Of a stretch of 64,000 bases of DNA, positions 1 through 64,000 are shown piece after piece. The translations under genes were made by a program, and so were the position numbers. Each line of letters starts with the position of its first letter. Within the stretch, counting starts at the first letter, position 1. Origin of the DNA: an uncultured Gammaproteobacteria bacterium (GTDB lineage Bacteria; Patescibacteriota; Patescibacteriia; Magasanikbacterales; GWA2-37-8); assembly GCA_964511375.1 (NCBI GenBank), contig CAZEEW010000003.1, positions 10,987 through 74,986 of the forward strand, given 5' to 3'. The notes below the pieces were generated by a model. The model was not told where the DNA came from. It did not search any database and was given only the letters and a program-made list of their open reading frames with translations.

Positions 1-91
1 TGATAAAGCCGGAATCGAAATTGGTAGAACACTGGAAAATATTCCGACTCCACCAGTACCCATCCCAAGAGGCCTTGAATCAGTAAGTCAT

Positions 92-2281
92 ATGTTAAAG
101 GGTGTTGACCTTGGCGACATCAAAGGTGTGGATCGTGCCAATATAGTCGACATGAAAGTGTTTGGATCATCCGTTGAGGGGAAGCTTAAACCGAATGATG
201 TGGATATTTTTGTGAAAGTGAAAGATGGCTCAATGAAATTCAAAAACCGTGGCGGATTGCCATCGCCGATTGTGGTCAAGAAAGGAAAAATACAATATTT
301 CATAATGCCAGAAAGCCAGGGTGATGAATTGCTCGATGCGATGCTTTATACCGGACGAAAAGATCAAAGCCGATTATATTCCGGTGCAACCGTAAAAGTA
401 CCAAGGAATTATTGGAGCGGTGCTTTGAAAATTGCCGATGATTCGATGAGTCATCCCGGGAGCAGAAAAGCAGTCGATGACATTGCTGACTTCATTCGGG
501 GCGAACATAAAAAATTTGCCACTGCTGAAAAACAGCGTGGTCTTTTGGATTATGAATTGCCTGATTACTTAAGGCACTATCTAACACCTGAAGGGCGTGA
601 ATTTTTACAAAAGAGCGGAATGAACATCACTTCCGAAATAAACAAACCGCTCCGAGTAAAAAACCCATTTGCTAAGACAAGACAGATTGATGACACGGTC
701 GAGGGAATAAACAATTATTTCCGCAAAAGATACGGCGTAAGACTTTTTGAACAGGATGCGTTCAAAGCATTCGCGGCTCGAAAAGCCGAACACATCAAGG
801 CGGTTGGCACATACGACTTCTTGACCGAAATTGGAAAAGAATTCGGTAAGCAAGCTGAAGTGATAACTAAACAGATCAAGAATCCAGTAACCGGAAAGAT
901 GACTGCCAAAGAAATAATCAAACCAATATACGAAAATGGCATTAAATATATTGAAAGCTCTGTGCCTCAATTAAAAGGCACATTGTTGCCCGAACAAATC
1001 GTGAAGCATGTTGATGATACTTATAAGACTTTAACTAATGAGGAAGCAACAAAGAGATTTTTGAAGCTTTACGATAAGGTTCTCGGTTTTTGGAAAGGTT
1101 CGGTCACTGGATGGTTTCCAGCTTTCCACACAAGAAACTTCATGGGCGGTACTTTTAATAATTGGATCGCTGGTGTGACCAATCCTTCAAGATATTTGCA
1201 AGCCGATCAAATAGCCAGAGGATCGAAAGGAATGGTTACTACCAAGATTGGAACTAAGTACGGATACGACCAAATAAAAGAATTGGCAAGCAAATTGGGA
1301 GTGGTCGGTCAGCCGGGATACTTGGATGTTATGAAAGAGGTGGAAAAAGATGCCACTAAAGGGCCGGTGGCCAAACTTATGGGAACGCCTGCAAAAGCAA
1401 TGGAAGTCGTGGAAAACAGACTGCGACTGCCACTGTTTGTTGATCGTTTGATCAAGGGTGATGCACCTGAACAGGCGGCCAAAACAGTCTTCCAATTCCA
1501 CTTCGACTATGCACCGGAAGCTTTGGCACCATTTGAGCAAAATATCATGAAGCGGTTATTGCCGTTTTACAGATGGACTCGTGGAAACATTCCTCTGCAA
1601 CTTGAACAGATGGTAAAACAGCCAGGCAAATATTCGGCCATTGGAAAGGGATTGCAAAACCTCCAATCAGACAAAGAGAAAGCTCAAGAGGAATTTGCTT
1701 CATTGCCTCCTTATATGCGAGAGGGATTGCCGGTCCGACTTGGCGAGAAAGACGGCTTCTCGCAATACATCTACGGGTTCGGTTTGCCTGTTGAGGACAT
1801 AAACAGACTTTATAAAGGAAGCGCAAAAAGAACTGTGGCCAGTATGGTTGGCGAATTATCTCCGCTTCTAAAATACCCAATCGAAGTGGGTACTGGACAA
1901 AATCTATTTACTGGAGAGCCAATAGCCGAATCAAACCGTGTGTATCCGTTTATAAACAAAGTACCGGGGTTAAGAGAATGGCTGGAAGTTAGAGAAAAAG
2001 AAAATAAAAACGGTTCAGTAAGCTACACAGCCAATGCCTACAAGCTTCACTTTTTGAATACCGCATTGGGGAGGTTTTATACCACGGCCGGAAAATTAAC
2101 TGATGACAAAACATCCGGTGCGGTTAAGTTTTTGTATGGATTACTCGGCTCAAAGGCAAAATCAGTGGATATAGAAAAAGAAAAGTATTGGCGAGATCAA
2201 GAACTGCAAGACCGGCTTGAACAAGCATTGGAAAGTAGAGGTCTAATTAGACAATTTGAAAGAGCATATGTACCAAAATAA
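92..2281 (+). CDS. large hypothetical protein with N-terminal minimal nucleotidyltransferase-fold motif; reading frame is open back to the window edge, so the true start may lie upstream
   Basis: 729-aa ORF. VFGSSVEGKLKPNDVDIFV fits the GS-x(9-13)-DxD Pol-beta NTase signature. No in-frame stop between nt 2 and the ATG at 92. The rest is unrecognised. Confidence 0.4.
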   Translation: MLKGVDLGDIKGVDRANIVDMKVFGSSVEGKLKPNDVDIFVKVKDGSMKFKNRGGLPSPIVVKKGKIQYFIMPESQGDELLDAMLYTGRKDQSRLYSGATVKVPRNYWSGALKIADDSMSHPGSRKAVDDIADFIRGEHKKFATAEKQRGLLDYELPDYLRHYLTPEGREFLQKSGMNITSEINKPLRVKNPFAKTRQIDDTVEGINNYFRKRYGVRLFEQDAFKAFAARKAEHIKAVGTYDFLTEIGKEFGKQAEVITKQIKNPVTGKMTAKEIIKPIYENGIKYIESSVPQLKGTLLPEQIVKHVDDTYKTLTNEEATKRFLKLYDKVLGFWKGSVTGWFPAFHTRNFMGGTFNNWIAGVTNPSRYLQADQIARGSKGMVTTKIGTKYGYDQIKELASKLGVVGQPGYLDVMKEVEKDATKGPVAKLMGTPAKAMEVVENRLRLPLFVDRLIKGDAPEQAAKTVFQFHFDYAPEALAPFEQNIMKRLLPFYRWTRGNIPLQLEQMVKQPGKYSAIGKGLQNLQSDKEKAQEEFASLPPYMREGLPVRLGEKDGFSQYIYGFGLPVEDINRLYKGSAKRTVASMVGELSPLLKYPIEVGTGQNLFTGEPIAESNRVYPFINKVPGLREWLEVREKENKNGSVSYTANAYKLHFLNTALGRFYTTAGKLTDDKTSGAVKFLYGLLGSKAKSVDIEKEKYWRDQELQDRLEQALESRGLIRQFERAYVPK

Positions 2282-2501
2282 AAATATGAATGACGAATCT
2301 TATCAAAACAACATGCAGGACAAAAGGCTTGATAGCATCGAAAAGCATATTGTCATTATTAACGAGGAAATGGGGTCGGTTAAAAATGACATGGCTTGGA
2401 TCAAGAAGTTTTTCTGGCTAATTGCCACCGCATCAGTCGGCGGACTTATAACCGCATTAATTAATTTACTAATCTCATTAGCAAAACACTATGGAACTTA
2501 A
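2268..2501 (+). CDS. small tail-anchored membrane protein, holin-like (first gene of overlapping lysis-type cassette)
   Basis: Soluble N-terminus with a single C-terminal TM (WIKKFFWLIATASVGGLITALINLLISL). Its stop overlaps the amidase start (ATGgaacTTAA). Start is uncertain: TTG 2256, ATG 2268 or ATG 2286. Confidence 0.4.
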   Translation: MYQNKNMNDESYQNNMQDKRLDSIEKHIVIINEEMGSVKNDMAWIKKFFWLIATASVGGLITALINLLISLAKHYGT

Positions 2502-3003
2502 ACCTGACAAAATCAAATATTTGATTATCCATCATTCTGCGACCGCCAGAGATACCACAACATTCGATGCGGTAAAAAGATATCACATCTCAAAAGGCTG
2601 GGGTGACATCGGATATCACTTTTTTATAACAGCCAGCGGTAAAGTGATGGCTGGACGATCCGAAAATACGATCGGGGCACATTGCGTGGCTGATAGTATG
2701 AATTTCAAATCACTTGGAATTTGTCTGCCCGGAAACTTCATGACGGAAGTACCAACCGTTGAGCAATTATCTTCACTATTGGAATTACTCAAAAAGCTAA
2801 TGTCGAAGTATAGCATTCCAAAAGAGAATGTTCTCGGACATCGTGAGGTTGTCGGAGCTTCGACGGCTTGCCCGGGAGATAATCTCCAGAAATGGGTATC
2901 CAATTTTAGAGGACAAAAAGACGAAATTGACCGGTCCGCAATTGCCGAACAGGTCATGAATCATTTAGAACAAGCAATCGATAAATTAAAACAAATACTA
3001 TGA
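2491..3003 (+). CDS. N-acetylmuramoyl-L-alanine amidase (Amidase_2/PGRP, T7-lysozyme-like)
   Basis: Amidase_2 hallmarks are present: IIHHSAT, GYHFFI, GAHC and a C-terminal ACPG zinc/catalytic residue pattern. Overlaps both neighbouring genes. Confidence 0.75.
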   Translation: MELKPDKIKYLIIHHSATARDTTTFDAVKRYHISKGWGDIGYHFFITASGKVMAGRSENTIGAHCVADSMNFKSLGICLPGNFMTEVPTVEQLSSLLELLKKLMSKYSIPKENVLGHREVVGASTACPGDNLQKWVSNFRGQKDEIDRSAIAEQVMNHLEQAIDKLKQIL

Positions 3004-3218
3004 CACAAGCACATAAAGAAGCCCTAAAGCACCTTGCGGTCGTTTTTCTGTATTCCGGAGTCTCATCCATCCTGCCGATCCTTTTAGCTTATATACAGAA
3101 TGACCCTCGCTGGGCGTTACTTATACCGATTATAAACTCGGCGTGGTACGCCATAACCCGATACCTGAAAGAAAGGAAACTGATTGAGGAAGCCTTAACG
3201 AGAGGTGATGAATTTTAG
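3000..3218 (+). CDS. small two-TM membrane protein, class-II-holin-like
   Basis: 72 aa with two hydrophobic helices and a charged C-terminus. Its ATG overlaps the amidase stop (ATGA). Confidence 0.4.
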   Translation: MTQAHKEALKHLAVVFLYSGVSSILPILLAYIQNDPRWALLIPIINSAWYAITRYLKERKLIEEALTRGDEF

Positions 3219-3394
3219 CTAATTTAAGCAATTCTGATTAGTAAACTTTTTGAGCAAAAGCCGGAACCTCAAAATAACTAGGATTATCCTTGTAAATTCG
3301 GCGTAATTGGCGTATAATTTTATCAACACGATGAAAAGATAACACCCGAATTGGTTCTAACTTCGGGACATCGTCACCGCCAAGTTTTAGATTT

Positions 3395-3428
3395 AAAAAA
3401 CAAGGTTGTTCCTAGCCTTGTTTTTTGT
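3395..3428 (+). terminator. rho-independent terminator after the lysis-type cassette
   Basis: Hairpin aacaaggtt-N6-agccttgtt followed by a T-run. The arms are near-identical to the terminator at 29522. Confidence 0.5.
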
Positions 3429-3456
3429 TACAATAATACAATATTAATCGCTAATT

Positions 3457-4374
3457 GTGAATTGGTTTATTTTAGCCCTTTTACCTCCTGCTCTTTTGGC
3501 TGGGGTCAACTATATAGACAAGTACCTGGTTAGTAATTTTTTTAAAGAGAAAGCAACCGGGTCGCTTGCAATTTTTTCTGGTTTAGTAGCTATTTTCGTT
3601 GCAAGCATTACGGGGGTCATTAATCCAGAAATTATTTGGCAAAGCAGCTTTTTGACTGCCGGCGGTACAGTTTTAGCGGGATTGATATTATCTTTAGCTA
3701 CGCTTTTTTATTTATATGCCTTAAGGTACAACGATACTTCATTGGTTGTGCCTTACTTTCAGCTGGTAACAGTTTTTACTTATTTTTTAGGCTTGTTGTT
3801 TTTGAACGAAACATTAAATCATGGACAGTTAATAGGATCAATACTGGTGATTGGCGGAGGAATTGCTTTGGCTTTGGAAAGGGAAAATAGAAAAACTAGG
3901 TTTAAAATAAAAACTTTTCTTTTGATGCTATTGGCATCTTTTTTGATTGCTTTAAGCAATTTAATTTTTAAAAAAACCGCTTTGGAAATTGGTTATCTAG
4001 CTTCTGTATTTTGGGGTAGTATAGGAACATTCCTTTTGGGGGCAGTCTTATTCGTTTTGGTAAAAGATTTTCGTTTGCATTTTCGAAAAGTTTTAGCTTT
4101 AAAAAAGCGCTTTGTAATTGGTCTGAATTTACTCAATGAATCTTTGGTTGTATTGGCGGGATTAGTATCTAGATTAGCTGCCTTATTTATTCCCCTCGCT
4201 CTGGTTTCGGTAATAGGTAGTACACAGTCCTTTTTTTCCTTAATTTACGGCATGGGAATAACATTATTTATTCCCTATGTTGCTAACGAAAAAATTACCT
4301 TAACCCATGTAGTATATAAATTTTTGGTTGTAGCGGTAATGTTTTTAGGAGTCTACCTTTTATATTCATTTTAG
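3457..4374 (+). CDS. DMT/EamA-like polytopic membrane transporter
   Basis: 305 aa with about 10 predicted TM helices. GTG start. Confidence 0.45.
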   Translation: MNWFILALLPPALLAGVNYIDKYLVSNFFKEKATGSLAIFSGLVAIFVASITGVINPEIIWQSSFLTAGGTVLAGLILSLATLFYLYALRYNDTSLVVPYFQLVTVFTYFLGLLFLNETLNHGQLIGSILVIGGGIALALERENRKTRFKIKTFLLMLLASFLIALSNLIFKKTALEIGYLASVFWGSIGTFLLGAVLFVLVKDFRLHFRKVLALKKRFVIGLNLLNESLVVLAGLVSRLAALFIPLALVSVIGSTQSFFSLIYGMGITLFIPYVANEKITLTHVVYKFLVVAVMFLGVYLLYSF

Positions 4375-4424
4375 CTTTCTAAAGGCCTTTTTGGTCGAAT
4401 AACTATATGGTATAATGTACTTGT

Positions 4425-4850
4425 ATGAGTCACATATTCGAAGAATCAGAATTTTCAGATTATTCTCAATCAGATGTGTCTTTTTTGGGCTTTAAAAACG
4501 AGCAGTTGTCTTCAATTGAAGCTGAAGGTAAACTTAGTGTAGATGTTTGGCAAAATGATCAGGAAATCACCGTTATGGCTACTATGGCTGGGGCTAAGCC
4601 AGAAAATATTGAATTGCATTTACATAACGATCTTTTAACTATTCGAGGCTTTCGTGAGCGCCCAGACGCCTCAAATAGTGAACCGTATTTTACCGAGTGT
4701 TTTTGGGGTAGATTTTCACGTACAATTGTTCTACCTACTGATGTTAAGCCTGAATTAGCTAAAGCCGAATATCGTCGTGGGGTGCTAACCGTTAGCCTGC
4801 CCAAGATCAAACCGGATAGTTCCATACCAATTATGGTGGTAGAAGAATAA
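4425..4850 (+). CDS. small heat shock protein Hsp20/alpha-crystallin family
   Basis: Alpha-crystallin domain with the terminal motif GVLTVSLPK. An extended -10 (tggtataat) lies upstream. Confidence 0.8.
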   Translation: MSHIFEESEFSDYSQSDVSFLGFKNEQLSSIEAEGKLSVDVWQNDQEITVMATMAGAKPENIELHLHNDLLTIRGFRERPDASNSEPYFTECFWGRFSRTIVLPTDVKPELAKAEYRRGVLTVSLPKIKPDSSIPIMVVEE

Positions 4851-4901
4851 CTTTGTAATACTTATTATTACCCCGGCGGGTTTTTTAGATATCATAAAGA
4901 C

Positions 4902-5732
4902 ATGTTAAATACATTAGAACAATTAAATAGGTTTTTAGAAGAAGCGGCTATCTCGGCACGTATAAATTGGGGTGTTAAGTTTTATGAACTGCGCCCCTTT
5001 TTAGTTTCAAATCTTGAAGAATTAAAACAAAAAATCAGCTCTCGTGGTTACCCCATGGAAAAGCTGGAAATATTATTGAGTGTTTTAAGAGAAGAGGAAG
5101 TCTCTGACATGGAGATCCTTAATGGATTAGAATCTTTGGAAGAGATTTTTACTTTATCTGGGGTCCAGGAAGAAAAAATTGAAAATTTTAAAAATTTATT
5201 AGGAATTTTTCGAAACCGAGTAAACAATGAAGAAAAGTTTAGGAGCTTACGGGGTAAGCTCCTAAAAAATATGAGTCCAGAAAAAAGTGCTGAATATGAT
5301 GTAAAATTGTTTAAGAACGAAGGAATGAATTATTGTTTAGTATATTACGTTTCGGTCTATAAAGCTTTGAGTGAGTTAAATACCCCTGAAGAAAAAAGGA
5401 AGTTTATTGAGGCAGAAGAAGTAAGACTGGAGAACGGTGGCTTACCGGGAATAAAGCAAGATTTTAAAAATGATGAGTCGCTAAACAAGTTTATACTTTT
5501 GATTTTGAAAGACGATTTAAGAGATAACCTAATTGATGTGTTTTATAATTGTAAAGAAACAATTTTGGGGGATGATAATCCAGAGGTAATAGAGAGAAAG
5601 TTGAAAGAGTATATTTATGAATTAATATTGGCCTTTGAAAAACAGGGAATTAAACAATTATCAAGTAAGTTTTTTTCACCTTACGGAGTTAATCCGACTT
5701 TTCAGAATTTACATCCAATTTTTCATTATTAA
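4902..5732 (+). CDS. hypothetical helical protein
   Basis: 276-aa ORF with no recognisable motif. Tightly followed by the 1029-aa ORF. Confidence 0.4.
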   Translation: MLNTLEQLNRFLEEAAISARINWGVKFYELRPFLVSNLEELKQKISSRGYPMEKLEILLSVLREEEVSDMEILNGLESLEEIFTLSGVQEEKIENFKNLLGIFRNRVNNEEKFRSLRGKLLKNMSPEKSAEYDVKLFKNEGMNYCLVYYVSVYKALSELNTPEEKRKFIEAEEVRLENGGLPGIKQDFKNDESLNKFILLILKDDLRDNLIDVFYNCKETILGDDNPEVIERKLKEYIYELILAFEKQGIKQLSSKFFSPYGVNPTFQNLHPIFHY

Positions 5733-5737
5733 TTCCT

Positions 5738-8700
5738 GTGATAGAAATAGAATCAAATCATATTGAACGTCAGCGGAAGGAAGTGCCGACGCGGACGCCA
5801 AACGAGGCGACCAGAAGACGTCGGGAGGCTTTAGAATTGACTAGGCATATTTTGGCTGTGGAGACTAACGGGATGGACGCAGGCGAATCTAAAGAGGAGC
5901 TAAAAAAACGAGTTTACGAGAAAGTTGTCCACTCCCTTACGACTGCCTCTCAGGCCAGGTTAGAAGACGCCTTGGATGAAAATAAGGAAAAAATAGTTTA
6001 TTTTATTCGAGGCGGTCGAGCAGCTCTAAATCGAGAGATTAGATACATACAAGAGGGAGAAAATTTATCAGATAATGAAAAAGAAGAGAAAATTGCTGAA
6101 CTTTACAGGGACTATGCGCATGCTAAGTTAGTAGAAAAATTGACTATTGTAAGGGTTGTTGAATTCTTATTAAAGAATATCTTGAATCCCTATGCCTCTT
6201 CTGAGGAACTGGCCGCCGTTACTGGGTCGGTTAAAAACGGTGAACATTGGACAAGTAATTTTGACCCTGATACTAATCTGGAGATGGGAATGACCGAGTT
6301 CATCTCAGAACCAAAGTTAGAAGAGATCAGGGCCGGTATACAAGTTGCATTACAGATGAGAAGTAAGATAAGAGATTTGATAGAACAAAGCAAAAGTTAC
6401 GATGGACGACCGGATGGTCGTGTGATCGTTCAGACTGTTTTTGGTTTTCAGCCCAAAGGTAGAGTTAAGGTGGTTGAAAGCTCTTTGTCTATTACCCTTT
6501 TATTTTCCGATGACAGTGATTATAGCAAGGCATGGGGTGATGAGAAAATGGCAGATTTATCTGGCGGTTTTCATAGTACGTATTTGTCTAGGGGATCAAA
6601 AAGGAGATTTGGCGATCAGTTCGACCGTAAAGATGAGAACCCAAAAGGAATAGTTAACTGCTCTAAAGGATCCGAATTTAGAGCAAGTACAGTAGCGCAT
6701 GAAAATGAACACTCTTTATATGAGATAACAATGAATAATCGTGGAAAGATAAAATATACGCTTGAAAAAGTCCTTGAGCAGATGATGGGTGCTGGTTCCG
6801 AACAGCAGGAGGTCTACGCCAGAAGAATTTATAATGAGTTTTTCTTTGAAGCCTACAGAAGATTTGTGGCTTCGTTTGCAAACGAAGCTTTGGCATATGT
6901 ATTAAACAATGAAAATGATTATAGCAATGTAGAAAAAATAGTGCAGACCAATTATGATCAGTTAACACAGACTAAATTATATTCGCACCATCATATTACC
7001 GAAGAAGCTGTAAAAGGCATAAAAGATGATATTTTATATGAGGTGGCCCGAATGAGCAAGGAACATGTAGTTGGTTCAGCTGAGAAAGAATCTGCTTTTG
7101 ATTTTTTACTGCAGAGATTAAACGAAATGGGTGGTGGAATAACTAGACAAAGTATTGAAGAGACATGCCGTTCAATTATTAGAATTATTGCTACCTTAAA
7201 ACAAAAGGGTTTTGGTAATGATTACATTCGTGCACTTTTTGCTGGTGAAAGTCCTGCTCGATGGCCGGAGATTGCCGAAAAAGTTATTAATTTTAAAAGT
7301 AATGAAGAGCAGATTAAATCGAAGGAAGCTGAGGCTCTTCACCAAGAGAAGCTTTCCGCCTGGGCTTTGATCCAGTCGATCGATTACGGCGAAGAAGAAG
7401 CTCCCTCTGCGATTCAAAATAGAGAGGATGAACCTAGAGAGGGCAGGCTTGAAATAGTTAACAGTAACGATTATGAATGGATAAGTGTACAGAGCGTAGG
7501 AACAAAAATTAAAGAAAAGAAAAAGCTTTTGCCAGCGGTAGAAGAAAAGAAATACGTAAGAGCCTGTATAGCGGCAAGAAAGGAAGGAGAGGATAAGAAG
7601 AATTTTAGCGGCGATGGTGTAGAGGTTGATAGTAAAGCGGGAGGAGAATATATTACCTTTGAAGGCGGTAGAATATTTTATGATAATGGTGACAAGATTT
7701 TAGATGACCAAAACAAAGTTGTTTTTGATTTTAACAGAAAAAACCTCCTAGGTGATAATCCTAAAAGAAGAGAATTGTTATGCACAAATAAAGGAGCAAT
7801 TGTCACTGGTAAGTTTTATGCTCCCGACGGAATAAAGAGGGTTGTGCTCAGAGAAGATGGTGAGATATTAGGAATGGAATATAAGAATGTTAAGGATTGT
7901 TTTCTGGAACAAGGTGAGCTGTTGATGTTGGTGGATACTGGTTCGGGGTCAGCTCTCATAAAAGAATCTGGTGAAGTAGTGGCAAATTTCAAAATCGATG
8001 ATAAAGAAAAAATATTTAGTGATGGTAAAAAAACTTATTTCTTTGAAGCAGGCGGGGAAGACCTCTATTTCCTCAAAGATACAAATGGGAATATTTTGGG
8101 CAAAAATCAAGGTTATACCGCAGAAGAGATCATGGCAATTGAGCCTAGTCAGTTTGATGGCGGTACGGTCTTAGTTGATTATAGCCAGCCTGACGCAAGA
8201 TATTTCACACTTTATGGTGAAGAGATCCCAACCGATACTAATAGATTTTTTGTTTATCAAGGAGACATTTATTTTAAAGAAATTTCTGGTGTTAGATATC
8301 AAAACTTAGAAGGGAAAAAAATAGGAAGAGAAGATTTTTCTGTTTTTTATCCTTATCGTCGTTTTTCTGATGGGTCTTTGGTATTTCTAGCTCGAGAAAA
8401 AGATACTGCTAATGATTTTTACAGCGATGAGCAAGGGAATGTGCTCGGTTCTCTTTTGTTGGAGAAATATGGTAAACCTAAAGATATTTTTAAAACTCAC
8501 GATGGCCAATATGTTTATTTAGTTGAGAATTCTGACAAAACACAATCATTGCGAAATGAAGGTGGAAATGAAATTTTGAGAGGAAGGTTTGAACAGTTGG
8601 TTGAAACTGATAAAGGTTGGATTTTTGGTGTGTCTGACGACAATAAAGAATCCTTTGCCGTCTTCAACGAAAAAGGAGAAAAAATTAGTGACGATTATAC

Positions 8701-8827
8701 CCCAAGCTCCGAAAATTTAATTGAATACTACGAAACAAGAGGTGGAAATATGGTGTGTAATGTTATTGGAGGAAAACTTGACGATGATGTATTTAAGGTA
8801 ATAAGAGAAAAACTAAAAGTTGGCTAA
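5738..8827 (+). CDS. large hypothetical protein with central HExxH (zincin-like) motif and C-terminal tandem ~35-45 aa repeats
   Basis: VAHENEHSLYE with downstream Glu candidates. Repeated G/D-rich units (DGxxxY/F..E.G.xLG). No signal peptide. Confidence 0.45.
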   Translation: MIEIESNHIERQRKEVPTRTPNEATRRRREALELTRHILAVETNGMDAGESKEELKKRVYEKVVHSLTTASQARLEDALDENKEKIVYFIRGGRAALNREIRYIQEGENLSDNEKEEKIAELYRDYAHAKLVEKLTIVRVVEFLLKNILNPYASSEELAAVTGSVKNGEHWTSNFDPDTNLEMGMTEFISEPKLEEIRAGIQVALQMRSKIRDLIEQSKSYDGRPDGRVIVQTVFGFQPKGRVKVVESSLSITLLFSDDSDYSKAWGDEKMADLSGGFHSTYLSRGSKRRFGDQFDRKDENPKGIVNCSKGSEFRASTVAHENEHSLYEITMNNRGKIKYTLEKVLEQMMGAGSEQQEVYARRIYNEFFFEAYRRFVASFANEALAYVLNNENDYSNVEKIVQTNYDQLTQTKLYSHHHITEEAVKGIKDDILYEVARMSKEHVVGSAEKESAFDFLLQRLNEMGGGITRQSIEETCRSIIRIIATLKQKGFGNDYIRALFAGESPARWPEIAEKVINFKSNEEQIKSKEAEALHQEKLSAWALIQSIDYGEEEAPSAIQNREDEPREGRLEIVNSNDYEWISVQSVGTKIKEKKKLLPAVEEKKYVRACIAARKEGEDKKNFSGDGVEVDSKAGGEYITFEGGRIFYDNGDKILDDQNKVVFDFNRKNLLGDNPKRRELLCTNKGAIVTGKFYAPDGIKRVVLREDGEILGMEYKNVKDCFLEQGELLMLVDTGSGSALIKESGEVVANFKIDDKEKIFSDGKKTYFFEAGGEDLYFLKDTNGNILGKNQGYTAEEIMAIEPSQFDGGTVLVDYSQPDARYFTLYGEEIPTDTNRFFVYQGDIYFKEISGVRYQNLEGKKIGREDFSVFYPYRRFSDGSLVFLAREKDTANDFYSDEQGNVLGSLLLEKYGKPKDIFKTHDGQYVYLVENSDKTQSLRNEGGNEILRGRFEQLVETDKGWIFGVSDDNKESFAVFNEKGEKISDDYTPSSENLIEYYETRGGNMVCNVIGGKLDDDVFKVIREKLKVG

Positions 8828-8878
8828 ATTAATTTTTTCTTTATATATAATCGATTTATCAGATTCTAGACCAAGCTA

Positions 8879-8907
8879 TTGACAAACAGGATGATTCATA
8901 GTAATAT
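8879..8907 (+). promoter_or_regulatory. sigma70-like promoter of rplJ-rplL
   Basis: TTGACA-17-TAATAT. Confidence 0.5.
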
Positions 8908-9043
8908 CCATTCACCATAGACAGCAGGCGGTTTGAGAAATCAAGCCTTAATTACCTGCCGAGGTGCAAAAAAGCCTTTATTAAAGGCTTCGGAGGTCGA
9001 TTTGTACTAAAAATTAGGTCTGTGGCTAACACAGATTTTTTGT
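8908..9043 (+). promoter_or_regulatory. structured 5' leader of rplJ (possible L10 autoregulatory leader)
   Basis: 135-nt untranslated leader with paired segments: cagcaggcgg/cctgccgagg and aaagccttt/aaaggcttc. Confidence 0.3.
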
Positions 9044-9568
9044 ATGGCAAAATCCAAACAACAAAAAGTAGAAACCATAGATAGCTTAGGCCAAGGTTTA
9101 AAATCCGCCAAAGCAGTGGTTTTTGCCAACTTCCAAGGTTTAAAAGTTAGCGAGGCCGAGGAATTACGCAAACTCTGCCGCAAGAACGACATCCAGGTTT
9201 TAGCTGCTAAGAAAACCCTTTTAAAGCGTGCTTTAACTGATGCTGGTCTTGAAGGTGCTGATCCAAGCGTTTTCCAAGGTGGTGTTGCGACTTTTATGGG
9301 CACGGGTGATGAAGTAGCTCCTGCGAAAGTAGTAAGCGACTTTGCTAAAACCCACGAGATCGTCTCCGTATTCGGTGGCGTACTCGAAGGAAAATTCATT
9401 GATGCCGCCATGGTAAAAAGCCTGGCTAGTCTACCTTCTAAGACTGAACTCTTGGCTAAGGTAGTTGGCTCAATTAATGCCCCAGTTTCTGGCTTTGTTA
9501 ATGTCTTAGCTGGTAACCTACGTAACTTGGTGAGTGTTCTTAATAACATTAAAGAAGCGAAAGCTTAA
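9044..9568 (+). CDS. rplJ: 50S ribosomal protein L10
   Basis: The N-terminal region is clearly L10, and gene order with rplL supports it. Confidence 0.9.
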   Translation: MAKSKQQKVETIDSLGQGLKSAKAVVFANFQGLKVSEAEELRKLCRKNDIQVLAAKKTLLKRALTDAGLEGADPSVFQGGVATFMGTGDEVAPAKVVSDFAKTHEIVSVFGGVLEGKFIDAAMVKSLASLPSKTELLAKVVGSINAPVSGFVNVLAGNLRNLVSVLNNIKEAKA

Positions 9569-9589
9569 TAATTAGTTTAACTTAATACT

Positions 9590-9997
9590 ATGAGTGACGA
9601 ACAAAAAGTTGTTGAGGTCCCAGAGAAATTCAAGGCCCTCGTTGAACAAATTGAAAAGATGTCTGTTTTGGACTTAGCTGAACTTGTTAAAATTTTAGAA
9701 GACAAGTTTGGTGTTTCTGCTGCTGCTCCAGCTATGATGATGGCTGCTGCTCCAGCTGCTGGTGGTGCTGCCGCTGCCGAAGAGAAGACCGAATTCAACG
9801 TTGAATTAGCTGATGCTGGTGCTAACAAGATCAATGTGATCAAGGCTGTAAAAGAAATCACTGGTCTTGGTTTAGCTGATGCTAAGGCTTTGGTTGACGG
9901 AGCTCCAAAGATGGTCAAGGAAGGCGTTAAGAAAGAAGAGGCTGAAGAAATGAAGAAAAAGATCGAAGAAGCCGGTGGTAAAGTCAACTTAAAGTAA
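9590..9997 (+). CDS. rplL: 50S ribosomal protein L7/L12
   Basis: Ala-rich hinge and the C-terminal [28 protein letters not shown]...EAGGKV motif. Confidence 0.95.
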
Positions 9998-10011
9998 TTG
10001 CATTACTTAAT

Positions 10012-10042
10012 AAAAAATCCTCCCATTCGGAGGATTTTTTTG
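10012..10042. terminator. bidirectional rho-independent terminator between rplL and the convergent gene
   Basis: aatcctcc-cattc-ggaggatt flanked by an A-run and a T-run. Confidence 0.7.
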
Positions 10043-10046
10043 TAGG

Positions 10047-12362
10047 TTATTTCCAATTTAATTTTAGTAAGCGGTTCTTGTCCAGAGTATAAAGGGTTCG
10101 GTTGGCTTCGTCGACAACTAGCCCGGTAGGGAAGGTAAATTGTTTGCTGGTTAATTGTTGTTTAACGCGTCCATCTTTTTCTAAAATTACAATTCTTTTT
10201 TTAGATGGTTCAATAAGATATAAATAGCTAAGGTCGTTATATGACCATATTTTTTGTGGGGCGTGTAGAGCAGGCTCTAGACCTTCAATAGCAAAATTTT
10301 GTTTCTGACCTTTAGTGAACTTTTGGACCTCCCCGGTAGATTGTAAGACAAAAATGTCGCCATCAATTGTCAAATCAATCGCCTGGCTAAAATTCGCCGC
10401 TCCACTTGTTAGCCAGTTTGTTCCTTTCGCAAATCCATTTTTGATACTGTCATGCTTGTAAATTAAACCACTAGTTTTGTCTACGGTATATAACCGTCGG
10501 TTATATACTACCAATCCTCCGAGCTCAGCTGAAGTTTCGCCAAAACTAATTTCAATTTTTTCTAAGGTGTTATTCCCTGGAGTAAAACGTACCAATTCTT
10601 TATTACTGCTAACAAATAAGGCATAATCATTTTCTTTGGGTGAACCACCTAAGCAGAAACCAGAAGAAACTGGGGCAGTAACCACTTCTCCAGTTTTAGT
10701 TAATTCGTCATAAACAAACAGTTTGGGGCTGGAAGAGTTAAAACTAATTATTTTACTGCCAATTTTAACAATTTGTTCAAGGGGTTGGTCAAGAGTTTGG
10801 TTTGACCAATTGTACATTTCTTCGGTGTTTGCTACTACTAATTTTCTTAACTTAAAACTTAAATTTTCTAATTCAGCGTCTAGTTCGCGGCAGGTTTCTG
10901 AATTTTTTTCTTCGTCACAAGCCAGTGTTAAGAAGATTTCTCTAGCCCCTTGTAGCTCTTTTAGGGCGCCAGTTTGGTCGTTATATATTAAGGCGCTTTC
11001 CGCTGAGTCTTTTTTGTTTCTAATCAGTGTTGTTTTTTCTTGGAATACAGCAGCCTCTGCTTCTCGAGAGCTCTTTTTTTCGGTGTAAACAATATTGCCA
11101 GCAAATATTAGGATGGCTGCTATAGCTAAGGTAAATAGTATTTTAGTCAAAAGCGGAAGGTCTTTAACACTACGAACATAGTGGTCGAATTGTCTTTTAT
11201 AATTTTCTCCCACTTCACGGCGACGTCCTTTAATATTGGTGGTAAGATAAAAGAGGTTAATTAACTGGTGGCTAATACCTAGTAAAATGGCCCAAGTAAA
11301 CATCGCCAACCACAATAAGACTTTGCCGATAATTTTCACGCCTTTTATAAAATAATTAAGATATTTGGTCCATTCCGGCAAGGTAGCGATTTTACTTCCT
11401 GGCAGATTGCGGTGGTTTGTCGGAACTAGGGGACGACGATGTGTAGATTGTATATCAGCTGCTGGAGTAGTTTCCGGTCGCAAACGTTCTTCGATTATTT
11501 CGACCGTTTTTTCTTCGGTGGTCTCTCCATCATTCCAGACATTTTTTAGTTTTTCGTTTAGACGCGGTAAGAGAGAAGAAGAGAGGGTCTCGGAGGTGTC
11601 TTTCTCTGTTCTAAACAAGTGGTTTAGTGATTTAGCACCCGATCCTTTGGTAATTGGGGATTTCTTAGGTACCGGTGTTTGTTTATCTTCAATAGTTGGA
11701 ACATAGTTAATGATCAAACCGCCGAAAGAATTACCGTTTTTAATCTCGGTTAGTACTTTTTGTAGATGTTCAGCGCTTAACCTCGGTGGTCGAGAAGTGA
11801 GTAATTTACTTAAACGGTCAGCATCAAAAGTCTCAGTAATGTGCGGGGTCCCGACAAATAAAAAGTCGTTAGGGCTGATCTTTCCCTGCACTACTTGAGA
11901 AAATAATTGGTTATCCGAGGGTTCGTCATTGCTCTCCGGGTTAATGAGTTCCATGACTTTAAATAGGCTATCTTTAGTTTTATAGAACAAATTCAAGGTT
12001 GGTTGGCCATAATAGCTGAAAACAATTTCGGGTTGTCTAATCACCCCAGCTAAACAGTGAATTTCAAGGTTCTCCGCTGTTAAGGCAAAGCCCGAATGGT
12101 TGACTTTTTCCAACACAACTTCAAAAGCCGATTTGCCTAATTCGTCTTCAGTAACATAATAATCATTTTCTATCTGATCAATTATCCCTTGTAATTGGAT
12201 TATCTGTTCTTTGGAGGCGCCATTCAGTTCACAGACAGCAAAAAAATAGCCCTTTTCCCGCTCTTCCGGAGTGGACGGCTCAGTAATGTGTAAGAGTACG
12301 TGTGAACGCTCGGATTCGCCTCCTTCAACAAAAAATTCGTGGATCTGTAATTTGTGCTCCAT
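10047..12362 (-). CDS. membrane protein with two central TM helices and C-terminal beta-propeller-like (NHL/YVTN-type) repeats
   Basis: ORF trimmed to ATG 12362, which has a -10-like tatact upstream. The longer 12629 start overlaps the divergent gene. Repeated strand motifs LYTVD, LYLIE and LYTLD. Confidence 0.5.
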   Translation of the reverse strand: MEHKLQIHEFFVEGGESERSHVLLHITEPSTPEEREKGYFFAVCELNGASKEQIIQLQGIIDQIENDYYVTEDELGKSAFEVVLEKVNHSGFALTAENLEIHCLAGVIRQPEIVFSYYGQPTLNLFYKTKDSLFKVMELINPESNDEPSDNQLFSQVVQGKISPNDFLFVGTPHITETFDADRLSKLLTSRPPRLSAEHLQKVLTEIKNGNSFGGLIINYVPTIEDKQTPVPKKSPITKGSGAKSLNHLFRTEKDTSETLSSSLLPRLNEKLKNVWNDGETTEEKTVEIIEERLRPETTPAADIQSTHRRPLVPTNHRNLPGSKIATLPEWTKYLNYFIKGVKIIGKVLLWLAMFTWAILLGISHQLINLFYLTTNIKGRRREVGENYKRQFDHYVRSVKDLPLLTKILFTLAIAAILIFAGNIVYTEKKSSREAEAAVFQEKTTLIRNKKDSAESALIYNDQTGALKELQGAREIFLTLACDEEKNSETCRELDAELENLSFKLRKLVVANTEEMYNWSNQTLDQPLEQIVKIGSKIISFNSSSPKLFVYDELTKTGEVVTAPVSSGFCLGGSPKENDYALFVSSNKELVRFTPGNNTLEKIEISFGETSAELGGLVVYNRRLYTVDKTSGLIYKHDSIKNGFAKGTNWLTSGAANFSQAIDLTIDGDIFVLQSTGEVQKFTKGQKQNFAIEGLEPALHAPQKIWSYNDLSYLYLIEPSKKRIVILEKDGRVKQQLTSKQFTFPTGLVVDEANRTLYTLDKNRLLKLNWK

Positions 12363-12468
12363 AGTTTTGACTTTTGTGACTCTTAATAGTATACTACAAA
12401 GGCCAAAAAAAGTCCAAACCTTTGCCAAATTAACAAGTAATTTGGTAAGGAAAAAAAGGATAATAAAT

Positions 12469-13065
12469 ATGCTTGAACACCTTTTTGGTTCGAAAACCAG
12501 ACTTAAGCTTTTGCAGCTATTTTTTCGCCATCCCGATCGGGCTTTTTTTGTTCGCGAAATTTGTCGAATGGTGGGTTCGCATTTAAATGCTGTTCGTCGC
12601 GAACTTTCTAACTTAGAACATCTTGGCATTATTGCTGTTACCGATAAACAGGAAGTGCCAGATTATGACCAAGGCAGTGAACGGGCTAAGTACTATATTC
12701 TCCAAAAGGACTTTTTATTGTTCGGTGAATTAAAGTCCCTTTTGCTTAAAGCGCAGGTCATGGAAGAACAAGCCTTTGTCTCTGATTTAAAGTCTAAGGG
12801 TGGGTTGATCAAACTTTTTGTTCTTACGGGGATATTCACTGACGAACCACAAACCAACACGGATATTTTGTTGGTAGGAAAGGTTAAACCAGTTAGTACC
12901 TCTAAAATTATCCGCGACTACGAGAAGTCCATTGATCGGCCGATCCGTTACACAATTATGACCGAAGAGGAGTATAACGAGCGTAAAGAAATTGGTGATA
13001 AATTTTTATATAGCATCCTCGAATCCAAGCACATCGTCATTTATGACGAAGTCAACGTAATGTAG
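12469..13065 (+). CDS. winged-helix DNA-binding protein (ArsR-like HTH N-terminus)
   Basis: Start trimmed to ATG 12469, preceded by aaaggat. HTH-like segment REICRMVGSHLNAVRRELSNLEHLGII. Confidence 0.4.
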   Translation: MLEHLFGSKTRLKLLQLFFRHPDRAFFVREICRMVGSHLNAVRRELSNLEHLGIIAVTDKQEVPDYDQGSERAKYYILQKDFLLFGELKSLLLKAQVMEEQAFVSDLKSKGGLIKLFVLTGIFTDEPQTNTDILLVGKVKPVSTSKIIRDYEKSIDRPIRYTIMTEEEYNERKEIGDKFLYSILESKHIVIYDEVNVM

Positions 13066-13075
13066 GTCATGAATT

Positions 13076-13453
13076 ATGTATTTAGGAATCGATAACAGTG
13101 AAGAGGAAAAAATTATTTTTTTTAAATGGGAAAATAATGATTTTTTGATTGAAGAAAAGCCAATGCACGAGTCTCGCGACCTGCTTTTAAGTTTACGTTC
13201 GCTTCTAACAGAAAACAACCTCTCTTTTCAGGACCTGGAAGGCTTAGCTGTTCGGACGGGAGCGGGAAAATTTACTAGCACAAGAGTAGCGGTAACGGTT
13301 GTTAATACTCTGGGTTTTGCGCTTAAAATACCGGTCGTAGGAGTGGGTGTTATAACCAAAGATACGGTGGAAAAAATCAGAGAAGCCTCTCCTGGGATTT
13401 ATGTTAGCGCCACTTATAGTGGTGAACCAAATATTGGTAAAAAGAAAGAGTAA
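13076..13453 (+). CDS. tsaB: TsaB/YeaZ-like protein, N-terminal domain only
   Basis: LGIDNS...GAGKFTSTRVAVTVVNTLGFALKIPVVGV matches the TsaB/Kae1 N-lobe. Only 125 aa. Confidence 0.5.
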   Translation: MYLGIDNSEEEKIIFFKWENNDFLIEEKPMHESRDLLLSLRSLLTENNLSFQDLEGLAVRTGAGKFTSTRVAVTVVNTLGFALKIPVVGVGVITKDTVEKIREASPGIYVSATYSGEPNIGKKKE

Positions 13454-13456
13454 ATT

Positions 13457-14956
13457 ATGCTTTCGGATTATCAGCGGTATCGAATTTATGAAACATTGCC
13501 TGGTTTAAGCATCTGGCTCACGCTTATTGTTGGTGTAGTTCTGTCTTTTGTAAAACCGCTTTGGATGATTTACGCCGTTTTAGTTTTTGATGTCTATTGG
13601 GTGCTGCGGGTAATTTATTTTTCTTTTTATTTAGTAATGTCTTGGCGCCGTTTTCGCAAATCTATTGCTATAAACTGGTGGAAAAGGCTAACAAAAGAAT
13701 TTCCGAATTGGCGGCAAAAGAAGTGTGTGGTATTTCTTCCGCTATATAACGAAGAATGGAGTATTGTTAAAGCAACTTTGGACGGGTTATCTAACGCGAA
13801 CTATCCTACGCAAGAAATATATGTTGTTTTGTCTGGTGAAGAAAGAAAGTTAGCTCACTGGCTAGAATTACAAAGTAGGATTAAGGAAAATTATTCTGGT
13901 ATATTTGCCGATCTAATATTTTATACTCATCCATCGGGATTGGCTGGGGAAATTCCTGGCAAAGGATCCAATATACATAACGCTGAATGGGAATTTAAAA
14001 AGTACGCTGACGAACGCAATTGGGATTATGGAGATATAGTTATCTCTGTTTTTGACATCGACACTGTTGTCCATAAAGAGTACTTTGCTCATTTAATGTA
14101 CATGTATTTAAGTCATCCTAATCCAACCCGAAGCTCTTTCCAGCCTGTTACTTTATACAATAATAATCTATGGGATTCACCGGCGCCGCTAAGAATTATG
14201 GCCTTCGGTACTAGTTTTTGGATGTTATTTAGCTTGGCGAGATTAGACAACATGGTAACTTTTTCATCACACAGTATGAGTTTTAAGGCCGTGATGGATT
14301 GTGGTGGTCACGCTAAAGATATTGTGAGTGAAGATTCGCGTATTTTTTATCAATGCTGGCTCCGATATAATGGTGAATATGAAGTCTCGCCCTTGTACAT
14401 TCCAGTATCCATGGATACTGTAAATGATGTTAGTGTTTGGAAAAGTCTAAAAAATTTATATTTACAACAACGTCGCTGGGCTTGGGGAGCTGAGAATTTG
14501 TCCTACTTACTATGGGAACTACGCCGCCGCCCAGAAATCCCTTGGACGAAAAAATTAAAAGCGATTTTTATAGAATGGGAAGGTAAGTGGAGTTGGGGAG
14601 TTGTTGCTATCATGATTACCGTACTTGGGCGTTTGCCGCTCTGGTTTGCTGGCGAAGAGCTACGCCAAAGTGCTTTATTTTTTAACACTCCGCATGTTCT
14701 CGAGATTCTTATGACTTTGGCTATGATTGGTTTATTTACTTCAGCCATCATGAGTATGTTGATTTTGCCAACTAGACCGCAGGGTTATTCTTCTCACCGC
14801 TATCTTTATATGATATTGCAGTGGTTGCTTTTGCCGATCTCGTTGGTATTTTTTTCCGCCATTCCTTGTATTGATGCTGTCACCCATTTAATGTTTGGTA
14901 ACTACTTGGGTTTCAATGTTTCAACTAAAAAACGTTTACAACCTAATTATTCATAA
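13457..14956 (+). CDS. family 2 glycosyltransferase, membrane-embedded processive type (cellulose/chitin-synthase-like)
   Basis: QQRRWAWG (QxxRW) motif and D-rich catalytic motifs. Multiple TM helices on both sides. Confidence 0.7.
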   Translation: MLSDYQRYRIYETLPGLSIWLTLIVGVVLSFVKPLWMIYAVLVFDVYWVLRVIYFSFYLVMSWRRFRKSIAINWWKRLTKEFPNWRQKKCVVFLPLYNEEWSIVKATLDGLSNANYPTQEIYVVLSGEERKLAHWLELQSRIKENYSGIFADLIFYTHPSGLAGEIPGKGSNIHNAEWEFKKYADERNWDYGDIVISVFDIDTVVHKEYFAHLMYMYLSHPNPTRSSFQPVTLYNNNLWDSPAPLRIMAFGTSFWMLFSLARLDNMVTFSSHSMSFKAVMDCGGHAKDIVSEDSRIFYQCWLRYNGEYEVSPLYIPVSMDTVNDVSVWKSLKNLYLQQRRWAWGAENLSYLLWELRRRPEIPWTKKLKAIFIEWEGKWSWGVVAIMITVLGRLPLWFAGEELRQSALFFNTPHVLEILMTLAMIGLFTSAIMSMLILPTRPQGYSSHRYLYMILQWLLLPISLVFFSAIPCIDAVTHLMFGNYLGFNVSTKKRLQPNYS

Positions 14957-14962
14957 AAACAT

Positions 14963-16387
14963 ATGCGAACTTTAAAAATAGTTCTCATCATTATTGTGGG
15001 CATTATCCTTCTCGGTGCGGGAACTGGGTATTGGTGGTATAAAAATGGCGGCATGGCCAACTGGTTTGTTAACCGAGCGGGTGAAAAAATCCTCGGCAGC
15101 ACGACCGATGTCCCTTTGTTGCATGAAGCTTTAGGTTTCACTAAGCCTCAGACTTATCTTGTTCTTCTAATGAATAATACGGAAATGCGACCCGGCGGTG
15201 GTTTCCTTGGTTCTTACGCTGTACTCCGGGTTGATCACGGTCGCCCCCAAATACTAAAAGTAGAAGGAACAGAAATATTAGATAATTCTGCCCCTGCCGA
15301 TTTCCAAGTTGAGCCTCCGCGTGAAATGAAGGAGCTGATTAAAGTCAAAAGGTGGAATTTCCGAGATAGCAATTGGTATCCAGATTTTACATTGTCAGCG
15401 GCTAAAGGGTTAGAGCTTTACAAACTGGAAAAGGGTTTGGCAGCTAACGACATTGATGGAGTAATTGGTTTTACGCCGACCCTAATTGAGGATTTACTAC
15501 GTATTACCGGGCCAGTTAATGTGGATGGTGATGAATTTAATGCTAACAACTTTTTAGAAAAAATTGAATTCGAAGTCGAATATGGTTATGCGGAAAGAGG
15601 TATTGAGTTTCGTGACCGCAAACAAATGCTTTCTAAGTTGAGCTATGAAGTGTTAAGAAAAGCTGTACGGGAAATGTATCGCCAGTGGCCAGAGTATTTG
15701 AGCCTCATTGAGAAAATGATTAAAGAAAAACAGGTGGTTGCTTATTCTTTGAATCCAGAGTTACAAAAATTTATTATGGCCAAGGGTTTAGCTGGTGAGA
15801 TGAAAGATTCTGAAGGAGATTATTTACTTTGGGCTGACGCGAACCTTGGATCAATGAAAACTGATTTAGCACTAGCCCGCACTTTAAGTTATGAACTGAA
15901 ACCAGATAAAAATGGTTACCTGGCTAAGGTTACGATGCATTATGATCATAATGGTGTTTACGATTGGCGGACTACTCGTTATCAGACATTCGCACGATTG
16001 TATGTCCCAAAAGGGAGCAAGGTACTAGCAGTAAATGGTCAAAGTGTAGAAAAAGGCATCAAAGATCCTTTCTTCTCAACTGGTGAGGAAAAAGGTAGAA
16101 CTTGGTTTGGTGCTTTTCTAGTCATTGACCCTGGTAAAGAGAAGGATTTAACTTTTGAATACTTGTTGCCAGAGTCTCTGGTACAAAAAATAAAGTCTGG
16201 TGAATATCAGCTTTTGGCACAAAAACAAATCGGTACGCCAGCTAACCAATTAAAGTTGAATTTAGATTTTGGCCGCAGCGTCTATTTTGCTGAACCAGGT
16301 GAGAGTAAAGAATTTTTTGGAGATAAAAAATATTCTCTAACCACTGATCTTAGAGAAGATCGTGTGTTTACCGTAAAAACTAAATAA
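14963..16387 (+). CDS. membrane-anchored protein, DUF4012-like
   Basis: N-terminal TM, then MRPGGGFLGSYAVL, which is characteristic of a CPR-enriched uncharacterised family. Confidence 0.4.
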   Translation: MRTLKIVLIIIVGIILLGAGTGYWWYKNGGMANWFVNRAGEKILGSTTDVPLLHEALGFTKPQTYLVLLMNNTEMRPGGGFLGSYAVLRVDHGRPQILKVEGTEILDNSAPADFQVEPPREMKELIKVKRWNFRDSNWYPDFTLSAAKGLELYKLEKGLAANDIDGVIGFTPTLIEDLLRITGPVNVDGDEFNANNFLEKIEFEVEYGYAERGIEFRDRKQMLSKLSYEVLRKAVREMYRQWPEYLSLIEKMIKEKQVVAYSLNPELQKFIMAKGLAGEMKDSEGDYLLWADANLGSMKTDLALARTLSYELKPDKNGYLAKVTMHYDHNGVYDWRTTRYQTFARLYVPKGSKVLAVNGQSVEKGIKDPFFSTGEEKGRTWFGAFLVIDPGKEKDLTFEYLLPESLVQKIKSGEYQLLAQKQIGTPANQLKLNLDFGRSVYFAEPGESKEFFGDKKYSLTTDLREDRVFTVKTK

Positions 16388-16390
16388 TCG

Positions 16391-17410
16391 TTGATCTCTG
16401 TTATGTTTATTAAAAAAATTGGTATTGATCTAGGCACAACTAATGTCTTGGTGTATGTACCACGCAAAGGTATTGTTATTAATGAACCCAGTGTCGTAGC
16501 TGTTTCTAAGGTGGATGGTAAGGTATTAGCGGTCGGACTCGAGGCAAAAGATATGATTGGCCGTACCCCGGATAGTATTATTGCCGAGCGACCTCTAAAA
16601 GAAGGAGTTATCGCTAATTACCATACAACCGAAGCCATGATCCGCTATTTTATTAACAAGGCTTTAGGTGGTATGCGTTTATTCCGCCCGGAAGTCATGG
16701 TCGCTGTTCCGGCAGGAATCACATCGACGGAGCGTCGTGCGGTTATTGATGCCACAATCGCGGCTGGTGCTAAAGCGGCATATATTATTAAAGAGCCGTT
16801 AGTCGCGGCCATTGGCGCAGATATTCCAATTGGTTCAGCTTCTGGTCACATGATCATTGATATTGGTGGTGGCACAGCAGAAATCGCAGTTATTTCTTTA
16901 GGTGGAATTGTGTCCTGCGGCTCGGCGAGAATTGGTGGTAACAAATTTGACCGCTCAATTGCTGAATATGTTCGTCATAAATATAACTTGGCTGTCGGAG
17001 AAAGAACAGCCGAAGAAATTAAAATTGGTATTGGCTCGGCGATGTATATGGAAAAGCCTTTGACCATGGATATTAAAGGAAGAGACATGATTACTGGTTT
17101 ACCCCGTACGCTCAATGTCAGCTCAGATGACACAACAGAAGCCCTTCAACATGATTTGGAAATGTTGATTGAAGCGGTTAAAGAAGTACTACAGAAAACT
17201 CCACCCGAACTTTCGGCCGATGTCATTGACAAAGGCATTATCCTGTCTGGGGGATCGGCACAACTCAGAAATCTTGATGAATTAGTCGCCCAGGCAACTG
17301 GTGTTGCCACTTATGTTGCTGAAGAGCCTCTGCTTTGTGTCGCCAAAGGTACAGGTATTGCCCTCGAGAACCTCGAGAGTTACAAGCGGAGTATTTTGGC
17401 AACGAAGTAG
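16391..17410 (+). CDS. mreB: rod shape-determining protein MreB
   Basis: IGIDLGTTNVLVYV, actin-fold phosphate motifs and DIGGGTAEIAV. Confidence 0.9.
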   Translation: MISVMFIKKIGIDLGTTNVLVYVPRKGIVINEPSVVAVSKVDGKVLAVGLEAKDMIGRTPDSIIAERPLKEGVIANYHTTEAMIRYFINKALGGMRLFRPEVMVAVPAGITSTERRAVIDATIAAGAKAAYIIKEPLVAAIGADIPIGSASGHMIIDIGGGTAEIAVISLGGIVSCGSARIGGNKFDRSIAEYVRHKYNLAVGERTAEEIKIGIGSAMYMEKPLTMDIKGRDMITGLPRTLNVSSDDTTEALQHDLEMLIEAVKEVLQKTPPELSADVIDKGIILSGGSAQLRNLDELVAQATGVATYVAEEPLLCVAKGTGIALENLESYKRSILATK

Positions 17411-17434
17411 GAGTAAACAAATAGAAAAGAAACA

Positions 17435-17466
17435 AAAACCCAGCGCTAAGTGCACTGGGTTTTATT
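17435..17466. terminator. bidirectional terminator (mreB / islet-1 gene)
   Basis: aaaacccag-N11-ctgggtttt followed by a T-run. Confidence 0.6.
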
Positions 17467-17482
17467 GTGTTCCGTGACTTTA

Positions 17483-17554
17483 CGCTTCGCAGTTGATCTG
17501 AAATAGCAACTGTTACTATCTCAGACCGACACTGCGAAGCGCCGGCTATTTCAG
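17483..17554 (-). repeat. interleaved inverted repeats (pseudoknot-like or alternative hairpins) in the 3' region of the islet-1 gene
   Basis: cgcttcgcagt (17483-93) pairs with actgcgaagcg (17531-41). ctgaaatagc (17498-507) pairs with gctatttcag (17545-54). The order is A-B-A'-B'. B' overlaps the stop codon. Confidence 0.5.
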
Positions 17555-17769
17555 GATTTCTTCTTGAGACGGCGCTGGATGCGCCACAGGTAGGTGTATC
17601 CGATGGCGAGCAGGAGTCCCAGGACGATCTCGGTGAACGCCTCGACCGGCGTGTCTTTGATGAAGAGGCGGATGAGCCCCGTGACCACCATGATGTAGCC
17701 CAGGATCACGAACACCGGGACGAATGTATCGAAGAGATTCAGGATCATCATCTTGAACTGCTGAAACAT
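17551..17769 (-). CDS. 72-aa two-TM small membrane protein encoded in GC-rich islet 1
   Basis: GC3 near 90% against an AT-rich host. The RBS is gggaggc, 7 nt before the ATG. Promoter TTGACA-17-TATACT. Confidence 0.6.
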   Translation of the reverse strand: MFQQFKMMILNLFDTFVPVFVILGYIMVVTGLIRLFIKDTPVEAFTEIVLGLLLAIGYTYLWRIQRRLKKKS

Positions 17770-17819
17770 TTCTTTGCCTCCCTGCGCCGCGCAGGCGCTC
17801 CGTTGTCAGGGAACCAGTG

Positions 17820-17848
17820 AGTATAGCAAAGAGAGAGAGAGTTGTCAA
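17820..17848 (-). promoter_or_regulatory. sigma70-like promoter for the islet-1 gene, with a (CT)6 dinucleotide repeat in the spacer
   Basis: On the - strand: TTGACA-actctctctctctttgc-TATACT. The 13-mer tctttgctatact is shared with the helicase promoter at 28175. Confidence 0.5.
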
Positions 17849-17871
17849 GAACTGGGGTGTGCGGTAAAATG
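17843..17871 (+). promoter_or_regulatory. divergent promoter for the GT1 gene
   Basis: TTGTCA-17-TAAAAT, followed by the ggagggg RBS and ATG 17880. Confidence 0.4.
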
Positions 17872-17879
17872 GAGGGGTT

Positions 17880-18989
17880 ATGATTATCGGCATTGAAGTT
17901 GATCACGCCAACAAAGAACCACGAACTGGAGTTGAAGAAGTGTGTTGGCAAATAATTCAAAATTTAAAAAAAATTGTACCGAGCGAGGTGCAAGTCATTT
18001 TGTATTCCCGGAGTCCATTGAGAGGGGAACTGGGTATGTTGCCAACTAACTGGGAATCTAAAGTTCTTACCTGGTCACTTAGAAAGTTGTGGAGCCAAAC
18101 TCGTTTGGCGTATGAATTATGGAAAAACCCACCAGACATATATTTTGCTCCCGGACAGTTGCTGCCTTTTTTTTACACACCAAAGAATACCGTTACCTTT
18201 TTACACGACAGTGCTTTCCGGGTTTTTCCTGAGGCATATAACTTCTGGGGCAGGCAGTATCTAAAATTAATGGATCGACATATCTTTAAATCCAGTAAGT
18301 ATGTTGTAACTTCTTCAGAATTTAATCGTAAAGAAGTGAGAAGATTGTATGGTGAAAGTGCGGTTCAGAAGGTAAAAGTCATACCCCTCGGATTTTCTAG
18401 CGAATTTTCTGTTATCCCGAGAGATAACACTGTCTTAGATAAATATAATTTGAAGAAACCATACATATTATATGTCGGTCGGGTTGAAGAAAAGAAAAAC
18501 ATTGTGCGGCTTATTCAAGCTTTTAATGGTGTTAGGAAGACTATAGATGTTCAGTTGGTTTTAATCGGTAAACCAGGTGTGGGCTATGAAAAAATTAAAA
18601 AAGAAATTGAAGCCAGTCTTTTTAAAGAAGATATCCACGAATTAGGTTTTGTTAAAAAGGAAGATCTTTCAGCATTTTACTATGGCGCCTGGGTATTTGC
18701 CTTCCCATCGTTATATGAAGGTTTCGGTTTGCCGGTATTAGAAGCATTTGCATCTCAAATACCAGTCTTAACTTCTAAAGGTACAGGTGCTATCGAAGTT
18801 GCAGGCGATGCTGCGGTTATTGTTGACCCAATGAGTGTGGAAGAAATAACTAAGGGGATAGATAAGTTATTGAATGATGGCAATTTTAGAAAAGATTTAG
18901 TCTTAAAGGGCAAGGAACGTTTGTGTTATTACTCCTGGGAGAAGACTTCGGTTGGTATTTGGGAAATTTTACGCAATTGTCAGGAATAA
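17880..18989 (+). CDS. glycosyltransferase family 1 (GT4-type)
   Basis: EGFGLPVLEAFASQIPVLTS and the E-x7-E region. Confidence 0.75.
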   Translation: MIIGIEVDHANKEPRTGVEEVCWQIIQNLKKIVPSEVQVILYSRSPLRGELGMLPTNWESKVLTWSLRKLWSQTRLAYELWKNPPDIYFAPGQLLPFFYTPKNTVTFLHDSAFRVFPEAYNFWGRQYLKLMDRHIFKSSKYVVTSSEFNRKEVRRLYGESAVQKVKVIPLGFSSEFSVIPRDNTVLDKYNLKKPYILYVGRVEEKKNIVRLIQAFNGVRKTIDVQLVLIGKPGVGYEKIKKEIEASLFKEDIHELGFVKKEDLSAFYYGAWVFAFPSLYEGFGLPVLEAFASQIPVLTSKGTGAIEVAGDAAVIVDPMSVEEITKGIDKLLNDGNFRKDLVLKGKERLCYYSWEKTSVGIWEILRNCQE

Positions 18990-19023
18990 TCTTTTTTGTT
19001 ATTATATACCTGTTTTAAGGTAG

Positions 19024-19938
19024 ATGCTTGTGGTAATTGGCCATGAAAAAAATTGGGAGTTTTTTAACCGAGCTGCTACGGAAGGGGTTTTGTCACACTC
19101 ATATATTTTTTACGGTCCAGAAAAAGTTGGCAAAAAAACCTTGGCTTTGAACATCGCCTCTCGGTTACTAAATATCCCGGTTGAAAAACTTCCAACTAAT
19201 CCGGATTTTTATTTTCTAGAACGTATTGAAGACGAAAAAACTGGCAAGTTAAAACAAGACATCTCTATCTCTCAGACCAGGCAGCTACGTGAAAGGCTGG
19301 CTAATGGTTCGTGGCTACGTGGTTACCAGGTGGTAGTAATTAACGAGGCGGAGAAGTTAAACGAAGAATCTGGGAATTCACTTTTAAAATTATTGGAAGA
19401 ACCGGGATCAAACACAATTTTTTTCTTAATCACGACCGACGGTGAGGCTGTATTGCCAACCATTCGCTCTCGATCACAATTAGTCCATTTTGGTTTGGTT
19501 AAGGAGGACGATTTAAAACAGGGATTGAATAAGTTGGGGTATAATGAGAAAAATATTTCTGAAGTTCTACCTTTGGCTGAGGGTCGACCTGGAAAGGCGA
19601 TTGAACTTTTGGAAGATGGTACTAAACTTCTAGAACTGAAAACTCGGCGTGAAATGCTGAAAAGGATGTTGACGAGTAGTTTGCAGGAAAATTTTGGAAC
19701 AGTGGAGAAAATTTTTAAAGATAAAAAGGAAATGACTCGAGAGAAAGAAATGGTCAAAGATTTAGTCGAAGACTGGCAGATAATCCTTCGCGATATGTTA
19801 TTAGGCACTGAGGCTAGTGAGACCTGGGCGCCAAGGAGAATCATTAGGGTGTTAAAGGATTTATTTGAAACAAGGATGTTGTTAAAAACTAACACTCAGC
19901 CCCGCTTACTTTTAGAACAAATAATAATCAATTTTTAG
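19024..19938 (+). CDS. holB: DNA polymerase III delta-prime subunit
   Basis: AAA+ clamp-loader fold: YIFYGPEKVGKKT, VVVINEAEKLN and the SRS motif (LPTIRSRSQ). Confidence 0.7.
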   Translation: MLVVIGHEKNWEFFNRAATEGVLSHSYIFYGPEKVGKKTLALNIASRLLNIPVEKLPTNPDFYFLERIEDEKTGKLKQDISISQTRQLRERLANGSWLRGYQVVVINEAEKLNEESGNSLLKLLEEPGSNTIFFLITTDGEAVLPTIRSRSQLVHFGLVKEDDLKQGLNKLGYNEKNISEVLPLAEGRPGKAIELLEDGTKLLELKTRREMLKRMLTSSLQENFGTVEKIFKDKKEMTREKEMVKDLVEDWQIILRDMLLGTEASETWAPRRIIRVLKDLFETRMLLKTNTQPRLLLEQIIINF

Positions 19939-19947
19939 TTTAAAACT

Positions 19948-21027
19948 ATGCCCAGAAAATATTTCTTAGGCCTGACCGTTTTATTACTGGTTATTCTAAC
20001 TGGTCAGGGGTGTATAAGCCGGGGTAACAGTGCTAAGGGCCCAATGGGTATTTATACTACAACCAACAAAGGAGATAGTTGGCAGCAGAAAGCTACGGTA
20101 TTAACTCCCCAGGGCATTAAAAGCATGGCAAGCCTGAAGGTTTACCGTGTTTTTCCCGATCCTTCTGATCCTAACGCTATTTACGTTACCTCTCGTCAAC
20201 AGGGCGTCTACTACACCTACAATCGGGGGGAAAGCTGGCAACCAATAGAAGCATTGGCCGGTCGGTTTATCTACGGCTTTGCTATTGATCCGAAAGACAA
20301 ATGTAACCTTTATGCCAGCGATGGGCCGAACATTTTTAAGTCCACGGATTGTTCACGTACTTGGAAGACGGTATATTCCGAACAGCGCCCAGATCAGCGT
20401 CTCATTGGTGTAGAAGTTGACTATGGTAATTCCAACTTAATCTATGCTGCATTAAGCGGTGGGGATGTTATGGTTAGTAATGATGGCGGCACGAAATGGC
20501 GTGTCGTTCAGCGCCTCGGTGCATATTTAAGAGATATTACTGTCGATCCCACTAAACCAAAACGTCTTTATGTCGCTACCCATAATCAAGGTCTAGTTCG
20601 TACCGACGATGCTGGGGCCAGCTGGATTAACTTAAGCACTGGTTTTAGTGGTTTCAGCGGCAGTTTGGAATATAACCGCATGAAGATTAACCCGACTAAA
20701 AAAGACAGCTTGTTTTGGCTTTCAACCTATGGTATTCTGCAATCGGATGATGCGGGTAAGACTTGGCGAGCTATTCCGCTCTTGACCCCACCAGGTAGTG
20801 TTAAAATTTATGGTTTTGCAGTCAACCCAACGAACGAGAAAGAAATGTATTACACCGGTACTGTTTTGGGGCAGGAAAATGTCCATGTTCGTTCTACTTT
20901 TTACCGTACGACCGATGGTGGTCAAAACTGGGTAACTAAGAAATTGCCAAGTAATACAATTCCTGTAATATTAGAAATTCATAGGGATAACCCTTCCATT
21001 TTATACCTCGGTTTTACTGTAATCTAA
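19948..21027 (+). CDS. secreted/lipoprotein BNR(Asp-box)-repeat beta-propeller protein
   Basis: Signal peptide ending in GC. At least seven S/T-x-D-x-G-x-T/S-W repeats. Confidence 0.6.
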   Translation: MPRKYFLGLTVLLLVILTGQGCISRGNSAKGPMGIYTTTNKGDSWQQKATVLTPQGIKSMASLKVYRVFPDPSDPNAIYVTSRQQGVYYTYNRGESWQPIEALAGRFIYGFAIDPKDKCNLYASDGPNIFKSTDCSRTWKTVYSEQRPDQRLIGVEVDYGNSNLIYAALSGGDVMVSNDGGTKWRVVQRLGAYLRDITVDPTKPKRLYVATHNQGLVRTDDAGASWINLSTGFSGFSGSLEYNRMKINPTKKDSLFWLSTYGILQSDDAGKTWRAIPLLTPPGSVKIYGFAVNPTNEKEMYYTGTVLGQENVHVRSTFYRTTDGGQNWVTKKLPSNTIPVILEIHRDNPSILYLGFTVI

Positions 21028-21044
21028 ATTAATTTAATTACATT

Positions 21045-21593
21045 ATGAATGTAAAAGATTTCCAAGGAGATTTTGAAAAAATAGTCGAGTTCTTAAAACA
21101 AGATATCGCTGGTTTGCGTACCGGTCGAGCTACTACGGCGATGGTGGACAGTATTACGGTTGAAGCCTATGGTACTAGGCAGCCGTTAAAAGCTGTTGCG
21201 TCTATTACGGTAAGTGACGCCAAGTCTTTAGCGATTGACCCCTGGGATAAAAGTCAGATTGGCGCCATTGAAAAATCTATCCGTGACTCTGGTCTTGGCA
21301 TCAATCCTATCAACGATGGCCGTATGATTCGCTTGGTCTTGCCAGACCTTACTTCAGAACGCCGCCAAGAGTTATTAAAGATTTTAAACCAAAAGTTAGA
21401 ACAAGCTCGTATTTCCGTTCGCAAAGTTCGCGAAGAAGCCCGTGACTTAATTGAGGCAGAAGAAAAAGAAGGTGGCATGAGCGAGGACGACAAATTCCGC
21501 GCTTTCGAAGACTTAGAAAAAATGGTCAAAGATTTCAATGATAAGATTAAAGAAGTTGGAGATAATAAAGAAGGGGAGATTAATACAGTTTAA
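21045..21593 (+). CDS. frr: ribosome recycling factor
   Basis: Typical RRF sequence throughout. Confidence 0.9.
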   Translation: MNVKDFQGDFEKIVEFLKQDIAGLRTGRATTAMVDSITVEAYGTRQPLKAVASITVSDAKSLAIDPWDKSQIGAIEKSIRDSGLGINPINDGRMIRLVLPDLTSERRQELLKILNQKLEQARISVRKVREEARDLIEAEEKEGGMSEDDKFRAFEDLEKMVKDFNDKIKEVGDNKEGEINTV

Positions 21594-21604
21594 AACCGAC
21601 TTGA

Positions 21605-21803
21605 CAGTAGATAGTTGAAGTAGTACGCTACTATTAGCGTTGATGAGGGAAGGCACCCTCGGAGCTAAAATAACAATAAAATACTTAAAGTGCTCGGGAT
21701 GGACTGGCTAGGTTGTTATCCTGTCTCAGCCCATCTCGGGAACTTGGGTGGAACCTCCTCTGGAAAAAACAGGGGACCCAAGGCCAAATTTTTGGCCTTT
21801 TTT
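21605..21803 (+). promoter_or_regulatory. T-box-like leader (glycine specifier GGC) upstream of glyQS
   Basis: Elements present: GA/K-turn-like tgatgag, aaggcac containing a GGC-A specifier, the T-box-like gggtggaacc, then the terminator ggccaaa-ttttt-ggcc plus a T-run just before the glyQS start. Confidence 0.4.
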
Positions 21804-21816
21804 AATTACTTAATAA

Positions 21817-23226
21817 TTGGTATACTTAACTTATACACATATGCCTAATAATGATTCTTTAGAAAAAATTGTTGCCCTCTGCAAACGTCGGGGCTTTATT
21901 TTCCCCACCGCCGAAATATATGGTGGTCTGGCGGCGAGCTATGACTACGGCCCATTGGGTGTAGAACTGAAAAACAACCTAAAAAAATCCTGGTTGAAGT
22001 TTATGGTTCAGTCCCGAAACGATGTATTGGGTTTGGATTCTTCTATCCTCACTCCTCGGATCGTTTGGGAAGCCAGTGGTCACATGCAAAGCTTTCATGA
22101 TCCTTTAGTTGAGTGTAAAGTTTGTCACCATCGTTTTCGTGCGGATCATCTCCTGGAGGCTAAAGCAGCGGAACCGGGTTATCTAAAAGAAGAGCCGGTT
22201 GATCTCAAAGATATCCCTTGTCCAGATTGCGGTGGTGAATTATCTGAACCTCGTAATTTTAATTTGCTCATGAAAACCGAACTGGGGGCAGTGGAGGGTG
22301 CAAAGGATGAAGCATATTTACGTGGTGAGACTTGTCAGGGGATTTATTACAACTTTCTAAATGTTAAAGATTCAATGCGTAAAAAATTGCCATTTGGTAT
22401 TGCCCAAGTAGGCAAAGCATTCCGTAACGAAATCACGGTTAAGAATTATATCTTCCGCACTCGTGAATTTGAACAAATGGAAATGCAATACTTTGTAAAA
22501 CCAGACGAGGCAGAAAAACATTATGATTTTTGGAAAGCCGAAGCTTGGAAGTGGTATATTAGCCTGGGGATGAAAGAAGAAAATATGCGCTGGCGCCAAC
22601 ACGCCGAAGATGAACGGGCTCATTATGCCAAAGACGCTTGGGATATTGAATATAATACGCCGTGGGCGGGTTGGAAAGAAATGAGTGGCTTACATAATCG
22701 TGGTGATTGGGATTTAAGTCGTCATAGTGAGTTTTCGAAAACTGATCTTTCTTACCACAATTTAGAAACGAACGAGAAGTTTATTCCCTACATTATCGAG
22801 GCTTCCTTTGGGTGTGACCGTAGCTTACTACTTTTTCTTGCTAGTTCTTATGAAGAAGTAGATACCAGAAGCGGTGATGAGGACGGTAAACATGAAAAGG
22901 AAATTGTTTTACGTCTACCGAAAGAATTAGCACCAATCAAAATCGCTGTATTACCATTATCCAAAAAAGAACCTTTACAGCAGTTAGCTTCGGAGATCCA
23001 GGGGTCACTATGGGGTAGGTGGATGACGCAATATGACGAAACTGGTTCGATCGGTAAGCGTTATCGCCGTCAAGATGAGATTGGTACGCCCTATTGTGTG
23101 ACAATCGATTTTGATTCTTTGGAAGATAAAAAAGTAACTGTTCGCGACCGAGACACAATGGCGCAGGATCGGGTAGATATGTCGGAGTTAAAACAATATT
23201 TTCAAGATAAGCTTGGTAATTGTTAG
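21817..23226 (+). CDS. glyQS: glycyl-tRNA synthetase, alpha2 (single-chain) type
   Basis: Class II aaRS motifs. The N-terminal region FPTAEIYGG...YDYGPLG is typical of GlyRS. Confidence 0.9.
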   Translation: MVYLTYTHMPNNDSLEKIVALCKRRGFIFPTAEIYGGLAASYDYGPLGVELKNNLKKSWLKFMVQSRNDVLGLDSSILTPRIVWEASGHMQSFHDPLVECKVCHHRFRADHLLEAKAAEPGYLKEEPVDLKDIPCPDCGGELSEPRNFNLLMKTELGAVEGAKDEAYLRGETCQGIYYNFLNVKDSMRKKLPFGIAQVGKAFRNEITVKNYIFRTREFEQMEMQYFVKPDEAEKHYDFWKAEAWKWYISLGMKEENMRWRQHAEDERAHYAKDAWDIEYNTPWAGWKEMSGLHNRGDWDLSRHSEFSKTDLSYHNLETNEKFIPYIIEASFGCDRSLLLFLASSYEEVDTRSGDEDGKHEKEIVLRLPKELAPIKIAVLPLSKKEPLQQLASEIQGSLWGRWMTQYDETGSIGKRYRRQDEIGTPYCVTIDFDSLEDKKVTVRDRDTMAQDRVDMSELKQYFQDKLGNC

Positions 23227-24526
23227 TATGTATAAAGTAAGAAAGTTAAAAAACAATTTAACTTTGATTACCATTCCGGTTAAAGGCACGGAAGCGACTA
23301 CGGTCATGGTCTTAGTTCCGGTCGGGTCTCGCTATGAAACAGCGAAATTATCTGGTGTATCGCATTTTATTGAACACATGCTTTTTAAAGGTACAAAGAA
23401 GCGACCCAATGCCTTAAACATCTCCGCAGAGTTGGAAGCTGAAGGGGCAGATTACAATGCTTTTACTGGAAAGGACTATACTTCTTTCTATGTTAAGATC
23501 GCCGCCAAAGAACAGGAAAAAGCTTTCGATATTCTTTCGGATATGCTTTTCAATTCCGAGTTTAATCCCGAAGATTTAGATAAGGAACGGGGAGTAATCG
23601 CCGAAGAAATCCGTATGTATGAAGACAATCCAACAATGGCGATTGATGCTTTGTTTGATAGTCTAATCTTTGGTGGTCATCCTTTGGGTTGGGAAATTGC
23701 CGGCACCGTTGATTCAGTTAAGCAAATGACCAGGGGGGAAGTGCTCGCGTATTATGGATCTGCCTACCGACCAGACAACATGGTATTAGTAGTTGCTGGT
23801 AAAATTGATGAAAACAAACTTAAAAAATATTTGAAATATTTTACCGAAGTAGGGAATACTAATAGTAAAGGTAAAAATATTTTAACGGCAAAAAAGTTTT
23901 TACATCACAACTGGCCTAAACAGCTGGTAAGAATAGAGGACAGGGTAAAGGTGTCTACCCGTAAAGTGGACCAATCGCATTTAATAATTGGTTTCCCTGG
24001 TATTTCCGCTAATCATCCCGATCGTTACGCTCAGGCTTTACTACTTAAGATCTTGGGTGGAGGAATGAGCTCGCGTCTTTTCCAAGAAGTGCGTGTTAAA
24101 AGAGGCTTGGCGTACATGGTTGGTGCGGGTAGTTCATCGTTTCGAGAAACTGGCTATGTTTTGGTACAGGCTGGTTTAGATAGTCGCAGATTATCTGAAG
24201 CCTTGGTGGTTATAAAAAGTGAAATAGAAAAAATAACCAAGGAATTAGTAACAGAAAAAGAACTAAGGGACGCTAAAACAAATTTTACTGGTCGTTTTAG
24301 CTTATCTATGGAAGATTCCAGTAGCCAGGCAGAATGGTTTGCTCGACAGTTCTGGTTTGCACCAAAAATTGAAACATACCAGGATGTCCTTAAGAAAATT
24401 AATAAAGTAACTAGAGAAGATATTCATCGGGTGGCCAAAAAATTATTGGATTGGAACAAATTGCACGCGGCAATGATTGGGCCTTTAACTAAGGACGAGA
24501 TAATTAAAGCCTTACCAAAAGTTTAA
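23213..24526 (+). CDS. M16 family zinc peptidase (insulinase-like)
   Basis: HxxEH motif in SHFIEHMLFKGT. Confidence 0.8.
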   Translation: MVIVSMYKVRKLKNNLTLITIPVKGTEATTVMVLVPVGSRYETAKLSGVSHFIEHMLFKGTKKRPNALNISAELEAEGADYNAFTGKDYTSFYVKIAAKEQEKAFDILSDMLFNSEFNPEDLDKERGVIAEEIRMYEDNPTMAIDALFDSLIFGGHPLGWEIAGTVDSVKQMTRGEVLAYYGSAYRPDNMVLVVAGKIDENKLKKYLKYFTEVGNTNSKGKNILTAKKFLHHNWPKQLVRIEDRVKVSTRKVDQSHLIIGFPGISANHPDRYAQALLLKILGGGMSSRLFQEVRVKRGLAYMVGAGSSSFRETGYVLVQAGLDSRRLSEALVVIKSEIEKITKELVTEKELRDAKTNFTGRFSLSMEDSSSQAEWFARQFWFAPKIETYQDVLKKINKVTREDIHRVAKKLLDWNKLHAAMIGPLTKDEIIKALPKV

Positions 24527-24543
24527 CTCTTAACTTAATCCAT

Positions 24544-25308
24544 ATGAGCACAAAAAAATATTTATTTGCCAATTGGAAGATGTATTTGGATTATAGCGAG
24601 AGTCTGTCTCTAGCTAAGGAATATGTAAAGTTAAAAAAAAATTTTAATGGGGAAGCTGAAATGACAATATTTCCTAGCCCGCTGGCCTTTAAAGGTGTAC
24701 AGGAAATTTTGGATAAAAGCGACGTCAAAATCGGTGCACAAAATGTTTACTGGGTAGATAAGGGAGGTTACACTGGCGAAGTGTCGCCTGGAATGTATAA
24801 AGCCGCGGGGGCTAATTATGTATTAGTTGGTCACTCCGAGCGTCGCCATGTGTTTGGTGAAAGTAATCATGATACCCATGAGAAAATGGAAGCGGTTTTA
24901 CAGGCTGGTTTGACGCCTTTACTATGTGTGGGAGAAACTTTAGGAGAAAGAGAGAATAACCAGGCAGGAGAAGTCGTCGAAGCCCAACTGCGAGCAGCTC
25001 TGGATGGTATTAGCTATCCCACTAATACTGAGTTATTTATTGCCTATGAACCAGTTTGGGCGATTGGTACTGGTGAATCCTGCGACGCCGCTGAGGCGGA
25101 AAAGATGCATTCTTTTATTAGTAATGCGGTTCAAGGGTTAGTATCTGATCATCCGCCAGTTATCCTTTACGGCGGAAGCGTGCGGGAAACAAATGTTATG
25201 GATTATTTGAAGTATCCGCTTGTTCACGGGGTCTTGGTCGGTGGGGCGTCGACAAAAATTGAAAGCTGGACAGAAATTGTAAAAAACGCTACAATTATAC
25301 CTCGTTAG
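24544..25308 (+). CDS. tpiA: triosephosphate isomerase
   Basis: AYEPVWAIGTG and GGSV motifs. Confidence 0.9.
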   Translation: MSTKKYLFANWKMYLDYSESLSLAKEYVKLKKNFNGEAEMTIFPSPLAFKGVQEILDKSDVKIGAQNVYWVDKGGYTGEVSPGMYKAAGANYVLVGHSERRHVFGESNHDTHEKMEAVLQAGLTPLLCVGETLGERENNQAGEVVEAQLRAALDGISYPTNTELFIAYEPVWAIGTGESCDAAEAEKMHSFISNAVQGLVSDHPPVILYGGSVRETNVMDYLKYPLVHGVLVGGASTKIESWTEIVKNATIIPR

Positions 25309-25317
25309 TCAATCTTT

Positions 25318-26220
25318 ATGATTTTTTATATCGCTCTCGGAATTGTTGTGGTGTGTCTAATAGCAGTGGGATATATTGTTGTAAGTAAGTTTCCTCAACT
25401 GGCTAATTTAGATGTAAATAATTTACCTGAAGAGAAAGAATCTAAGAAAAAGAAAGAAATACTTAATCAGCGTATTGATGAACAAGGTCGACGTTTGCAA
25501 AAACGCTTGGCCATTTGGTTTAAGCCGGTTCGACGTGGTTGGGGTTTGTTGCAGCTTAAGTTTAGAGTCTATGTAGGAAAGATGGAGCGTCTTTGGCATC
25601 ACGAGCAGCGGTTAGAAGAAAAGAAAGTGCGAGCGGAAATGAGTAGTGAAGAAAAAGTTAACCGTTTGGAAGAGATTCTAAAAGAAGCAGAAATTTGTCG
25701 GAATTCCGGTGAGTTAGATAAGGCCGAGGAACTATACATTGGCGCGATTAAAATTAAGCCAAATTCTACCGTCGCTTATCATGGTTTGGGAGAAACATAT
25801 TTAGCCAAAGAATCATTAGAAGAAGCCCGACAGACTTTCAAGTATTTGTGCCAGTTAGACAAAGATGACGAGCAAGCTTTGGTAAAGCTCGGAGAAATAG
25901 CTGAAAAAGAAGGAAAAGTGGAAAAAGCCATCGACTATTATGAGCGGGCCATAATTTTAAACGATTCTTTGTCTCCACGTTTTTACCACTTGGCCGAGCT
26001 CTTAATGAAGGTAAATCAACCGCAAGTTGCCAAAGAGGCTATAGTCCAAGCAGTGGAATTAGAACCCAAGAATCCCAAGTACCTTGACTTACTCATAGAA
26101 ATTGCTATAATATCCGCCGACAAAGCGCTGGCGGTTAAGGGCTACGATGAGTTAAGGCTTGTTAACCCTGATAACCAGAAGCTGGTCGAATTTAAAGAAA
26201 GAATAGCGGAGATTGTATAA
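25318..26220 (+). CDS. TPR-repeat protein with N-terminal TM anchor
   Basis: N-terminal TM helix followed by several 34-aa TPR-like repeats. Confidence 0.55.
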   Translation: MIFYIALGIVVVCLIAVGYIVVSKFPQLANLDVNNLPEEKESKKKKEILNQRIDEQGRRLQKRLAIWFKPVRRGWGLLQLKFRVYVGKMERLWHHEQRLEEKKVRAEMSSEEKVNRLEEILKEAEICRNSGELDKAEELYIGAIKIKPNSTVAYHGLGETYLAKESLEEARQTFKYLCQLDKDDEQALVKLGEIAEKEGKVEKAIDYYERAIILNDSLSPRFYHLAELLMKVNQPQVAKEAIVQAVELEPKNPKYLDLLIEIAIISADKALAVKGYDELRLVNPDNQKLVEFKERIAEIV

Positions 26221-26229
26221 ATAATTCTT

Positions 26230-26314
26230 GGGCAGGTACCGAAGCGGTCAAACGGGGCAGACTGTAAATCTGCTGGCTCTGCCTTCCTAGGTTCGAATCC
26301 TAGCCTGCCCACCA
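26230..26314 (+). tRNA. tRNA-Tyr(GTA), class II with long variable arm, encoded CCA
   Basis: Cloverleaf checked by hand. Anticodon stem GCAGA/TCTGC, loop CTGTAAA, T-arm CTAGG-TTCGAAT-CCTAG. Confidence 0.9.
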
Positions 26315-26324
26315 AGATAAAAAT

Positions 26325-26397
26325 GCCGCCTTAGCTCAGTTGGTAGAGCAGCACTTTTGTAAAGTGACGGTCCTGGGTTCAAGTCCCTGAGGCGGCT
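26325..26397 (+). tRNA. tRNA-Thr(TGT)
   Basis: Acceptor GCCGCCT/AGGCGGC. Anticodon loop TTTGTAA. One mismatch each in the anticodon and T stems. Confidence 0.75.
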
Positions 26398-26419
26398 CTG
26401 TGCATTAATAAGGGGTAAT

Positions 26420-26815
26420 ATGCATACAAAATTAAAAGGAGATATAGGGGAATTAGCAGTTGCTGGTGAGTTGCTTCGACTTGGGTGGAACGTTTCTTTT
26501 CCTTATGGTGAAAATTTGAAATACGATTTGATTGTTGAGAAGCAGGGGAAGATGAAGCGTGTACAGGTTAAGACAGTCATACCTAAAAATGGAGCTTTGC
26601 GGATAAATTGTCGCTCTTCAAATAATTGGACCGTTGTTCATTACAATAAAAATGATTTTGAAGTACTAGCAGTTTACGATTTAATTGCGCAAGATATATA
26701 TTTCATTCCGGTCTCAAAAATAAATAAAAGTTTGATTAATCTAAGGTTAAAGCCGGCGAAGAATTTTCAGAAGTTGAATATTAATTTAGCAAAAAGTTTT
26801 AAGAGTTTTAATTAG
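26420..26815 (+). CDS. small PD-(D/E)xK-type nuclease-like protein (Hjc/NucS-like fold), inserted between tRNA genes
   Basis: GDIGELAVAGELLRLGW...YDLIVEK...RVQVKT fits a G-x-E...D...(E/Q)-x-K arrangement. It sits where tRNA-Gly lies in the canonical thrU-tyrU-glyT-thrT cluster. Confidence 0.35.
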   Translation: MHTKLKGDIGELAVAGELLRLGWNVSFPYGENLKYDLIVEKQGKMKRVQVKTVIPKNGALRINCRSSNNWTVVHYNKNDFEVLAVYDLIAQDIYFIPVSKINKSLINLRLKPAKNFQKLNINLAKSFKSFN

Positions 26816-26816
26816 C

Positions 26817-26892
26817 GCCGTTGTAGCTCAGATGGTAGAGCGTCTCCATGGTAAGGAGAAGGTCTCGGGTTCAATTCCCGACAACGGCTCCA
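26817..26892 (+). tRNA. tRNA-Thr(GGT), encoded CCA
   Basis: Acceptor GCCGTTG/CAACGGC. Anticodon stem TCTCC/GGAGA with loop ATGGTAA. Confidence 0.85.
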
Positions 26893-26919
26893 GGTCGTTT
26901 TAAAATAATTAGGAAATCT

Positions 26920-27084
26920 ATGCCATCAAAAGAAAGAGAAAATCTAATTAAATTCGAGTGTGGCGATTGCAAACACACCAACTACTTCAGTCGTAAGAAT
27001 AAAAAGACTTTGAAGACCAGATTGCTGTTAAGCAAATATTGCAAGCATTGCAAGAAACACACCGAACATAAAGAAACCAAGTAA
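26920..27084 (+). CDS. rpmG: 50S ribosomal protein L33
   Basis: ECGDCKHTNYFSRKNKK...YCKHCKKHTEHKETK. Start trimmed to ATG 26920, which has aggaaa upstream. The longer track ORF overlaps the tRNA. Confidence 0.85.
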   Translation: MPSKERENLIKFECGDCKHTNYFSRKNKKTLKTRLLLSKYCKHCKKHTEHKETK

Positions 27085-27091
27085 CGAATGG

Positions 27092-27117
27092 GGCAGAAAT
27101 CATTTTCTGCCTCGTTT
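27092..27117 (+). terminator. rpmG terminator
   Basis: ggcagaaa-tcat-tttctgcc followed by a T-rich tail. Confidence 0.6.
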
Positions 27118-27122
27118 AATAC

Positions 27123-27193
27123 GGGGGGTTCGTATAGTGGAAGTACAGGGGTCTCCAAAACCTCTAGCGCGGGTCCGATTCCTGCACCCCCTG
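27123..27193 (+). tRNA. tRNA-Trp(CCA)
   Basis: Acceptor GGGGGGT/ACCCCCT (G1-U72). Anticodon stem GGGGT/ACCTC with loop CTCCAAA. Confidence 0.8.
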
Positions 27194-27230
27194 CAACGAA
27201 GTAAATGAATACAGATACAAAAAAACCGAG

Positions 27231-27259
27231 TTGAATACCAGCTTGGTTTTTGTTATAAT
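27231..27259 (+). promoter_or_regulatory. consensus-like sigma70 promoter
   Basis: TTGAAT-17-TATAAT, upstream of the 27283 gene. Confidence 0.55.
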
Positions 27260-27282
27260 TTCATTATCTTAATTTTTATATT

Positions 27283-27933
27283 ATGGGTCGTGAGAACAAA
27301 TTATCTAGTGGAGAATGGGTAGACCGAAATATAAACATGAGGTTTGTTGAAAAGAATAGAATTACCAGGAGACTTGCACGTATTCGATATAACCAAAAAA
27401 TTAATAATTTTTTGCGCAGGGAATTCGATGAGGAAGTTGAAAAGGCGCTGAACGCAAACGAGCTTGCTGAGAAAATATTAAACTATGTAAATACCAATAT
27501 TGGCGATAGTCATAAGTATGGTTTTTTTGGTAAGGAGATTTTAGAAAATTTGGTACATGATATATTGGAACACGGCAACTTTCCTATTAGGGTTATTGGC
27601 ACTGGTTTAAACAGAATAGTTTTTGTTTGTAAGTATGAAGGGAAATTTTATGCTTTAAAAATAGCAATTCGAAATAATGGTGTACACGATAATTCTGGCG
27701 AGGCAATACTTTGTCAGCATTCTGGTGAGCAAGATAGAAAATACTTCGCAAAGATATATGAAACTGGAGGGTGGAGGGTCGGATGGGTAATGCAGGAATT
27801 GTGCCAACCTGCCCCAGTAAATTCTATTGATGATCCGGGTTTATTTGAAGTGATTGAAAAGTATAATATTTCGGATCCACAAGGTGGTTATAATAAAGAC
27901 GGAGATTATAAGCTTTTTGATTTTGCTCACTAG
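27283..27933 (+). CDS. hypothetical protein with protein-kinase-like motifs (Gly-rich loop, YALKI, DFA at extreme C-terminus)
   Basis: GTGLNRIVFVCKYEGKFYALKIAIRN...HDN...KLFDFAH. The ORF ends right after the DFG-like motif, so it is either a very minimal kinase-like fold or a truncation. Confidence 0.3.
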   Translation: MGRENKLSSGEWVDRNINMRFVEKNRITRRLARIRYNQKINNFLRREFDEEVEKALNANELAEKILNYVNTNIGDSHKYGFFGKEILENLVHDILEHGNFPIRVIGTGLNRIVFVCKYEGKFYALKIAIRNNGVHDNSGEAILCQHSGEQDRKYFAKIYETGGWRVGWVMQELCQPAPVNSIDDPGLFEVIEKYNISDPQGGYNKDGDYKLFDFAH

Positions 27934-27950
27934 ACATTTAATATACATTT

Positions 27951-27980
27951 AAAAATCCCCGAGTTCATCGGGGATTTTGT
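27951..27980. terminator. bidirectional terminator
   Basis: aatccccga-gttca-tcggggatt. Confidence 0.6.
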
Positions 27981-28094
27981 TTAGTACTTCTTTACCGTTC
28001 GATTTCTTAAAACCTTAGTTTTCTTGGCCAAGGCTTTTCCAATCTTGGTATTCTTTTTGGAGTGCTTAATGCGGCTCTTTAAAGCAGAATTCAT
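27981..28094 (-). CDS. 37-aa highly basic protein (ribosomal-protein-like composition, weak resemblance to bS20 N-terminus)
   Basis: MNSALKSRIKHSKKNTKIGKALAKKTKVLRNRTVKKY. Not in the ORF track (<60 aa). A terminator lies immediately 3'. No SD. Confidence 0.3.
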   Translation of the reverse strand: MNSALKSRIKHSKKNTKIGKALAKKTKVLRNRTVKKY

Positions 28095-28158
28095 AGAAAT
28101 TTGGCTTAAATTTAATTAACAATAGCAGTATACACCTTTTAGCAAAAAAGATCAACCC

Positions 28159-28187
28159 TTGACAGTGCCCTAATTCTTTGCTATACT
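28159..28187 (+). promoter_or_regulatory. sigma70-like promoter of DEAD-box helicase gene
   Basis: TTGACA-17-TATACT. Confidence 0.55.
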
Positions 28188-28205
28188 GCCAAGTCTTTTA
28201 TTTAT

Positions 28206-28225
28206 GTTACAGTAATTACTGTAAC
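28206..28225 (+). promoter_or_regulatory. perfect 20-bp palindrome in helicase 5' UTR
   Basis: gttacagtaa|ttactgtaac, within a roughly 100-nt leader. Confidence 0.4.
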
Positions 28226-28291
28226 GACTCGAATCTCATAGTGTCATACGTTTTGTGGCCTTGAAGAAAATCGGGTCACAATTTTATTAAT

Positions 28292-29536
28292 ATGACACAT
28301 ATAGTAGCTACTACTGGTAGCTTTAGCGATTTACCAATCGCCACAACTCTTCTTAGTATATTGGAAAGCTTGCATTATAACAAGCCTACACCAATACAGT
28401 ACCAATGTATCGCCCCGGCTAATGAGGGAAAAGATATTGTTGGTATTGCCCAAACTGGCACTGGTAAGACCTTGGCTTTTACCATTCCTCTTATCCAGAG
28501 ATTGGCTGAAACCAAAGGCCAAGGTTTAATATTATTACCAACTCGCGAATTAGCTTTACAGGTGAATGAGGTATTAGAAAAAGTTGGAAAAAAAATTGGT
28601 CTTAAAACGGCCGTGATCATCGGGGGAGCTTCCTCTCATGAACAAATTCGAGCTTTACGTCGTGAACCTCATGTTATTGTTTCTACACCCGGACGCCTTA
28701 TTGACCACTTACAACAAAAGAATTTGAACTTAAATCGTATTTCCGTTGTAATTTTAGATGAAGCCGATCGAATGTTAGACATTGGTTTCATGCCGGCGAT
28801 TAAGCAGATTCTTTCTCTCTGTCCAACTAATCGTCAGACCATGATGTTTTCTGCTACCATGCCTAATGAAATTGCAGAAATTGCTTCACGGTTCATGAAG
28901 TTGCCGCTACGTATTGAAGTCGCTCCGGCTGGAACCTCTTCACAAAATGTGAATCAGGAATTATTCATCATCTCTAAGGAGGCGAAGATGCAGTTATTGG
29001 AAAAAGTGTTGGAGGACAACCCCGGAACAGTTTTAGTTTTTTCTAGAACTAAATTTGGCGCTAAGAAGATAACAAATAATATCCGCGCCATGGGCCATAC
29101 TGCCGCGGAGATCCATTCGAATAAGTCTCTTGCCCAAAGGCGGGCAGCATTGGAAGGTTTTAAATCAGGAAGGTTTCGCGTTTTAGTTGCTACCGACATC
29201 GCATCCCGTGGTATTGATGTAAAAAATATTTCATTGGTTGTGAATTATGATCTCCCGGACAATTCTGAAGACTATGTTCACCGGATCGGTCGGACTGGTC
29301 GAGCTAATGAATCTGGTAAGGCAGTTTCTTTTGCTACACCGGAAGAACGGGGAGATATTCGACAAATTGAACGACTAATTAAAAAAACTATTCCTGTTTT
29401 ATCTCTTCCTATCTTGCCGCCACGTCGAGGTAAGGTAGAAGTATCACGAGGTGAGAGTCGGCCCATTGGCAAACGTAATTTTTCTAGAATGAAGAAAGAA
29501 CTTCACTACCCCCGACGTTCTAAAAAACAAGGTTGA
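28292..29536 (+). CDS. DEAD-box ATP-dependent RNA helicase
   Basis: Q-motif, AQTGTGKT, DEAD, SAT and HRIGRTGR motifs. Basic C-terminal tail. Confidence 0.9.
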   Translation: MTHIVATTGSFSDLPIATTLLSILESLHYNKPTPIQYQCIAPANEGKDIVGIAQTGTGKTLAFTIPLIQRLAETKGQGLILLPTRELALQVNEVLEKVGKKIGLKTAVIIGGASSHEQIRALRREPHVIVSTPGRLIDHLQQKNLNLNRISVVILDEADRMLDIGFMPAIKQILSLCPTNRQTMMFSATMPNEIAEIASRFMKLPLRIEVAPAGTSSQNVNQELFIISKEAKMQLLEKVLEDNPGTVLVFSRTKFGAKKITNNIRAMGHTAAEIHSNKSLAQRRAALEGFKSGRFRVLVATDIASRGIDVKNISLVVNYDLPDNSEDYVHRIGRTGRANESGKAVSFATPEERGDIRQIERLIKKTIPVLSLPILPPRRGKVEVSRGESRPIGKRNFSRMKKELHYPRRSKKQG

Positions 29537-29554
29537 AACAAACCTTGTTTTTTG
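29522..29554 (+). terminator. helicase terminator overlapping stop codon
   Basis: aacaaggtt-gaaaca-aaccttgtt plus a T-run. The arms are near-identical to 3395-3428. Confidence 0.6.
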
Positions 29555-29598
29555 TTAAAATTGCTGAAGAGGGTTTTAAAAATTTTAAATTCATTAGT

Positions 29599-30351
29599 AT
29601 GCAACCTTGGGAAATTGCTTTGAATACTTTTTTAGCTGAATGGGAGAAAGAAGAACATTTTGTTGGTGCTTTACTTTGTGGTAGTCATGCTGTCGGTACT
29701 GCTAATAGCTTGTCTGATGTTGATGTACACATTATCTTGTCAGATAAGGCTAGTTGGCGTGAAAGAGGTAATAAAACAGTGAATGGAATTCAAATTGAAT
29801 ATTTCGTTAATCCAAAACATAAAATACATGAGTATTTAATAGAACAGTATGCATGGAATAGTTATATTACTGTTCGGATGTTTGCGACTGGCAAGACAGT
29901 CCGTGATCCTTATGGGGAAATGAAAAAGTTGCAAAACTGGGCCAAACAGGAGGTGAATAGGAAGTTTAAGAAGATGACTAAAGCGCGAATTGAACTGGAG
30001 AAATATCATCTATGGTATATTTTGGATAATCTTAAAGATTTACACATGCACAATTCTTTGGGTTTTATTTTCCTTTACCACAATGCCCTAGACAAGGCTT
30101 TTCATGTTTACGCTGAATATTTGCAGATGGAGATTCACTCCGAAGCTAAATTATACAAATACTTTAGTAGTAACGAATATCGCCATAAGTATAAAATGCC
30201 AGCTTTTCCCGACCAACAATTTACGCGGTTGTTTATAACAGCCTTAAAAAAGCAGAGTTATTCAAATATTGTAAAATTAATCAATCATGTAATAATTAAA
30301 ATGGGTGGCCTGAAACTCGAAAATTGGCACCTGCGTACTTCTGCTAATTAG
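29599..30351 (+). CDS. nucleotidyltransferase-domain protein (Pol-beta superfamily, KNTase/Lnu-like)
   Basis: CGSHAVGTANSLSDVDVHII. Start trimmed to ATG 29599; the upstream TTG would sit inside the terminator. Confidence 0.55.
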   Translation: MQPWEIALNTFLAEWEKEEHFVGALLCGSHAVGTANSLSDVDVHIILSDKASWRERGNKTVNGIQIEYFVNPKHKIHEYLIEQYAWNSYITVRMFATGKTVRDPYGEMKKLQNWAKQEVNRKFKKMTKARIELEKYHLWYILDNLKDLHMHNSLGFIFLYHNALDKAFHVYAEYLQMEIHSEAKLYKYFSSNEYRHKYKMPAFPDQQFTRLFITALKKQSYSNIVKLINHVIIKMGGLKLENWHLRTSAN

Positions 30352-30378
30352 TTTTTATTAGAATTAACAAAAAACAGC

Positions 30379-30407
30379 TTGACAATAAGCAGGAGGGTGT
30401 TATCATT
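30379..30407 (+). promoter_or_regulatory. promoter of ABC transporter operon
   Basis: TTGACA-16-TATCAT. Confidence 0.4.
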
Positions 30408-30409
30408 GG

Positions 30410-30432
30410 ATACATACTATTATAGTATGTAT
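30410..30432 (+). promoter_or_regulatory. perfect 11-1-11 palindrome (operator candidate) between promoter and ABC transporter start
   Basis: atacatactat-t-atagtatgtat. Confidence 0.5.
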
Positions 30433-30446
30433 TATGTTATTTACAT

Positions 30447-31346
30447 ATGCCGGCCTTACAAATTACCAAAGCATCCAAAATATTTACGGCTAAAAACAAT
30501 CAAACCGTTCGCGCTCTAGATGAAGTAAGTATGAATGTAGAGGCGGGGGAAATCCACGGCCTGCTTGGCCCGAACGGAGCAGGCAAGTCCACACTTATTA
30601 ATTTGATTAGCGGCGTTCTGCGTCCGACGGCCGGAGATATTGTAGTACACGGCGCTAGCGTGATAACACATACCGAAGATGTAAAAAAGATGCTTGGGGT
30701 CGTGCCACAAGAAATTGTTATTGAAATGGCCTTCACTGTGGAAGAGGTATTATATTATTTTAGTGGTATGTATGGCGTACCCCGAGAAGGACGGAAAGAA
30801 AAGATCGACAAAGTTTTGGTCGATCTGCAGCTGTTGGACAAGAAAAAAGAGCGGGCGCGTAGTCTTTCCGGTGGTATGAAGCGTCGGTTGATGATTGCTA
30901 AGGCGATTTTACATGAACCAAAGATCTTAATTCTAGACGAACCGACAGCTGGTGTGGACGTGGCCTTGCGGCAAAAAATTTGGGGGCTAGTTCGAGAATT
31001 GAATCAAAAAGGCACGACAATATTGTTCACTACCCATTATCTAGAAGAAGCTGAACAACTCTGTGACAATATTACCCTTATTAATCACGGCAAGATAATT
31101 AAAGAAGGGAAATTAAAAAATATTCTCCAGGAATATTCAACCAATGCTATACATTTCGAGCTGCACGATCGTAATGTAGAGCATTTGCCAGGGGTAAGAA
31201 GTCTCGGAACTATTTGGGAAATGGAGTCAGAAAATTTAGACGAGGACTTAAGCCGTCTGCTTAAACATTATGATGGAAATATTAAATCCATTCGTAATGA
31301 ATCTGCCTCCTTGGAGCAGGTCTTCTTAAAATTAACTAATAGCTAA
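30447..31346 (+). CDS. ABC transporter ATP-binding protein
   Basis: Walker [10 protein letters not shown], signature LSGGMKRRL and Walker B ILILDEP. Confidence 0.9.
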
Positions 31347-31348
31347 TT

Positions 31349-32107
31349 ATGGGTACATACACCTGGGCTTTGTATGCCCGTGAAGTGAAACGTTTCCAAA
31401 AGTTATGGATGGATACTATTTTTAGTCCAATTGTGTCCATGGCTTTGTACCTAACAATTTTTGGTATTGTCGTTGGCAATCGTTCCATTGAGGGGGTAAA
31501 TTTTTTAGCTTTTGTTTATTCTGGATTGTTGGCTATGATTATGGTTAACAGCAGCTTCTCCAATCCGGCTTTCTCTTTGATCATCGCTAAAAATGTTGGT
31601 AATATTATCGATTTACAAATTGTGCCTCTAAAACCCTGGCAGATTGGTTTGGCATATTCTACGGCAGCTTTTACGCGTGGCTTGGTAACTCTCATTGCCG
31701 CCATGCTGTTTACCGTTTGGTTTATACCGGGTTTAGGTTTGCATAATATTTTTTACCTTATCGTCGGACTGCTTGTTACTGGCCTAGAATTTGGACTGCT
31801 CGGAGTAATTTTTGGCATGTTGGCTAAGAGTTTTGAATCGTTAACTTTTATGACGACTTTTATCATGCAACCCATGATATTTTTAGCTGGGGTTTTTTAT
31901 CCAGTCGCTGTTCTTCCGGGTATCTGGTCTAAAGTAAGCTTGTTTAATCCGATCTTCCATAATGTTGAACTACTACGCTATTCACTTACGGGGTATAGTG
32001 ATATTGCCCCGTATTTTTCCTTGTTAATAACTATTGCTGTTGTAATCATCCTTTTTACTGGCATGTTTTTTGTGGTAAGAAGAGGAATAAGCAATGTTAG
32101 TGTTTAA
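31349..32107 (+). CDS. ABC-2 type transporter permease
   Basis: Six TM helices, adjacent to the ATPase. Confidence 0.75.
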   Translation: MGTYTWALYAREVKRFQKLWMDTIFSPIVSMALYLTIFGIVVGNRSIEGVNFLAFVYSGLLAMIMVNSSFSNPAFSLIIAKNVGNIIDLQIVPLKPWQIGLAYSTAAFTRGLVTLIAAMLFTVWFIPGLGLHNIFYLIVGLLVTGLEFGLLGVIFGMLAKSFESLTFMTTFIMQPMIFLAGVFYPVAVLPGIWSKVSLFNPIFHNVELLRYSLTGYSDIAPYFSLLITIAVVIILFTGMFFVVRRGISNVSV

Positions 32108-32205
32108 TTGAATTGGAGGGTAGACAATGTGGAATGGACCATATTGCTTTTTTATTTACATTATGTTTAAATTTTTCTATCTTCAACCACTAGAAGGGGG
32201 TGGTT

Positions 32206-32421
32206 GTGAAAGATGAAGCCCGGCTTCCGAACCTCGGAAGCGAAGCGGCTCGGTTTTTCCTAGCCTTGGGGAAGGTTGCTGATATCCCAGTCAGCACAGC
32301 GGTCTCCACGGCCGGGGAAGAGAGCGCCTACTCTTTCGGGCATTGGAAGTGCCCGATTTGTGGGCGCAAGAACTTCTCGGTAGGCACGTGCCCGCAGTGC
32401 GGCACGCGACGGCCCCTCTGA
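32206..32421 (+). CDS. 71-aa zinc-ribbon protein encoded in GC-rich islet 2
   Basis: CPICG-x11-CPQCG. GC-rich codons. GTG start after aaggggg. Flanked by the 11-bp direct repeat gaagggggtgg. Confidence 0.5.
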   Translation: MKDEARLPNLGSEAARFFLALGKVADIPVSTAVSTAGEESAYSFGHWKCPICGRKNFSVGTCPQCGTRRPL

Positions 32422-32586
32422 AGGGGGTGGGGAGAGATCATGAAGCTGCCTTACTAGGGTGGGCGAGCACTCAGCAGGACTCCGCTCAACCACCTGTTGG
32501 GTTTCTGTGTATTAGGAACCCAGCAGGGGGAGATGGGCGGAGTTTTGTGTTGACTAAAAATATATTTTAGTATTTAATGGTCTGGT

Positions 32587-33789
32587 ATGAAAAAAGTAAA
32601 AAAACCAGAACTCATGTGTCCTATACGTAATTTTGCTAGCCTTGAGGCTTGCAAGGATTATGCTGATGCAGTATATTTTGGTGTTTCTGACTTTAGTCTA
32701 CGGGCAAACGCTAATGCAGTCCGTCAAGAAAATATGGGAGATTTTGTTGCTAAATGTCATGAGTATAAAATAAAGGCCTACCTTACAGTTAATGCGGTTG
32801 TTTACGAGACTGGCTTAAAAGAACTGGACAAGTTAATGAAAAAGGCAAAGTCCGCCAAAGTCGATGCCGTTATTGTTTGGGATCCAGCAGTAATACAATT
32901 AGCCAAAAAACACGGTTTAACAATATTTATTTCTACGCAAGCCAATGTTTCTAATTCAGAAACAGTTGAATTTTATCATAAACAAGGAGCGAAACGAGTT
33001 GTCTTGGCGCGGGAGATGAGTTTAGAACAAATTAAAACTGTCCGTAAGAAAACAAAAATTGAAATCGAAACCTTTGTTCATGGGGCCATGTGTATGGCCA
33101 TCTCCGGTCGTTGTGTTTTATCTAGTTATTTGTATGGCACTTCCGCAAACTGTGGCTTTTGCGCCCAACCTTGTCGTAAAGAGTGGGTTTTGAGTGACGG
33201 GGAAGGTAATCAGCTGGTAACGGAGGGAAAATATTTTTTGAGTGCCAAGGATTTGTGTATGATTGAATTTGTCCCTGAGCTAATAAAAGCTGGGATAAAT
33301 TCTTTTAAGATTGAAGGTCGTCGTCGCGACCCACGATATATCGCGGTAACGGCCAAATGTTATCGCGAAGCGATTGATAGCTATTTTACTGGTAATTATA
33401 CTCGGGAAAAAGTGGCCGTCTGGCGGAAAGAGCTAGAGACTGTGTATAATCGAGGCTATTCCACTGGTTTTTACTTCAGCGTTCCCGGTAAAGAGGGAAT
33501 TAGTTATGAAAAGGCTGATAACGCTTCGGAACACAAAAAGAATTTGGTTGGATATGTCATTAAGTATTATCCAAAAATTGGCGTGGCCGAAGTTAAATTA
33601 AACCATGGTGTTATTAAAATCGGCGATCGACTTGTCGTTGAGGGTCAGGAAACATTTATCGAACAAGAAGTTACTTCTTTGGAAGTGGAATCTAAATCTA
33701 TTAAAAAAGGCAACAAAGGCATGACTGTGGCGGTAAAATTAGTTAAGCCAGCTAAACCGAAAGACCACCTCTTTGTTCTTAATGTATAA
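32587..33789 (+). CDS. peptidase U32 family protein
   Basis: N-terminal region typical of U32 (PrtC/YhbU-like). Conserved Cys cluster. Confidence 0.75.
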   Translation: MKKVKKPELMCPIRNFASLEACKDYADAVYFGVSDFSLRANANAVRQENMGDFVAKCHEYKIKAYLTVNAVVYETGLKELDKLMKKAKSAKVDAVIVWDPAVIQLAKKHGLTIFISTQANVSNSETVEFYHKQGAKRVVLAREMSLEQIKTVRKKTKIEIETFVHGAMCMAISGRCVLSSYLYGTSANCGFCAQPCRKEWVLSDGEGNQLVTEGKYFLSAKDLCMIEFVPELIKAGINSFKIEGRRRDPRYIAVTAKCYREAIDSYFTGNYTREKVAVWRKELETVYNRGYSTGFYFSVPGKEGISYEKADNASEHKKNLVGYVIKYYPKIGVAEVKLNHGVIKIGDRLVVEGQETFIEQEVTSLEVESKSIKKGNKGMTVAVKLVKPAKPKDHLFVLNV

Positions 33790-33801
33790 AGCATCTCTAA
33801 T

Positions 33802-33824
33802 AAAGCGCACAAAGCGCTTTTTTG
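33802..33824 (+). terminator. U32 gene terminator
   Basis: aaagcgc-acaaa-gcgcttt plus a T-run. Confidence 0.55.
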
Positions 33825-33854
33825 TTGACAGCAAAAATTTTCTCTCATTATAAT
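33825..33854 (+). promoter_or_regulatory. sigma70-like promoter
   Basis: TTGACA-18-TATAAT. Confidence 0.5.
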
Positions 33855-33899
33855 AAAAAGAGAGCAGTTAATTTTAATTCAAGTAACCTTACTAAATAT

Positions 33900-34349
33900 A
33901 TGAATAACAAAGGAATAGTTGCCTGGGTTGCCTTAGGATTGGGCGTCGTGGCTTTAATTTTAGGTTGGGTAGCTTTTAACCGTTCTGGTTCTAACCTCGG
34001 AGATGAGATTGTGCAAAATTCCAGAGAGAACACTGTCGAGTTGCGCCAAGAGTGGCGACGTGACCTGGCATCTTTAGAAGCACGAGCCCGTTTGTTAGTT
34101 CTTCAGGCCCAGTTGTCTGCAAATAGGAATTATTCTGCGGCTAGTGATGAAATCCAAGATATACGTAACAACTTGCGCTCAGCTTACGCCAATGCTTCAG
34201 CTAACGCAAAAAATGGTTGGCAACAAGTTGACCAGTCTTTAGAATCTACTGAAAATAAACTGAGAGAAGGTAGCGCTGACGCCCTGGATTCTTTGGAACA
34301 GGCCATAGATAGATTGCAGGCGGAAGTACGCGTTGACGAATCTAGTTAA
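33900..34349 (+). CDS. membrane-anchored coiled-coil protein
   Basis: Trimmed to ATG 33900. N-terminal TM followed by a Q/A/L-rich helical region. Confidence 0.5.
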   Translation: MNNKGIVAWVALGLGVVALILGWVAFNRSGSNLGDEIVQNSRENTVELRQEWRRDLASLEARARLLVLQAQLSANRNYSAASDEIQDIRNNLRSAYANASANAKNGWQQVDQSLESTENKLREGSADALDSLEQAIDRLQAEVRVDESS

Positions 34350-34370
34350 ATATTTTATCATGGCTAGACT

Positions 34371-36347
34371 ATGCAAGAAGAGTTAACAAAACAAACCTCG
34401 CGATTCATTGATCTTCCTGCGCGCAATCTTAAGATCAGCCCAGGCGACGATTTTTTTGAACATGCTTTTGGAACCTGGCTTCAAAATACACTAATCCCGG
34501 ATGAATATAGTCGTTGGGGCTCTTTTGATATACTCCATCATGAAAATTATGACCGACTGAAAGTGTTGCTTGAAGATGAAGAGTATTTTTTAAACCACCC
34601 AAAGTCGTCTTTAGCAATTCGTTTGAAAAAATTTTTTGTCAGCGGTTTGGATGAGGAAGCAATCGAGCGTGTTGGTGTAACGCCCTTGCAGACGGATTTA
34701 GATTTAATAGAGTCACTGGACAATTTAGGGAATTTAGCCAAAGTAGTTTCTCATTTGCACAGTTATTCTTCAACACCGCTGTTTAATATTTTTCCCGAAC
34801 CTGATTACAAAAATAGTAGCTTTATGCTTGCATTTTTAATGCAGGGTGGTTTAGGTTTGCCTGATCGAGATTACTATCTGAAAAATGATGAAAAATTTCT
34901 GGCTACTAAAGAGAAATATTTAGCCCACATCCAAAGAATGTTCGAATTAGCTCACTGGGAGCGACAGGAGAAGGTTAGCGAAAGGATATGGAAGATTGAA
35001 ACGGCTCTGGCAGAATATTCCAGCCCGCGTGAGGATCTAAGGGACTCGGAAAAGAATTACCATAAGATGACCATAAATGAATTATCAACCCTCGCTCCCA
35101 ACTTGAACTGGCAGGAGTACTTTCAAAACATGGGTTTGACCGATTTGAAAGAGCTTAACATTGGACAGCCAGAATTCTTCAACAAACTTAGTTTGGCCTT
35201 AGAACAGTTTGCGTTAGATGATTGGAAGCTATATCTAAAGTGGCACTTGCTTTTAGATAATGCTAAATACCTGAGCAAGCCTCTCGTCGAAGAAAATTTT
35301 TCTTTTTATGGCCAACATTTAAATGGTCTTAAGGTTTTAAAATCAAGATATAAAAGAGTTATTGATCATCTGGACGGATTAGTAGGAGAAGCGGTTGGCG
35401 AATTATATGTGGCGCGGTATTTTCCAATGGAATACCGATTGGAAATGGATGCGTTAGTTAAAAATCTGCGTTTAGCCATAGAAAAACGATTGGATAATTT
35501 AACTTGGATGTCACGAGAAACTAAAGAAGCGGCACAGAAAAAACTAAAGACTTTAAGAGTTAAAATAGGTTACCCAGATGTATTTCCTGATTTTTCGGCC
35601 TGGCAAGTAACTTCGGACGTTTATTATGAAAACCTACGATCAGCTCGTTATTTTGAATGGCAGAGACAATTAAATAAAATTAATAAGCCAGTTGATCTTA
35701 ATGAATGGTTGATGCACGCTCATGAAGTGAACGCCTACTTTAGTCGAGAGCGAAACGAAATTGTTTTTCCCGCCGGTATATTACAACCTCCTTTCTTCCA
35801 TCCGGAAGCTGATCGTGCTGTAAATTACGGTGCTATTGGTTCAGTAATTGGGCACGAGATTATTCATGCCTTTGACGATCAGGGACGTAAATTTGATGAG
35901 CATGGTCACTTACGTGATTGGTGGGCTAAAGAAGACGAAGAAAAATTTAATGTATTAGCTAAACGATTAGTCGAACAGTACGATAATTATTATCCCTTTC
36001 CGGATGCCCATATTAATGGTGAATTTACCCTCGGCGAAAATATTGCGGACCTGGGTGGTGTGGTGGTAAGTTTTGAGGCGCTGAAGCTTGCTTTACAAGA
36101 GAAGCCAGAAGGTAGAATAGATAATTTGACGCCCGAGCAACGGTTTTTTTATTCTTTTGCTGCTTCAGAGAAGGGAAAGACGCGTGAAGAAAAAGGTCGC
36201 TTAGCCTTAATTATTGATCCTCACTCACCAAGTAAATACCGTGTAAATGGAGTAGTCACTAATTTGACGGAATTTTACGATGCCTTTAATGTAAAAGAAG
36301 GGGAGGGATTATATCAGCCGGCAGAAAAAAGGATACAAATTTGGTAA
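34371..36347 (+). CDS. pepO: M13 family metalloendopeptidase (PepO/neprilysin-like)
   Basis: VIGHEIIHAFDDQG (HExxH) and GENIADLGG. Confidence 0.85.
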   Translation: MQEELTKQTSRFIDLPARNLKISPGDDFFEHAFGTWLQNTLIPDEYSRWGSFDILHHENYDRLKVLLEDEEYFLNHPKSSLAIRLKKFFVSGLDEEAIERVGVTPLQTDLDLIESLDNLGNLAKVVSHLHSYSSTPLFNIFPEPDYKNSSFMLAFLMQGGLGLPDRDYYLKNDEKFLATKEKYLAHIQRMFELAHWERQEKVSERIWKIETALAEYSSPREDLRDSEKNYHKMTINELSTLAPNLNWQEYFQNMGLTDLKELNIGQPEFFNKLSLALEQFALDDWKLYLKWHLLLDNAKYLSKPLVEENFSFYGQHLNGLKVLKSRYKRVIDHLDGLVGEAVGELYVARYFPMEYRLEMDALVKNLRLAIEKRLDNLTWMSRETKEAAQKKLKTLRVKIGYPDVFPDFSAWQVTSDVYYENLRSARYFEWQRQLNKINKPVDLNEWLMHAHEVNAYFSRERNEIVFPAGILQPPFFHPEADRAVNYGAIGSVIGHEIIHAFDDQGRKFDEHGHLRDWWAKEDEEKFNVLAKRLVEQYDNYYPFPDAHINGEFTLGENIADLGGVVVSFEALKLALQEKPEGRIDNLTPEQRFFYSFAASEKGKTREEKGRLALIIDPHSPSKYRVNGVVTNLTEFYDAFNVKEGEGLYQPAEKRIQIW

Positions 36348-36760
36348 GCTATATGGAAGAAAAAGATAAAATACATAAAACTGACGAAGAATGGAAACAG
36401 TTATTGACACCCGAGGAATATCGCGTGCTACGAGAACGGGAGACAGAGCAATCATTTACGGGTGAGCTTTTAGATACAAATGAAACCGGCACTTATGTTT
36501 GCCGAGCCTGTGGCAACGAGCTTTTTTCTTCTCATACCAAATACCACTCTGGTAGTGGTTGGCCAAGTTTTTGGGAAGTAATTGAGGAGGGAAAAGTAGA
36601 AGCAAGAGTAGATAACACTTTGGGGCATACGCGCTATGAAGTTGTCTGTGCTCGATGTGATAGCCATTTGGGTCATGTTTTTGATGACGGACCAGAGCCT
36701 TCTGGGAAGAGGTATTGTGTTAATTCTCTTAGCCTAAAGCTCAAACCAAAAAGTAACTAA
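36341..36760 (+). CDS. msrB: peptide-methionine (R)-S-oxide reductase MsrB
   Basis: SelR domain with two CxxC pairs and a GHVFDDGP-type motif. Confidence 0.85.
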   Translation: MVSYMEEKDKIHKTDEEWKQLLTPEEYRVLRERETEQSFTGELLDTNETGTYVCRACGNELFSSHTKYHSGSGWPSFWEVIEEGKVEARVDNTLGHTRYEVVCARCDSHLGHVFDDGPEPSGKRYCVNSLSLKLKPKSN

Positions 36761-36777
36761 TTAAAGACGCGAAACGT

Positions 36778-36806
36778 ATACTTCCCTTAGGGAAGTATTT
36801 TTTTTC
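36778..36806 (+). terminator. msrB terminator
   Basis: Stem tacttccc/gggaagta followed by a T8 run. Confidence 0.6.
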
Positions 36807-36895
36807 ATACTAATTTAGTTTGACATTGATAATTCAGCATGTTACGTTAAATTTAGTTAATCTTTAAAGACAAATTAAGGCCTGTGCCCTAACAT

Positions 36896-37357
36896 TTGTC
36901 AAAGGACTTTGCCTCTATGAATAACTTTCATTTCACTGCGGGGTTAATCGGTGGTCTGACCGGAGGCTTGCTATTTGGTGTTGTCTTTTCAATAATCGGA
37001 GTTTTGCCATTGATCGCCTCTGTTGTTAACAGTTCATCGGCTTTCGTGGGTTGGATCATTCACCTTATCGTGAGTATGTTAATCGGTGTCTTCTTTGCTT
37101 TTTTCTTTGGCCGCCGAATAAATTCATATGGCAGTGCCACATTATACGGTTTGCTTTACGGGATTGCTCTTTGGATATTGGGAGCAATTATTTTGCTCCC
37201 CTTACTCGGACTAGCTGTGACTGTTGCCAATCTTTTAAGCACTCTTAGTTTAGTAAGTTTAGTCGGCTATCTGGTCTATGGCTTAGTTTTAGGTCTAGTC
37301 TTTGGTGCTGTAGATAGACCGCATTTGGTTGAACATCGAGGAGCTCTGCGTCATTGA
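36896..37357 (+). CDS. hydrophobic four-TM membrane protein
   Basis: Gly-rich TM helices. No recognisable family. Confidence 0.45.
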   Translation: MSKDFASMNNFHFTAGLIGGLTGGLLFGVVFSIIGVLPLIASVVNSSSAFVGWIIHLIVSMLIGVFFAFFFGRRINSYGSATLYGLLYGIALWILGAIILLPLLGLAVTVANLLSTLSLVSLVGYLVYGLVLGLVFGAVDRPHLVEHRGALRH

Positions 37358-37372
37358 AGTAAGCTTACGACT

Positions 37373-37903
37373 ATGCTTTTCTTAAAAATTCTTGTATTTT
37401 TAAGTTTTTTATTAATGGGGATTGCCTTACCTCCCATTTCTTTTGCTCAAGTTATCGTAGAACCTCCTTTACAGCCCAATGAAGAACCAGTAACTACAAC
37501 TACCTTGCCGCCAGTGGAAGGGAATGATCCTGTGCCCCAAAGAGTTACCCCAGGGGAATCAACTTTACCTTCTACTACTACACCACCCTCTGTGGGCGGA
37601 TCAATTTTCGACAACCTGAGTTTGTTTGGTCGCTCGTTGGGTCTGCCGGAAACTGACCCTCGTTTTATTTTTACTAACCTCTTGCGACAAATCTTAGGCC
37701 TGCTCGGAATCATCCTCTTGGTTATCATTCTTTATGCTGGCTTCTTATGGATGCTTTCCGGTGATAATGATGACCAAAGAACTAAAGCCAAGCGAACGCT
37801 TATTGGTGCTGTTATTGGTCTAATAATAATTTTAAGTGCTAATAGCATTGTCTTGTTTATATTTCGCACTTTATCCGGTGCAACTACAACACCGCCAATA
37901 TAA
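37373..37903 (+). CDS. secreted Pro/Thr-rich protein with two C-terminal TM helices (VirB2/TrbC pilin-like topology)
   Basis: Signal peptide, then a P/T-rich linker, then two hydrophobic helices separated by DNDDQRTKAKR. The VirB2 call rests on topology only. Confidence 0.3.
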   Translation: MLFLKILVFLSFLLMGIALPPISFAQVIVEPPLQPNEEPVTTTTLPPVEGNDPVPQRVTPGESTLPSTTTPPSVGGSIFDNLSLFGRSLGLPETDPRFIFTNLLRQILGLLGIILLVIILYAGFLWMLSGDNDDQRTKAKRTLIGAVIGLIIILSANSIVLFIFRTLSGATTTPPI

Positions 37904-37941
37904 TCGTTGTCTCTACCCGGTTTTAATTGTATATTAGGATT

Positions 37942-38457
37942 ATGCCCAGATCATATTCTGACAATATTATTTTCTACGATGCTGAATTTACTTCTCTTCG
38001 TCCACGCGAAGCAGAACTTTTATCATTGGCACTCGTTAAAATTACTGGTGAAGAATTGTATCTGGAATTAGAATCAGCTGCTCCGCTAGACCTTTGGGTA
38101 GAAAAAAATGTTATACCTTCCCTCAAAGAGGAGAAAGTGTCTCGACAAGAGGCGCGGGAAAGTATTACCCGTTTTGTGGGGAATACATGCCCCTACATAG
38201 TTGCCTATGTAAACCAATTTGACTCCGTTTATTGGTACGATCTTTTCGAATCGCCTAAAGATCACCCGGTTTTCTGGATTCCAATCGATTTTGCCTCAAT
38301 TCTTTTTGCTAACGGTTATGATCCAGTCAGTTTGAATAAACAGCGCTTTTATGAAGAATTAGGCTTAAGAAGAGAGGATTATGGCAAACACCATGCCCTG
38401 GAAGATGCTCGCTTGTTAAAGGACGTCTACCTGCGTTTTATGGAAAAAATGGCTTAA
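37942..38457 (+). CDS. DEDDh 3'-5' exonuclease (DnaQ-like)
   Basis: Exo I FYDAEFTSL and Exo III HHALEDARL. Trimmed to ATG 37942. Confidence 0.65.
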   Translation: MPRSYSDNIIFYDAEFTSLRPREAELLSLALVKITGEELYLELESAAPLDLWVEKNVIPSLKEEKVSRQEARESITRFVGNTCPYIVAYVNQFDSVYWYDLFESPKDHPVFWIPIDFASILFANGYDPVSLNKQRFYEELGLRREDYGKHHALEDARLLKDVYLRFMEKMA

Positions 38458-38547
38458 ATAAGCGATTTTTTACTTTATTTCATCTCTTGTTTTATTTTAA
38501 AAGCTATGATAAAATAATTGGGCTAAATAAGCCTATTTTTTGTTATT

Positions 38548-41340
38548 ATGTCTTTATTAACCAAAATATTTGGTGATCCGAATAAAAAAGTGATCGAGAG
38601 TCTTCAGCCTATCGTAGAAAAAATTAATTCCTTGGAGTCAGCCATGGTTAATTTGTCTATGAATGACTTAAAGGGAAAAACAGAAGAATTTAAAAATCGC
38701 CTAAGTAAAGGCGAGACATTGGAAGATCTTCTGCCAGAGGCGTTTGCAGTCGTTCGTGAAGTTTCAAAGCGCCTAACGGGCATGCGACATTTCGATGTCC
38801 AGCTTATGGGCGGTATCGTTTTGCATCGCGGACAGATTTCGGAAATGCGAACTGGTGAAGGTAAGACTTTGGTGGCAACTTTACCAATCTATTTAAATGC
38901 CTTAACTGGTCGGGGTGTTCATTTGGTTACCGTCAATGATTATCTGGCGAAACGTGACGCAGTTTGGATGAGCCAAATCTATGACGCACTTGGTTTAACT
39001 ATTGGTATTATCCAACAACAGAATGTTTCATATAAATATAATGCTACTGCCAGAGCAGCTGGCGAAAATCTAGCTGAGGGCAGTGAAAGTGACGAGCAGC
39101 GAGATAAAACTGGAATGTTTAAAGTTGAGAACGAATATCTAGATCGTTGTACTCGTAAAGAAGCTTACGCTTGTGATATTACCTATGGTACCAATAATGA
39201 ATTTGGTTTTGACTATCTCCGCGACAATATGGTGCAAGACTTGTCGCAAATGGTACAACGACCTTTTTATTTTGCTATCGTTGACGAAGTTGACTCTATT
39301 TTAATTGATGAAGCACGCACCCCACTTGTTATCTCTGCTCCAGCTGAAGATGCGACCGAAAAGTATTATCGCTTTGCTGACCTAGTAGCACGGTTGAAAG
39401 TTAACGAAGACTATAACGTCGATGAAAAGATGCGCTCGTCTACCTTGACAGAGGCTGGTATTAAAAAAATGGAAGAATGGTTAGGTATAGATAATATTTA
39501 CGCTGAAGGTGGTTTGGGTACAGTGCATCATGTCGAACAAGCTTTACGTGCCCATGCTTTGTTTAAACGCGATCGAGACTATGTTGTTGAAAACGGTGAA
39601 GTTATAATTGTCGATGAATTTACTGGTCGCAAAATGCCAGGTCGCAGGTATAGCGAAGGCTTGCATCAAGCCATTGAGGCGCAAGAGCGAGTTAAGATCC
39701 AACGCGAAAGCCAAACTCTTGCTACCATTACTTTCCAGAACTACTTCCGCATGTACGAAAAGTTAGCTGGTATGACTGGTACGGCGGTTACGGAAGCTGA
39801 AGAATTTGGCAAAATATATAAGCTAGAAGTTGTGGTCATTCCAACCAACAAAATTGCTCAACGTCTTGACCGCCCGGATCGTATTTACCGTACGGAAGAA
39901 GCTAAATATAAAGCCATCGCGCGGGAAGTAAAAGAACTGCAACAAAAAGGTCAGCCGGTCTTGATCGGTACTATCTCAGTGGATAAAAACGAAGCCCTAA
40001 GTCTGTTTTTAGAACGCGAAGGGATTAAACATGAAATTTTAAATGCTAAGAACCATGAGCGAGAAGGTGAAATTATTGCTCAAGCTGGCCGACCGGGTGC
40101 TGTGACTTTGGCCACAAACATGGCTGGTCGTGGTGTTGATATTATTTTAGGCGGTAATCCACCAGACAAAGAAATGGGGGACAAGGTCCGTGCTAACGGT
40201 GGTTTGTTTGTGATTGGTACAGAACGACATGAGTCACGCCGTATAGATAACCAGCTTCGTGGTCGCGCTGGTCGCCAGGGGGACCCGGGTGCTACCCAGT
40301 TTTATCTTTCTACTGAAGACGATCTTATGCGTATTTTCGCGGGTGATCGGATCCGAGCGGTTATGAAGACCCTGCGTGTACCAGATGACATGCCGATTGA
40401 GCAGAAAAGCATTACCAGTATTATTGAATCAGCCCAAAAGAAAGTTGAGGGTTTCCATTTTGATACCCGTAAGCATTTACTCGAGTTTGATGATGTCTTA
40501 AATCGTCATCGCGAAGTAATTTATGGCAAACGTAAGGTTATTTTAGAAGAGTTTACTCGCCAAAGAGAAATGATTCGGGCTAGTGAAGCAGGAAATCCAA
40601 CGGTTGAAACTCCAGAAGAAGTAGGCAAACAAAAACTGCAAGACATGATTTTAGAAATGATTGAGCAAGAACTGGAACAAATCATTTCTTTTCACACTGC
40701 TTCCGAAGAACGTAGCGAGTGGAACATGCAGGAAATTGCCGAGTCTGTCCAAACTATTTACCCTTTGACCGAAGAAGAAAAAGCTAAGCTTTTGGCTTTT
40801 AAAAATCCAAGTGCAGAAAAATTAGAATCAATCGAGGAAAGAACCAAGGCAATTGAATACTTGAATGAGCTGGCTAAGTCTAAATACGAAGAGTTGTTGA
40901 TTAAAAAAGTTCCGCATCCGGAAATGATGCTTGAGATTGAAAAGCAAGTTTTGCTTCGCGCTATTGACAATCTGTGGTTAGAACACTTAGTGGCTGTTGA
41001 TCACCTTAGAACAGGTATCGGTTTACGCGGTTATGGCCAGCGCGATCCGTTAGTTGAATACAAAAAAGAAACATACCAGATGTTTAATGAACTTCTGAGT
41101 TTAATACAAAAAGAAGTTGTCTATACTATTTATAAAGTTAGTATAGGTATTGAATTTGCACCTAGTGTCATGGCAAAAGAAAACGTGACTTTAAGTGGTG
41201 CGGCTAAAACTAGTGATGGTAATACAGCAACGCAAACCTCTAAACCAAAAATGATTGATCAAACTGGTAACGAACCAGGGCGCAATGATCCATGTCCGTG
41301 TGGAAGTGGATTGAAGTATAAAAAGTGTCATGGAAAGTAA
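38548..41340 (+). CDS. secA: preprotein translocase SecA
   Basis: Full-length SecA with a C-terminal CPCGSGLKYKKCHG zinc finger. Confidence 0.95.
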   Translation: MSLLTKIFGDPNKKVIESLQPIVEKINSLESAMVNLSMNDLKGKTEEFKNRLSKGETLEDLLPEAFAVVREVSKRLTGMRHFDVQLMGGIVLHRGQISEMRTGEGKTLVATLPIYLNALTGRGVHLVTVNDYLAKRDAVWMSQIYDALGLTIGIIQQQNVSYKYNATARAAGENLAEGSESDEQRDKTGMFKVENEYLDRCTRKEAYACDITYGTNNEFGFDYLRDNMVQDLSQMVQRPFYFAIVDEVDSILIDEARTPLVISAPAEDATEKYYRFADLVARLKVNEDYNVDEKMRSSTLTEAGIKKMEEWLGIDNIYAEGGLGTVHHVEQALRAHALFKRDRDYVVENGEVIIVDEFTGRKMPGRRYSEGLHQAIEAQERVKIQRESQTLATITFQNYFRMYEKLAGMTGTAVTEAEEFGKIYKLEVVVIPTNKIAQRLDRPDRIYRTEEAKYKAIAREVKELQQKGQPVLIGTISVDKNEALSLFLEREGIKHEILNAKNHEREGEIIAQAGRPGAVTLATNMAGRGVDIILGGNPPDKEMGDKVRANGGLFVIGTERHESRRIDNQLRGRAGRQGDPGATQFYLSTEDDLMRIFAGDRIRAVMKTLRVPDDMPIEQKSITSIIESAQKKVEGFHFDTRKHLLEFDDVLNRHREVIYGKRKVILEEFTRQREMIRASEAGNPTVETPEEVGKQKLQDMILEMIEQELEQIISFHTASEERSEWNMQEIAESVQTIYPLTEEEKAKLLAFKNPSAEKLESIEERTKAIEYLNELAKSKYEELLIKKVPHPEMMLEIEKQVLLRAIDNLWLEHLVAVDHLRTGIGLRGYGQRDPLVEYKKETYQMFNELLSLIQKEVVYTIYKVSIGIEFAPSVMAKENVTLSGAAKTSDGNTATQTSKPKMIDQTGNEPGRNDPCPCGSGLKYKKCHGK

Positions 41341-41343
41341 AAT

Positions 41344-41766
41344 ATGTTAGATAAACAAATTAAAGTAGGCGCCGGTGTTGTAATAATTAAAGACGGAAAA
41401 ACACTCTTAACCAAACGCCGTGGAGCGCATGCTGAAGGAACTTATGGTTCAGTTGGCGGACATGTTGAATATGGTGAGAGTCCTGTAGAGGCAGTAAAAA
41501 GAGAAGCAAGAGAAGAATTGGGTGTCGAAATTGGCAATATCCGATTTGCTACATGTCTGAATATGATTAAGTACGGTACTCATTATCTTGACGTTTCTTT
41601 TACCGCAGAAATAGTTTCTGGTGAACCAAAAATAATGGAGCCGGATAAAATAGAAAATATTGGCTGGTATCCTCTAAACAATTTGCCCAAGCCTTTATTT
41701 GAACCTGTACGGATTGTTTTGGAGCAAATTACTTCGGGCGTAGTTTATCGAGAAATAAAGGATTAA
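41344..41766 (+). CDS. NUDIX hydrolase
   Basis: Nudix box GGHVEYGESPVEAVKREAREELG. Confidence 0.8.
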   Translation: MLDKQIKVGAGVVIIKDGKTLLTKRRGAHAEGTYGSVGGHVEYGESPVEAVKREAREELGVEIGNIRFATCLNMIKYGTHYLDVSFTAEIVSGEPKIMEPDKIENIGWYPLNNLPKPLFEPVRIVLEQITSGVVYREIKD

Positions 41767-41769
41767 CCC

Positions 41770-41798
41770 TTGCCAAAACCAAAAAAATGAGCTAATAT
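41770..41798 (+). promoter_or_regulatory. sigma70-like promoter for secD
   Basis: TTGCCA-17-TAATAT. Confidence 0.45.
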
Positions 41799-41831
41799 TT
41801 ACCCACTTACAGGTTTAAAAAACATTAATTT

Positions 41832-43922
41832 ATGCAGAAAAACAAATACGCTAAGCCAGCTGCAAAGGGGATTACCCGTTCGCAGCTACGTTGGAGGACT
41901 CTCGGAGTGCTTTTTTTGTTAGTAGTTTCGCTTTTAGTTGTCATGCCTACGTATGCCAATCGCGGTATTAATTGGGTGAACAATAAGACCAATTTAGGTA
42001 TTCCAACTTTACCAGACAAGGGTTTTAACCTGGGTTTGGATTTACAAGGTGGTGCTCACTTGGTTTACAAAGCGGATACCACTCAAGTCCAGGGCGGAGA
42101 TGTCGATTCAGCAGTCGAGGGTGTACGAGATGTTATTGAACGACGTGTCCGTGGTGGTTTGGGTGTTTCTGAGCCATTAGTACAAACCAACGAAGTTGGT
42201 GATGAACAGCGTATAATTATTGAATTACCAGGTATTACTGATGTCAAACAAGCAATCGCGATGATCGGCGAAACACCAGTATTAGAATTCAAAGAGGTAA
42301 ATGATACTCCTGCTCGGGATCTGACTAAAGAAGAAAAGAAACAAATGGACGATTTTAACAAAGCTGCTGAGAAAAAAGCACGTGAAGCTTTAGTAGCTGC
42401 CAGAAAAGGTACAGATTTTGCTGAGCTAGTTAATAAATATAGTGATGACCCAGCGGAGGTTAAACAAAAAGGTGGTAATGTTGGTTTTGTGACCTCAGAT
42501 ATTTCTCCAGAATTGTACAAATGGGCAACTGGTAAAAAAATAAATGAAGTCAGTCGTGATTTAGTTAAGGATAATGACGGACTAAATATTTTGAAAAAGA
42601 TTTCCGAGCGTGATGGTGAGAAAAAAGTTACTGCTTCACACTTGCTCTTGTGTTATAACGGTGCAACTGGCTGTACTGATCCAAAGTACACCAAAGAAGA
42701 AGCAAAAGCAAAGATCGAGGAAATAAAAAAGCAAGCCACCATTCAGAATTTTCGTGATCTAGTCAAACAATATACCACTGAACCAGGTGGAGCCGATCGT
42801 AATGGCGAACTGGGCACTTTCAGTAAAGGCCAAATGGTTCCTGCTTTTGAGGATGTGGCCTTTAGTATGCCAAATAATTCTATCTCTGATCCGGTTGAGA
42901 CCGAATTCGGTTATCACTTGATTTACAAATATGGTGAAGAAATTCCCAAGGAATATGAGTTGGCACGCGTATTTGTAAATACTAAAACCGCGACAGACAT
43001 ACTGCCCCCAGCTGATCAATGGAAGAAAACTGGTCTTTCCGGTAAACAGTTAAAGCGTGCTGAGGTGGTTGAAGACCAGCAGACTAGCCAGATTCAAGTT
43101 AGTTTAAACTTCAATGATGAAGGTACTAAACTATTCGGTGAAATTACTGAACGAAATATTGGCAAACAAGTCGCTATTTTCTTAGACGGCGAACCTTTGA
43201 GCACTCCAGTAGTTAATGAAGCCATTACTAGTGGCAGCGCAGTTATTTCTGGTGGGTTTACTTTTCAGGAAGCAAAATTATTGGCTCAACGGCTAAACTC
43301 TGGTGCTTTGCCGGTGCCAGTAGAATTAATTAGCCAACAAAGTGTTGACGCTTCTTTGGGCAGCGACTCTTTGCAAAAGAGTTTTAAGGCCGGTATCGCT
43401 GGTTTGATTGCTGTTATGCTGTTCATGATTTTGTATTACCGTTTACCCGGTATTATTTCTGTTGCAACTTTAGTCATATATGCTGCTCTAACCTTGGCCT
43501 TATCCAAAATTTTGGGGGTTACGTTAACACTTTCCGGTATTGCTGGTTTCATTCTTTCTATCGGTATGGCTGTAGATGCTAACGTTTTGGTGTTTGAACG
43601 CCTAAAAGAGGAACTGCGCACGGGTAAATCCTTAAAAGTCGCAGGAGAAGAAGCTTTTGTACGCGCTTGGTCTTCTATTCGTGATGGAAATATTACCACG
43701 TTAATTTCCTGTGTTTTACTGGTATGGTTTGGTTCCGGATTTATCCAAGGCTTTGCGGTTACTCTTGGTCTTGGTATCTTGGTGAGTATGTTAACGGCCT
43801 TTGTCTTTAGTAGGACAATTATACGCTTAGTTTTTTCTTGGTTACCAGAGAGAGGAAACTGGTTTTTTCTAGGTCACCAGTCTAAAACTCTTGAGAGTGT
43901 AGAATCTACTGTAAATAAATAA
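41832..43922 (+). CDS. secD: SecD with inserted tandem parvulin-type PPIase (PpiC/SurA-like) domains
   Basis: SecD N-terminal TM, P1 region and C-terminal six-TM core. The central inserts carry FAELVNKYSDD...GGNVGFV and ASHLLL...GELGTFSKGQMVPAFEDVAF...GYHLIY, which are parvulin signatures. Confidence 0.7.
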   Translation: MQKNKYAKPAAKGITRSQLRWRTLGVLFLLVVSLLVVMPTYANRGINWVNNKTNLGIPTLPDKGFNLGLDLQGGAHLVYKADTTQVQGGDVDSAVEGVRDVIERRVRGGLGVSEPLVQTNEVGDEQRIIIELPGITDVKQAIAMIGETPVLEFKEVNDTPARDLTKEEKKQMDDFNKAAEKKAREALVAARKGTDFAELVNKYSDDPAEVKQKGGNVGFVTSDISPELYKWATGKKINEVSRDLVKDNDGLNILKKISERDGEKKVTASHLLLCYNGATGCTDPKYTKEEAKAKIEEIKKQATIQNFRDLVKQYTTEPGGADRNGELGTFSKGQMVPAFEDVAFSMPNNSISDPVETEFGYHLIYKYGEEIPKEYELARVFVNTKTATDILPPADQWKKTGLSGKQLKRAEVVEDQQTSQIQVSLNFNDEGTKLFGEITERNIGKQVAIFLDGEPLSTPVVNEAITSGSAVISGGFTFQEAKLLAQRLNSGALPVPVELISQQSVDASLGSDSLQKSFKAGIAGLIAVMLFMILYYRLPGIISVATLVIYAALTLALSKILGVTLTLSGIAGFILSIGMAVDANVLVFERLKEELRTGKSLKVAGEEAFVRAWSSIRDGNITTLISCVLLVWFGSGFIQGFAVTLGLGILVSMLTAFVFSRTIIRLVFSWLPERGNWFFLGHQSKTLESVESTVNK

Positions 43923-43933
43923 TTTTCGACATT

Positions 43934-44857
43934 ATGAGTAACATTCCTTTTATCAAATATTCAAAGCTTTGGCTTAGTATTACAACAGCCGTCATGCTCT
44001 TTAGCATTGCTTTTCTGGTAATCTGGGGTTTAAAACCAGGCATAGATTTTACTGGAGGCTCTTTGTTGGAAGCAGAATTTAGTCAAGTTCGTCCCGATGC
44101 TAATCTAGTACGTACTTCGTTGCAGGATTGGGATCATAAAAATGCTGTTGTGCAAACTACTGGAGAAAAGGGTTTGATTATCCGGACTTCTTTTTTGAAC
44201 GAAGAAGAGCATCAAAAATTGGTACAGAATTTAGGAGATAAATTCGGCACTGAAGAGAACAAAATTAACGAGCAACGTTTCGAAACAATTGGTTCTTCAG
44301 TAAGTAAGACTTTGCGTGAACGCGCTGTCTGGGCGATAATTTTAGTTAACTTAGGTATTATCGCCTATATCGCATACGCTTTTCGTAAGGTTTCTCGTCC
44401 AGTCGCAAGCTGGAAATATGGCGCTATTGCTATCTTTGCCCTTGTTCATGATGTTTTGCTCGTTATGGGTGTGTTTGCCATATTAGGTCGTTTTTCGGGC
44501 ACTGAAGTCGATATCGCTTTTGTGGTCGCTCTTCTCACTGTTCTTGGTTACTCTGTTAACGATACGATCGTTGTGTTTGACCGCGTCCGTGAAAATTTGT
44601 TACACCGCTATTCCGATGACTTCTCTGAAACCGTTAACTATGGTTTGAACCAAACTCTAATGCGCTCCATTAACACTACCTTGACCACCTTACTACCGTT
44701 GTTCGCCCTCTATTTCATCGGTGGAGAGACAATTAAAAATTTCTCTCTAGCACTTTTGATCGGTATCGCGAGCGGGGCCTATTCCTCGATATTTATTGCC
44801 AGTCCGCTTTTGGCAATGGTAGAAAAGTGGCAAACCAGACGTTTCGCCAAAGCCTAG
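43934..44857 (+). CDS. secF: protein translocase subunit SecF
   Basis: SecF topology and motifs. Adjacent to secD. Confidence 0.85.
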   Translation: MSNIPFIKYSKLWLSITTAVMLFSIAFLVIWGLKPGIDFTGGSLLEAEFSQVRPDANLVRTSLQDWDHKNAVVQTTGEKGLIIRTSFLNEEEHQKLVQNLGDKFGTEENKINEQRFETIGSSVSKTLRERAVWAIILVNLGIIAYIAYAFRKVSRPVASWKYGAIAIFALVHDVLLVMGVFAILGRFSGTEVDIAFVVALLTVLGYSVNDTIVVFDRVRENLLHRYSDDFSETVNYGLNQTLMRSINTTLTTLLPLFALYFIGGETIKNFSLALLIGIASGAYSSIFIASPLLAMVEKWQTRRFAKA

Positions 44858-44872
44858 AGTGTCAAATAAGAT

Positions 44873-44906
44873 AAAACCCCTTCCAAAATTTGGAAGGGGT
44901 TTTTGT
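44873..44906 (+). terminator. secF terminator
   Basis: aaccccttcc-aaaattt-ggaaggggtt plus a T-run. Confidence 0.65.
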
Positions 44907-44961
44907 TATCTTGCCTTTGTGGTATAATATTTGTGAACAATTTAGTAAATTTTTTCAAATT

Positions 44962-45123
44962 ATGAACGATACTACCGCCCGGCATTTAGTTTGTATTTTG
45001 GCAACACTAATTACTGGTTTTGCCTATTATGCCGGGTATGTTTCTGGGACACGTGGTTGGTGGTGGACAATTTTTGGTTGTCTTATCATCTACGGCGGGG
45101 TATATAGGATAATAAGTAAGTAA
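44962..45123 (+). CDS. 53-aa two-TM membrane protein (VirB3-like position)
   Basis: Trimmed from the 77-aa track ORF to the ATG after the extended -10 tggtataat. Two hydrophobic helices with a WWW motif. Immediately upstream of the VirB4-N-domain paralog. Confidence 0.4.
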   Translation: MNDTTARHLVCILATLITGFAYYAGYVSGTRGWWWTIFGCLIIYGGVYRIISK

Positions 45124-45125
45124 AT

Positions 45126-46541
45126 ATGGGTCTTTGGGTTATTGATACACCCTTTGGTTTTAGCCTTGATCTCACCCTTTGGCAGAGTATTTTAATGTTA
45201 CGCGAGTGGGAATTGGTCAAAGTCTTGTTTGCCATTGGTGGTTGGACCGCCGCTTGGTTGTTGTTCTTTTTTATTGGAAAAGAATGCTGGTTAGCGTTTC
45301 GTCAGGCGAAATATACCAAGGGTTGGGAGTGGGTATTATTGGCAGTTGACATTCCACCCATGTTTATCCAGACTCCTAAGGCAGTTGAACAGATCTTTGC
45401 TCATTTAAGCGGTATTCAATCCACGCCGAATTTTGGTGAAAAATATTGGCAGGGGGAAAAGCAAAGATATTTTAGTTTAGAAATTGTTAGTATAGAAGGG
45501 TATATCCAGTTTTTAATTCGCACTGAAAAATCTCTGCGCGACTTAGTCGAAGCAGCCATATATGCTCAGTATCCAGAAGCCGAGATTACTGAAGTAGAGG
45601 ATTACGTGGATGTCTTGCCTAAGACTTATCCAAATCCTGAATACGACATTGCCGCGGGAGAGTTTAAACTTATTAATGACGAGCCGTTTCCAATTCGCAC
45701 TTATCCAAGCTTTGAATACAGTTTGAGTAAGGATGTCGTGTTCAGTGACCCGATGGCCGCCCTGCTCGAAAACTTTAGTCGGATCGGTCATGGTGAAAAT
45801 TTCTGGATGCAGATAATTATTGAGCCAACAGATAACGCTTGGAAGCAAAAAGGGATAGATCTTGTAAAAAAGATTGTCGCGAACAAAAAAGAAGTTAAAC
45901 CGGTTCCTTTGGTTGCTAAAGCCACCGAAGGTTTGGTCGGTGAAGCAGTTAATATAATAAAATGGTCTTTTGACGGTGGAGACGAACCTAAAAAAGAAGA
46001 ACCAGCTGGCAAAGTTCAGGACTTAACTCCTGGCGCTAAAAATACCGTTGAGTCTATTGAAGACAAAATATCTAAGATTGGTTTTAAAACAAAGTTAAGG
46101 GTCTTGTACATTGCCAAGAAAGAGACCTTTAACCCCACGAAATGCATGAAAGGTTTTGTGGGTGCTCTCTACCAATTTAATATTAACGTGCGTAATGGTT
46201 TTAAGGGGCATAAATCTACAAGTGGTACTTACTGGTTCAAGGAATATAAGATTAGAGAATTAAAAAGAAAGTTTGCGGAAGCCGTAAGAAAGAGAAAAAT
46301 TAAAACCTTTGGTAACCCTTACATTTTGAATATTGAAGAACTGGCGACCATCTGGCACTTCCCATTGCCGTTTGTTAAAACGCCTCTTATGCAAAAGCAA
46401 ATTAGTAAAACCGCTGAACCCCCACTTGGTTTGCCAATTGAAACTATGGACGGCCCGCTTAAAAAGAAAGTTACTCCACCTCCCGAGGGGCCAACTAAAC
46501 CACTTGAACCAAGTACTCCTGAAGATTTACCTTACGGTTAA
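45126..46541 (+). CDS. paralog of the N-terminal domain of the VirB4/HerA-like ATPase (60575-63133), lacking the P-loop ATPase domain; Pro/Lys-rich C-terminus
   Basis: Collinear similarity to 60575-63133. LVEAAIYAQYPEAEITEVEDY aligns with FLEQQIHAQYPHAEISEEPDY, and FPIRTYPSFEY...DPMAALLENF aligns with FPFKSYKKMDTDPLVALLNPL. An N-terminal TM is present. No Walker A. Confidence 0.55.
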   Translation: MGLWVIDTPFGFSLDLTLWQSILMLREWELVKVLFAIGGWTAAWLLFFFIGKECWLAFRQAKYTKGWEWVLLAVDIPPMFIQTPKAVEQIFAHLSGIQSTPNFGEKYWQGEKQRYFSLEIVSIEGYIQFLIRTEKSLRDLVEAAIYAQYPEAEITEVEDYVDVLPKTYPNPEYDIAAGEFKLINDEPFPIRTYPSFEYSLSKDVVFSDPMAALLENFSRIGHGENFWMQIIIEPTDNAWKQKGIDLVKKIVANKKEVKPVPLVAKATEGLVGEAVNIIKWSFDGGDEPKKEEPAGKVQDLTPGAKNTVESIEDKISKIGFKTKLRVLYIAKKETFNPTKCMKGFVGALYQFNINVRNGFKGHKSTSGTYWFKEYKIRELKRKFAEAVRKRKIKTFGNPYILNIEELATIWHFPLPFVKTPLMQKQISKTAEPPLGLPIETMDGPLKKKVTPPPEGPTKPLEPSTPEDLPYG

Positions 46542-46555
46542 ACACATAAACAAAA

Positions 46556-46581
46556 ATATCCACCAAAGTGGATATTTTTAG
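46556..46581 (+). terminator. terminator after 45126-46541 gene
   Basis: atatccac-caaa-gtggatat plus a T-run. Confidence 0.6.
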
Positions 46582-46589
46582 TAAACACA

Positions 46590-46646
46590 CTTCTCGGTAC
46601 TCTAGAAAATACATAGACATATATTCTCTAGGGCACGACCGAGAAG
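46590..46646. repeat. GC-clamped long hairpin with AT-rich interior at 3' end of islet-3 gene
   Basis: Outer stem cttctcggt/accgagaag (9 bp) enclosing about 39 nt. The internal ctctag direct repeat is AT-rich. Confidence 0.45.
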
Positions 46647-46693
46647 CGGATGCACCCCTGGCGTGGGGCGCCATGGCAGGGTGTTCGGGGGGG

Positions 46694-46843
46694 CTAGCGG
46701 ACGATCCAGCAGATGAAACGCTGGTCGTCCGGGTTGGAGTAACAGGGCTTCAGGTCCGCCTTGAGGGCGAACCAGGAGATGACGAGAAATGTCAGGACAG
46801 CGAACGCGAGGCCCGCCGCCCTCTTCCAAGTGAACGCCGCCAC
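46694..46843 (-). CDS. 49-aa single-TM small protein encoded in GC-rich islet 3 (GTG start)
   Basis: Not in the ORF track. RBS aggagg, 5 nt before the GTG. GC3 about 87%. Sequence MAAFTWKRAAGLAFAVLTFLVISWFALKADLKPCYSNPDDQRFICWIVR. Confidence 0.45.
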   Translation of the reverse strand: MAAFTWKRAAGLAFAVLTFLVISWFALKADLKPCYSNPDDQRFICWIVR

Positions 46844-47102
46844 CGGAACCTCCTACTGATTTTTCTCAACTGCAACGGGAAGAGCGAGCCCTTCGTCTCT
46901 TCCGGCAGATGCAGTCGTTCCTGTATCTTCTCCGGCCGCTTCGGTAGAAGCCGCCAGATGATTCCCATGAGAACCGCGATCCCGATACCCAACCCCATTC
47001 TTACCTCCTGAGTTGGGTTGGTGCGCCTAGACGTGAACTTCACGCCAGACAACGACTAAACATACTCTTTTTGTCTGGTTTTGTCAATGTGATTAATGTG
47101 CA

Positions 47103-47129
47103 CAAAAAACTCGGGTGTTAACCCGAGTT
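47103..47129 (-). terminator. terminator of - strand membrane-protein gene
   Basis: aactcgggt-gtta-acccgagtt with a T-run on the - strand. Confidence 0.6.
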
Positions 47130-47145
47130 GTATCTATTCTTTTGT

Positions 47146-47664
47146 TTAAGCCAATATTTCTTGTGCTGTCCGTTTGTTTTGCCAGTATTTTATCGCCTCA
47201 TATCCACCGACCAAGAGAGTTACATATGTGAGGTCGCCAAGGAGGGTATTACGGAAGAAGGGAATAGCAGCGACATAGCTCGTCGCTAACCCAGAGAGGT
47301 TGTGGGTGTACATAGTACCAAAGGCCCAAACTGCGAAGTTGGTTAGTACAAAGAAAAGCAAACTATTAAAAATTGTGCTGCCAAAAATATTTCGGAAGTT
47401 TTTTTGTTTTTTTACTACTTGCCCTACTAGAAAAGCAATGGCAAAGCACCCGTATACCGTCGCCATAATCGGCCAAGAATAAAAACCAATAACTAAATCA
47501 CTTAAAAACATGGCGGCTAAGGGGATGAAGAACATTTTACGTGGTAGATATAATCCACCGAATAAGGCGATCGCGGCAATCGGTGCAAAGTTTGGTGCGT
47601 GCGGCAATAACCTTGCCAAGGCTCCAAGAGCAATTAAGAGATAAATTGGTAAGTATTTTTTCAT
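47146..47664 (-). CDS. polytopic membrane protein (ECF-S-component/DUF-like, 5-6 TM)
   Basis: Trimmed to ATG 47664 (MKKYLPIYLL). Hydrophobic throughout. Confidence 0.45.
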   Translation of the reverse strand: MKKYLPIYLLIALGALARLLPHAPNFAPIAAIALFGGLYLPRKMFFIPLAAMFLSDLVIGFYSWPIMATVYGCFAIAFLVGQVVKKQKNFRNIFGSTIFNSLLFFVLTNFAVWAFGTMYTHNLSGLATSYVAAIPFFRNTLLGDLTYVTLLVGGYEAIKYWQNKRTAQEILA

Positions 47665-47717
47665 ATTATCCGAATTATTTAGATGGTTAATTATATCACC
47701 ATTAGAGCAGTTTGTCA

Positions 47718-49499
47718 TTATTTAGACTTATCTCTAAATTTAATTGTTATATAAAGGCCGAGGATAATCAAGGTGGCAATCGATGCGAAGAAAATACGTT
47801 TGATCCAAATATGATAAACCCTATTTTCTTCTTCGGGCTTCGAACTAGTTGTGTTGTTTATTTCTTCCACTGTCTGTTGAGTATCTGTCGCAATCTTTTC
47901 CCCGAGAATATTTTTAGTATCAACGGTTTCTTTTGTCGGTTGTTTATTAATATTCCTTGATTGGGGGATATATTTAATTGGCTGCGAAATAACAGGTGGT
48001 GTTGTAGTAGTCTCCCTTGATTCAGTTGAAGTAGACGTATCCATTTCCACTGTGGTAGTCGGTGTACTAGTAACCATATCCAAAGTAGTGGTCGGTGTAG
48101 AAGTTGGAATAATTATTTCAACCGTAGAAGTAGGAGTGGTGGTGGTTGTTTCAATCACAGGATTATATAGAAAATTACCGCCTCCAACGTTTGGTACTGG
48201 TACTGTTTCAGTAAGCGAACTATCTGTTAAAATTATTGGCCAGCTTTTCCCCAGTAAGGCTGGCACAGCGTGTTTAGTGCCGAACCAGTCGATACCATCA
48301 GCTGAAAAAGAACTAGTATAGTAGCCATCGCTATTCGTCCCTTCGACCAATGACCCAGTCATAACATGCCAAGGATTTTTGCCGACGCTGTTAAACCAAT
48401 CGTTTTGGTTTTCACCCAAAGCATTGATACCCATCATGGCCCACGAGGTAGTAAGAGCATCAGAGGAGCCAAAACCCCATCCACCATCGTTTAATTGGGT
48501 ATTTTTAAGGTAATTCTTAGCATTGGTATAGATATTGGCTTCCACAGCCTTCCCGTGGTTCTCCGCGTATTTTAGAGCGTTTATAGCTGCTCCAGTAATG
48601 TCAGCACCGCTCCAGCCGTCCCAGGTAAAGGATCCATCTGCCTGTTGGTCAGCTATTACTGTCCTTATAATAACGTCCACTGAGTCAGAGTTAGTTTCGC
48701 CTCCTGTCACCAAGCTAAAGAGGCCAAAAATATCATCATTAATACCACGGAGACCGAATTGTTCATCTTTAACGCAGCGAGTCTTAATTTCGTTATTGAG
48801 GTCAGTAATACTTTTTTGGTTTGGGTTGAATCCACCCGCCATTAAACCCAGAGCATGGCGTGGATAGCTTGCGCAATAGTTTAATTCGCTAGAGCCAGAC
48901 AAGTCGTAGCTCTTTAAATAGTCTAAGAGCGAGTCATTTCCTTTTTTTACATTTTTGGAATAAATATTATTGGCTCCCAATGACATAGCTACCCATTCCG
49001 AAGTCGGGCCATCAATAATCATGCCGTCGTCACTCTGTTGGTTTTTGAAGAAGTTCAAAATCTTATTAACTGCACTTTGAATTAAATTTTGATCTACGGG
49101 CGAAGGGGAGGTGGTAGTATTAATGCCTCCACTACCTGAAGTGTTGCTGTCTGTTGAGGTGGGGGTAGTAGTTGCTATTTCAATGGCTGTAGTTGCGTCC
49201 ACAACCTCGGTAGTGGTGGTAGCGGTGGTGGTTGTTGTTGTCGTAACTACATCCAAGGTAGAAGTAGGAAGTGTAGATGTATTTTCTGCTGTGCTACTCA
49301 CAGTATCTGTTGTGGAGCTAGTGACAGTTATCTCGGCTGTTTGCGGTGTAGAAGAAGGAAATGAGTCGTCGTTGAGTAAGTTTTCTTCAGTTGGGGGAGG
49401 TGAGACAGTTTCGTCAGCCAGAACTTGGTGAGTTAATACAAAACTTAATACCAATATAGTCGCTATTCCTCCCAAAAACTTCTTACTTGCTCGTTTCAT
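47718..49499 (-). CDS. secreted Thr-rich surface protein with alpha/alpha-toroid (prenyltransferase/terpene-cyclase-like) central domain and C-terminal TM anchor
   Basis: Signal peptide. Poly-Thr linkers. W/G/D-rich repeats of the kind seen in terpenoid cyclase/PFTB-repeat folds. C-terminal TM IATLIILGLYITI. Confidence 0.4.
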   Translation of the reverse strand: MKRASKKFLGGIATILVLSFVLTHQVLADETVSPPPTEENLLNDDSFPSSTPQTAEITVTSSTTDTVSSTAENTSTLPTSTLDVVTTTTTTTATTTTEVVDATTAIEIATTTPTSTDSNTSGSGGINTTTSPSPVDQNLIQSAVNKILNFFKNQQSDDGMIIDGPTSEWVAMSLGANNIYSKNVKKGNDSLLDYLKSYDLSGSSELNYCASYPRHALGLMAGGFNPNQKSITDLNNEIKTRCVKDEQFGLRGINDDIFGLFSLVTGGETNSDSVDVIIRTVIADQQADGSFTWDGWSGADITGAAINALKYAENHGKAVEANIYTNAKNYLKNTQLNDGGWGFGSSDALTTSWAMMGINALGENQNDWFNSVGKNPWHVMTGSLVEGTNSDGYYTSSFSADGIDWFGTKHAVPALLGKSWPIILTDSSLTETVPVPNVGGGNFLYNPVIETTTTTPTSTVEIIIPTSTPTTTLDMVTSTPTTTVEMDTSTSTESRETTTTPPVISQPIKYIPQSRNINKQPTKETVDTKNILGEKIATDTQQTVEEINNTTSSKPEEENRVYHIWIKRIFFASIATLIILGLYITIKFRDKSK

Positions 49500-50064
49500 A
49501 TTTCCAGGTAATAGAATCGTTATTTTTTAAAATATAGTTAGAGATACCTACTTGGGATGCTTCGCCGTTTACATAAAAGAACCAGTATTTGCCAGTTAAA
49601 CGATCGCTTTTTACTCCATTGATGCTATCCACAAACTTTCCTAGGCTGCCAAATTCTTTTGTTACCCATGCCAACTTACCTTGGGCTTCAAGTTCTGCCA
49701 TGGCAGTGTACAAACTGGTATTTTCGTCATGTGAAATCGCATGGGGCGTACCATTAATTTCAATCGTTATTTTAACTGGTTTGGCCTTCTCACTGATTTC
49801 CGGAATTGTTACGCGCGGTTCGTTGTTTTTGGTATTACTATTGTTCTCGGGAGGTGTCTGGTTTTTTAGAATTTCTCGACGTTCTATCGCTGGAGCAGGT
49901 GGCGGAACAACATCTTCGGTAGTAGTGCTAACAGGTTCCTTATTTTTGTTTTCGCTGTATTTATCTCCAAACTGGGAGAAAAGTAAATACGCACCACTAA
50001 AACCGGCGATGAAAATTAAGACAGCGATTAAACGAACTAGGGCAGGGGATAAAGGTTTAGACAT
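49483..50064 (-). CDS. membrane-anchored protein with C-terminal DUF4430-like domain
   Basis: N-terminal TM, then a Pro-rich linker. The C-terminal block is ITIEINGT...GKYWFFYVNG. Confidence 0.4.
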   Translation of the reverse strand: MSKPLSPALVRLIAVLIFIAGFSGAYLLFSQFGDKYSENKNKEPVSTTTEDVVPPPAPAIERREILKNQTPPENNSNTKNNEPRVTIPEISEKAKPVKITIEINGTPHAISHDENTSLYTAMAELEAQGKLAWVTKEFGSLGKFVDSINGVKSDRLTGKYWFFYVNGEASQVGISNYILKNNDSITWKYETSK

Positions 50065-50288
50065 AATAAAAAATCTCTGTCCAAGCAGAGAAAAAAGATC
50101 TAAAAACAGAGTTCCTGCTCGGGATTTAAAGATATTTGAAGACCGGACTTGTCCCGAATTTGCTCGGGCCTTACCGTTGCGGCACAGTGGAGGAATTACA
50201 CCTCACTTCCACAAATATCTTTTTAAATTGTTAGTATAGAGAGATTAACATTTAGGAAACGGACTGTCAAACAGGAGTTATCAACAGG

Positions 50289-51134
50289 TTAGGCTCCTAT
50301 TATTTCCCTGGTTATTTGGTTAACCCAATCGTACGTTTCGTTTTCAATTAAAACATCAAATAAATCTTGGCAAAACATCTTTTCTTCTTCCTTGTGATGG
50401 TGTATAAAGGCAATTTTTAAAATATTTTCACTTTTGAATCCGTTAGCCATTTGCGCATCACCAGTGCTATCACCCAACAAAATAACGTTAGTGCGGTTTG
50501 TTATGGTTTCCCATAGAGGATAATGGCGAATTGAGGTCTCATCTTTGTTTAAAACATGAATAATCGGCTCCTTAACGCCGATGGCTTTCCCATCCCCATC
50601 CCATACAAAGGAATTAGTAACCACATGCACATTTTTTCGCAGTAAGCCTTCTTTTTCCAGAAACATTCTAATCGTATCACCAATGCCGCTCGAAGAAAGG
50701 ATAAGCAGGGGGATATTGTTAGCGTCTAGTAGATCTAGAAATTCTTTTGTTCCAGATTTTAGTTGAAAGTGTGCGTGGTTTACAACATCTTGTAAATCTG
50801 CGTGACGTAAGCCAGTTTTGATTAATAAATCAAAATGGCGAGTCCACCATTCCCGCATCAGTCTTTTACGTTCTTCGAGTGGTGTTTGTGGGTCATTTTC
50901 GAATGGATGGTAGTGATCAAATAGTTTGTGTGCTTCTTCACGGTATTCTGGAGTTAGATAATCGCCATCACGAAGGATAGAAATTGTCGAAGGTACTGGT
51001 TGGCCATTTATAGTAGTGGTAGTCAATGTGCCGTCAAAATCTGCTACCACATGAATTTCTTCTAAGCCACTTGTTTTCATGGCTTGCAAAGTAGAAGTAA
51101 ATTTTTCTTGGTCACAAATATATTGATCAGCCAT
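50289..51134 (-). CDS. HAD-superfamily hydrolase, pyrimidine 5'-nucleotidase (UMPH-1)-like
   Basis: DFDGTLT (motif I), S/T motif II and GDSTGD (motif IV). Confidence 0.6.
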   Translation of the reverse strand: MADQYICDQEKFTSTLQAMKTSGLEEIHVVADFDGTLTTTTINGQPVPSTISILRDGDYLTPEYREEAHKLFDHYHPFENDPQTPLEERKRLMREWWTRHFDLLIKTGLRHADLQDVVNHAHFQLKSGTKEFLDLLDANNIPLLILSSSGIGDTIRMFLEKEGLLRKNVHVVTNSFVWDGDGKAIGVKEPIIHVLNKDETSIRHYPLWETITNRTNVILLGDSTGDAQMANGFKSENILKIAFIHHHKEEEKMFCQDLFDVLIENETYDWVNQITREIIGA

Positions 51135-51137
51135 ATT

Positions 51138-51551
51138 TTAATTTTTAAAAGCTAACTGTATTTCTTGTTCCATGCCTGGTATATGATCATAACTTTCAAA
51201 TTCTTCTGGTTTTACCCAAGCATATTCAGAAAAATCTTGAGACATGTTTACAGCATCGGAATCGGCCTTAACCAAAAAAGTTAAACCAACCACATTATGT
51301 CCGTCCGGTCGGACGAAGGTGTAGTCTTTCAAGTATTCTTTGTAATCCTGAATTTCCAACCCGGCTTCTTCTTTTACTTCTCGTCGGAGTGTCTCCGTAA
51401 CTGTTTGTCCTTTTTCTACTTTGCCGCCCGGGAAAGCCCACTTACCAGGAAAAGCGATTTCTTTGTCACTGCGTTTTAAGATCAAAAATTTATCTCCCAC
51501 TTGGTTTTTAATAACCGCTGTGATAGCCACAATGTGTTTTTTATCGTCCAT
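51138..51551 (-). CDS. NUDIX hydrolase
   Basis: Nudix box FPGGKVEKGQTVTETLRREVKEEAGL. Trimmed to ATG 51551. Confidence 0.75.
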   Translation of the reverse strand: MDDKKHIVAITAVIKNQVGDKFLILKRSDKEIAFPGKWAFPGGKVEKGQTVTETLRREVKEEAGLEIQDYKEYLKDYTFVRPDGHNVVGLTFLVKADSDAVNMSQDFSEYAWVKPEEFESYDHIPGMEQEIQLAFKN

Positions 51552-51632
51552 ACTTGTTTTTTTTGCTAAATTAAGGTATAATTTGCTGAACTTAGGTATT
51601 CTACAGTATCTAGAATTAAGATTCAAACTTTA

Positions 51633-52571
51633 ATGACCTGGTTAGACAAACAACCGATTATCGCCCTTGCCCCCTTGGCTGACTATACAGATAGTCCTTT
51701 TTGCTGTACTTGTCGTGAGGTTGCTGGTCAAGACTTTGTTATATTCCGTGAGATGGTGAGTAGCGAAGCTTTAGTTAGGAAAAATGAAAAAACTCTAAAA
51801 ATGTGCCAGTTCGAAAATTCTGAGCAGCCAATCGTTATCCAGATTTTTGGTTCTGATCCTAGTACGATTCGCCAGGCAGCACGAATAGTGGTGGATAAAT
51901 ATGCTCCCGATGGGATAGATATTAACATGGGTTGCCCAGTACCAAAAATTACTGGAAAGAACGAAGCTGGGGCGTCTTTGATGAAAGACCCGGAGCGAGC
52001 GGTTAAAATAGTTAGAGAATTAAAGGCAGAAAATCTTGGCGTACCAATTTCGGTTAAAACCCGATTGGGTTGGAAAGACGAAAAAGATATATTAGATTTC
52101 GCTTCGCGCCTGGAAGTGGCCGGTGTTGATGCTTTAACTATCCACGGGCGCACAAAAGTACAAGGATATACCGGGCAAGCCAATTGGGAGATGATTGGCC
52201 AAGTTAAGCAAATATTAAACATCCCGGTAATAGCCAACGGAGACGTACAGTCTAAAAAAGATATGGATAAATGTCTTGAACTAACTCAAGCTAATGGTGT
52301 CATGATTGGTCGTGGCGCTCTTGGTAATCCTTGGATTTTCACCAATAAATTTCCAACTGTTGATGAAATTAAAGCTACTGTTTTGCGCCATGCAGAATTA
52401 CATTTAGACCATTACGGAGAGGGGAGTATGACAACTTTTCGCAAGCACTTAGTTTGGTATTTCAAAGGCGAGCGATGGGTAAATCAAAAGATCTCCTTAA
52501 AGGAGATCCGAATGAAGTTGGTAGCGGTGAGTTCTCTTCATGACCTAGTTATTGCTTTGGAAAAGATTTAA
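51633..52571 (+). CDS. dus: tRNA-dihydrouridine synthase
   Basis: TIM-barrel Dus motifs LAPLADYTD, INMGCP and HGRT. Confidence 0.85.
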   Translation: MTWLDKQPIIALAPLADYTDSPFCCTCREVAGQDFVIFREMVSSEALVRKNEKTLKMCQFENSEQPIVIQIFGSDPSTIRQAARIVVDKYAPDGIDINMGCPVPKITGKNEAGASLMKDPERAVKIVRELKAENLGVPISVKTRLGWKDEKDILDFASRLEVAGVDALTIHGRTKVQGYTGQANWEMIGQVKQILNIPVIANGDVQSKKDMDKCLELTQANGVMIGRGALGNPWIFTNKFPTVDEIKATVLRHAELHLDHYGEGSMTTFRKHLVWYFKGERWVNQKISLKEIRMKLVAVSSLHDLVIALEKI

Positions 52572-53085
52572 AAATATCTAAGGGTATTGGTGGGTTGCCT
52601 TCTAACACATGAAAAAAACATTGCTCACCTCTACGAACTTTACCTATTGCAGTAACTCTCCTGCCGTCAGGAAGATTGATTGACAAAATTTTCCACAGGA
52701 AAAATTCAGGAATATCTGTTTCGGTTATTACATCGTTGTAGTTAAAGTATGTCTTAGTCGGATCTGTTTTTATTTTTCGCGTTATTCGGTCTTCTATCGT
52801 ACGAACTCCTAGGTCGATAAGACGTTCTCTATCTTCTGCTGTTAGAGTTGTCCAGTGGCTATAAATAATCTCACCAGTAAATTTAAAGCCTCTTTTCTTT
52901 AGTAAATCTACTGGATTTTCTCCGCTTAGTATTTCTCTTAAGTCATCAAATCCTTCCTTGGCTCGTGGCGTTAGGCGAGAGCCTGTTTTTGATTCTTGTG
53001 CAGAAGACCTTTTCCCGCCAGCGCCCGATCTATTGTCGGTTGCAAAAAGTTCATACTGTCCATCCGGTCGTCCTCTTGTTTTCAT
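52549..53085 (-). CDS. hypothetical protein, translationally coupled downstream of folD
   Basis: 178-aa ORF whose start overlaps the folD stop (ATGA). No recognisable motifs. Confidence 0.4.
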   Translation of the reverse strand: MKTRGRPDGQYELFATDNRSGAGGKRSSAQESKTGSRLTPRAKEGFDDLREILSGENPVDLLKKRGFKFTGEIIYSHWTTLTAEDRERLIDLGVRTIEDRITRKIKTDPTKTYFNYNDVITETDIPEFFLWKILSINLPDGRRVTAIGKVRRGEQCFFHVLEGNPPIPLDIFKSFPKQ

Positions 53086-53933
53086 ACTTTTTTAATTTTT
53101 CTTTCCGCACAAGTTACAGTGTTTTGTAACAATAAGGCCACCGTAATTGGTCCGATCCCTCCGGGAGTAGGGGTAAAGTAGCTAGCTTTCTTTTTTATTT
53201 CTTTTGCGTTTGCATCACCATACATCTTCTCTCCCACATAGCTAATGCCGGTATCGATAACAATTGTTCCTTTTTTAACCATATCACCACGTAAAAGATT
53301 CTTTTTCCCCACTGCCGTAACCACAATGTCGGCTGTGCGGGTTTTTTCTTTAACATTTTTTGTACGTTTATTGCAGGTTGTAACTGACGCACCTTCGTTC
53401 ATGAGCATAATAGATAGAGGTCGGCCCACTAACGCTCCGGTGCCAACAATAGTAATGTTCTTTCCTTGCAAAGTAGTTTTAGTTTCTTTTAAAGCAGCCA
53501 GTACTGCCTCGGGGGTGGGAGGATAAAGAAAATTAGTGCCCATAACTAATTTTCCCACATTGGTATCTGTTAAGCAATCCACATCAATTGACGGATTAAT
53601 AGCATTAATAACGTCGGGTGTGTACAATCTTTCTGGCAAGGGAAGTTGAACGATTAGACCACACAGATCTCGGTCTTCTTGAATTTTTTTAATTTCGTTA
53701 ACTAATCTATCTCTGTCAATGTTTTCTTTAAAGGAATATAGCGAAAAAGAAATACCTACTCTTTCTGCTGCCTCTTGTTTTTTTCGAATGTATGTTTCTG
53801 ATGGCTTATGGTCGCCAACAAAAATCACAGCCAACCCAGGGCTTAATCCTTTTATTTTGAGCTTTTTCACTCGGTTGACTAACCGCTCTTCAATTTTTTC
53901 AGCAATAATTTTGCCTTTAATTAGCTTGGCCAT
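53082..53933 (-). CDS. folD: bifunctional methylenetetrahydrofolate dehydrogenase/cyclohydrolase
   Basis: FolD motifs: the YxxxK region, GRPLSIMLMN and PGGIGPITVA. Confidence 0.9.
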   Translation of the reverse strand: MAKLIKGKIIAEKIEERLVNRVKKLKIKGLSPGLAVIFVGDHKPSETYIRKKQEAAERVGISFSLYSFKENIDRDRLVNEIKKIQEDRDLCGLIVQLPLPERLYTPDVINAINPSIDVDCLTDTNVGKLVMGTNFLYPPTPEAVLAALKETKTTLQGKNITIVGTGALVGRPLSIMLMNEGASVTTCNKRTKNVKEKTRTADIVVTAVGKKNLLRGDMVKKGTIVIDTGISYVGEKMYGDANAKEIKKKASYFTPTPGGIGPITVALLLQNTVTCAERKIKKV

Positions 53934-53984
53934 ACGATAAGTATGGCCTTATTCTAGCAGATTTTAAGGAAAAAAACAATGTCT

Positions 53985-54530
53985 CTAAGATAAGCGCTGG
54001 CGAAGATACGTGCCGATGTTTTTAAACTTGTCTAAAATGTGCTTAGCTTCAGGATTGTAGTTTTTTAGTACTTTAGGGCCCATCTCTAATTTATGGATTT
54101 TTTCCAATAACTTAAGAGGGTGTAAACGTTTGAAATTGCCGGTTTCTACAAGGGTAATTTTGTTTCTCACATTACTCGGAAAATTTTTTGTAATCTCTTC
54201 ATTAATGGGCTGAGGACAAAAAAGATAAATGTTATTAAAGTCGTGCTTACCAGTATAGCTTTTTAACTTTGGTTGAAGTAGCTTATAGTATTCTTGTTTA
54301 ACAATGTGTACTTTGTCTTCATATACCGCTCCCGATCGAATTGTTTTACCAGATGTCCTGACTTTGAAATGGCCTTCTTTATCTGAATAGTCCGGTTTGT
54401 TGGCTTTAATATATTCCACTTCGTTTATTTCTCCGTCCTTAGCGATTAGCAGCCGAGCGTCATTTGTTCCTGAAACAACAATCAGAGACGTTTCTTTTTG
54501 GAATTTTGGCAACCCTTTTTTGATCATCAT
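53985..54530 (-). CDS. hypothetical protein
   Basis: 181-aa ORF with no recognisable motif. Confidence 0.4.
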   Translation of the reverse strand: MMIKKGLPKFQKETSLIVVSGTNDARLLIAKDGEINEVEYIKANKPDYSDKEGHFKVRTSGKTIRSGAVYEDKVHIVKQEYYKLLQPKLKSYTGKHDFNNIYLFCPQPINEEITKNFPSNVRNKITLVETGNFKRLHPLKLLEKIHKLEMGPKVLKNYNPEAKHILDKFKNIGTYLRQRLS

Positions 54531-54614
54531 ACTTTTGTTAGTTTAAAAGTTATATCTTTATCTTCTCGGATCGTGCATATACTTGTCAAAGGGACAAAAC
54601 TTTTTAATACAAAA

Positions 54615-54677
54615 ACCACCCCGAAAACCCTCCTCCCTCTGAACCTAAACTTTAGGTCAAGAGGGAGAAGCGGGGTG
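54615..54677. repeat. long nested imperfect hairpin (three stacked stems) in islet 4
   Basis: Three stacked stems: ccaccccg/cggggtgg, ctccctct/agagggag and acctaa/ttaggt. Confidence 0.5.
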
Positions 54678-54756
54678 GCTTCTGCGAAAGGAGCGATGAG
54701 GCCGCCCGGCACGGTGCCGGGGGCGGGGATAGGGGACAGTGCGGCTTAGACGCCGG

Positions 54757-54939
54757 CTAGCGGATCAGGAGCGCCGAGCGGCGCCGGGCGGGTTCCTGGT
54801 GGCGGCCGTTGGCGGCCGGGGGCGGGACCTCGGGAACGTCGGTGCGCGGCTCCGAGGCCGCGCGCCGGATCTGCTCGGAGAGCTGCTGCAGGTGGGGGGA
54901 TCCGATCCCCCGGGTCTTCTTGTAGACGCGCTGCTTCAT
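54757..54939 (-). CDS. 60-aa basic, Pro/Arg-rich hydrophilic protein encoded in GC-rich islet 4
   Basis: GC3 about 95%. RBS ggtggag, 7 nt before the ATG. The hairpin ccctgc-N6-gcaggg lies immediately upstream. Other frames here are also open because of composition. Confidence 0.4.
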   Translation of the reverse strand: MKQRVYKKTRGIGSPHLQQLSEQIRRAASEPRTDVPEVPPPAANGRHQEPARRRSALLIR

Positions 54940-55038
54940 GATCTATCTCCACCCTGCGGGCTTGCAGGGCCCGAATATTAAAGCACACTGGAGGGAAAAA
55001 ATCAAGATTGGGCATATTCGGTTGTTAATAAGTTAGAT

Positions 55039-55066
55039 TTGACAAGTTTGGTGGACAGTATATAAT
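55039..55066 (+). promoter_or_regulatory. sigma70-like promoter of cupredoxin gene
   Basis: TTGACA-16-TATAAT. Confidence 0.5.
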
Positions 55067-55111
55067 TGTAAATAACATACATCTTTAGTATGATATATAT
55101 ATTGAATACTT

Positions 55112-55525
55112 ATGTCTAAAATATTAGGATTGTTCGTGGGAGCGCTAGTTGCTCTCGCCTTGTTAGGCGCTGGTTGTAACGGAAACACAAGTCCCGAAAC
55201 CAGCAATACTCCACCCGGAGATAATGGACAAATGGGTAATGTGGATGTAGTAAAAATAGAAGTAACTGGAAAAAATTTTTCTTTTACACCAAGCCGAATC
55301 GAAGTTAAGAAAGGTCAAACTGTTGAAATAACGTTTGTAAATGAAAGCGGTTTTCATGACTGGGTCTTAGATGAGTTCAATGTTCGTACTAAACAAATGC
55401 AAGGCCCATCCACTGAGATCGTTACTTTTGTCGCAGATAAAACCGGAGAATTTGAATACTATTGCAGTGTCGGAAAACATCGTGAAATGGGCATGAAGGG
55501 AACTTTGGTGGTTACAGATAACTAG
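55112..55525 (+). CDS. cupredoxin-domain (plastocyanin/azurin-like blue copper) lipoprotein
   Basis: Lipobox LLGAGC. Type-1 Cu ligand pattern H...C-x2-H-x4-M (YYCSVGKHREMGM). Confidence 0.7.
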   Translation: MSKILGLFVGALVALALLGAGCNGNTSPETSNTPPGDNGQMGNVDVVKIEVTGKNFSFTPSRIEVKKGQTVEITFVNESGFHDWVLDEFNVRTKQMQGPSTEIVTFVADKTGEFEYYCSVGKHREMGMKGTLVVTDN

Positions 55526-55582
55526 GGTAAAGTTTAGTTAAGAAATTTTCTACTTGAACAATAACAATTTAAAGTAGAGTTT

Positions 55583-55610
55583 AAAAAATGCTCGTTAAGG
55601 GCATTTTAAA
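55583..55610. terminator. bidirectional terminator
   Basis: aaaatgc-N9-gcatttt. Confidence 0.5.
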
Positions 55611-56754
55611 TTTTTATAACTTTCTCAATCGTCTTAATTATCTTGTCGTGCACAAGATGCGGAGATACCAGCTTGGCTAACTTTCTAATCTCTTCTTTGG
55701 TCATTTTTACTTTTACAACTTTTTTTACGGCTGCAGAAACTTTTTCCGGATCAGCAAAAGAATCAATAACCATCCTCTTTAACCCGGCTTTAATAAGTAC
55801 TTCAGAGAAGCCAACGTTTTTAGAGACTAGAACTGGGGTGCCGTTAATTGCTGCTTCTGCTGCGACATTTGAAAAGGTTTCGAAATCTGAGGTGACAAGA
55901 AGCAAATCAATAGAGCGATAGAATTGTAGCAAATGATCGTGACTCATCGAATTAACCTTTTGAACAGTTTCTGGTATATCTACTGCGCTATCCCATCGCG
56001 AACTAACGATTATAGCATGATGAGGCCAGTCTTCTTCCAGTAGTTGATTATGTAGATTAATAAATGCCGTAAAATTTTTGATTGGTGTCCAACGTCCAAC
56101 TGCTGCTAAAATAACGCGGCCTTTTTTAGTTTCTATTACTGGTTTTGAATGGCAAACAGTGGCCGGGTTGGGAACGACGAGTGATTTTATTTTGGTATCC
56201 TGGAGTATCTCTTTTTCAACAATTCTCTTACAAACTGCTGACGGGTAGATAATAACTGAAGCAACCGAGGCTAACCACTTTTCGTACTTGAGAAGTTTTT
56301 TTCTAACGAAATATCCTTTGTGACTTACTTCTTTTTTCATAACTCCAGCGTACCGTAATACAATTGGGATACCTAATTCGCGGGCAGCTTGACCTATTAT
56401 CCAGGGCACAAAATATGTTCCGGTTATTAGCACAGCGTCGATAGATTCTTGGCGAAGAATTTTTTTGGTCTCTTCGATTAAAATATCCCACTTTTTTCTT
56501 AAATTACTAGCTCTTTCCCAGGAATATCTACTCATAACATCCATACCGTTAATAATGTGGTGACTAAAAAAAGTGGGCAGATATTTACGAAAAACTACTG
56601 CACCTAAAATATGCCGAGCGGTAATAACTTCGATACCTACTATTGATACATCCTTTTCTTGTAACCAATCAAACAAGGCTAGGTTAGAGATGGTAATACC
56701 ACCGAAAGCATCTCGGCTAACATTAGTAGCAATTTTCATTCTTTTAAACTCCAA
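55606..56754 (-). CDS. glycosyltransferase family 1 (GT4-type)
   Basis: GT-B fold with a C-terminal E-x7-E-like region (FETFSNVAAEAAINGTPVLVS). Confidence 0.7.
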   Translation of the reverse strand: MEFKRMKIATNVSRDAFGGITISNLALFDWLQEKDVSIVGIEVITARHILGAVVFRKYLPTFFSHHIINGMDVMSRYSWERASNLRKKWDILIEETKKILRQESIDAVLITGTYFVPWIIGQAARELGIPIVLRYAGVMKKEVSHKGYFVRKKLLKYEKWLASVASVIIYPSAVCKRIVEKEILQDTKIKSLVVPNPATVCHSKPVIETKKGRVILAAVGRWTPIKNFTAFINLHNQLLEEDWPHHAIIVSSRWDSAVDIPETVQKVNSMSHDHLLQFYRSIDLLLVTSDFETFSNVAAEAAINGTPVLVSKNVGFSEVLIKAGLKRMVIDSFADPEKVSAAVKKVVKVKMTKEEIRKLAKLVSPHLVHDKIIKTIEKVIKI

Positions 56755-57473
56755 TGAATTAAAGTGTTGCCAATATCTAGTACTATTTTGTTTTTATGCT
56801 TGGCAATTTCTGGCCCGATAATTTTCCCACCAGGTCCAGCACTAAAAAGAATAAGTTGACAAGAAGAGGCAATAGCAGCTGCGATGGCCTGTTTGTTATC
56901 ACTCCAGTTATTCTTTGGAAAACCTGAAAACTTTACTTTATTTTTACCGGTAAGTTCATAATTCTGTTTAAAGTTACTGATAATTTTTTTGTATTCTCGA
57001 TGCAGAATAAATACCCCTTCGCTATTAGTTAAAAGCCTTCTGATCATTTCCTTGTTCCAATCATTAACAAAGAAGTTGTCTATATAATGGGAACGGGGTT
57101 TAAAAAATTTATACAAATGATAATCGGTTCGCGAAATACCTGAAACCGACGGGGCAAAGTAAGTGGCTTTGTTACCAGCAGTAGTTATCAGTTGTTGCAG
57201 TTTTAAAGTATCAATGTCTTTTACTCCAAGCCGCTTATTCCAGTCTTCTTGTCCGTTAAATTTAGTAAATGGTTGGTGTTTATCGGCCGTTAAAATAGCA
57301 AGTTCGCCATCGCCCATTCTGACAATAGACAAACTCTTTTTTCTGGTTAGAGCATCGCCCACGATGGCGTAAACGGCTCGAGGACTAATGGTTTTAAGGC
57401 AAACTTGTTTTTCTGTAGTACTTAGACTTTTGACAGACCAAAACATAGAGCACGAAATAAATTTCAAAAACAA
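56736..57473 (-). CDS. GT-D type glycosyltransferase (DUF1792-like)
   Basis: VRMGDGE and FSAGPGGK / LDIGN motifs. Start may be the internal ATG at 57446. Confidence 0.5.
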   Translation of the reverse strand: MFLKFISCSMFWSVKSLSTTEKQVCLKTISPRAVYAIVGDALTRKKSLSIVRMGDGELAILTADKHQPFTKFNGQEDWNKRLGVKDIDTLKLQQLITTAGNKATYFAPSVSGISRTDYHLYKFFKPRSHYIDNFFVNDWNKEMIRRLLTNSEGVFILHREYKKIISNFKQNYELTGKNKVKFSGFPKNNWSDNKQAIAAAIASSCQLILFSAGPGGKIIGPEIAKHKNKIVLDIGNTLIHWSLKE

Positions 57474-57604
57474 AATATCATTCCATTCGAAGAAATTATA
57501 TCATAAAAAATTAATTTTGTAACCAGTTTTGTTTGACCAAACCAGAATAGTATGTTATCTGTTTAATATGAGTATGCAATTGTTTACTTTGAACGCCTGG
57601 TGGA

Positions 57605-57631
57605 CTGCCTAAGAGATAGGCAGATTTTTTG
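57605..57631 (+). terminator. orphan + strand intrinsic terminator hairpin
   Basis: ctgcct-aagagat-aggcag plus T6. No annotated + strand gene upstream. Confidence 0.4.
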
Positions 57632-57833
57632 TTGTGAAAGCAGTTTACCACAATTATTCTCGTTTTAGCTGGCGTAGGTTCGCTTGTTTACTTTTATATT
57701 TTTAAAATTATTAATAACATATGGCAAATCAAATTAATAACAACATCCAACCTCAAAAATTAAATGGCTATTTCGGGGAATATGGGGCCAGCTAGTGCCA
57801 GATTTTAAAAAAGTTAAGGATCTAGACCAAAAC

Positions 57834-57858
57834 AAAATACCACCAAACGGTGGTATTT
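57834..57858. terminator. terminator 3' of tRNA-Gln
   Basis: aaaataccacc-aaac-ggtggtatttt. Confidence 0.55.
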
Positions 57859-57862
57859 TGTT

Positions 57863-57936
57863 TGGCTCGGAGACTTGGATTCGAACCAAGATAAACGGAT
57901 TCAGAGTCCGTTGTCCTACCATTAGACGATCTCCGA
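57863..57936 (-). tRNA. tRNA-Gln(CTG), encoded CCA
   Basis: Acceptor TCGGAGA/TCTCCGA (U1-A72). Anticodon stem ACGGA/TCCGT with loop CTCTGAA. T-arm CTTGG-TTCGAAT-CCAAG. Confidence 0.85.
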
Positions 57937-57949
57937 ATTGGAGTTTCAA

Positions 57950-58888
57950 CTAGCTTCGAATGTCTTCTCCTTTGGGTAAGGCATTAAGCCAATCACGCTC
58001 AACTTCTTTTACACTCGACCAGCTCCAGCCGTGTTGTTTTACGAACTTAGGATGAGAAATGTAATGGGATTTTCCGTCTTTGACGAGGAAAAGCCCGTTT
58101 GTGCCTTTTACTTTAACCAATTGTTCTTTGGTTTTAGTGAAAAGTGCGCGTGGCGGGTCGGTAACTCGGCGTGTTTGGTGGTTGAAATCACCCAAAGATT
58201 TTCGGATTATATCATAACTATACCGGTAGTCAAGGCCGGTATCGTGGTCGCCAGTGTCGTTAACAATGAACTCTTCTTTGTCGTCATCATAGCCAACAAT
58301 CACAAACATATGGTAATAAGTACCACCGACCCGGAAGTTAATATTAGGATTATTTAAGTAATATCCATATATTGGCAAAATTACCGGCCGACCGGCTCTT
58401 AATTCTTCTTTAATTTGTTCAAAAGTTGGTTCATCTACAACTCGTGAGCTAAAAGACATGTAATCGTTAATTAGCCGGTTGGTGCGTGCTGCACTAGTGT
58501 CGGCGTTGCTGCCGTAGATCTTATTTTCGATGTCAAAAAGACGTTGCATCTCTTTTGCAGCCTTGGCCTTAGTTAGATCTTTACTTCCTAAATAATATTC
58601 ATTAACCATCACAACCGAGGCTTCCTCACAGGCATTTTTCCATGGCCCAACCCAAGCACCGTTGGGAATCTCCGAGGTAAACGGTACGTCCAGGTTAACA
58701 TATTTGGCTGGTGTCTGTGTCTCGGCGTCGTTTTTGTTTTTCTCCAGCAAGACCACCTCAGACTCCTTAACCGTGCTGGTAGAGGAACTTTGTGTCATTT
58801 CTTTTGTTTCGGTATTTTTTTGCTTGGCCCAAACAACGAGTACAGGTAGTAGGACAAGGATCAAGACAAAGATAAATATTTTTTTCAT
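57950..58888 (-). CDS. secreted papain-like cysteine peptidase, C39-like (Peptidase_C39_2-type)
   Basis: Signal peptide. Cys motif WKNACEEASVVMV and His motif YHMFVIVGYDD. Trimmed to ATG 58888. Confidence 0.5.
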   Translation of the reverse strand: MKKIFIFVLILVLLPVLVVWAKQKNTETKEMTQSSSTSTVKESEVVLLEKNKNDAETQTPAKYVNLDVPFTSEIPNGAWVGPWKNACEEASVVMVNEYYLGSKDLTKAKAAKEMQRLFDIENKIYGSNADTSAARTNRLINDYMSFSSRVVDEPTFEQIKEELRAGRPVILPIYGYYLNNPNINFRVGGTYYHMFVIVGYDDDKEEFIVNDTGDHDTGLDYRYSYDIIRKSLGDFNHQTRRVTDPPRALFTKTKEQLVKVKGTNGLFLVKDGKSHYISHPKFVKQHGWSWSSVKEVERDWLNALPKGEDIRS

Positions 58889-58936
58889 ATGCTTTAATTT
58901 AAAAGGATAGATTGCTCTATCCCTTTCCACCTGGCT

Positions 58937-60562
58937 TTACTTTACTACTTCGCCACCAAAGTCAGCTGCCAGGTTATGTATATCTTCTGGTTTAGTTTCG
59001 GATTGAGATTGCTCTTCTCGGAGCTCACAAACCAGAATGACATTTTCATTTAAAATTTGGGATAAAGCCTCTTCAACAATTTTTTTATTTTTCTTCTCTT
59101 CTATTTTTTCTTTATGGAAAGAATAGGGGAAAGAGATGTGCAAACCATACTCTGAGGTTTTTTCCAAAGTCGACATTTTTAGTACGAAGGTTAGGGAGTG
59201 ATTAGTTTCGGAGATTTTATCAATCGCTTTTGGCCACACACCTCGTATTTGTTCAATACCGCTTTGGAGAGGATGTTTGTGCGTAATGGAAGAAATAGCA
59301 GTTTTTAAAGTATTTTTTAAACCGCTTTTTTCCTTATTTTCCTCGGCTAACTCGGTTATAGGAATGGCTGACAAGTCATCTTTCGTTGAATTAAACTTTG
59401 TTGCAGGTATTGTAGCATCTTCGTTTGATCCGCCAAGCGGAGGGGGTTGTGGCGGCTCAGGCTTATTATTTATTTTTTCCAAATTAAAATCAATAGCAAG
59501 AATTTCCAAAGGCAGCGAAGGAATTGGTGAAGACTTGATCTGTTGTCGGGCTTCAATCATAGCGTTAGTAAGGCGGCTGTAAAATTCGCTAGATTTGGCC
59601 TGTGATAAAGCGGTTAATTCCTTTAGGGTTTCATTGCTGTAGGTGGCTCGGTCAACAAGTTTGACATCTACTTGTAACAACAATAAATGACGTAAGACCT
59701 CCAGACAGTCTAATGCCAATTGTTCAAAGTTAGCTCCGTTATCGTTTAGGGATTGTAAGGTTTGTAAAGATTTGTTTGGTTTGCTTTCAATGATACCGGA
59801 TAAATACTTAATGACAGCATCAATATTTGATGGCGGCAGTATGGCACTGGCGTTTTCGGCGGTAATTTTTTTCTCGTTAATGGAAAATACTTGGCCGAGT
59901 AAACTCTCGGCGTCCCTTAAACAGCCCTCGCTTTTGCCGACGATCCTTTCTAATACTTCTTTTGCTATTTTAATATCTTCCGCCTTGGCAATTTCTTCTA
60001 GCCGTTTAAACATTTCTTCGTAGCCAACTTTTTTAAAGTTAAATCTTTGGCAACGAGATAAAATTGTCGCCGGAAGTTTGTGCATCTCGGTTGTGGCGAG
60101 AATAAATACAACGTGCGCTGGAGGCTCTTCGATCGTTTTAAGTAGTGCGTTAAAAGCGCTGGTAGATAGCATGTGCACCTCGTCAATAATAAAGACCTTA
60201 AAAGGGGAGCGAGTTGGTTTAAATTGAGCGTTTTCAATAATATTCTCGCGGACATTATCTACACCAGTGTGCGAGGCGGCATCAATTTCAATTACATCAA
60301 TACTACGCCCAGCGCTAGTTTCTATACAGCTTTGGCATTTATCACACGGTTCAAATTCTCCAGGCTTCCGATTTTCGCAATTAACCGCTTTAGCTAAAAG
60401 ACGGGCGATCGTAGTTTTACCGACGCCGCGTGGACCAGAAAATAAATAAGCATGCGCGACTTTTTTAGTCGCGATTTGGTTTTGGATGGTGGTAGTAATA
60501 GCCTCCTGACCGGTCACTTCCGCGAAGGTCTGCGGCCGGTATTTTCGGTAAAGAGTTGTCAT
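58937..60562 (-). CDS. dnaX: DNA polymerase III subunit gamma/tau
   Basis: GPRGVGKTT Walker A, the DEVHML region and SRC-type zinc module residues. Confidence 0.9.
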   Translation of the reverse strand: MTTLYRKYRPQTFAEVTGQEAITTTIQNQIATKKVAHAYLFSGPRGVGKTTIARLLAKAVNCENRKPGEFEPCDKCQSCIETSAGRSIDVIEIDAASHTGVDNVRENIIENAQFKPTRSPFKVFIIDEVHMLSTSAFNALLKTIEEPPAHVVFILATTEMHKLPATILSRCQRFNFKKVGYEEMFKRLEEIAKAEDIKIAKEVLERIVGKSEGCLRDAESLLGQVFSINEKKITAENASAILPPSNIDAVIKYLSGIIESKPNKSLQTLQSLNDNGANFEQLALDCLEVLRHLLLLQVDVKLVDRATYSNETLKELTALSQAKSSEFYSRLTNAMIEARQQIKSSPIPSLPLEILAIDFNLEKINNKPEPPQPPPLGGSNEDATIPATKFNSTKDDLSAIPITELAEENKEKSGLKNTLKTAISSITHKHPLQSGIEQIRGVWPKAIDKISETNHSLTFVLKMSTLEKTSEYGLHISFPYSFHKEKIEEKKNKKIVEEALSQILNENVILVCELREEQSQSETKPEDIHNLAADFGGEVVK

Positions 60563-60574
60563 AGTCTAATCATT

Positions 60575-63133
60575 TTACATTGAGGCTTCGGTTAAATCAA
60601 GAGTCTCAGTTTTCGAGTCGCCAAGCTTGGCTCGTTCCATAATTTCTGCTTCCACAATCTCACGTGGACGACCATATTTTAAACGAGAGAGTTCTTTAAT
60701 GGCGGCGGCTAATTCTTTATTGCCGGGCTTTGGCGGGTAGGTCATCATGTTAAAAGGTTTAGCTGCCGTATTGTCGATTAGAAGTTTAGTATAAGCGGTA
60801 TATTGCTCAACGTTCATAAGGTCGTAAGCTGAGAAAACTGGAGCATATTCTTTGGCCAGTATTTCAGCATCTTCGACACCAATGCGGAAAGTAACTAAAG
60901 TACCAGCGTTACCAAGCACAGCATCGCGTACGGTATTCTTGCCTTTATTGTCTACTAACTGATTCAAATACTGATGAGCGATAATTAACTCTAAACGGTA
61001 TTTACGAGCTTCAGACAAAATGGTTGCAATCGAGTCAGTAATGAAGTTCTGGAACTCGTCAATGTACAAGAAAAAGTCATGACGCTGGTCTTCGGGTAGA
61101 GAAGCGCGTTCAAGAGCAGTCATTTGCAATTTGGATACGATAATCAAACCTAAAAGGTTAGAGTTAATCTCACCAACCAAACCTTTGGCCAGGTTTACTA
61201 GGAGAATTTTTTTCTTATCCATTATTTCCCGGAAGTTGAAGCCAGAGCGAGACTGACCAATGATATTTCTAATCATTTGGTTTTCCACAAAACGTCCCAC
61301 TTTGGAAATTAAATAACCTAACATTTCGGATTTATGGAAATCAGAAGTTTTGGCCATTTCTTTGTTCCAGAAGGCTAAGACCATTGGATCGTTTAACTTT
61401 GCTTTCCATTCTTCAACATATTCTTCATCCGTAAACATGCGAGGAATTTCCGCAATAGTACCAGGGTTTTCCATGTCGGCCATGAGTGTCAACATGACGT
61501 TTCTCATTTGATGCTCAAACATTGGACCAATCATGGAAGGGTCAGTAACTAATTTGTAGAATATGGAAACCATTTCCTGACAAACAAAGTCTTTTTGTTC
61601 CTCGGTTTTCGCTTCTAACATGTTTAAACCAATCGGTCGTTCAATGTCCGCAGGACTGAAGTAAATTACGTCATCCGCACGCTCTTTGGGCACGTGTTGT
61701 AAAACATATTCTACAAAATCTCCATGTGGATCAATAACACAAACACCTTCACCGTTAATAACATCCTGGACAGCTAGATTTTGGATAAAAACAGATTTAC
61801 CACTACCAGATTTACCGATGGTATATAAGTGACGTCGACGGTCGGCTCGCTTCATGCGGACGATAGACTCTTCACCGCGATAAACCGATCTACCAAGTAT
61901 GATACCTTCTTTCGGCATATTAATCGGTGGGGGAGCCTTGCGTGCACCCAGCCAGTTAATATGTGGAGTTTCCGTGGTGGGGATTGGCATGTGCCAGAAA
62001 CTCGACATTTCTTCTGTATTTGCGACCATTTCGTATTTTTCATGGAAGGATCGATAAATTGAATCCTGTATAATCTTTTTTTGGTTGCGTGGGAGTGCGG
62101 CACCAAAAGAATTACCGTAACGGTAAATATTATATTGACTGAACGAATTGATCATGTTTTCGAGGTTCAGCTGAGCTTTCTCTTTGGATGGTCCAGAACT
62201 AATCAAACGAATGGTCATTTCTAAACCACCATGACTAATTTTTTCTTCCATTCCTTTAACCATCTCTTCTTCCATTTGAGTTAGGTGGTATTGTTGTGAT
62301 ACTGAATCTTGACGGGTCGGGTCAGCCTTTTTGGGGAATACTACCTTTTTCCATTTTAAAAGGCTCCGCATGAATGAACTACGTTTAGCCACGTATTCAA
62401 ATTTTTGTCCTTCTTTTATATCTCTGATCATTTGTACGCCCTGACGTCGCCACTTTGGACCAGCTGGGCGAACAACGTATTGGATTAATGCCCCCTCACT
62501 ATCTAAGATCTTACTTAAGGGGTTGAGCAGCGCGACGAGCGGATCCGTGTCCATCTTTTTATAACTCTTAAATGGAAAGGCGGAGCGGAATTTAAACCAT
62601 AAATAAGCCCCAACAATGTGGCACTCTGGTTGAAAGATGTTATAATCCGGTTCTTCGCTTATCTCAGCATGGGGGTATTGGGCGTGGATTTGTTGCTCCA
62701 GGAAATCGCGGTATTTGTCTGGTACGGCGAGGTAAAAAGAAATCTTACTATCCTTTACAACAATCTCAAAAGAGAAATTATCTCTTCGTCCAGTAAACCA
62801 TTTCACCAGGCCCTTTTCGCGTTTTAAACCAGAAATCGAAGAAAAAATTGTATCCGCAATCGCAATGCGTTCGCGGATTTGGTTAATATTTTCCTCTTGG
62901 TTGGAGTTTTGTTGTCCTTCGTTTTTTCTTTCTTTTGGAACACGTATTAAAAGAATTGTTTTATGAAATGCCTTACCCTCCTTACCCAAAAGATGAAAGA
63001 AGGAACGGAGAATATAGAGGAGGGAAATGAAGGCAAAGAAACCGATTATCCCCATTAATAGATAAAACAACTCCGGTGTTTGGAGGATATAGTCGACCGC
63101 ACTCTTTAGATAAAAGAGATATTCGTTTTCCAT
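60575..63133 (-). CDS. VirB4/TraC/HerA-like P-loop ATPase (DUF87-type) with N-terminal TM segment
   Basis: Walker A GKSGSGKS and Walker B FFLYIDEFQNF. 852 aa. The N-terminal TM plus domain is paralogous to 45126-46541. Confidence 0.55.
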   Translation of the reverse strand: MENEYLFYLKSAVDYILQTPELFYLLMGIIGFFAFISLLYILRSFFHLLGKEGKAFHKTILLIRVPKERKNEGQQNSNQEENINQIRERIAIADTIFSSISGLKREKGLVKWFTGRRDNFSFEIVVKDSKISFYLAVPDKYRDFLEQQIHAQYPHAEISEEPDYNIFQPECHIVGAYLWFKFRSAFPFKSYKKMDTDPLVALLNPLSKILDSEGALIQYVVRPAGPKWRRQGVQMIRDIKEGQKFEYVAKRSSFMRSLLKWKKVVFPKKADPTRQDSVSQQYHLTQMEEEMVKGMEEKISHGGLEMTIRLISSGPSKEKAQLNLENMINSFSQYNIYRYGNSFGAALPRNQKKIIQDSIYRSFHEKYEMVANTEEMSSFWHMPIPTTETPHINWLGARKAPPPINMPKEGIILGRSVYRGEESIVRMKRADRRRHLYTIGKSGSGKSVFIQNLAVQDVINGEGVCVIDPHGDFVEYVLQHVPKERADDVIYFSPADIERPIGLNMLEAKTEEQKDFVCQEMVSIFYKLVTDPSMIGPMFEHQMRNVMLTLMADMENPGTIAEIPRMFTDEEYVEEWKAKLNDPMVLAFWNKEMAKTSDFHKSEMLGYLISKVGRFVENQMIRNIIGQSRSGFNFREIMDKKKILLVNLAKGLVGEINSNLLGLIIVSKLQMTALERASLPEDQRHDFFLYIDEFQNFITDSIATILSEARKYRLELIIAHQYLNQLVDNKGKNTVRDAVLGNAGTLVTFRIGVEDAEILAKEYAPVFSAYDLMNVEQYTAYTKLLIDNTAAKPFNMMTYPPKPGNKELAAAIKELSRLKYGRPREIVEAEIMERAKLGDSKTETLDLTEASM

Positions 63134-63634
63134 TTAAAGTTTAATAATACCTTCCTCAGTTTTTTTGAGATTTAATATGCGATCCGTTTTAATCTTTGCT
63201 TCTTGTTCTAAGAAAAAACGATTAACCCCAGGTAAGAGTTTGAGCCATTGCAAAATCAAGGCAAAAACCTTTTTCGCTTTCACTTTTGTCCCCTTCATTA
63301 AGGCTCGTATCTTCTTAGCTGTTTCTTCCCCCTTAATTTTAAATTCTTGTTTGGCAACTGGAGACAAACGTGAAAAAGCATCGCCCAATCCTTCTTCCAT
63401 TATCTTTTCAATTTTAACAGTTACCTCATCCCGAACTTGAGGAATAGTAGTGGGTTTTCGACGTAAAGTCGGGCCAAATTTTGACACCTCAGGGGTACGA
63501 TTGGCAGTTTCAGTTTTTTGGCCTTCCGGTTTATTCGGAGCTGCTTCACGAGGGGCAACTTTTTCAACCTGAGATTCTGGTGCCCGGGGTAATTCAGCAG
63601 AGATTTTCTTTTCGGTAATATTATTAGTTGACAT
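63134..63634 (-). CDS. hypothetical basic/Pro-rich protein immediately upstream of the ATPase (stop abuts ATPase start)
   Basis: 166 aa. P/E/K-rich N-terminus and a helical C-terminus. Confidence 0.4.
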   Translation of the reverse strand: MSTNNITEKKISAELPRAPESQVEKVAPREAAPNKPEGQKTETANRTPEVSKFGPTLRRKPTTIPQVRDEVTVKIEKIMEEGLGDAFSRLSPVAKQEFKIKGEETAKKIRALMKGTKVKAKKVFALILQWLKLLPGVNRFFLEQEAKIKTDRILNLKKTEEGIIKL

Positions 63635-63682
63635 AACAACTAAATTATATCACAAGAGAGTGATATTAACAATTTTTATTAC

Positions 63683-64000
63683 TTACGAAAGCTTCTTTTT
63701 AACTTCAGTGCCCTTAGGCCCGTCTTGAACGATGTAGCCCTGGGCTTCTATTTTTTTTCGCAGGTCGTCGCTCCTGTCCCAATCTTTATTAGCCCTTGCT
63801 TTATCGCGCTCCTCAATGAGTAAAGCGATTGTTGTTGGTAAGACAATTTCCTCCTCTTCCTTTTCGAGTGCTTCTTTAATTCTTAAACCAAAAATTTTAT
63901 CAAAGTCAAGTAATAGTTTTAAGCGATCTAGCTTGCTTAATGATTTATCCTCAAGCATGTCCCAAGTAAGGGCAATAGCATTCGGGGTGTCTAAATCGTC
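63683..64000 (-). CDS. cysS: cysteinyl-tRNA synthetase, C-terminal fragment (gene continues beyond window end)
   Basis: The C-terminal DALR/anticodon-binding tail ...RDKARANKDWDRSDDLRKKIEAQGYIVQDGPKGTEVK matches CysRS. The frame is open to nt 64000. Confidence 0.6.
   Translation of the reverse strand, partial: DDLDTPNAIALTWDMLEDKSLSKLDRLKLLLDFDKIFGLRIKEALEKEEEEIVLPTTIALLIEERDKARANKDWDRSDDLRKKIEAQGYIVQDGPKGTEVKKKLS

Follow-up and report, generated by a model that had tools for sequence, protein, structure and literature searches.

The ATPases closest to the proteins considered here belong to type IV secretion systems (T4SS). In VirB4, represented by TrwK of R388 (PDB 7o42, 7o43, 8rtb and 8rtd), an N-domain for membrane and partner contacts precedes a RecA-like motor. 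Coupling proteins (VirD4, TrwB, TraD, DotL and Cag-beta) are anchored in the membrane at their N-terminus; the classical ones have two transmembrane (TM) helices and no domain of ~350 residues between membrane and motor, and are encoded together with relaxases or T4SS genes. The N-part of VirB4 is also known in split-off form, as in pGO1/pSK41-type systems (MPF-FATA), where the gene for TrsD lies directly 5' of that for the ATPase TrsE (PMC12102498). The order in pSK41 is trsC-trsD-trsE, with the gene for a small membrane protein first, the N-part second and the ATPase last; TrsD has 227 aa, and its partner is a VirB4 encoded in a conjugation operon. TrsD homologues, remotely related to the VirB4 N-part, occur abundantly in Patescibacteria and have been reported mostly beside virB4 (PMC12102498). 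Furthermore, a census of 2,918 Patescibacteria genomes counted 5,713 VirD4-like proteins, about two per genome, found most T4CP homologues far from virB4 and relaxases to be rare, and left open whether these ATPases serve other ends (PMC12102498).

Here, we compare these systems with a locus in a 64-kb stretch of Patescibacteria DNA (the window), which encodes two proteins of the Pfam family DUF8128 (PF26449), one without and one with a motor domain. The motor-less protein, of 471 aa, is probably a membrane-anchored subunit, resembling the VirB4 N-domain, of a split coupling-protein-like ATPase. The features on which the argument draws are as follows.

44873..44903, + strand: intrinsic terminator hairpin after secF (14-bp stem, 6 GC pairs, T-run)
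44920..44928, + strand: extended -10-like element TGgTATAAT, putative, from sequence reading
44962..45123, + strand: two-helix membrane mini-protein, 53 aa (open reading frame, TM segments)
45126..46541, + strand: stand-alone DUF8128 protein, 471 aa (open reading frame, PF26449, fold model)
46551..46580, + strand: terminator-like hairpin with T-run (13-bp stem), just after the DUF8128 stop codon
60575..63133, - strand: fused paralog, 852-aa ATPase (open reading frame, domain and motif evidence)
63134..63634, - strand: 166-aa protein with no known domain (open reading frame abutting the fused ATPase gene start)

The three open reading frames for the 53-aa, 471-aa and 852-aa proteins lie where the first-pass annotation had placed them. 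The mini-protein gene ends 2 nt before the 471-aa gene on the same strand, and hairpins stand on both sides of the pair: the one at 44873..44903 parts it from the secDF unit and the one at 46551..46580 closes it, so that the two genes form a separate transcription unit. The element TGgTATAAT, 34 nt 5' of the mini-protein start and with no -35 match, is a putative promoter element. On one side the 471-aa gene has secA, a NUDIX gene, secD and secF as neighbours; a B12-riboswitch operon lies on its other side. The genomic context is one of housekeeping genes (secA-secDF, dnaX) and not a T4SS island: there are no VirB3-, VirB6- or VirB8-type genes nearby in the window, and neither relaxase nor T4SS genes occur among the window's open reading frames that were scanned (about two dozen of ~60 large ones) or among the listed called genes of related loci. 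Among these genes, the linkage to relaxase or mating-pair-formation genes that marks coupling proteins is likewise absent.

DUF8128 is already a known Pfam domain, of uncharacterised function, and literature searches for PF26449 or DUF8128 returned zero papers. The 471-aa and 852-aa proteins both belong to the family, as do nearly all of their close homologues; the assignment comes from precomputed Pfam annotation together with pairwise and profile alignments, PF26449 lying outside the model set that was scanned directly. With that set, Pfam and NCBIfam scans gave nothing usable for the 471-aa and 53-aa proteins and no hit for the 166-aa protein. The 471-aa protein opens with a short segment, followed by a single TM helix (residues ~30-51) and an alpha/beta DUF8128 domain (~68-413) that is predicted to be cytoplasmic. 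Its C-terminal part has AEPPLGLP at 431-437, a Pro-rich tail for which disorder is predicted (414-471) and, at the very end, the motif PEDLPYG. It has neither a Walker A nor a Walker B motif, and both the missing P-loop and the Pro-rich tail are as originally claimed.

Proteins of this stand-alone kind, 470-600 aa long, form a large family of 2,511 clusters at 50% identity, the best 150 of which are all of stand-alone length, and are carried by at least 563 species genomes. Across 80 species loci the full-length reading frame is kept at 42-85% identity, with invariant motifs and a conserved C-terminus, and 82 positions are invariant among 45 orthologues. A tblastn search of plasmid and phage collections with the 471-aa protein found no match. 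The stand-alone DUF8128 protein is real, widely conserved and ATPase-less, being neither a decoy nor a pseudogene.

The first-pass annotation had proposed that the 471-aa protein is collinear with the N-domain of the 852-aa ATPase, and both alignment methods bear this out with significance. BLASTP aligns the two at E=7e-28 and 24% identity over 362 columns (q88-439 / s94-409), and every sequence block named in that proposal aligns, among them IYAQYPEAEITEVEDY with IHAQYPHAEISEEPDY, FPIRTYP with FPFKSYK, and SDPMAALL with TDPLVALL (471-aa protein first in each case). Moreover, hhalign matches a profile of 45 orthologues to residues 17-409 of the fused protein (probability 99.6, E=2.6e-24), a stretch that takes in the N-terminal membrane helix. 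The 471-aa protein is a collinear paralog of the N-terminal domain of the fused ATPase, and the two DUF8128 paralogs of the window, at 24% identity, are ancient.

The fused paralog shows what follows DUF8128 when the motor is present. It has one TM helix (19-50), DUF8128 up to ~409, a junction motif APPPINMP and a coupling-protein-like motor with Walker A (GKSGSGKS at 440) and Walker B (FLYIDE at 688). Its scores on PF02534 (42.1 bits, cut-off 20.1) and PF10412 (37.3 bits, cut-off 20.5) are above threshold, and motor halves match T4SS-DNA_transf, TrwB_AAD_bind and TraG-D_C with scores over the Pfam cut-offs. On the VirB4 model TIGR00929, the 852-aa protein reaches 19.2 bits where 643 are required, and it has no match to PF03135 (CagE_TrbE_VirB); the 471-aa protein matches no VirB4 sequence model whatever. 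Read from its sequence, the motor is coupling-protein (VirD4/TrwB/TraD)-like and not VirB4. The 471-aa protein, having no motor, is not itself a coupling protein. The fused gene adjoins dnaX and a gene for a C39-like peptidase, and its motor domain is better conserved than SecD, SecF and DnaX within the same genomes. In tblastn, the 166-aa gene immediately precedes the fused ATPase gene in 12 of the 12 related loci that have room for it; since it abuts the ATPase start and is kept there, its product probably partners the fused motor.

Predicted folds draw the DUF8128 proteins toward VirB4. For an AF2 model of the stand-alone protein (pLDDT 72), the top 11 matches in a Foldseek search of the PDB are all TrwK/VirB4 (E 2.6e-5 to 7.6e-4), making VirB4 the best and only consistent fold match. 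A model of the fused protein (pTM 0.46) is collinear with VirB4 over ~720-790 columns, covering both domains, at E of about 1e-7, while the DotL and Cag-beta structures match its motor half only, at 16-17% identity. The VirB4 matches have low TM-scores, 0.31-0.38 and, for the full length, 0.2. As modelled, DUF8128 and the whole two-domain layout thus appear to match only R388 VirB4. A profile search of the family against PDB sequences gave chance hits only. The description 'VirB4-like' may suit the predicted fold and fails for the motor sequence.

How far does each known system carry over? As predicted, the fused paralog would have the layout of VirB4, with an N-domain followed by a RecA-like motor, whereas DUF8128 proteins have their own TM helix where VirB4 relies on VirB3, and the motor of their system is closer in sequence to coupling proteins. 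With the latter it shares the motor's Pfam matches and N-terminal membrane anchoring; it differs in that a single TM helix goes together with DUF8128, be it in cis or in trans, in occurring as two copies per genome, and in its secDF and dnaX neighbourhoods. TrsD and TrsE offer the likeness of a separate N-part gene directly 5' of an ATPase gene, yet TrsD is less than half as long as stand-alone DUF8128 proteins, and DUF8128 is partnered by a VirD4/TrwB-like motor that is encoded among chromosomal housekeeping genes. An hhalign comparison of the 45-sequence profile with pSK41 TrsD gave a probability of 0.3, in what is a weak test with a single-sequence target, and the family profile gave no signal against pSK41 TrsE.

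Evidence for a split motor comes from related loci, mostly of other lineages. Among 80 metagenome loci, 65 had enough downstream DNA to be informative, and in 53 of these an ATPase-only gene comes right after the stand-alone DUF8128 gene (for example in L086 and L087), with gaps that are mostly -4 to +30 nt. Such an operonic arrangement argues that the stand-alone protein is half of a split motor and not a decoy. The ATPase-only proteins are soluble, have ~520-780 aa, no TM helix and no DUF8128, and often bear a Lys-rich tail; treble-clef zinc-ribbon motifs occur in at least two of the loci examined. Two relatives score 54.7 and 33.7 bits on PF10412. In one locus of the window's own lineage (L057), which carries the DUF8128 gene and the ATPase-only gene 7.3 kb apart on one contig, the ATPase-only protein aligns with residues 408-832 of the fused ATPase (43% identity, E=1e-126). 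This alignment begins at fused residue 408, and that of the stand-alone protein ends at 409, so the two are exactly complementary. In another locus (L129), the DUF8128 gene reads through into the ATPase, an independent fusion. The motif PPxNLP at the extreme C-terminus of the stand-alone protein is nearly universal where the ATPase adjoins; its replacement in some Magasanik-type proteins hints at a changed partnership.

These loci also bear on two suggestions of the first-pass annotation. The idea of a duplicated, decapitated N-domain acting as decoy or stator is displaced by the separate, operonic ATPase-only gene, and the survey of relatives for the same split that it had called for found the stand-alone form to be widespread, yet usually beside such a gene. 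The window's lineage still has the ATPase-only gene: among ATPase-only proteins that lack PF26449, many bear the label Magasanikbacteria, and these are isolated and stand in housekeeping contexts. In the 64-kb window the partner ATPase-only gene is absent, which we count against a split motor for the source genome: with ATPase-only relatives as queries, tblastn matched the window at 60584-61900 only.

The mini-protein belongs to the Magasanik-type arrangement. In 76 of 80 species loci the DUF8128 gene is immediately preceded by a homologue, usually with a gap of 1-20 nt, in keeping with the two-TM protein first reported at this position; where an ATPase-only gene adjoins the DUF8128 gene, the mini-protein is missing. 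Its hydrophobic segments span 6-25 and 36-52, and its consensus is MSDNxIRHLVAFxATxICxLAYxAGYxSGxxGWWWTxFxVLIIYGGVYKII. The label 'VirB3-like' that it had been given is positional only, in that the gene lies just 5' of one for a VirB4-like N-domain, in this one lineage's arrangement. The protein is shorter than the ~90-135 aa of VirB3, its family gave nothing in hhalign against pSK41 TrsC, and VirB3 is not among the 25 most frequent of the 39 Pfam families matched at E<=1 by 37 orthologues. The matches listed are weak ones to generic TM hairpins, YgaP-like_TM (14 of 37 orthologues) and TrbC/VirB2 (6 of 37), none of which reaches threshold.

On this working model, Patescibacteria probably have two motors that are ancient paralogs, a fused and a split one. 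The fused motor, encoded beside dnaX, would unite one TM helix, DUF8128 and the motor in a single protein; the split motor would pair a TM-DUF8128 protein, encoded beside secDF, with a separate soluble motor whose gene, as a rule, comes next on the downstream side. In Magasanikbacteria (class ABY1), the gene for this soluble motor has probably been relocated elsewhere in the genome, and the 53-aa two-helix protein was probably gained upstream of the anchor gene, the pair becoming a short operon of its own. The anchor is expected to sit in the membrane N-out / C-in, with DUF8128 facing the cytoplasm, and to recruit and organise a soluble hexameric motor, possibly via the PPxNLP motifs that are conserved where the domain ends and at the extreme C-terminus. 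Anchor and soluble motor in trans would then be the counterpart of the fused paralog in cis. We would guess that anchor and motor together make up a translocase at the membrane, of the VirB4/VirD4/FtsK-HerA class; the best guess for its substrate is nucleic acid, given the tails and the likeness of the motor to coupling proteins.

The loss of adjacency in the Magasanik-type lineage invites another partner for the anchor. The genes for the anchor and the fused ATPase stand on opposite strands, no more than 10 kb apart, in about 25 of 80 Magasanik-type loci, so that the anchor might work with the fused motor instead. It would then be an additional, non-catalytic subunit that assembles with the ATPase by contacts between their DUF8128 domains, as the inner and outer subunits of VirB4 do by their N-domains; this is the 'stator or regulator' idea. 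DUF8128 and a single N-terminal TM helix are common to both proteins, and the drifted C-terminal motif of some stand-alone members would fit. We nevertheless consider it unlikely, given that the obvious partner in most other lineages is the translationally linked ATPase-only product, that the paralogs are so anciently diverged and that the fused ATPase already has its conserved 166-aa neighbour; closeness to the fused gene may merely reflect kept gene order in a small genome. Against the split motor, in turn, would stand the finding that a t4cp homologue is dispensable for epibiotic growth of S. epibionticum (PMC12102498), should that gene encode DUF8128.

Still less probable is that the 471-aa protein is a TrsD-type protein and the mini-protein a VirB3 or a VirB2-like pilin, both serving the VirB4 of a distant T4SS. 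The VirB4-like fold, the plentiful TrsD homologues of Patescibacteria (PMC12102498), a gene order that mimics trsC-trsD of pSK41 and the sub-threshold TrbC/VirB2 matches all speak for it. Yet the profile comparisons with TrsD and TrsE are blank, the mini-protein matches neither VirB3 nor TrsC, and no T4SS genes surround the DUF8128 gene in the window or the listed related loci, nor do plasmids or phages of the collections searched carry it; TrsD, moreover, is found mostly beside virB4, the DUF8128 gene beside secDF and elsewhere beside a VirD4-like motor. It is scarcely credible that the 471-aa gene is an annotation artefact or the decaying remainder of an ATPase gene that had once been fused. 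Its product does end where the ATPase domain would start, and a compositionally foreign, GC-rich islet sits where other lineages place the ATPase gene (an Rfam scan of this downstream islet found no RNA family). Against this, the gene has its own terminator, tblastn finds no ATPase remnant in any frame 3' of it, and thousands of stand-alone relatives exist, with the full-length frame and its C-terminus kept throughout the species loci. The pseudogene reading, for which the first-pass annotation had seen no downstream remnant either, is ruled out by this conservation and by the absence of a remnant.

With the split motor as the preferred reading, the orphan VirD4-like ATPases of the census (PMC12102498) would gain an anatomy, in that both copies would depend on DUF8128, supplied in cis in one and by a separate membrane-anchored protein beside secDF in the other. 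This amounts to a testable two-component machine, its likely subunits being the anchor, the motor, the mini-protein of the one lineage and, for the fused copy, its 166-aa partner, with PPxNLP as candidate docking motifs. The findings also bear on the divergence of VirB4 and coupling proteins. The fused motor domain being better conserved than Sec components and DnaX, its function is probably central to these minimal, host-dependent bacteria. More tentatively, DUF8128 and the coupling-protein-like motor, fused and split, could constitute a hitherto unrecognised membrane translocase, almost universal in Patescibacteria, extremely conserved and independent of the VirB4 system. Were this so, a VirB4-type N-domain joined to a VirD4-type motor could be a surviving intermediate between the two type IV secretion ATPase lineages, and the substrate could be nucleic acid crossing the membrane of host-dependent cells.

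The architecture had been put forward as not previously described. This holds in part: the domain is already in Pfam and the TrsD/TrsE split is known (PMC12102498), while the pair of DUF8128 and ATPase-only genes, the pairing of fused and split forms, the operon partner and the fold relation between DUF8128 and VirB4 appear in no paper that was searchable. VirD4, T4CP and FtsK go unmentioned in the main text of Wang et al. 2023, and a 2026 preprint on RNA feeding by a Patescibacterium is silent on these ATPases. The thought that the motors replace FtsK is weakened, as papers on Saccharibacterium TM7x, in the portions available, name FtsK alongside cell division.

Downstream of secF in the window, a 53-aa two-helix mini-protein ORF and a 471-aa ORF are bounded on both sides by hairpins, and the pair thus forms a short transcription unit of its own. 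Both the 471-aa protein and an 852-aa ATPase encoded 14 kb away carry PF26449 (DUF8128) in the precomputed Pfam annotation; neither name was found in a literature search.

Features of the window (coordinates, strand, description)
38548-41340, +, secA
between secA and secD, +, NUDIX gene
41832-43922, +, secD
43934-44857, +, secF
44873-44903, +, strong terminator hairpin 3' of secF
44920-44928, +, TGgTATAAT element, read directly in the sequence
44962-45123, +, mini-protein ORF, 53 aa
45126-46541, +, stand-alone DUF8128 ORF, 471 aa, 2 nt past the 53-aa ORF
46551-46580, +, hairpin with T-run closing the 471-aa ORF
50078-50234, -, AdoCbl riboswitch, 64.7 bits
58937-60562, dnaX, flanking the 852-aa ATPase gene on one side
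60575-63133, -, fused ATPase gene, 852 aa
63134-63634, -, 166-aa ORF with no known domain, abutting the start of the fused ATPase gene

The first-pass annotation had taken the 471-aa protein for a paralog of the N-domain of the ATPase, which is confirmed by BLASTP (E=7e-28, 362 columns, an alignment containing every motif block it named) and by a 45-orthologue profile covering ATPase residues 17-409, N-terminal membrane helix included (hhalign probability 99.6). As it also noted, the 471-aa protein has no P-loop. It lacks Walker motifs altogether; those of the ATPase are GKSGSGKS at 440 and FLYIDE at 688. In both proteins a single hydrophobic helix near the N-terminus precedes basic residues, suggesting an N-out/C-in topology that would place the shared domain in the cytoplasm.

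At sequence level the motor half of the ATPase resembles coupling proteins, scoring above threshold on T4SS-DNA_transf, TrwB_AAD_bind and TraG-D_C; its family is called ‘type IV secretion system DNA-binding domain-containing protein’ at NCBI. Since these thresholds are passed and the score falls far short of that for VirB4, the earlier term ‘VirB4-like’ is wrong for the ATPase sequence, but the predicted fold of the N-domain does resemble VirB4. In a Foldseek search of the PDB, the best 11 matches to the AlphaFold2 model of the 471-aa protein (pLDDT 72, pTM 0.64) were all TrwK/VirB4 of plasmid R388 (E 2.6e-5 to 7.6e-4). The fused protein, in a model of low pTM (0.46; pLDDT 70), aligns with VirB4 over ~720-790 columns at E about 1e-7, and DotL and Cag-beta, which are coupling proteins, fit its motor half only.

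A remnant or pseudogene reading of the 471-aa ORF is rejected, given a large conserved family and the result of tblastn, which, as the first-pass annotation had expected, detects no ATPase remnant past the ORF in the window. A word-indexed search gave over 3,172 relatives; of the top 120, nearly all measure 440-500 aa and, with one exception, they carry PF26449. An exhaustive profile search yielded 2,511 clusters (50% identity), 883 of them below 1e-30 and the best 150 all of stand-alone length. At least 563 species-level genomes encode the stand-alone protein, and 82 invariant positions are common to 45 orthologues.

Median identity to the window proteins over the same set of related loci
Fused motor domain, 84%
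Fused DUF8128 domain, 62%
SecF, 59%
SecD, 57%
Stand-alone DUF8128, 50%
DnaX, 49%
Mini-protein, 48%

In two distant members (loci L086 and L087), secD-secF and the DUF8128 gene are followed at once by a coupling-protein-like ATPase without DUF8128 or transmembrane helix. A diverse family alignment, run against metagenome contigs, gave 80 loci, 65 of them judgeable by their downstream DNA; such an ATPase-only gene follows on the same strand in 53 of the 65, mostly at gaps of -4 to +30 nt. The first-pass interpretation is upheld in part: this pairing displaces its suggestion of a decoy, and we consider it probable that the 471-aa protein is the half of a split motor that anchors it in the membrane. 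Residues 408-832 of the fused protein are matched by the ATPase-only protein (43% identity, E=1e-126) and residues 17-409 by the stand-alone protein; the two halves meet at one junction, ...APPPINMP | KEGIILGRS. The ATPase-only family is large and strongly conserved, lacks PF26449 and has many members labelled Magasanikbacteria, where the gene stands alone amid housekeeping genes (loci L168 and L169); in locus L057, anchor and motor genes lie 7.3 kb apart on one contig. These findings agree with a published census (PMC12102498), which counted 5,713 VirD4-like proteins across 2,918 Patescibacteria genomes and placed few of them close to virB4. In metagenome locus L129, of the split clade, the DUF8128 ORF continues in frame into the ATPase (5968-8874, at least 969 aa, ending at the contig end), either by an independent fusion of the two genes or through loss of a stop codon. 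The ATPase-only gene of L086 (9828-12252) is called as two ORFs of 86 aa (Walker A region) and 719 aa, which looks like a frameshift or assembly error.

The closest known parallel is TrsD-TrsE of pGO1/pSK41: there, a separate VirB4-N-terminal-like gene lies upstream of the ATPase gene and after that of TrsC, a small membrane protein (PMC12102498). Unlike in that system, the partner here is VirD4-like and the context is chromosomal housekeeping, and hhalign found no sequence relation of the DUF8128 family to TrsD or TrsE. TrsD homologues in Patescibacteria are reported mostly beside virB4 (PMC12102498) and are therefore a different gene set from the stand-alone DUF8128 genes. Both the anchor/motor pairing and the fold link to VirB4 appear undescribed.

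The name VirB3-like, given earlier to the mini-protein, fits its position only. In 76/80 species loci the stand-alone gene is immediately preceded by a mini-protein homologue, usually 1-20 nt away, but the matches listed for the 37 orthologues do not include VirB3, and hhalign detects no relation to pSK41 TrsC. The listed Pfam matches are sub-threshold and of generic hairpin type (YgaP-like_TM in 14/37, TrbC/VirB2 in 6/37); the GY-SG--GWWW turn between the helices is strongly conserved. Save one weak tblastn match in metagenome locus L103, the mini-protein is confined to loci without an adjacent ATPase (about ten metagenome loci, all Magasanik-type), and it is therefore a lineage-specific addition accompanying relocation of the motor gene.

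The C-terminus of stand-alone proteins is a disordered tail that differs in length and nearly always closes with PPxNLP(F/I/V) where the ATPase is adjacent; Magasanik-type endings are PEDLPYG (window), PPEELPYG or unrelated and acidic. A like motif, AEPPLGLP (residues 431-437), follows the DUF8128 domain in the 471-aa protein, and one of the same type lies at the domain-motor junction of the fused protein; the PPxNLP-type motif may serve as a docking element. Frequent Lys-rich tails in ATPase-only proteins, a treble-clef zinc ribbon (PF23477) in that of L087 and repeated CxxC motifs in the tail of that of L086 point weakly to nucleic-acid binding.

The function of the putative machine is the interesting part of the finding. 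Among the window ORFs scanned (about two dozen of roughly 60 large ORFs), no T4SS or relaxase gene was found near the DUF8128 genes, and tblastn of the 471-aa protein against plasmid and phage collections gave no match. The 166-aa protein, whose ORF is kept directly upstream of the fused gene in 12/12 related loci with room, probably serves the fused motor as a subunit or partner.

Four intergenic GC-rich islets (17501-17800, 32201-32550, 46601-47050 and 54601-55000; 54-60% GC in a window of 40% GC) show no significant DNA similarity to one another. The third, in which Rfam found no RNA family, sits between the terminators of two convergent flanking transcription units, and eight related loci (L006, L017, L034, L064, L068, L077, L082 and L003) have GC-rich islets at the corresponding position 3' of the DUF8128 gene, with flanks that align and a core that does not. 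Inspected by eye, the window islet (46694-47052) and the L006 islet (2160-2770) both encode, on the minus strand, tiny hydrophobic peptides starting MG..I..AV, then PK(R/K)PE, which suggests genes for small membrane peptides that evolve fast and are of foreign composition. In L003, a diversity-generating retroelement core (bAvd accessory protein and RVT_1 reverse transcriptase, 10762-12179) lies 1.3 kb downstream of the stand-alone gene. The operon after the AdoCbl riboswitch (47146-50234, -), kept beside the DUF8128 gene in many relatives, encodes DUF4430, a 593-aa Thr-rich surface protein with faint squalene-cyclase-like repeats and DUF6580, and is likely a cobalamin capture/uptake unit. Elsewhere in the window, three large ORFs, 92-2281 (+, 729 aa), 5738-8827 (+, 1029 aa) and 10047-12629 (-, 860 aa), gave no hit to Pfam at E<=1e-4. 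Finally, many species-representative MAGs with this Patescibacteria-specific locus (L006-L085) are labelled ‘uncultured Gammaproteobacteria bacterium’ and one ‘Candidatus Udaeobacter’, evidently placeholder or wrong taxonomy in public records.

What the first reader, a model, noticed from the sequence alone, without database searches (positions are those of the whole stretch)
46585..47060. Islet 3: unannotated 49-aa GTG-start TM peptide with an overlapping upstream SD-led ORF and a GC-clamped AT-rich hairpin
The best coding frame by GC3 (about 87%) is a 49-aa single-TM peptide on the - strand (46694-46843). It starts at GTG, 5 nt after aggagg. It is too short for the ORF track. A second SD (aggagg-taaga-ATG, - strand, ATG at ~46990) opens an overlapping frame that begins MGLGIGIAVLMGIIW. 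So this may be a two-cistron or leader-peptide arrangement. The 3' end carries a 9-bp GC clamp enclosing an AT-rich interior of about 39 nt (46590-46646).
Basis: partly seen in the sequence, partly recalled or inferred. Interest (0 to 1): 0.55.

Follow-up and report, generated by a model that had tools for sequence, protein, structure and literature searches.

The report
Unannotated GC-rich two-peptide gene module
A 500-base, GC-rich insert between two ordinary genes of a Magasanikbacteria-like (CPR) bacterium is probably a self-contained, heavily folded mRNA for two tiny overlapping membrane peptides with no known relatives, and the public annotation instead calls a spurious protein on the opposite strand.

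Summary
The upstream ATG is at 46998, not about 46990. The "AT-rich interior" of the hairpin is itself base-paired, giving about 26 bp in all.

The islet is an autonomous minus-strand unit between convergent genes:
- promoter TTGACA-17-TATGTT
- ORF A, 68 aa (46998-46792)
- ORF B, 49 aa, GTG start (46843-46694)
- two 3' hairpins and a shared bidirectional terminator

Sister-species contigs carry it at the same site. More distant Magasanikbacteria have only 0-125 nt there. The full ortholog (L018, 69% identical) keeps both SD-start pairs, the 155-nt offset between the two starts, the position of ORF A's stop, both N-terminal hydrophobic helices and several hairpins with compensatory changes.

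Folding predicts that ORF B's SD is hidden by an internal CUCCU, which supports translational coupling.

ORF B's GC3 is 0.88, against 0.36±0.04 for the host. No homologue or family was found in any protein or RNA library.

Protein constraint is weak (dN/dS about 0.5). A mainly RNA-level function therefore remains a live rival, and the biological role is unknown. A type-I-toxin-like role is only a hypothesis, because no antitoxin was found.

Three other islets in the window share this architecture.

The parts
47059..47087 (-). Sigma-70-type promoter TTGACA-17 nt-TATGTT. The inferred transcription start is near 47052.
   Evidence: One search finds it as the only promoter-like site in 46400-47250 (10 of 12 matches). 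The block ATTGACAAA..CAGACAAAAAGAGTAT is conserved in L018 (TTGACA-17-TATACT) and in L003.
47025..47050 (-). Hairpin in the 5' UTR.
   Evidence: MFE and partition-function folds. RNAalifold keeps it in window, L018 and L003, with compensatory pairs (columns 9-37).
46987..47018 (-). 9-bp hairpin that presents the SD (AGGAGG, 47009-47004) and the ATG of ORF A in a 14-nt loop.
   Evidence: the SD bases are unpaired with p = 0.81-0.97. L018 has the equivalent stem TCCAGCTC/GAGTTGGG, with A-U to G-U and G-U to A-U changes (sequences).
46792..46998 (-). ORF A: 68 aa, MGLGIGIAVLMGIIWRLLPKRPEKIQERLHLPEETKGSLFPLQLRKISRRFRWRRSLGRGRRASRSLS. It has an N-terminal hydrophobic helix and a basic tail (net charge +13).
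   Evidence: The L018 ortholog is 67 aa and 46% identical, with conserved motifs IIW, K-PE-I, LP and SLFPL-LRK. L003 has a 41-aa version. GC by codon position in the non-overlapping part is 0.53/0.39/0.75. NG86 gives pN 0.34 and pS 0.54.
46932..46957 (-). Hairpin inside ORF A: CTGGCGGCTTC-tacc-GAAGCGGCCGG.
   Evidence: L018 has CTGGCTGCTTG-ttca-CAAGCAGCCAG, a perfect 11-bp stem. The C-G to G-C double change alters two codons (L->V, P->H).
46867..46917 (-). Long imperfect hairpin inside ORF A, upstream of the ORF B initiation region.
   Evidence: MFE folds. L018 has an equivalent long hairpin at the same place.
46841..46854 (-). Initiation region of ORF B: AGGAGG, a 5-nt spacer, then GTG. It lies inside ORF A.
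   Evidence: L018 has GAGGAGG-5 nt-TTG at the same offset, 155 nt after the ATG of ORF A.
46772..46781 (-). Internal anti-SD (CATCTCCTGG) predicted to pair with the SD of ORF B. It begins 13 nt after the stop codon of ORF A.
   Evidence: pairing p of about 0.59 in the window. In L018 the stretch GUGCUCCUGA at the same transcript position pairs with the ORF B start region at p = 0.9.
46694..46843 (-). ORF B: 49 aa, MAAFTWKRAAGLAFAVLTFLVISWFALKADLKPCYSNPDDQRFICWIVR. It has an N-terminal hydrophobic helix and a short tail with two Cys.
   Evidence: (GC 0.52/0.46/0.88). The L018 ortholog is 70 aa. It shares the hydrophobic N-terminal helix and the motif L[K/R]ADLK; its tail is unrelated.
46653..46683 (-). 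Small GC-rich hairpin in the 3' UTR.
   Evidence: L018 has GGCGCT-ctac-AGCGCC at the same place, against TGGCG-cccc-ACGCCA in the window. The pairs are kept (columns 468-487).
46588..46648 (-). Long conserved 3' hairpin of about 26 bp with a 3-nt 5' bulge and a 4-nt loop.
   Evidence: It is 92-95% identical in L018/L004 and in L012, where it follows a different ORF at a different locus. A variant in L003 and in the second L004 cassette keeps the architecture with compensatory changes. It folds better on the ORF strand than on the opposite strand (-32.0 vs -22.1 kcal/mol).
46552..46579 (.). Bidirectional intrinsic terminator (AAAAATATCCAC-nnnn-GTGGATATTTTT), shared with the convergent DUF8128 gene.
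   Evidence: One search finds it on the minus strand, 46580-46551. It is conserved in L003 and L004.

Best explanation
The islet is a self-contained, lineage-specific transcription unit of about 500 nt on the minus strand.

It lies between the terminators of two convergent chromosomal genes: DUF8128 on one side, and DUF6580, the last gene of a B12-riboswitch operon, on the other.

A near-consensus sigma-70 promoter drives a GC-rich, highly folded bicistronic mRNA. The mRNA encodes two small single-helix membrane peptides in overlapping frames.

Proposed mechanism (inferred from folding predictions):
- ORF A (68 aa) has its SD and ATG exposed in a hairpin loop, so it is translated directly.
- ORF B (49 aa, GTG start) has its SD locked against a CUCCU element inside its own coding region.
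- ORF B is translated only when ribosomes reading ORF A pass through and stop 13 nt before that element. This is translational coupling.
- The 3' UTR carries two hairpins. The second is about 26 bp and strongly conserved. It most likely protects or processes the 3' end of the mRNA.

Shown:
- the anatomy
- conservation of the architecture in sister species
- absence of the islet from outgroups
- the foreign-looking composition
- the lack of any homologue

Inferred:
- transcription from this promoter
- translation of both ORFs
- the coupling
- the role of the hairpin

The cellular function is not known. My best guess is a pair of membrane-active peptides of the small-membrane-protein or type-I-toxin kind. 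The high GC would then be held by selection on RNA structure rather than being a fresh import.
For: Anatomy:
- promoter and terminator
- both SD-start pairs and ORFs
- strong codon periodicity of GC in ORF B (0.52/0.46/0.88), against host GC3 0.36+-0.04

Comparative evidence:
- The same site in L003 and in L004/L017/L018 carries GC-rich islets. In these species the flanking DUF8128 protein is 85% identical.
- L006, L007 and L008 keep the SecF-p77-DUF8128 / DUF6580-593aa synteny, but with only 0-125 nt between the convergent genes.
- L018 holds the full ortholog. Conserved there are the promoter, both initiation regions, the 155-nt offset, the transcript position of ORF A's stop (261 in both) and the hydrophobic N-termini.
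- Overall nucleotide identity is 69%. Synonymous sites of the flanking genes are saturated by comparison (pS 0.70-0.75).

RNA structure:
- The z-score of the transcript body without the big hairpin is -4.0 (window), -8.1 (L018) and -4.0 (L003). For the whole region it is -6.2 on the ORF strand and -3.2 on the other strand.
- 31 of 100 consensus pairs show compensatory change.
- The SD of ORF A is predicted open and the SD of ORF B predicted paired, in both species.
- The 3' hairpins fold better on the ORF strand in 7 of 8 cases.
Against: - Substitutions between window and L018 are spread almost evenly over codon positions: 25/23/29 in ORF A and 22/20/26 in ORF B. The flanking genes show 29/8/84 and 59/36/231. 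dN/dS is about 0.5. Protein-level selection is therefore weak.
- Some compensatory stem changes alter amino acids. That fits RNA-first constraint.
- Open frames of 50-70 codons are expected fairly often in 60% GC sequence. My estimate is 10-20% per frame, and other frames in the islet are also open.
- Only two or three orthologs are available.
- No homologue exists in 5.8 billion protein clusters or in 1.84 billion representatives.
- There is no expression or proteomic evidence.
- The coupling model rests on thermodynamic predictions only.
Confidence: 0.6

Rival explanations
1. The transcript is primarily a structured non-coding RNA, or a dual-function RNA. The two ORFs are incidental or only marginally translated, and selection acts on the fold.
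For: - Strongly negative folding z-scores in three species.
- Several hairpins kept by compensatory changes, including changes that alter codons.
- Divergence nearly independent of codon position, with dN/dS about 0.5.
- pS in ORF A (0.54) is below that of the flanking genes (0.70-0.75). This points to constraint at synonymous sites.
- No protein homologues anywhere.
Against: - Both SD-start pairs are conserved at identical spacing and offset.
- The length difference over the alignable coding part is 3 nt, so the frames are kept.
- The pattern GC3 > GC1 > GC2 holds in the same frames in both species.
- Both N-terminal hydrophobic helices persist despite sequence change.
- No Rfam family matches, even at E <= 10.
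- The z-scores are about equal on both strands for L018 and L003, so the body structure is not clearly strand-specific.
Confidence: 0.17
2. The unit is a type I toxin-antitoxin-like locus of the hok/mok kind. A small membrane-damaging peptide would be made from a stable, folded mRNA. Its translation would depend on an overlapping upstream ORF, and an antisense RNA not yet identified would hold it in check.
For: - The overlapping ORFs are 68 and 49 aa. Mok is 70 aa and Hok 52 aa, and translation of mok up to the hok SD is required (PMC9841398).
- Both peptides consist of a hydrophobic helix plus a charged tail.
- The SD of ORF B is predicted to be sequestered.
- There is a stable 3' stem-loop, as in hok mRNA, where it protects against exoRNases.
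- The second cassette in L004/L018 encodes a 28-aa peptide, MTAFIAVVIVIVLACFVGWVMTHPTKRR, of classic type-I-toxin shape.
- A 6-nt stretch just 5' of the big hairpin is complementary to the SD of ORF A in three species (columns 55-60 with 488-493).
Against: - No match to Hok_Gef or any other toxin family in Pfam, NCBIfam, PADLOC or PHROGs at permissive E-values.
- No convincing antisense promoter. The best candidate scores 8 of 12.
- No complementary sequence elsewhere in the window.
- The SD of ORF A is predicted open. The long-range SD/3' pairing has p <= 0.18 in L018 and about 0.04 in the window.
- Toxicity is untested.
Confidence: 0.2
3. This rival concerns origin and is compatible with the main explanation. 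The islet would be foreign DNA, acquired horizontally as a moron-like unit or as a mobile cassette. The conserved hairpin would serve as a recombination or attachment site at the DNA level.
For: - Composition far from the host: GC3 0.88 against 0.36.
- Absent from outgroups at a conserved syntenic site.
- Own promoter and terminator, as in the definition of morons (PMC3594210).
- The same hairpin (95% identical) follows an unrelated 71-aa ORF at another locus in L012.
- Two cassettes lie in tandem in L004/L018, and the content differs between L003, L018 and the window.
- The Logan contig L001 ends at the 3' edge of the hairpin element (46645), as contigs do at repeats.
Against: - No donor or homologue was found in plasmids, phages, viral contigs or the protein databases.
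- The high GC persists in the ortholog at a divergence where synonymous sites of neighbouring genes are saturated. This is therefore not a recent import that has yet to ameliorate.
- The promoter and terminators look host-like.
- No recombinase gene, direct repeats or target duplications were seen.
- The hairpin lacks the RYYYAAC/GTTRRRY cores of integron attC sites (sequence).
- G-U pairs make the hairpin strand-asymmetric, as expected for an RNA element.
Confidence: 0.25
4. The real gene is the 147-aa plus-strand ORF (46568-47011), which automatic annotation calls across the islet.
For: It was called as a gene on the Logan contig L002. It exists as protein P0001 in NCBI and Logan.
Against: - GC by codon position is flat, 0.60/0.51/0.59.
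- Its GTG start lies inside the terminator of the neighbouring gene, and the ORF runs through the hairpin.
- Its only database relative is itself.
- L018 has no equivalent long ORF on that strand, only 88-90 aa fragments.
- No Pfam match.
Confidence: 0.02

Closest known systems
hok/mok/sok type I toxin-antitoxin locus of plasmid R1 (PMC9841398)
   Same: - A bicistronic mRNA with two overlapping small ORFs of almost the same sizes: Mok 70 aa and Hok 52 aa, against 68 and 49 aa here.
- The downstream peptide is a small hydrophobic membrane peptide.
- Translation of the downstream ORF appears to depend on translation of the upstream ORF through its initiation region.
- A highly folded mRNA with a stable 3' stem-loop.
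   Different: - No sequence-family match.
- No Sok-like antisense promoter was found.
- The SD of the upstream ORF is predicted open, not closed by a 5'-3' fold-back.
- The overlap is only 52 nt, not nearly the whole toxin ORF.
- ORF A is itself a conserved membrane peptide.
- Toxicity is untested.
Phage 'morons' (PMC3594210)
   Same: An independent promoter-gene-terminator unit, with GC content unlike its neighbours, inserted between genes that are adjacent in related genomes.
   Different: - It sits in conserved chromosomal synteny (SecF-DUF8128 / DUF6580) of a CPR bacterium, not in a prophage.
- No phage or viral match.
- The deviant composition is maintained in sister species.
Small bacterial membrane proteins such as AcrZ, MgrB, KdpF and CydX (comparison from my own knowledge, not tested here)
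   Same: - Size of 30-70 aa.
- One N-terminal transmembrane helix followed by a charged tail.
- Routinely missed by annotation.
- Poorly conserved beyond hydrophobicity.
   Different: - Those proteins use host-like codons and usually sit inside the operon of their partner complex.
- This unit has its own promoter, a foreign-looking composition and an elaborate RNA structure.
- No partner is known.
Integron gene cassettes with attC sites (comparison from my own knowledge, except as tested)
   Same: - A short ORF followed by an imperfect hairpin of about 60 nt with bulged bases.
- Cassettes can lie in tandem.
- Cassettes differ in content and composition from the host.
   Different: - No RYYYAAC/GTTRRRY core sites.
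- Each unit has its own strong promoter.
- No integrase was seen.
- The hairpin is more stable as RNA on the coding strand than on the other strand.
mRNA-stabilising or RNase III-type 3' hairpins and intrinsic terminators
   Same: [quoted passage not shown]
- In islets 2 and 4 the equivalent hairpin is followed directly by a T-run.
   Different: - In islet 3 the hairpin has no U-tract and is followed by a separate canonical terminator.
- At 26 bp it is about twice as long as the host's ordinary terminators.
- Its sequence is 92-95% conserved across species and loci.

Membership tests
Hok/Gef toxin family (Pfam PF01848) and other curated type I toxin families | A significant match of the peptide to the family profile. 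| tested here: not met
   hmmscan of ORF A, ORF B and the 28-aa peptide against Pfam at E <= 1, NCBIfam at E <= 0.1, and PADLOC and PHROGs at E <= 1 returned no toxin family.
Type I toxin-antitoxin system (generic) | A small hydrophobic peptide of less than about 60 aa with one transmembrane helix. | tested here: met
   ORF B has 49 aa and a maximum 17-residue Kyte-Doolittle mean of 2.30. ORF A has 68 aa and a mean of 2.01.
Type I toxin-antitoxin system (generic) | An antisense or trans-encoded RNA antitoxin complementary to the toxin mRNA. | tested here: inconclusive
   - No plus-strand promoter scores better than 8 of 12 in the islet.
- No complementary repeat of the islet elsewhere in the 64-kb window.
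- The rest of the genome and RNA-seq data were not available.
Type I toxin-antitoxin system (generic) | Toxin mRNA folded so that the ribosome-binding site is sequestered. | tested here: inconclusive
   The SD of ORF B is predicted paired in the window and in L018. The SD of ORF A is predicted open. These are in-silico results only.
Type I toxin-antitoxin system (generic) | Toxicity of the peptide when expressed without the antitoxin. | not testable with these tools
   Needs an expression experiment.
Phage moron | Its own promoter and terminator, GC content unlike the neighbours, and absence from related genomes. | tested here: met
Phage moron | Location within a phage or prophage genome. | tested here: not met
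   - The flanks are chromosomal genes in conserved synteny across six Magasanikbacteria-like genomes.
- No match in the phage records or in viral contigs.
Integron cassette / attC | Inverse core RYYYAAC and core GTTRRRY at the base of the hairpin. | tested here: not met
   The base of the hairpin reads CGCTTCTCGG...CCGAGAAGTG. No AAC/GTT cores are present.
Leader-peptide attenuator | A short ORF that controls a downstream structural gene in the same transcript. | tested here: not met
   The unit ends in hairpins and a terminator, and the next gene is convergent. The only thing downstream of ORF A is ORF B.
Any described RNA family (Rfam 15) | A covariance-model match at or near the gathering score. 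| tested here: not met
   Nothing in the islet at gathering thresholds. At E <= 10 the best hits scored 11-27 bits against cut-offs of 40-134 bits.

The most novel reading that the evidence does not exclude
The islet would be one member of an undescribed family of autonomous modules in Magasanikbacteria-like CPR genomes.

Each module is GC-rich and has the same plan: a strong promoter, one or two tiny ORFs (mostly membrane peptides), and a hairpin of about 26 bp.

The modules occupy intergenic sites, occur singly or in tandem, exchange their contents, and keep a composition far from the host's over long evolutionary times.

This could be a new kind of toxin-like or cassette-like system. Its identity would lie in the RNA architecture and the shared 3' hairpin rather than in any protein family.
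Probability: 0.22. Interest if true: 0.72.

Novelty: new variant of a known kind. Interest (0 to 1): 0.55.

Why it matters
- It adds two unannotated small membrane peptides to a CPR genome and removes a false gene call. The 147-aa antisense ORF is in public databases.
- The window contains four such GC-rich modules, and sister species carry more. Their codon usage is extreme for the host (GC3 up to 0.95 against 0.36) and is maintained across species. Neither recent transfer nor ordinary coding constraint explains this easily.
- If the modules prove to be toxin-like or exchangeable cassettes, they would be a first handle on small-peptide biology in Patescibacteria. They might also bear on post-segregational or defence functions, since almost nothing is known there about small proteins or regulatory RNAs.
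- The predicted coupling geometry gives a directly testable model. In both species ORF A stops at the same transcript position, about 13-16 nt before the element that hides the SD of ORF B.

Tried and rejected
- **Known RNA families.** Rfam at gathering thresholds on the whole window and at E <= 10 on the islet: nothing credible. tRNA/tmRNA scan: nothing in the islet.
- **Protein homology.** All of the following were empty:
  - ORF B against 5.8 billion clusters
  - the ORF A alignment against the same database
  - an exact-sequence look-up of ORF B
  - tblastn of ORF A and ORF B against plasmids
  - Pfam, NCBIfam, PADLOC and PHROGs
- **Full phmmer scan.** ORF A against 1.84 billion representatives gave one hit, P0002. 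It is a 1181-aa translated tandem repeat whose score is summed over 10 weak stretches. I rejected it as spurious.
- **DNA similarity.** The islet against plasmid and phage records: none. The hairpin pattern in viral contigs: none.
- **Are the window's islets repeats of one another?** No. blastn and tblastx show only short matches, apart from a 25-nt shared initiation region between islets 2 and 4.
- **The 147-aa plus-strand ORF as the real gene.** Rejected: flat codon-position GC, no relatives, not conserved.
- **The GC-rich stretch at 40147-40405 as another islet.** Rejected. It lies inside a SecA-like coding region (motif recognised from my own knowledge).
- **A -1 frameshift fusing ORF A to ORF B.** Rejected. 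The ORF B frame has a TAG immediately upstream of its SD.
- **A hok-like 5'-3' fold-back closing the SD of ORF A.** A 6-nt complement exists in the consensus fold. Its pairing probability is low, <= 0.18, so it is not adopted.
Full report
**1. What is there**

The window averages 40% GC. The stretch 46585-47060 reaches 58-60%.

The stretch lies between two convergent genes:
- A 471-aa DUF8128 protein (45126-46541, +), followed by a bidirectional terminator at 46552-46579.
- A 190-aa DUF6580 protein (47718-47146, -), followed by its own terminator at 47108-47129.

- AGGAGG-5 nt-GTG opens a 49-aa ORF (ORF B, 46843-46694, -). Its codon-position GC is 0.52/0.46/0.88.
- AGGAGG-taaga-ATG opens MGLGIGIAVLMGIIW.... 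This is ORF A, 68 aa. Its ATG is at 46998 rather than about 46990, and its stop is at 46792. It overlaps ORF B by 52 nt.
- The 9-bp clamp CTTCTCGGT/ACCGAGAAG sits at 46590-46646.

One correction concerns the hairpin. Its "AT-rich interior" is paired. On the minus strand, 46648-46588 forms about 26 bp with a 3-nt bulge and a 4-nt loop, at -32 kcal/mol.

ORF B's periodicity is far outside the host range. Fifty-three long ORFs have GC3 0.36±0.04. None of 1668 50-codon windows in them exceeds 0.62.

The islet is not an assembly artefact. An independent Logan contig (L002) spans it at 100% identity.

**2. It is a transcription unit**

The only promoter-like site in 46400-47250 is TTGACA-17-TATGTT on the minus strand (47087-47059). 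It lies just downstream of the DUF6580 terminator. The minus-strand reading of the bidirectional terminator (46580-46551) closes the unit.

The inferred mRNA is about 500 nt. In order it contains:
- a 5' UTR hairpin
- ORF A
- ORF B
- a small GC hairpin (46683-46653)
- the long hairpin
- the terminator

**3. Relatives**

The flanking DUF8128 protein places the window among Magasanikbacteria-like Patescibacteria.

Two sister species share 85% identity in that protein: L003, and L004 with the metagenome contigs L017 and L018. Both carry GC-rich islets at the same site.

Three more distant genomes (L006, L007, L008) keep the synteny SecF-p77-DUF8128 / DUF6580-593aa. They have only 0-125 nt between the convergent genes. 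The islet is therefore a lineage-specific insertion.

L018 holds a complete ortholog. It conserves the following:
- the promoter block (TTGACA-17-TATACT)
- GGAGG-6-ATG for a 67-aa ORF A'. It is 46% identical, with motifs IIW, K-PE-I, LP and SLFPL-LRK.
- GAGGAGG-5-TTG for a 70-aa ORF B'. It has the hydrophobic N-terminal helix plus L[K/R]ADLK; the tail is unrelated.
- the 155-nt distance between the two starts
- the transcript position of ORF A's stop, 261 in both

From ORF A's ATG to the ADLK codons the two species differ by 3 nt in length (251 vs 248), so the frames are kept. Where the individual gaps fall is ambiguous.

L003 keeps a 41-aa ORF A and a second ORF with an N-terminal hydrophobic helix directly after it.

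**4. Coding or RNA?**

Both signals are present.

For coding:
- the conserved initiation regions
- the preserved frame geometry
- GC3 > GC1 > GC2 in the same frames in both species
- persistent hydrophobic helices

Against strong protein constraint:
- Differences between window and L018 are spread 25/23/29 over codon positions in ORF A and 22/20/26 in ORF B.
- The flanking genes show 29/8/84 and 59/36/231.
- NG86 gives pN 0.34 and pS 0.54 for ORF A, against pN 0.10 and pS 0.70-0.75 for the flanks.
- Nonsynonymous change in ORF A is thus about 3.5-fold higher as a raw proportion (4.5-fold after distance correction). Its synonymous sites are less diverged than the neighbours' saturated ones.

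That pattern fits a fast-evolving peptide on an mRNA whose nucleotides are constrained for other reasons.

RNA structure is the obvious candidate for those reasons:
- The transcript body without the big hairpin has z = -4.0 (window), -8.1 (L018) and -4.0 (L003).
- RNAalifold finds 100 consensus pairs, 31 of them with compensatory change.
- One stem inside ORF A changes from CTGGCGGCTTC/GAAGCGGCCGG to CTGGCTGCTTG/CAAGCAGCCAG. The C-G to G-C swap alters two codons.

ORFs of this length are not rare by chance in 60% GC sequence. Openness alone therefore counts for little.

**5. How it probably works**

Partition-function folding places the SD of ORF A in the 14-nt loop of a conserved 9-bp hairpin, unpaired with p = 0.8-0.97.

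The SD of ORF B pairs with an internal CUCCU element: 46781-46772 at p of about 0.59 in the window, and at the same transcript position at up to p = 0.95 in L018.

ORF A stops 13-16 nt before that element in both species. A ribosome finishing ORF A would have melted the stem.

This is a translational-coupling model and is inferred, not shown. It resembles the mok-to-hok dependence described in PMC9841398.

The 3' hairpin folds better on the ORF strand than on the complement in 7 of 8 cases (for example -32.0 vs -22.1 and -40.3 vs -27.2). That points to an RNA-level role, most simply 3'-end protection or processing.

Its sequence is unusually conserved. It is 92-95% identical in L018/L004 and in L012. 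In L012 it follows a different 71-aa two-helix ORF with its own TTGACA promoter at an unrelated locus.

**6. A class, not a singleton**

Three more islets in the window have the same plan: a strong promoter, an SD-led small ORF with high GC3, and a long 3' hairpin whose transcript-strand 5' end reads CGCTTC or CGCTC.

| Islet | Coordinates | Strand | ORF | GC3 |
|---|---|---|---|---|
| 1 | 17481-17848 | - | 72-aa, two helices | 0.86 |
| 2 | 32171-32562 | + | 73-aa zinc-ribbon-like | 0.69 |
| 4 | 54579-55026 | - | 60-aa | 0.95 |

Each of the four islets ends in a long single hairpin of 26-29 bp. No ordinary gene end in the 64 kb has one. The only others of that strength lie inside the bodies of islets 2 and 4.

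L004/L018 carries a second cassette in tandem: a TTGACA-16-TATAAT promoter, a 28-aa peptide MTAFIAVVIVIVLACFVGWVMTHPTKRR, and a variant hairpin.

**7. Comparison with known systems**

- **hok/mok.** The sizes and overlap logic resemble it. No toxin family matches, and no antisense promoter or complementary RNA was found. It may work like one, but membership is not established.
- **Phage morons.** It meets the promoter, terminator, GC and extra-DNA criteria of a moron (PMC3594210). It is not in a prophage and has no phage match.
- **Integron cassettes.** It lacks the attC core sites.
- **Other libraries.** Nothing matches in Rfam, in 5.8 billion protein clusters or in 1.84 billion representatives. 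The sole hit there is a spurious tandem-repeat protein.
- **The public gene call.** The ORF annotated here, a 147-aa plus-strand ORF (P0001), has flat codon-position GC, no relatives and no conservation. It is almost certainly false.

**8. What remains unexplained**

The composition is the main puzzle. GC3 of 0.7-0.95 in a genome with GC3 0.36 would normally mean recent import.

Against that reading, no donor was found. The high GC also persists in the ortholog at a divergence where the neighbours' synonymous sites are saturated. Selection on RNA stability or structure, or a biased recombination process at these cassettes, could maintain it. I could not discriminate between these.

**9. Verdict**

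This is a real, conserved, unannotated two-cistron small-peptide module with an unusual RNA architecture and composition. It belongs to a small family of similar islets. Its function is unknown and the type-I-toxin-like reading is only a hypothesis.

- Confidence that it is a functional minus-strand unit: high.
- Confidence that both peptides are made: about 0.6.
- Interest: 0.55.
- Novelty: new variant of a known kind.

Noticed in passing
window 17481-17848 (- strand): Islet 1 has the same plan as islet 3. It has promoter TTGACA-17-TATACT, an SD, and a 72-aa two-helix ORF (17769-17551) with GC 0.51/0.27/0.86. A 27-bp hairpin (17481-17544, -40.3 kcal/mol) follows, then a canonical terminator. 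No family match.
   Followed up: partly
window 32171-32562 (+ strand): Islet 2 carries a 73-aa ORF (32200-32421) with a CPICG...CPQCG zinc-ribbon-like motif. The Pfam hits are weak and below cut-off. Next come a 5-codon mini-ORF and a 28-bp hairpin (32477-32548, -46.4 kcal/mol) followed by TTTTG.
   Followed up: partly
window 54579-55026 (- strand): Islet 4 is the most GC-rich (up to 79% in 150 nt). It carries a 60-aa hydrophilic ORF (54939-54757) with GC3 0.95. A 27-29-bp hairpin (54613-54684) follows, then a T-run. No family match.
   Followed up: partly
window 32425-32449 and 54930-54954: Islets 2 and 4 share a 25-nt initiation region on their sense strands, GGTGG(G/A)GA(G/T)AGATCATGAAGC, identical at 22 of 25 positions. 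In islet 2 it opens only a 5-codon ORF. This suggests shared ancestry or exchange of parts between islets.
   Followed up: no
L018 4975-5202 and L004 5467-5735: The sister species has a second, tandem cassette between the islet-3 ortholog and the DUF8128 gene. It has a perfect TTGACA-16-TATAAT promoter, a 28-aa hydrophobic peptide MTAFIAVVIVIVLACFVGWVMTHPTKRR, and a variant hairpin. The window lacks this cassette.
   Followed up: partly
L012 2378-2700: A hairpin 95% identical to the window's sits at a different locus, downstream of a ComEC-like gene. It lies 3' of an unrelated 71-aa two-helix ORF with its own TTGACA-17-TATATT promoter. That ORF is only moderately GC-rich (GC3 0.50).
   Followed up: partly
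window 46568-47011 (+ strand); P0001: A 147-aa ORF antisense to the islet is called as a gene in Logan and NCBI-derived protein sets. It has no codon periodicity, no relatives and no conservation. It is likely a false annotation.
   Followed up: yes
L001 (window 44363-46645): A Logan contig from another sample (SRR5011273) matches the window at 100% and stops at 46645, the 3' edge of the long hairpin element. That is what an assembler does at a repeated element or at a population variant.
   Followed up: no
window 50078-50234 (- strand) and genes down to 47146: An AdoCbl riboswitch (64.7 bits) precedes a co-directional run of three genes. These are a 193-aa protein, a 593-aa Thr-rich surface protein with weak squalene-cyclase-like repeats, and the DUF6580 protein, which weakly resembles an ECF S-component. 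This may be a B12-uptake operon. The islet lies immediately downstream in the same orientation.
   Followed up: no
window 40147-40405: This GC-rich stretch (up to 57%) is not an islet. It lies inside a SecA-like coding region (motifs [34 protein letters not shown]).
   Followed up: yes
window 8897-9051 (+ strand): A ribosomal protein L10 leader (Rfam RF00557, 51 bits). This is an ordinary feature.
   Followed up: no

Follow-up and report, generated by a model that had tools for sequence, protein, structure and literature searches.

A GC-rich islet in a Patescibacteria genome retains its predicted promoter and RNA hairpins around a small open reading frame of unconserved sequence

Genomes of CPR/Patescibacteria are small and AT-rich, and their annotation is poor. 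Stem-loops that stabilize mRNAs from the 5' terminus include ompA hp1, the Bacillus aprE leader, and the cryIIIA STAB-SD. Small RNAs (sRNAs) with C-rich seeds, such as those of the RsaE/RoxS type, may be derived from 3' UTRs or have dual functions, and SgrS and RNAIII are coding sRNAs; C-rich seeds pair with G-rich Shine-Dalgarno (SD) regions. Genes of genomes with about 70% GC have a characteristic distribution of GC over the three codon positions (GC1/2/3), of the order of 0.74/0.52/0.95. Phage morons are independent promoter-ORF-terminator units of deviant GC content (PMC3594210). GC-rich intergenic islands of AT-rich genomes have been used, in what is known as GC-IGR analysis, to find noncoding RNAs and short ORFs (PMC6429828). 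In the literature, we found no description of islets in Patescibacteria such as the one analyzed here.

The window, by which we mean the whole 64,000-nucleotide stretch of DNA that was analyzed, contains at least four GC-rich islets, at about 17.6, 32.3, 46.7, and 54.8 kb (islets 1 to 4), which are scattered and form no array. Islet 4 is a discrete unit of ~424 nt (Table 1) with 68% GC in a Patescibacteria genome of ~40% GC; the GC content is 0.68 across positions 54621 to 54980, compared with 0.40 for the whole window. It is bounded on one side by the divergent cupredoxin promoter and on the other by the -35 box of a downstream gene, which is called baeRF-like because of its weak matches to the Pfam bacterial archaeo-eukaryotic release-factor families. 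The neighbors identified by Pfam and PHROGs profile search are FolD, cupredoxin, and glycosyltransferases. When the four islets were compared, no common terminal repeats or sequence were found, except for a match of 22 of 25 positions in the SD-ATG region of islets 2 and 4. On balance, we read islet 4 as a stand-alone, clade-specific micro-gene with a hairpin at each end of its mRNA.

Table 1. Predicted features of islet 4 and their positions in the window
Feature	Position	Strand	Remarks
Whole islet	54598..55021	-	Insertion/deletion unit; ends set against the empty site of L017
Predicted sigma-70-type promoter	54977..55005	-	Read from sequence; boxes and spacing kept in L002 and L011
H1, 5' hairpin	54951..54970	-	6 perfect pairs plus closing G.U, 6-nt loop; at or near the predicted mRNA 5' end
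SD, GGUGGAG	54947..54953	-	Core GGAG (54950-54947) 7 nt before the ATG, unpaired in the predicted fold
ORF, 60 aa, ATG	54757..54939	-	MKQRVYKKTRGIGSPHLQQLSEQIRRAASEPRTDVPEVPPPAANGRHQEPARRRSALLIR
C-rich tract, 3' UTR	54719..54735	-	CCCCUAUCCCCGCCCCC; predicted single-stranded, unpaired in the consensus fold
H2, 3'-UTR hairpin	54701..54724	-	9 pairs; 27/27 cells paired; compensatory double changes in 4/9 pairs
H3, three-tier hairpin plus U-tract	54609..54685	-	33 pairs, 77 nt; read as intrinsic terminator and 3'-decay block

L002 and the L011/L009/L001 lineage have orthologs of the islet, again next to the cupredoxin gene, and these were recovered from several independent assemblies. A genome scan with FolD gave two useful relatives, and a metagenome scan with the conserved hairpin arms described below gave two true loci, both of the known lineage. 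Two other candidates from the metagenome scan, L007 and L010, were discarded after reading as chance matches. No match was obtained in a genome scan with the adjacent 181-aa protein or in a viral scan with the hairpin arms. In L017, a third relative, the site is empty, with a 164-nt spacer and no islet. L017 is the sister of L011 (88% identity between their cupredoxins), and the islet is also present in the two outgroups, the window and L002. This indicates that the common ancestor had the islet and that it was then deleted in L017. Comparison of the filled and empty sites reveals microhomology only, with no terminal inverted repeat and no target-site duplication. In the more distant cupredoxin relatives L018 to L021, the islet is absent and the gene order is different. 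The gene downstream of the islet also varies among lineages, being either baeRF-like or peroxiredoxin, and the empty-site relative retains the baeRF-like gene. Because of this variation, because L017 keeps the gene without the islet, and because a separate promoter follows H3, we rejected the possibility that the islet is a leader or attenuator of that gene.

The islet flanks are homologous among lineages, with 70 to 80% identity (z = 12 to 28 versus shuffles). At the four-fold synonymous sites of FolD, identity between the window and each of the other two lineages is 0.38 to 0.39 versus 0.25 expected, which is nearly saturated, so the conservation of the flanks means that they are constrained. 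Within the islet, the predicted 3' UTR is better conserved than the putative ORF: the 3' UTR is 77 to 80% identical (z = 21 to 28), while the ORFs of the three lineages have no alignable similarity in any frame and are no closer to one another than codon-shuffled controls (z about 0). On the micro-gene reading, selection is visible on the predicted promoter, H1, the SD and ATG, the C-rich tract, H2, H3, GC-richness, and basic composition, and not on peptide sequence.

The predicted promoter has a -35 box TTGATT (55005-55000), a 17-nt spacer, and an extended -10 box TGcTTTAAT (54985-54977). The corresponding sequences are TTGCGT-17-TGcTTTAAT in L002 and TTGATT-17-TGcTTAAAT in L011. A consensus promoter scan did not flag the islet promoter because position 2 of its -10 box is T. 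Transcription would be expected to start at or near H1, which has the sequence CCCTGC (54969-54964)-AAGCCC-GCAGGG (54957-54952) and adjoins the SD. The first-pass annotation had described a perfect hairpin abutting the ribosome-binding site in the same layout as in islet 1, and both observations are borne out, since in islet 1 CCTGCG-CGG-CGCAGG adjoins GAGG at 17772-17795. The folding energy of H1 is unexceptional for its GC-rich context (z = +0.1 for the 51-nt 5' region, with 97/200 shuffles folding equally well). H1 is kept in L011, and the L002 version, CTCGC-N6-GCGAG, has 2 compensatory pair changes. Support for H1 therefore comes from conservation in two other lineages and from two compensatory changes, not from energy. 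Like the 5' stabilizer stem-loops, H1 is short, is located at the predicted 5' end, and has a strong SD directly after it; unlike them, it is not unusually stable for its composition. In L002 and L011, the SD and ATG occupy the same position. The 5' folds of these two lineages have differing, nonhomologous pairings near the start codon, and the extra pairing may cover the start codon, which weakens the case for a translational logic common to all three lineages.

The earlier proposal of a minus-strand ORF with an SD and an ATG is correct, with GGAG 7 nt upstream of a 60-aa frame. The predicted product has a pI of 11.65, no hydrophobic segment, and one predicted helix (residues 15 to 28), the rest being coil; AlphaFold2 gave a pLDDT of 69 and a pTM of 0.29. 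Predicted peptides of this ORF include GIGSPHLQQLSEQIR and TDVPEVPPPAANGR. ORFs at the same position in the three lineages are 60, 63, and 74 aa long, and their products are uniformly basic and hydrophilic (pI 11.3 to 11.7; GRAVY -1.1 to -1.3), although so basic a composition is expected from any GC-rich frame. No homolog of the 60-aa product was found among 5.8 billion proteins or 1.84 billion representatives, and Pfam and PHROGs searches with all candidate frames plus the 63-aa and 74-aa same-position products matched zero families.

All six frames are essentially open over about 54765-54930, as the first-pass annotation had noticed, and this is because the local GC content is about 70 to 80%. 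That annotation took the coding assignment to be uncertain. It is less so than claimed: the period-3 GC signal is strong and falls in the SD/ATG frame itself in all three lineages (chi-square test, p = 6e-7 for the window and 2e-6 and 3e-3 for the other two). The GC1/2/3 values of the window ORF are 0.74/0.52/0.95, compared with a GC3 of about 0.33 in host genes, and GC3 is 0.83 to 0.95 across the three lineages. These data are consistent with translation of the ORF. An open frame of ~60 codons is cheap at such GC, however, and given also that the ORFs have no similarity to one another, the peptide may not matter, or the ORF may be a replacement.

The period-3 signal also bears on the suggestion that the locus is noncoding, in the sense of a structured RNA with a fortuitous ORF. 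The six open frames, the lack of ORF sequence conservation, and the very stable hairpins are consistent with this, as is the enrichment of structured RNAs in GC-rich intergenic regions of AT-rich genomes (PMC6429828). However, with period-3 GC in the very frame that has the SD and ATG, with the position of both conserved, and with no Rfam match, a purely noncoding locus is highly improbable. Nor is excess structure in the ORF body consistent across lineages: the ORF bodies of the window (z -1.3) and L002 (z -0.3) are no more structured than codon shuffles, and the value for the third lineage is -4.1. The islet produces the same signal as the islands of GC-IGR analysis, and the rules of that pipeline would file it as a short ORF with RNA-structure potential. 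GC-IGR is a detection criterion, however, and defines no family, and the GC excess of the islet is mainly at codon third positions.

Downstream of the ORF, the C-rich tract has counterparts in L002 (CACCUCCCCCACCUCC) and L011 (CACCCACCCCCACCCCC). H3 folds with a dG of -52.2 kcal/mol (z -7.7), with 0/200 shuffles as stable, and ranks in the top three for stability among the 12,784 80-nt windows of the 64 kb. The cell and pair counts given for H2 refer to the three lineages. The basal arms of H3 (24 nt and 22 nt) are invariant across lineages despite the near saturation of synonymous sites, and its apical stem has 5 compensatory pairs. With covariation resting on three orthologs only, double changes occur in 9/42 pairs versus 3.3 +/- 1.5 in shuffles (0/500 reach 9); slid controls have at most 1 double change, and 97.6% of cells are paired in the true alignment. 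The conservation and covariation of these hairpins indicate that they are selected RNA structures. The first-pass annotation had looked to homologs for compensatory changes in the stems and for ORF conservation; the stems do compensate, and the ORF sequence is unconserved.

Like an intrinsic terminator or 3' stabilizing hairpin, H3 is a stable GC-rich stem-loop with a U-tract immediately 3' on the transcribed strand and an upstream A-rich segment that pairs into the tract, and it lies where the transcription unit would end, just before the promoter of the next gene. The sequence directly after H3 is UUUUUGUAUU, which is partly paired with H3. A U-run follows H3 in all three lineages (GGGGUGGUUUUUGUAUU in the window, CUUUUGCUUAUU in L002, and UUUUUGCUUU in L011), and there is no U-tract on the plus strand at H3. 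Folding of H3 is 14 kcal/mol better on the mRNA-sense strand (-52.2 versus -37.8 kcal/mol for the antisense strand) because of its G.U pairs. A simple terminator scan did not call H3 because it has internal loops. Unlike the terminators of neighboring host genes, which have 7- to 9-bp stems, H3 has its pairs stacked in three tiers, and a second conserved hairpin, H2, lies upstream of it. Based on these properties, H3 is a predicted intrinsic terminator and probably a 3' stabilizer as well. The earlier description of three tiers holds, while the extent given there (54615-54677) is too short. That annotation also favored a structured RNA over a plain terminator. H3 is indeed selected and covarying and goes well beyond the host stems, but its U-tract in all lineages and its terminator position make a plain terminator plus stabilizer the simplest role for it. 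Nothing was found that points to a processing or immunity element, which had been suggested as well.

Since conservation is concentrated in the 3' UTR and the ORF is unalignable, the RNA rather than the peptide could be the functional part. The C-rich tract, H2, and H3 would then act in cis or as an sRNA derived from the 3' UTR, perhaps by pairing with G-rich SD regions, with the ORF as a translated spacer that is free in sequence. We regard this dual-function arrangement as a real if minor possibility. It would account for the invariant arms of H3, for the covariation in H2 and H3, and for the conservation of a C-rich tract that is predicted to be unpaired; in the window, this tract can pair 11/12 with the SD region of the unit itself (read by eye, unscored). 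That pairing is not kept in L002, however, and neither an internal promoter nor a processing site is evident. Known 3'-UTR-derived or dual-function sRNAs likewise combine 3'-concentrated conservation, an unpaired C-rich tract before the terminator, and an ORF on the same transcript, but the islet shows no sequence similarity to them and no sign of processing or of targets. Rfam gave no match to the islet at gathering thresholds; with the limit relaxed to E <= 10, the strongest matches scored 11.7 to 19.2 bits, to miRNA or leader models with thresholds of 58.7 to 100 bits. Covariance model R1 recovered the orthologous copies and nothing else, either in the window or in related loci. Finally, the period-3 GC and the conserved SD and ATG indicate that ribosomes read, or once read, the upstream part.

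The absence of ORF similarity could also mean that the ORF has been exchanged. The flanks would serve as recombination arms, and a GC-rich ORF would be swapped in each lineage from a GC-rich donor or cassette pool, as in a phage moron. Replacement of the ORF by GC-rich DNA would account for both the GC3 of 0.95 and the unalignable ORFs, and the GC1/2/3 values fit genes of ~70% GC genomes. In addition, the ORFs are no more alike than codon-shuffled controls, and FolD is fairly close between L002 and L011 (four-fold sites 0.69 identical). The islet resembles a moron (PMC3594210) in having its own predicted promoter and factor-independent terminator, in having GC content unlike that of its neighbors, and in being present or absent as a discrete block. 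It differs from one in lying among chromosomal housekeeping genes and not in a prophage, in being vertically inherited in one clade with no copy found in any other genome, and in having an ORF that diverges beyond recognition between conserved UTRs. No donor homolog was found in the protein collections searched or in phage or plasmid records: tblastn and blastn against both of these record sets gave chance-level GC-rich matches only, and the best tblastn matches in a phage and viral-contig search had E = 4 to 5, none of them significant. Between L002 and L011, divergence is much greater in the adjacent cupredoxin gene (0.48 identity at four-fold sites) than in FolD, so the ORF could have diverged to saturation in situ. 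Moreover, the islet 3 ORFs of the window and L001 are recognizably homologous (49% aa identity) and still GC-rich, which indicates that GC-richness persists without replacement. The islet also has neither a recombinase nor terminal inverted repeats, and it lacks target-site duplications and attC motifs. Taken together, these observations make exchange of the ORF quite unlikely.

Other mobile elements fit no better. Unlike mobile palindromic repeats (REP, MITE, RPE, and IS200/IS605-derived PATE), the islet has no terminal inverted repeats or target-site duplication and occurs only once in the window even when up to 3 mismatches are allowed. Unlike integron gene cassettes, it has neither the R'' (RYYYAAC) nor the R' (GTTRRRY) box of attC on either strand of 54595-54700, and the islets are dispersed.

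With its small ORF, its intergenic location, and structure at its 5' and 3' ends, the islet is also reminiscent of type I toxin-antitoxin systems (hok/sok, fst, txpA/ratA, and aapA/isoA), in which a stable, highly structured mRNA for a small toxic peptide is under antisense RNA control. In addition, there are several islets in this genome, and the products of islets 1 and 3 are small transmembrane peptides whose Kyte-Doolittle hydropathy, taken over 19 residues (KD19), peaks at 2.44 and 2.25, respectively. In contrast, the maximum KD19 values of the three islet 4 products are -0.57, 0.28, and -0.21, and these hydrophilic, basic products have no hydrophobic segment. In the window, the predicted fold leaves the SD core unpaired and thus not sequestered. 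No antitoxin RNA gene was found: a search for an antisense promoter gave one weak plus-strand match (9/12, 54506-54533), which is unconserved and is located in the neighboring gene, and H3 lacks a U-tract on that strand. A toxin-antitoxin-like module is therefore very unlikely.

In the micro-gene that we favor, the conserved sigma-70-type promoter would produce an mRNA of about 360 nt that begins with H1, followed by the strong SD. By analogy with the 5' stabilizers, H1 may hinder 5'-end-dependent decay while leaving the SD free. Ribosomes would read the 60-codon, extremely GC3-rich frame to produce a very basic, mostly disordered small protein. Transcription would continue through the C-rich spacer and H2 and end at H3 and its U-tract. 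H3 would insulate the downstream baeRF-like gene from islet transcription and, as a long helix containing G.U pairs, may cap the 3' end against exonucleases. This account leaves unexplained why GC3 is 0.83 to 0.95 when that of the host is about 0.33. If the islet is merely a stable mRNA for a disposable basic peptide, it provides a useful annotation rule and little beyond that.

A bolder reading, to which we attach little probability, is that the four islets represent an undescribed class specific to this CPR clade. An RNA chassis (promoter, 5' hairpin, C-rich tract, and giant sense-favored, G.U-rich hairpins) would be kept, while the enclosed small ORF would change, by diversification or exchange, at a rate above that of neutral sites, and recombination, GC-biased conversion, or selection on the RNA would actively hold GC3 at about 0.9 versus 0.33. 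If this is true, the islets would be a hypervariable small-protein or dual-function-RNA system, possibly for the dealings of an episymbiont with its host or with phages. The puzzle that the islets pose is what holds them GC-rich in a 40% GC genome and whether the RNA or the peptide is the functional part.

An exact look-up with the ORF or the neighboring protein returned no recorded contig. Gene callers place a spurious protein of 173 to 187 aa, in the wrong frame, over islet 4, and a query with the 187-aa version for further islets returned only itself. In one related lineage, assemblies repeatedly break within the GC-rich ORF of the islet. Wrong-frame gene calls and assembly breaks of this kind imply that such micro-genes are systematically missed. 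One of the contigs that is broken in the islet 4 ORF also ends in the islet 3 ortholog.

The window has a GC content of ~40% and contains four short islands of 59 to 68% GC (islets 1 to 4, at ~17.6, 32.3, 46.7, and 54.8 kb), each closed by a giant composite hairpin. Islet 4 lies among housekeeping genes (folD, a baeRF-like gene, a cupredoxin gene, and glycosyltransferase genes). The FolD query recovered two relatives at 82% identity, one of which is labelled "Patescibacteria group bacterium," so the source organism is a bacterium of the candidate phyla radiation (CPR). The features discussed are listed in the table.

Positions of islet features in the window and in related contigs
Feature	Position	Strand	Remarks
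Islet 4 unit	~54598-55021	-	Promoter through terminator, between two host promoters; limits from L017 empty-site comparison
Islet 4 predicted promoter		-	TTGATT-17-TGcTTTAAT; boxes and spacing kept in relatives, sequences slightly different
Islet 4 5' hairpin (H1)	54969-54952	-	CCCTGC-N6-GCAGGG
Islet 4 ORF	54939-54757	-	ATG to TAG, 60 codons
Islet 4 long 3' hairpin (H3)	54685-54609	-	33 pairs
Giant hairpins, islets 1 to 4	17465-17560; 32455-32560; 46575-46660; 54605-54690	-; +; -; -	
baeRF-like gene (weak match)	Directly downstream of islet 4	Same orientation as islet 4	
Cupredoxin gene	Adjoins islet 4	Divergent	
Islet 1 ORF	17551-17769	-	72 aa, two-TM-like peptide
Islet 2 ORF	32200-32421	+	73 aa, CxxC...CxxC, zinc-ribbon-like
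Islet 3	46570-47070		Orthologues: L001 8230-8611, L002 14570-15000
Islet 3 ORFs	46694-46843; about 46795-46998	-	Two overlapping small ORFs, membrane or basic
Spurious 173- to 187-aa calls	L011 2408-2971; L002 6810-7331 (= L022 1946-2467)	-; + (-)	Public gene calls

The first-pass annotation had described a minus-strand ORF with a Shine-Dalgarno (SD) site and an ATG, and a perfect hairpin at the ribosome-binding site. Both are present: GGAG lies 7 nt 5' of the ATG, and the inverted repeat continues directly into the SD. All six frames are indeed open over the ORF, as expected from a local GC content of ~70 to 80%. The three-tier hairpin also exists, although its size had been understated at 63 nt. 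It folds at -52.2 kcal/mol (z = -7.7; no shuffled sequence folds equally well), and in a scan of the 64 kb the 80-nt window over it (-47.1 kcal/mol) ranks 3rd of 12,784, the two windows above it likewise lying inside GC-rich islets. The 80-nt windows over the hairpins of islets 2, 4, and 1 rank 1st, 3rd, and 4th, while the islet 3 hairpin is weaker and absent from the top list; the islet 1 hairpin lacks its own U-tract. A U-run follows H3 in every lineage, and the hairpin lies just upstream of the -35 box of the next gene. The folding energy of H1 is ordinary for such GC-rich sequence (z = +0.1), and its credibility comes from comparative data, including two compensatory changes in the L002 lineage.

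The comparative results for islet 4 rest on three orthologues. The 85 nt 5' of the ATG are 70 to 75% identical between lineages (z = 12 to 26), and the 3' UTR (135 to 147 nt) is 77 to 80% identical (z = 21 to 28). Four-fold synonymous sites of folD, compared between the window and the L002 and L011 lineages, are 0.38 to 0.39 identical (0.25 expected) and thus near saturation, which indicates that the flanks are under purifying selection. Alignments among the ORFs of the three lineages are no better than those of codon-shuffled controls (z = -0.8 to +0.9), none of 27 frame-by-frame comparisons exceeds z = 2.1, and BLASTP of the window product against the L002 product gives no match at E ≤ 100. 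Judging from these alignments, the peptide sequence appears unconstrained. The ORFs may either have diverged in place or have been replaced.

In the 3'-UTR alignment of the three lineages, 97.6% of pair cells hold standard pairs, and 9 of 42 pairs show compensatory double changes, four of them in H2 (a small hairpin of 9 pairs) and the other five in H3's apical stem. Column shuffles give 3.3 ± 1.5 such pairs (0 of 500 reach 9), and slid controls give at most 1. At the base of H3, the two arms (24 and 22 nt) do not vary. Folded as the mRNA-sense strand, H3 gains 14 kcal/mol of stability from conserved G.U pairs, and in islets 1 to 3 the giant 3' hairpins, with many G.U pairs, show the same asymmetry (12 to 24 kcal/mol). 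This bias indicates that they are RNA structures of sense transcripts.

An SD and ATG occur at the same position 3' of H1 in all three lineages. In this frame, GC1/GC2/GC3 values are 0.74/0.52/0.95, 0.72/0.56/0.95, and 0.64/0.57/0.83 (period-3 chi-square P = 6e-7, 2e-6, and 3e-3), a periodicity typical of genes in high-GC genomes; host genes have a GC3 of ~0.33. On the opposite strand, the frame with the same third position has GC1 below GC2 and only a short ORF, so the minus strand is the sense strand. The ORF is therefore likely to be translated. Its products (60, 63, and 74 aa; pI 11.3 to 11.7; GRAVY -1.1 to -1.3) contain no hydrophobic segment, and their basic composition is that expected from any GC-rich frame. 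AlphaFold2 predicts one helix (residues 15 to 28) in the window product and coil elsewhere (pTM 0.29).

In islet 4, composition is under selection, as is the RNA chassis. The first-pass annotation considered the long hairpin more typical of a small structured RNA or a processing or immunity element than of a plain terminator. That interpretation is partly supported: the structures are real and selected, though translation of the ORF is probable and the large hairpin reads foremost as a terminator. An RNA-centred, dual-function locus would account for the selected structures and seems unlikely to us; we lean slightly toward a micro-gene with an armoured mRNA. Such a gene would be transcribed from the conserved promoter into an mRNA of ~360 nt. 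By analogy with ompA- and aprE-type 5' stabilisers, H1, at or near the 5' end beside a free SD, might protect against 5'-end-dependent decay. The GC-rich frame would be translated, and H3, from its anatomy, would terminate transcription, insulate the downstream gene, and cap the 3' end.

The islet occupies the same slot beside the cupredoxin gene in L002 and in the lineage of L011, L012, L009, L001, and L008. The L011-lineage copy is identical across several independent assemblies, which excludes an assembly artefact. In L017, the spacer is 164 nt long and the islet is absent. Its cupredoxin is 88% identical to that of L011 and 70 to 77% identical to the others. L017 thus falls within the islet-bearing lineages, which is most simply explained by a single ancestral islet that was later cleanly deleted in L017. 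Comparison of filled and empty sites reveals no terminal inverted repeat or target-site duplication flanking islet 4. Between L002 and L011, four-fold-site identity is 0.69 in folD and 0.48 in the cupredoxin gene, ~1.2 to 1.9 kb away. This mismatch, together with the absence of the baeRF-like gene from L002, points to a mosaic genealogy around the islet.

Had the ORF come recently from a high-GC donor, its GC3 of 0.95 would be accounted for, but no donor homologue was found in the databases searched. Islet 3 also argues against it. It keeps its position in L001 and L002, with a promoter (TTGACA-17-TATACT), a 5' hairpin, a pair of small ORFs, and a long 3' hairpin with a conserved base and variable apex. 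Homology between its small membrane ORFs in the window and those in L001 is still evident (the first, ORF-a, is 49% identical, and in L002 barely recognisable), with GC3 of 0.64 to 0.88 across the same near-saturated divergence. GC-richness has thus been maintained, not simply inherited from a recent import, perhaps through selection on RNA or a biased recombination process. In the window, the ORFs of islets 1 and 3 have a GC3 of 0.70 to 0.88, and that of islet 2 has 0.69.

Islet 4 has no Rfam match, its products match no Pfam or PHROG family and no protein homologue in the databases searched, and no phage, plasmid, or viral match exceeds chance. A covariance model of its 3' UTR recovers orthologous copies only, and the small ORFs of islets 1, 2, and 3 have no significant family match. 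In relatives, a wrong-frame ORF is called across the islet through promoter and terminator while the true small ORF is uncalled, so protein databases probably lack the true small ORFs of CPR relatives. L011-lineage contigs from different samples break at varied points in the islet ORF (5' ends of L013 to L016, both ends of L001, and L008); L001 runs from islet 4 to islet 3. The breaks probably arise where coverage falls off at extreme local GC, and this would hide such loci in MAGs.

In architecture, islet 4 is closest to phage morons, which carry a promoter and terminator of their own and show deviant GC (PMC3594210), as it does. Unlike them, it lies outside any prophage, and horizontal spread was not detected. 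Functionally it would resemble an ordinary small gene that carries an intrinsic terminator and stabilising end hairpins. Under the GC-IGR scheme for AT-rich genomes (PMC6429828) it would classify as a short ORF that also has RNA structure. It does not fit a type I toxin-antitoxin system (no hydrophobic peptide, SD not sequestered, antisense gene not found), an integron attC site (no R boxes), and a mobile palindromic repeat (single copy, without terminal repeats or duplication). Islet 4, which matched no known family, stands out for its pattern of conserved UTRs around a variable ORF and for its sustained GC3.

Islet 2 positions 32425-32449 (+) match the SD-ATG-AAG region of islet 4 (54930-54954, -) at 22 of 25 nt, preceded by a small hairpin, CCCCT-CTGA-AGGGG, with a frame that ends after MKLPY; this may be a decayed paralogue of the islet 4 gene. 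In L018, L019, and L020, a GC-rich palindrome of ~80 nt (414-562, -) lies within a tsaD-like gene, and the Pfam TsaD match of this gene is divided into two parts. For the 176-nt region the folding energy is -74.5 kcal/mol. It matches the islet 3'-UTR model weakly (26 bits) and could represent a palindromic insertion within a gene, as known from Rickettsia. Elsewhere in the window, an AdoCbl riboswitch (50078-50234, -; 64.7 bits) and a ribosomal protein L10 leader (8897-9051, +; 51 bits) both exceed their Rfam gathering thresholds.
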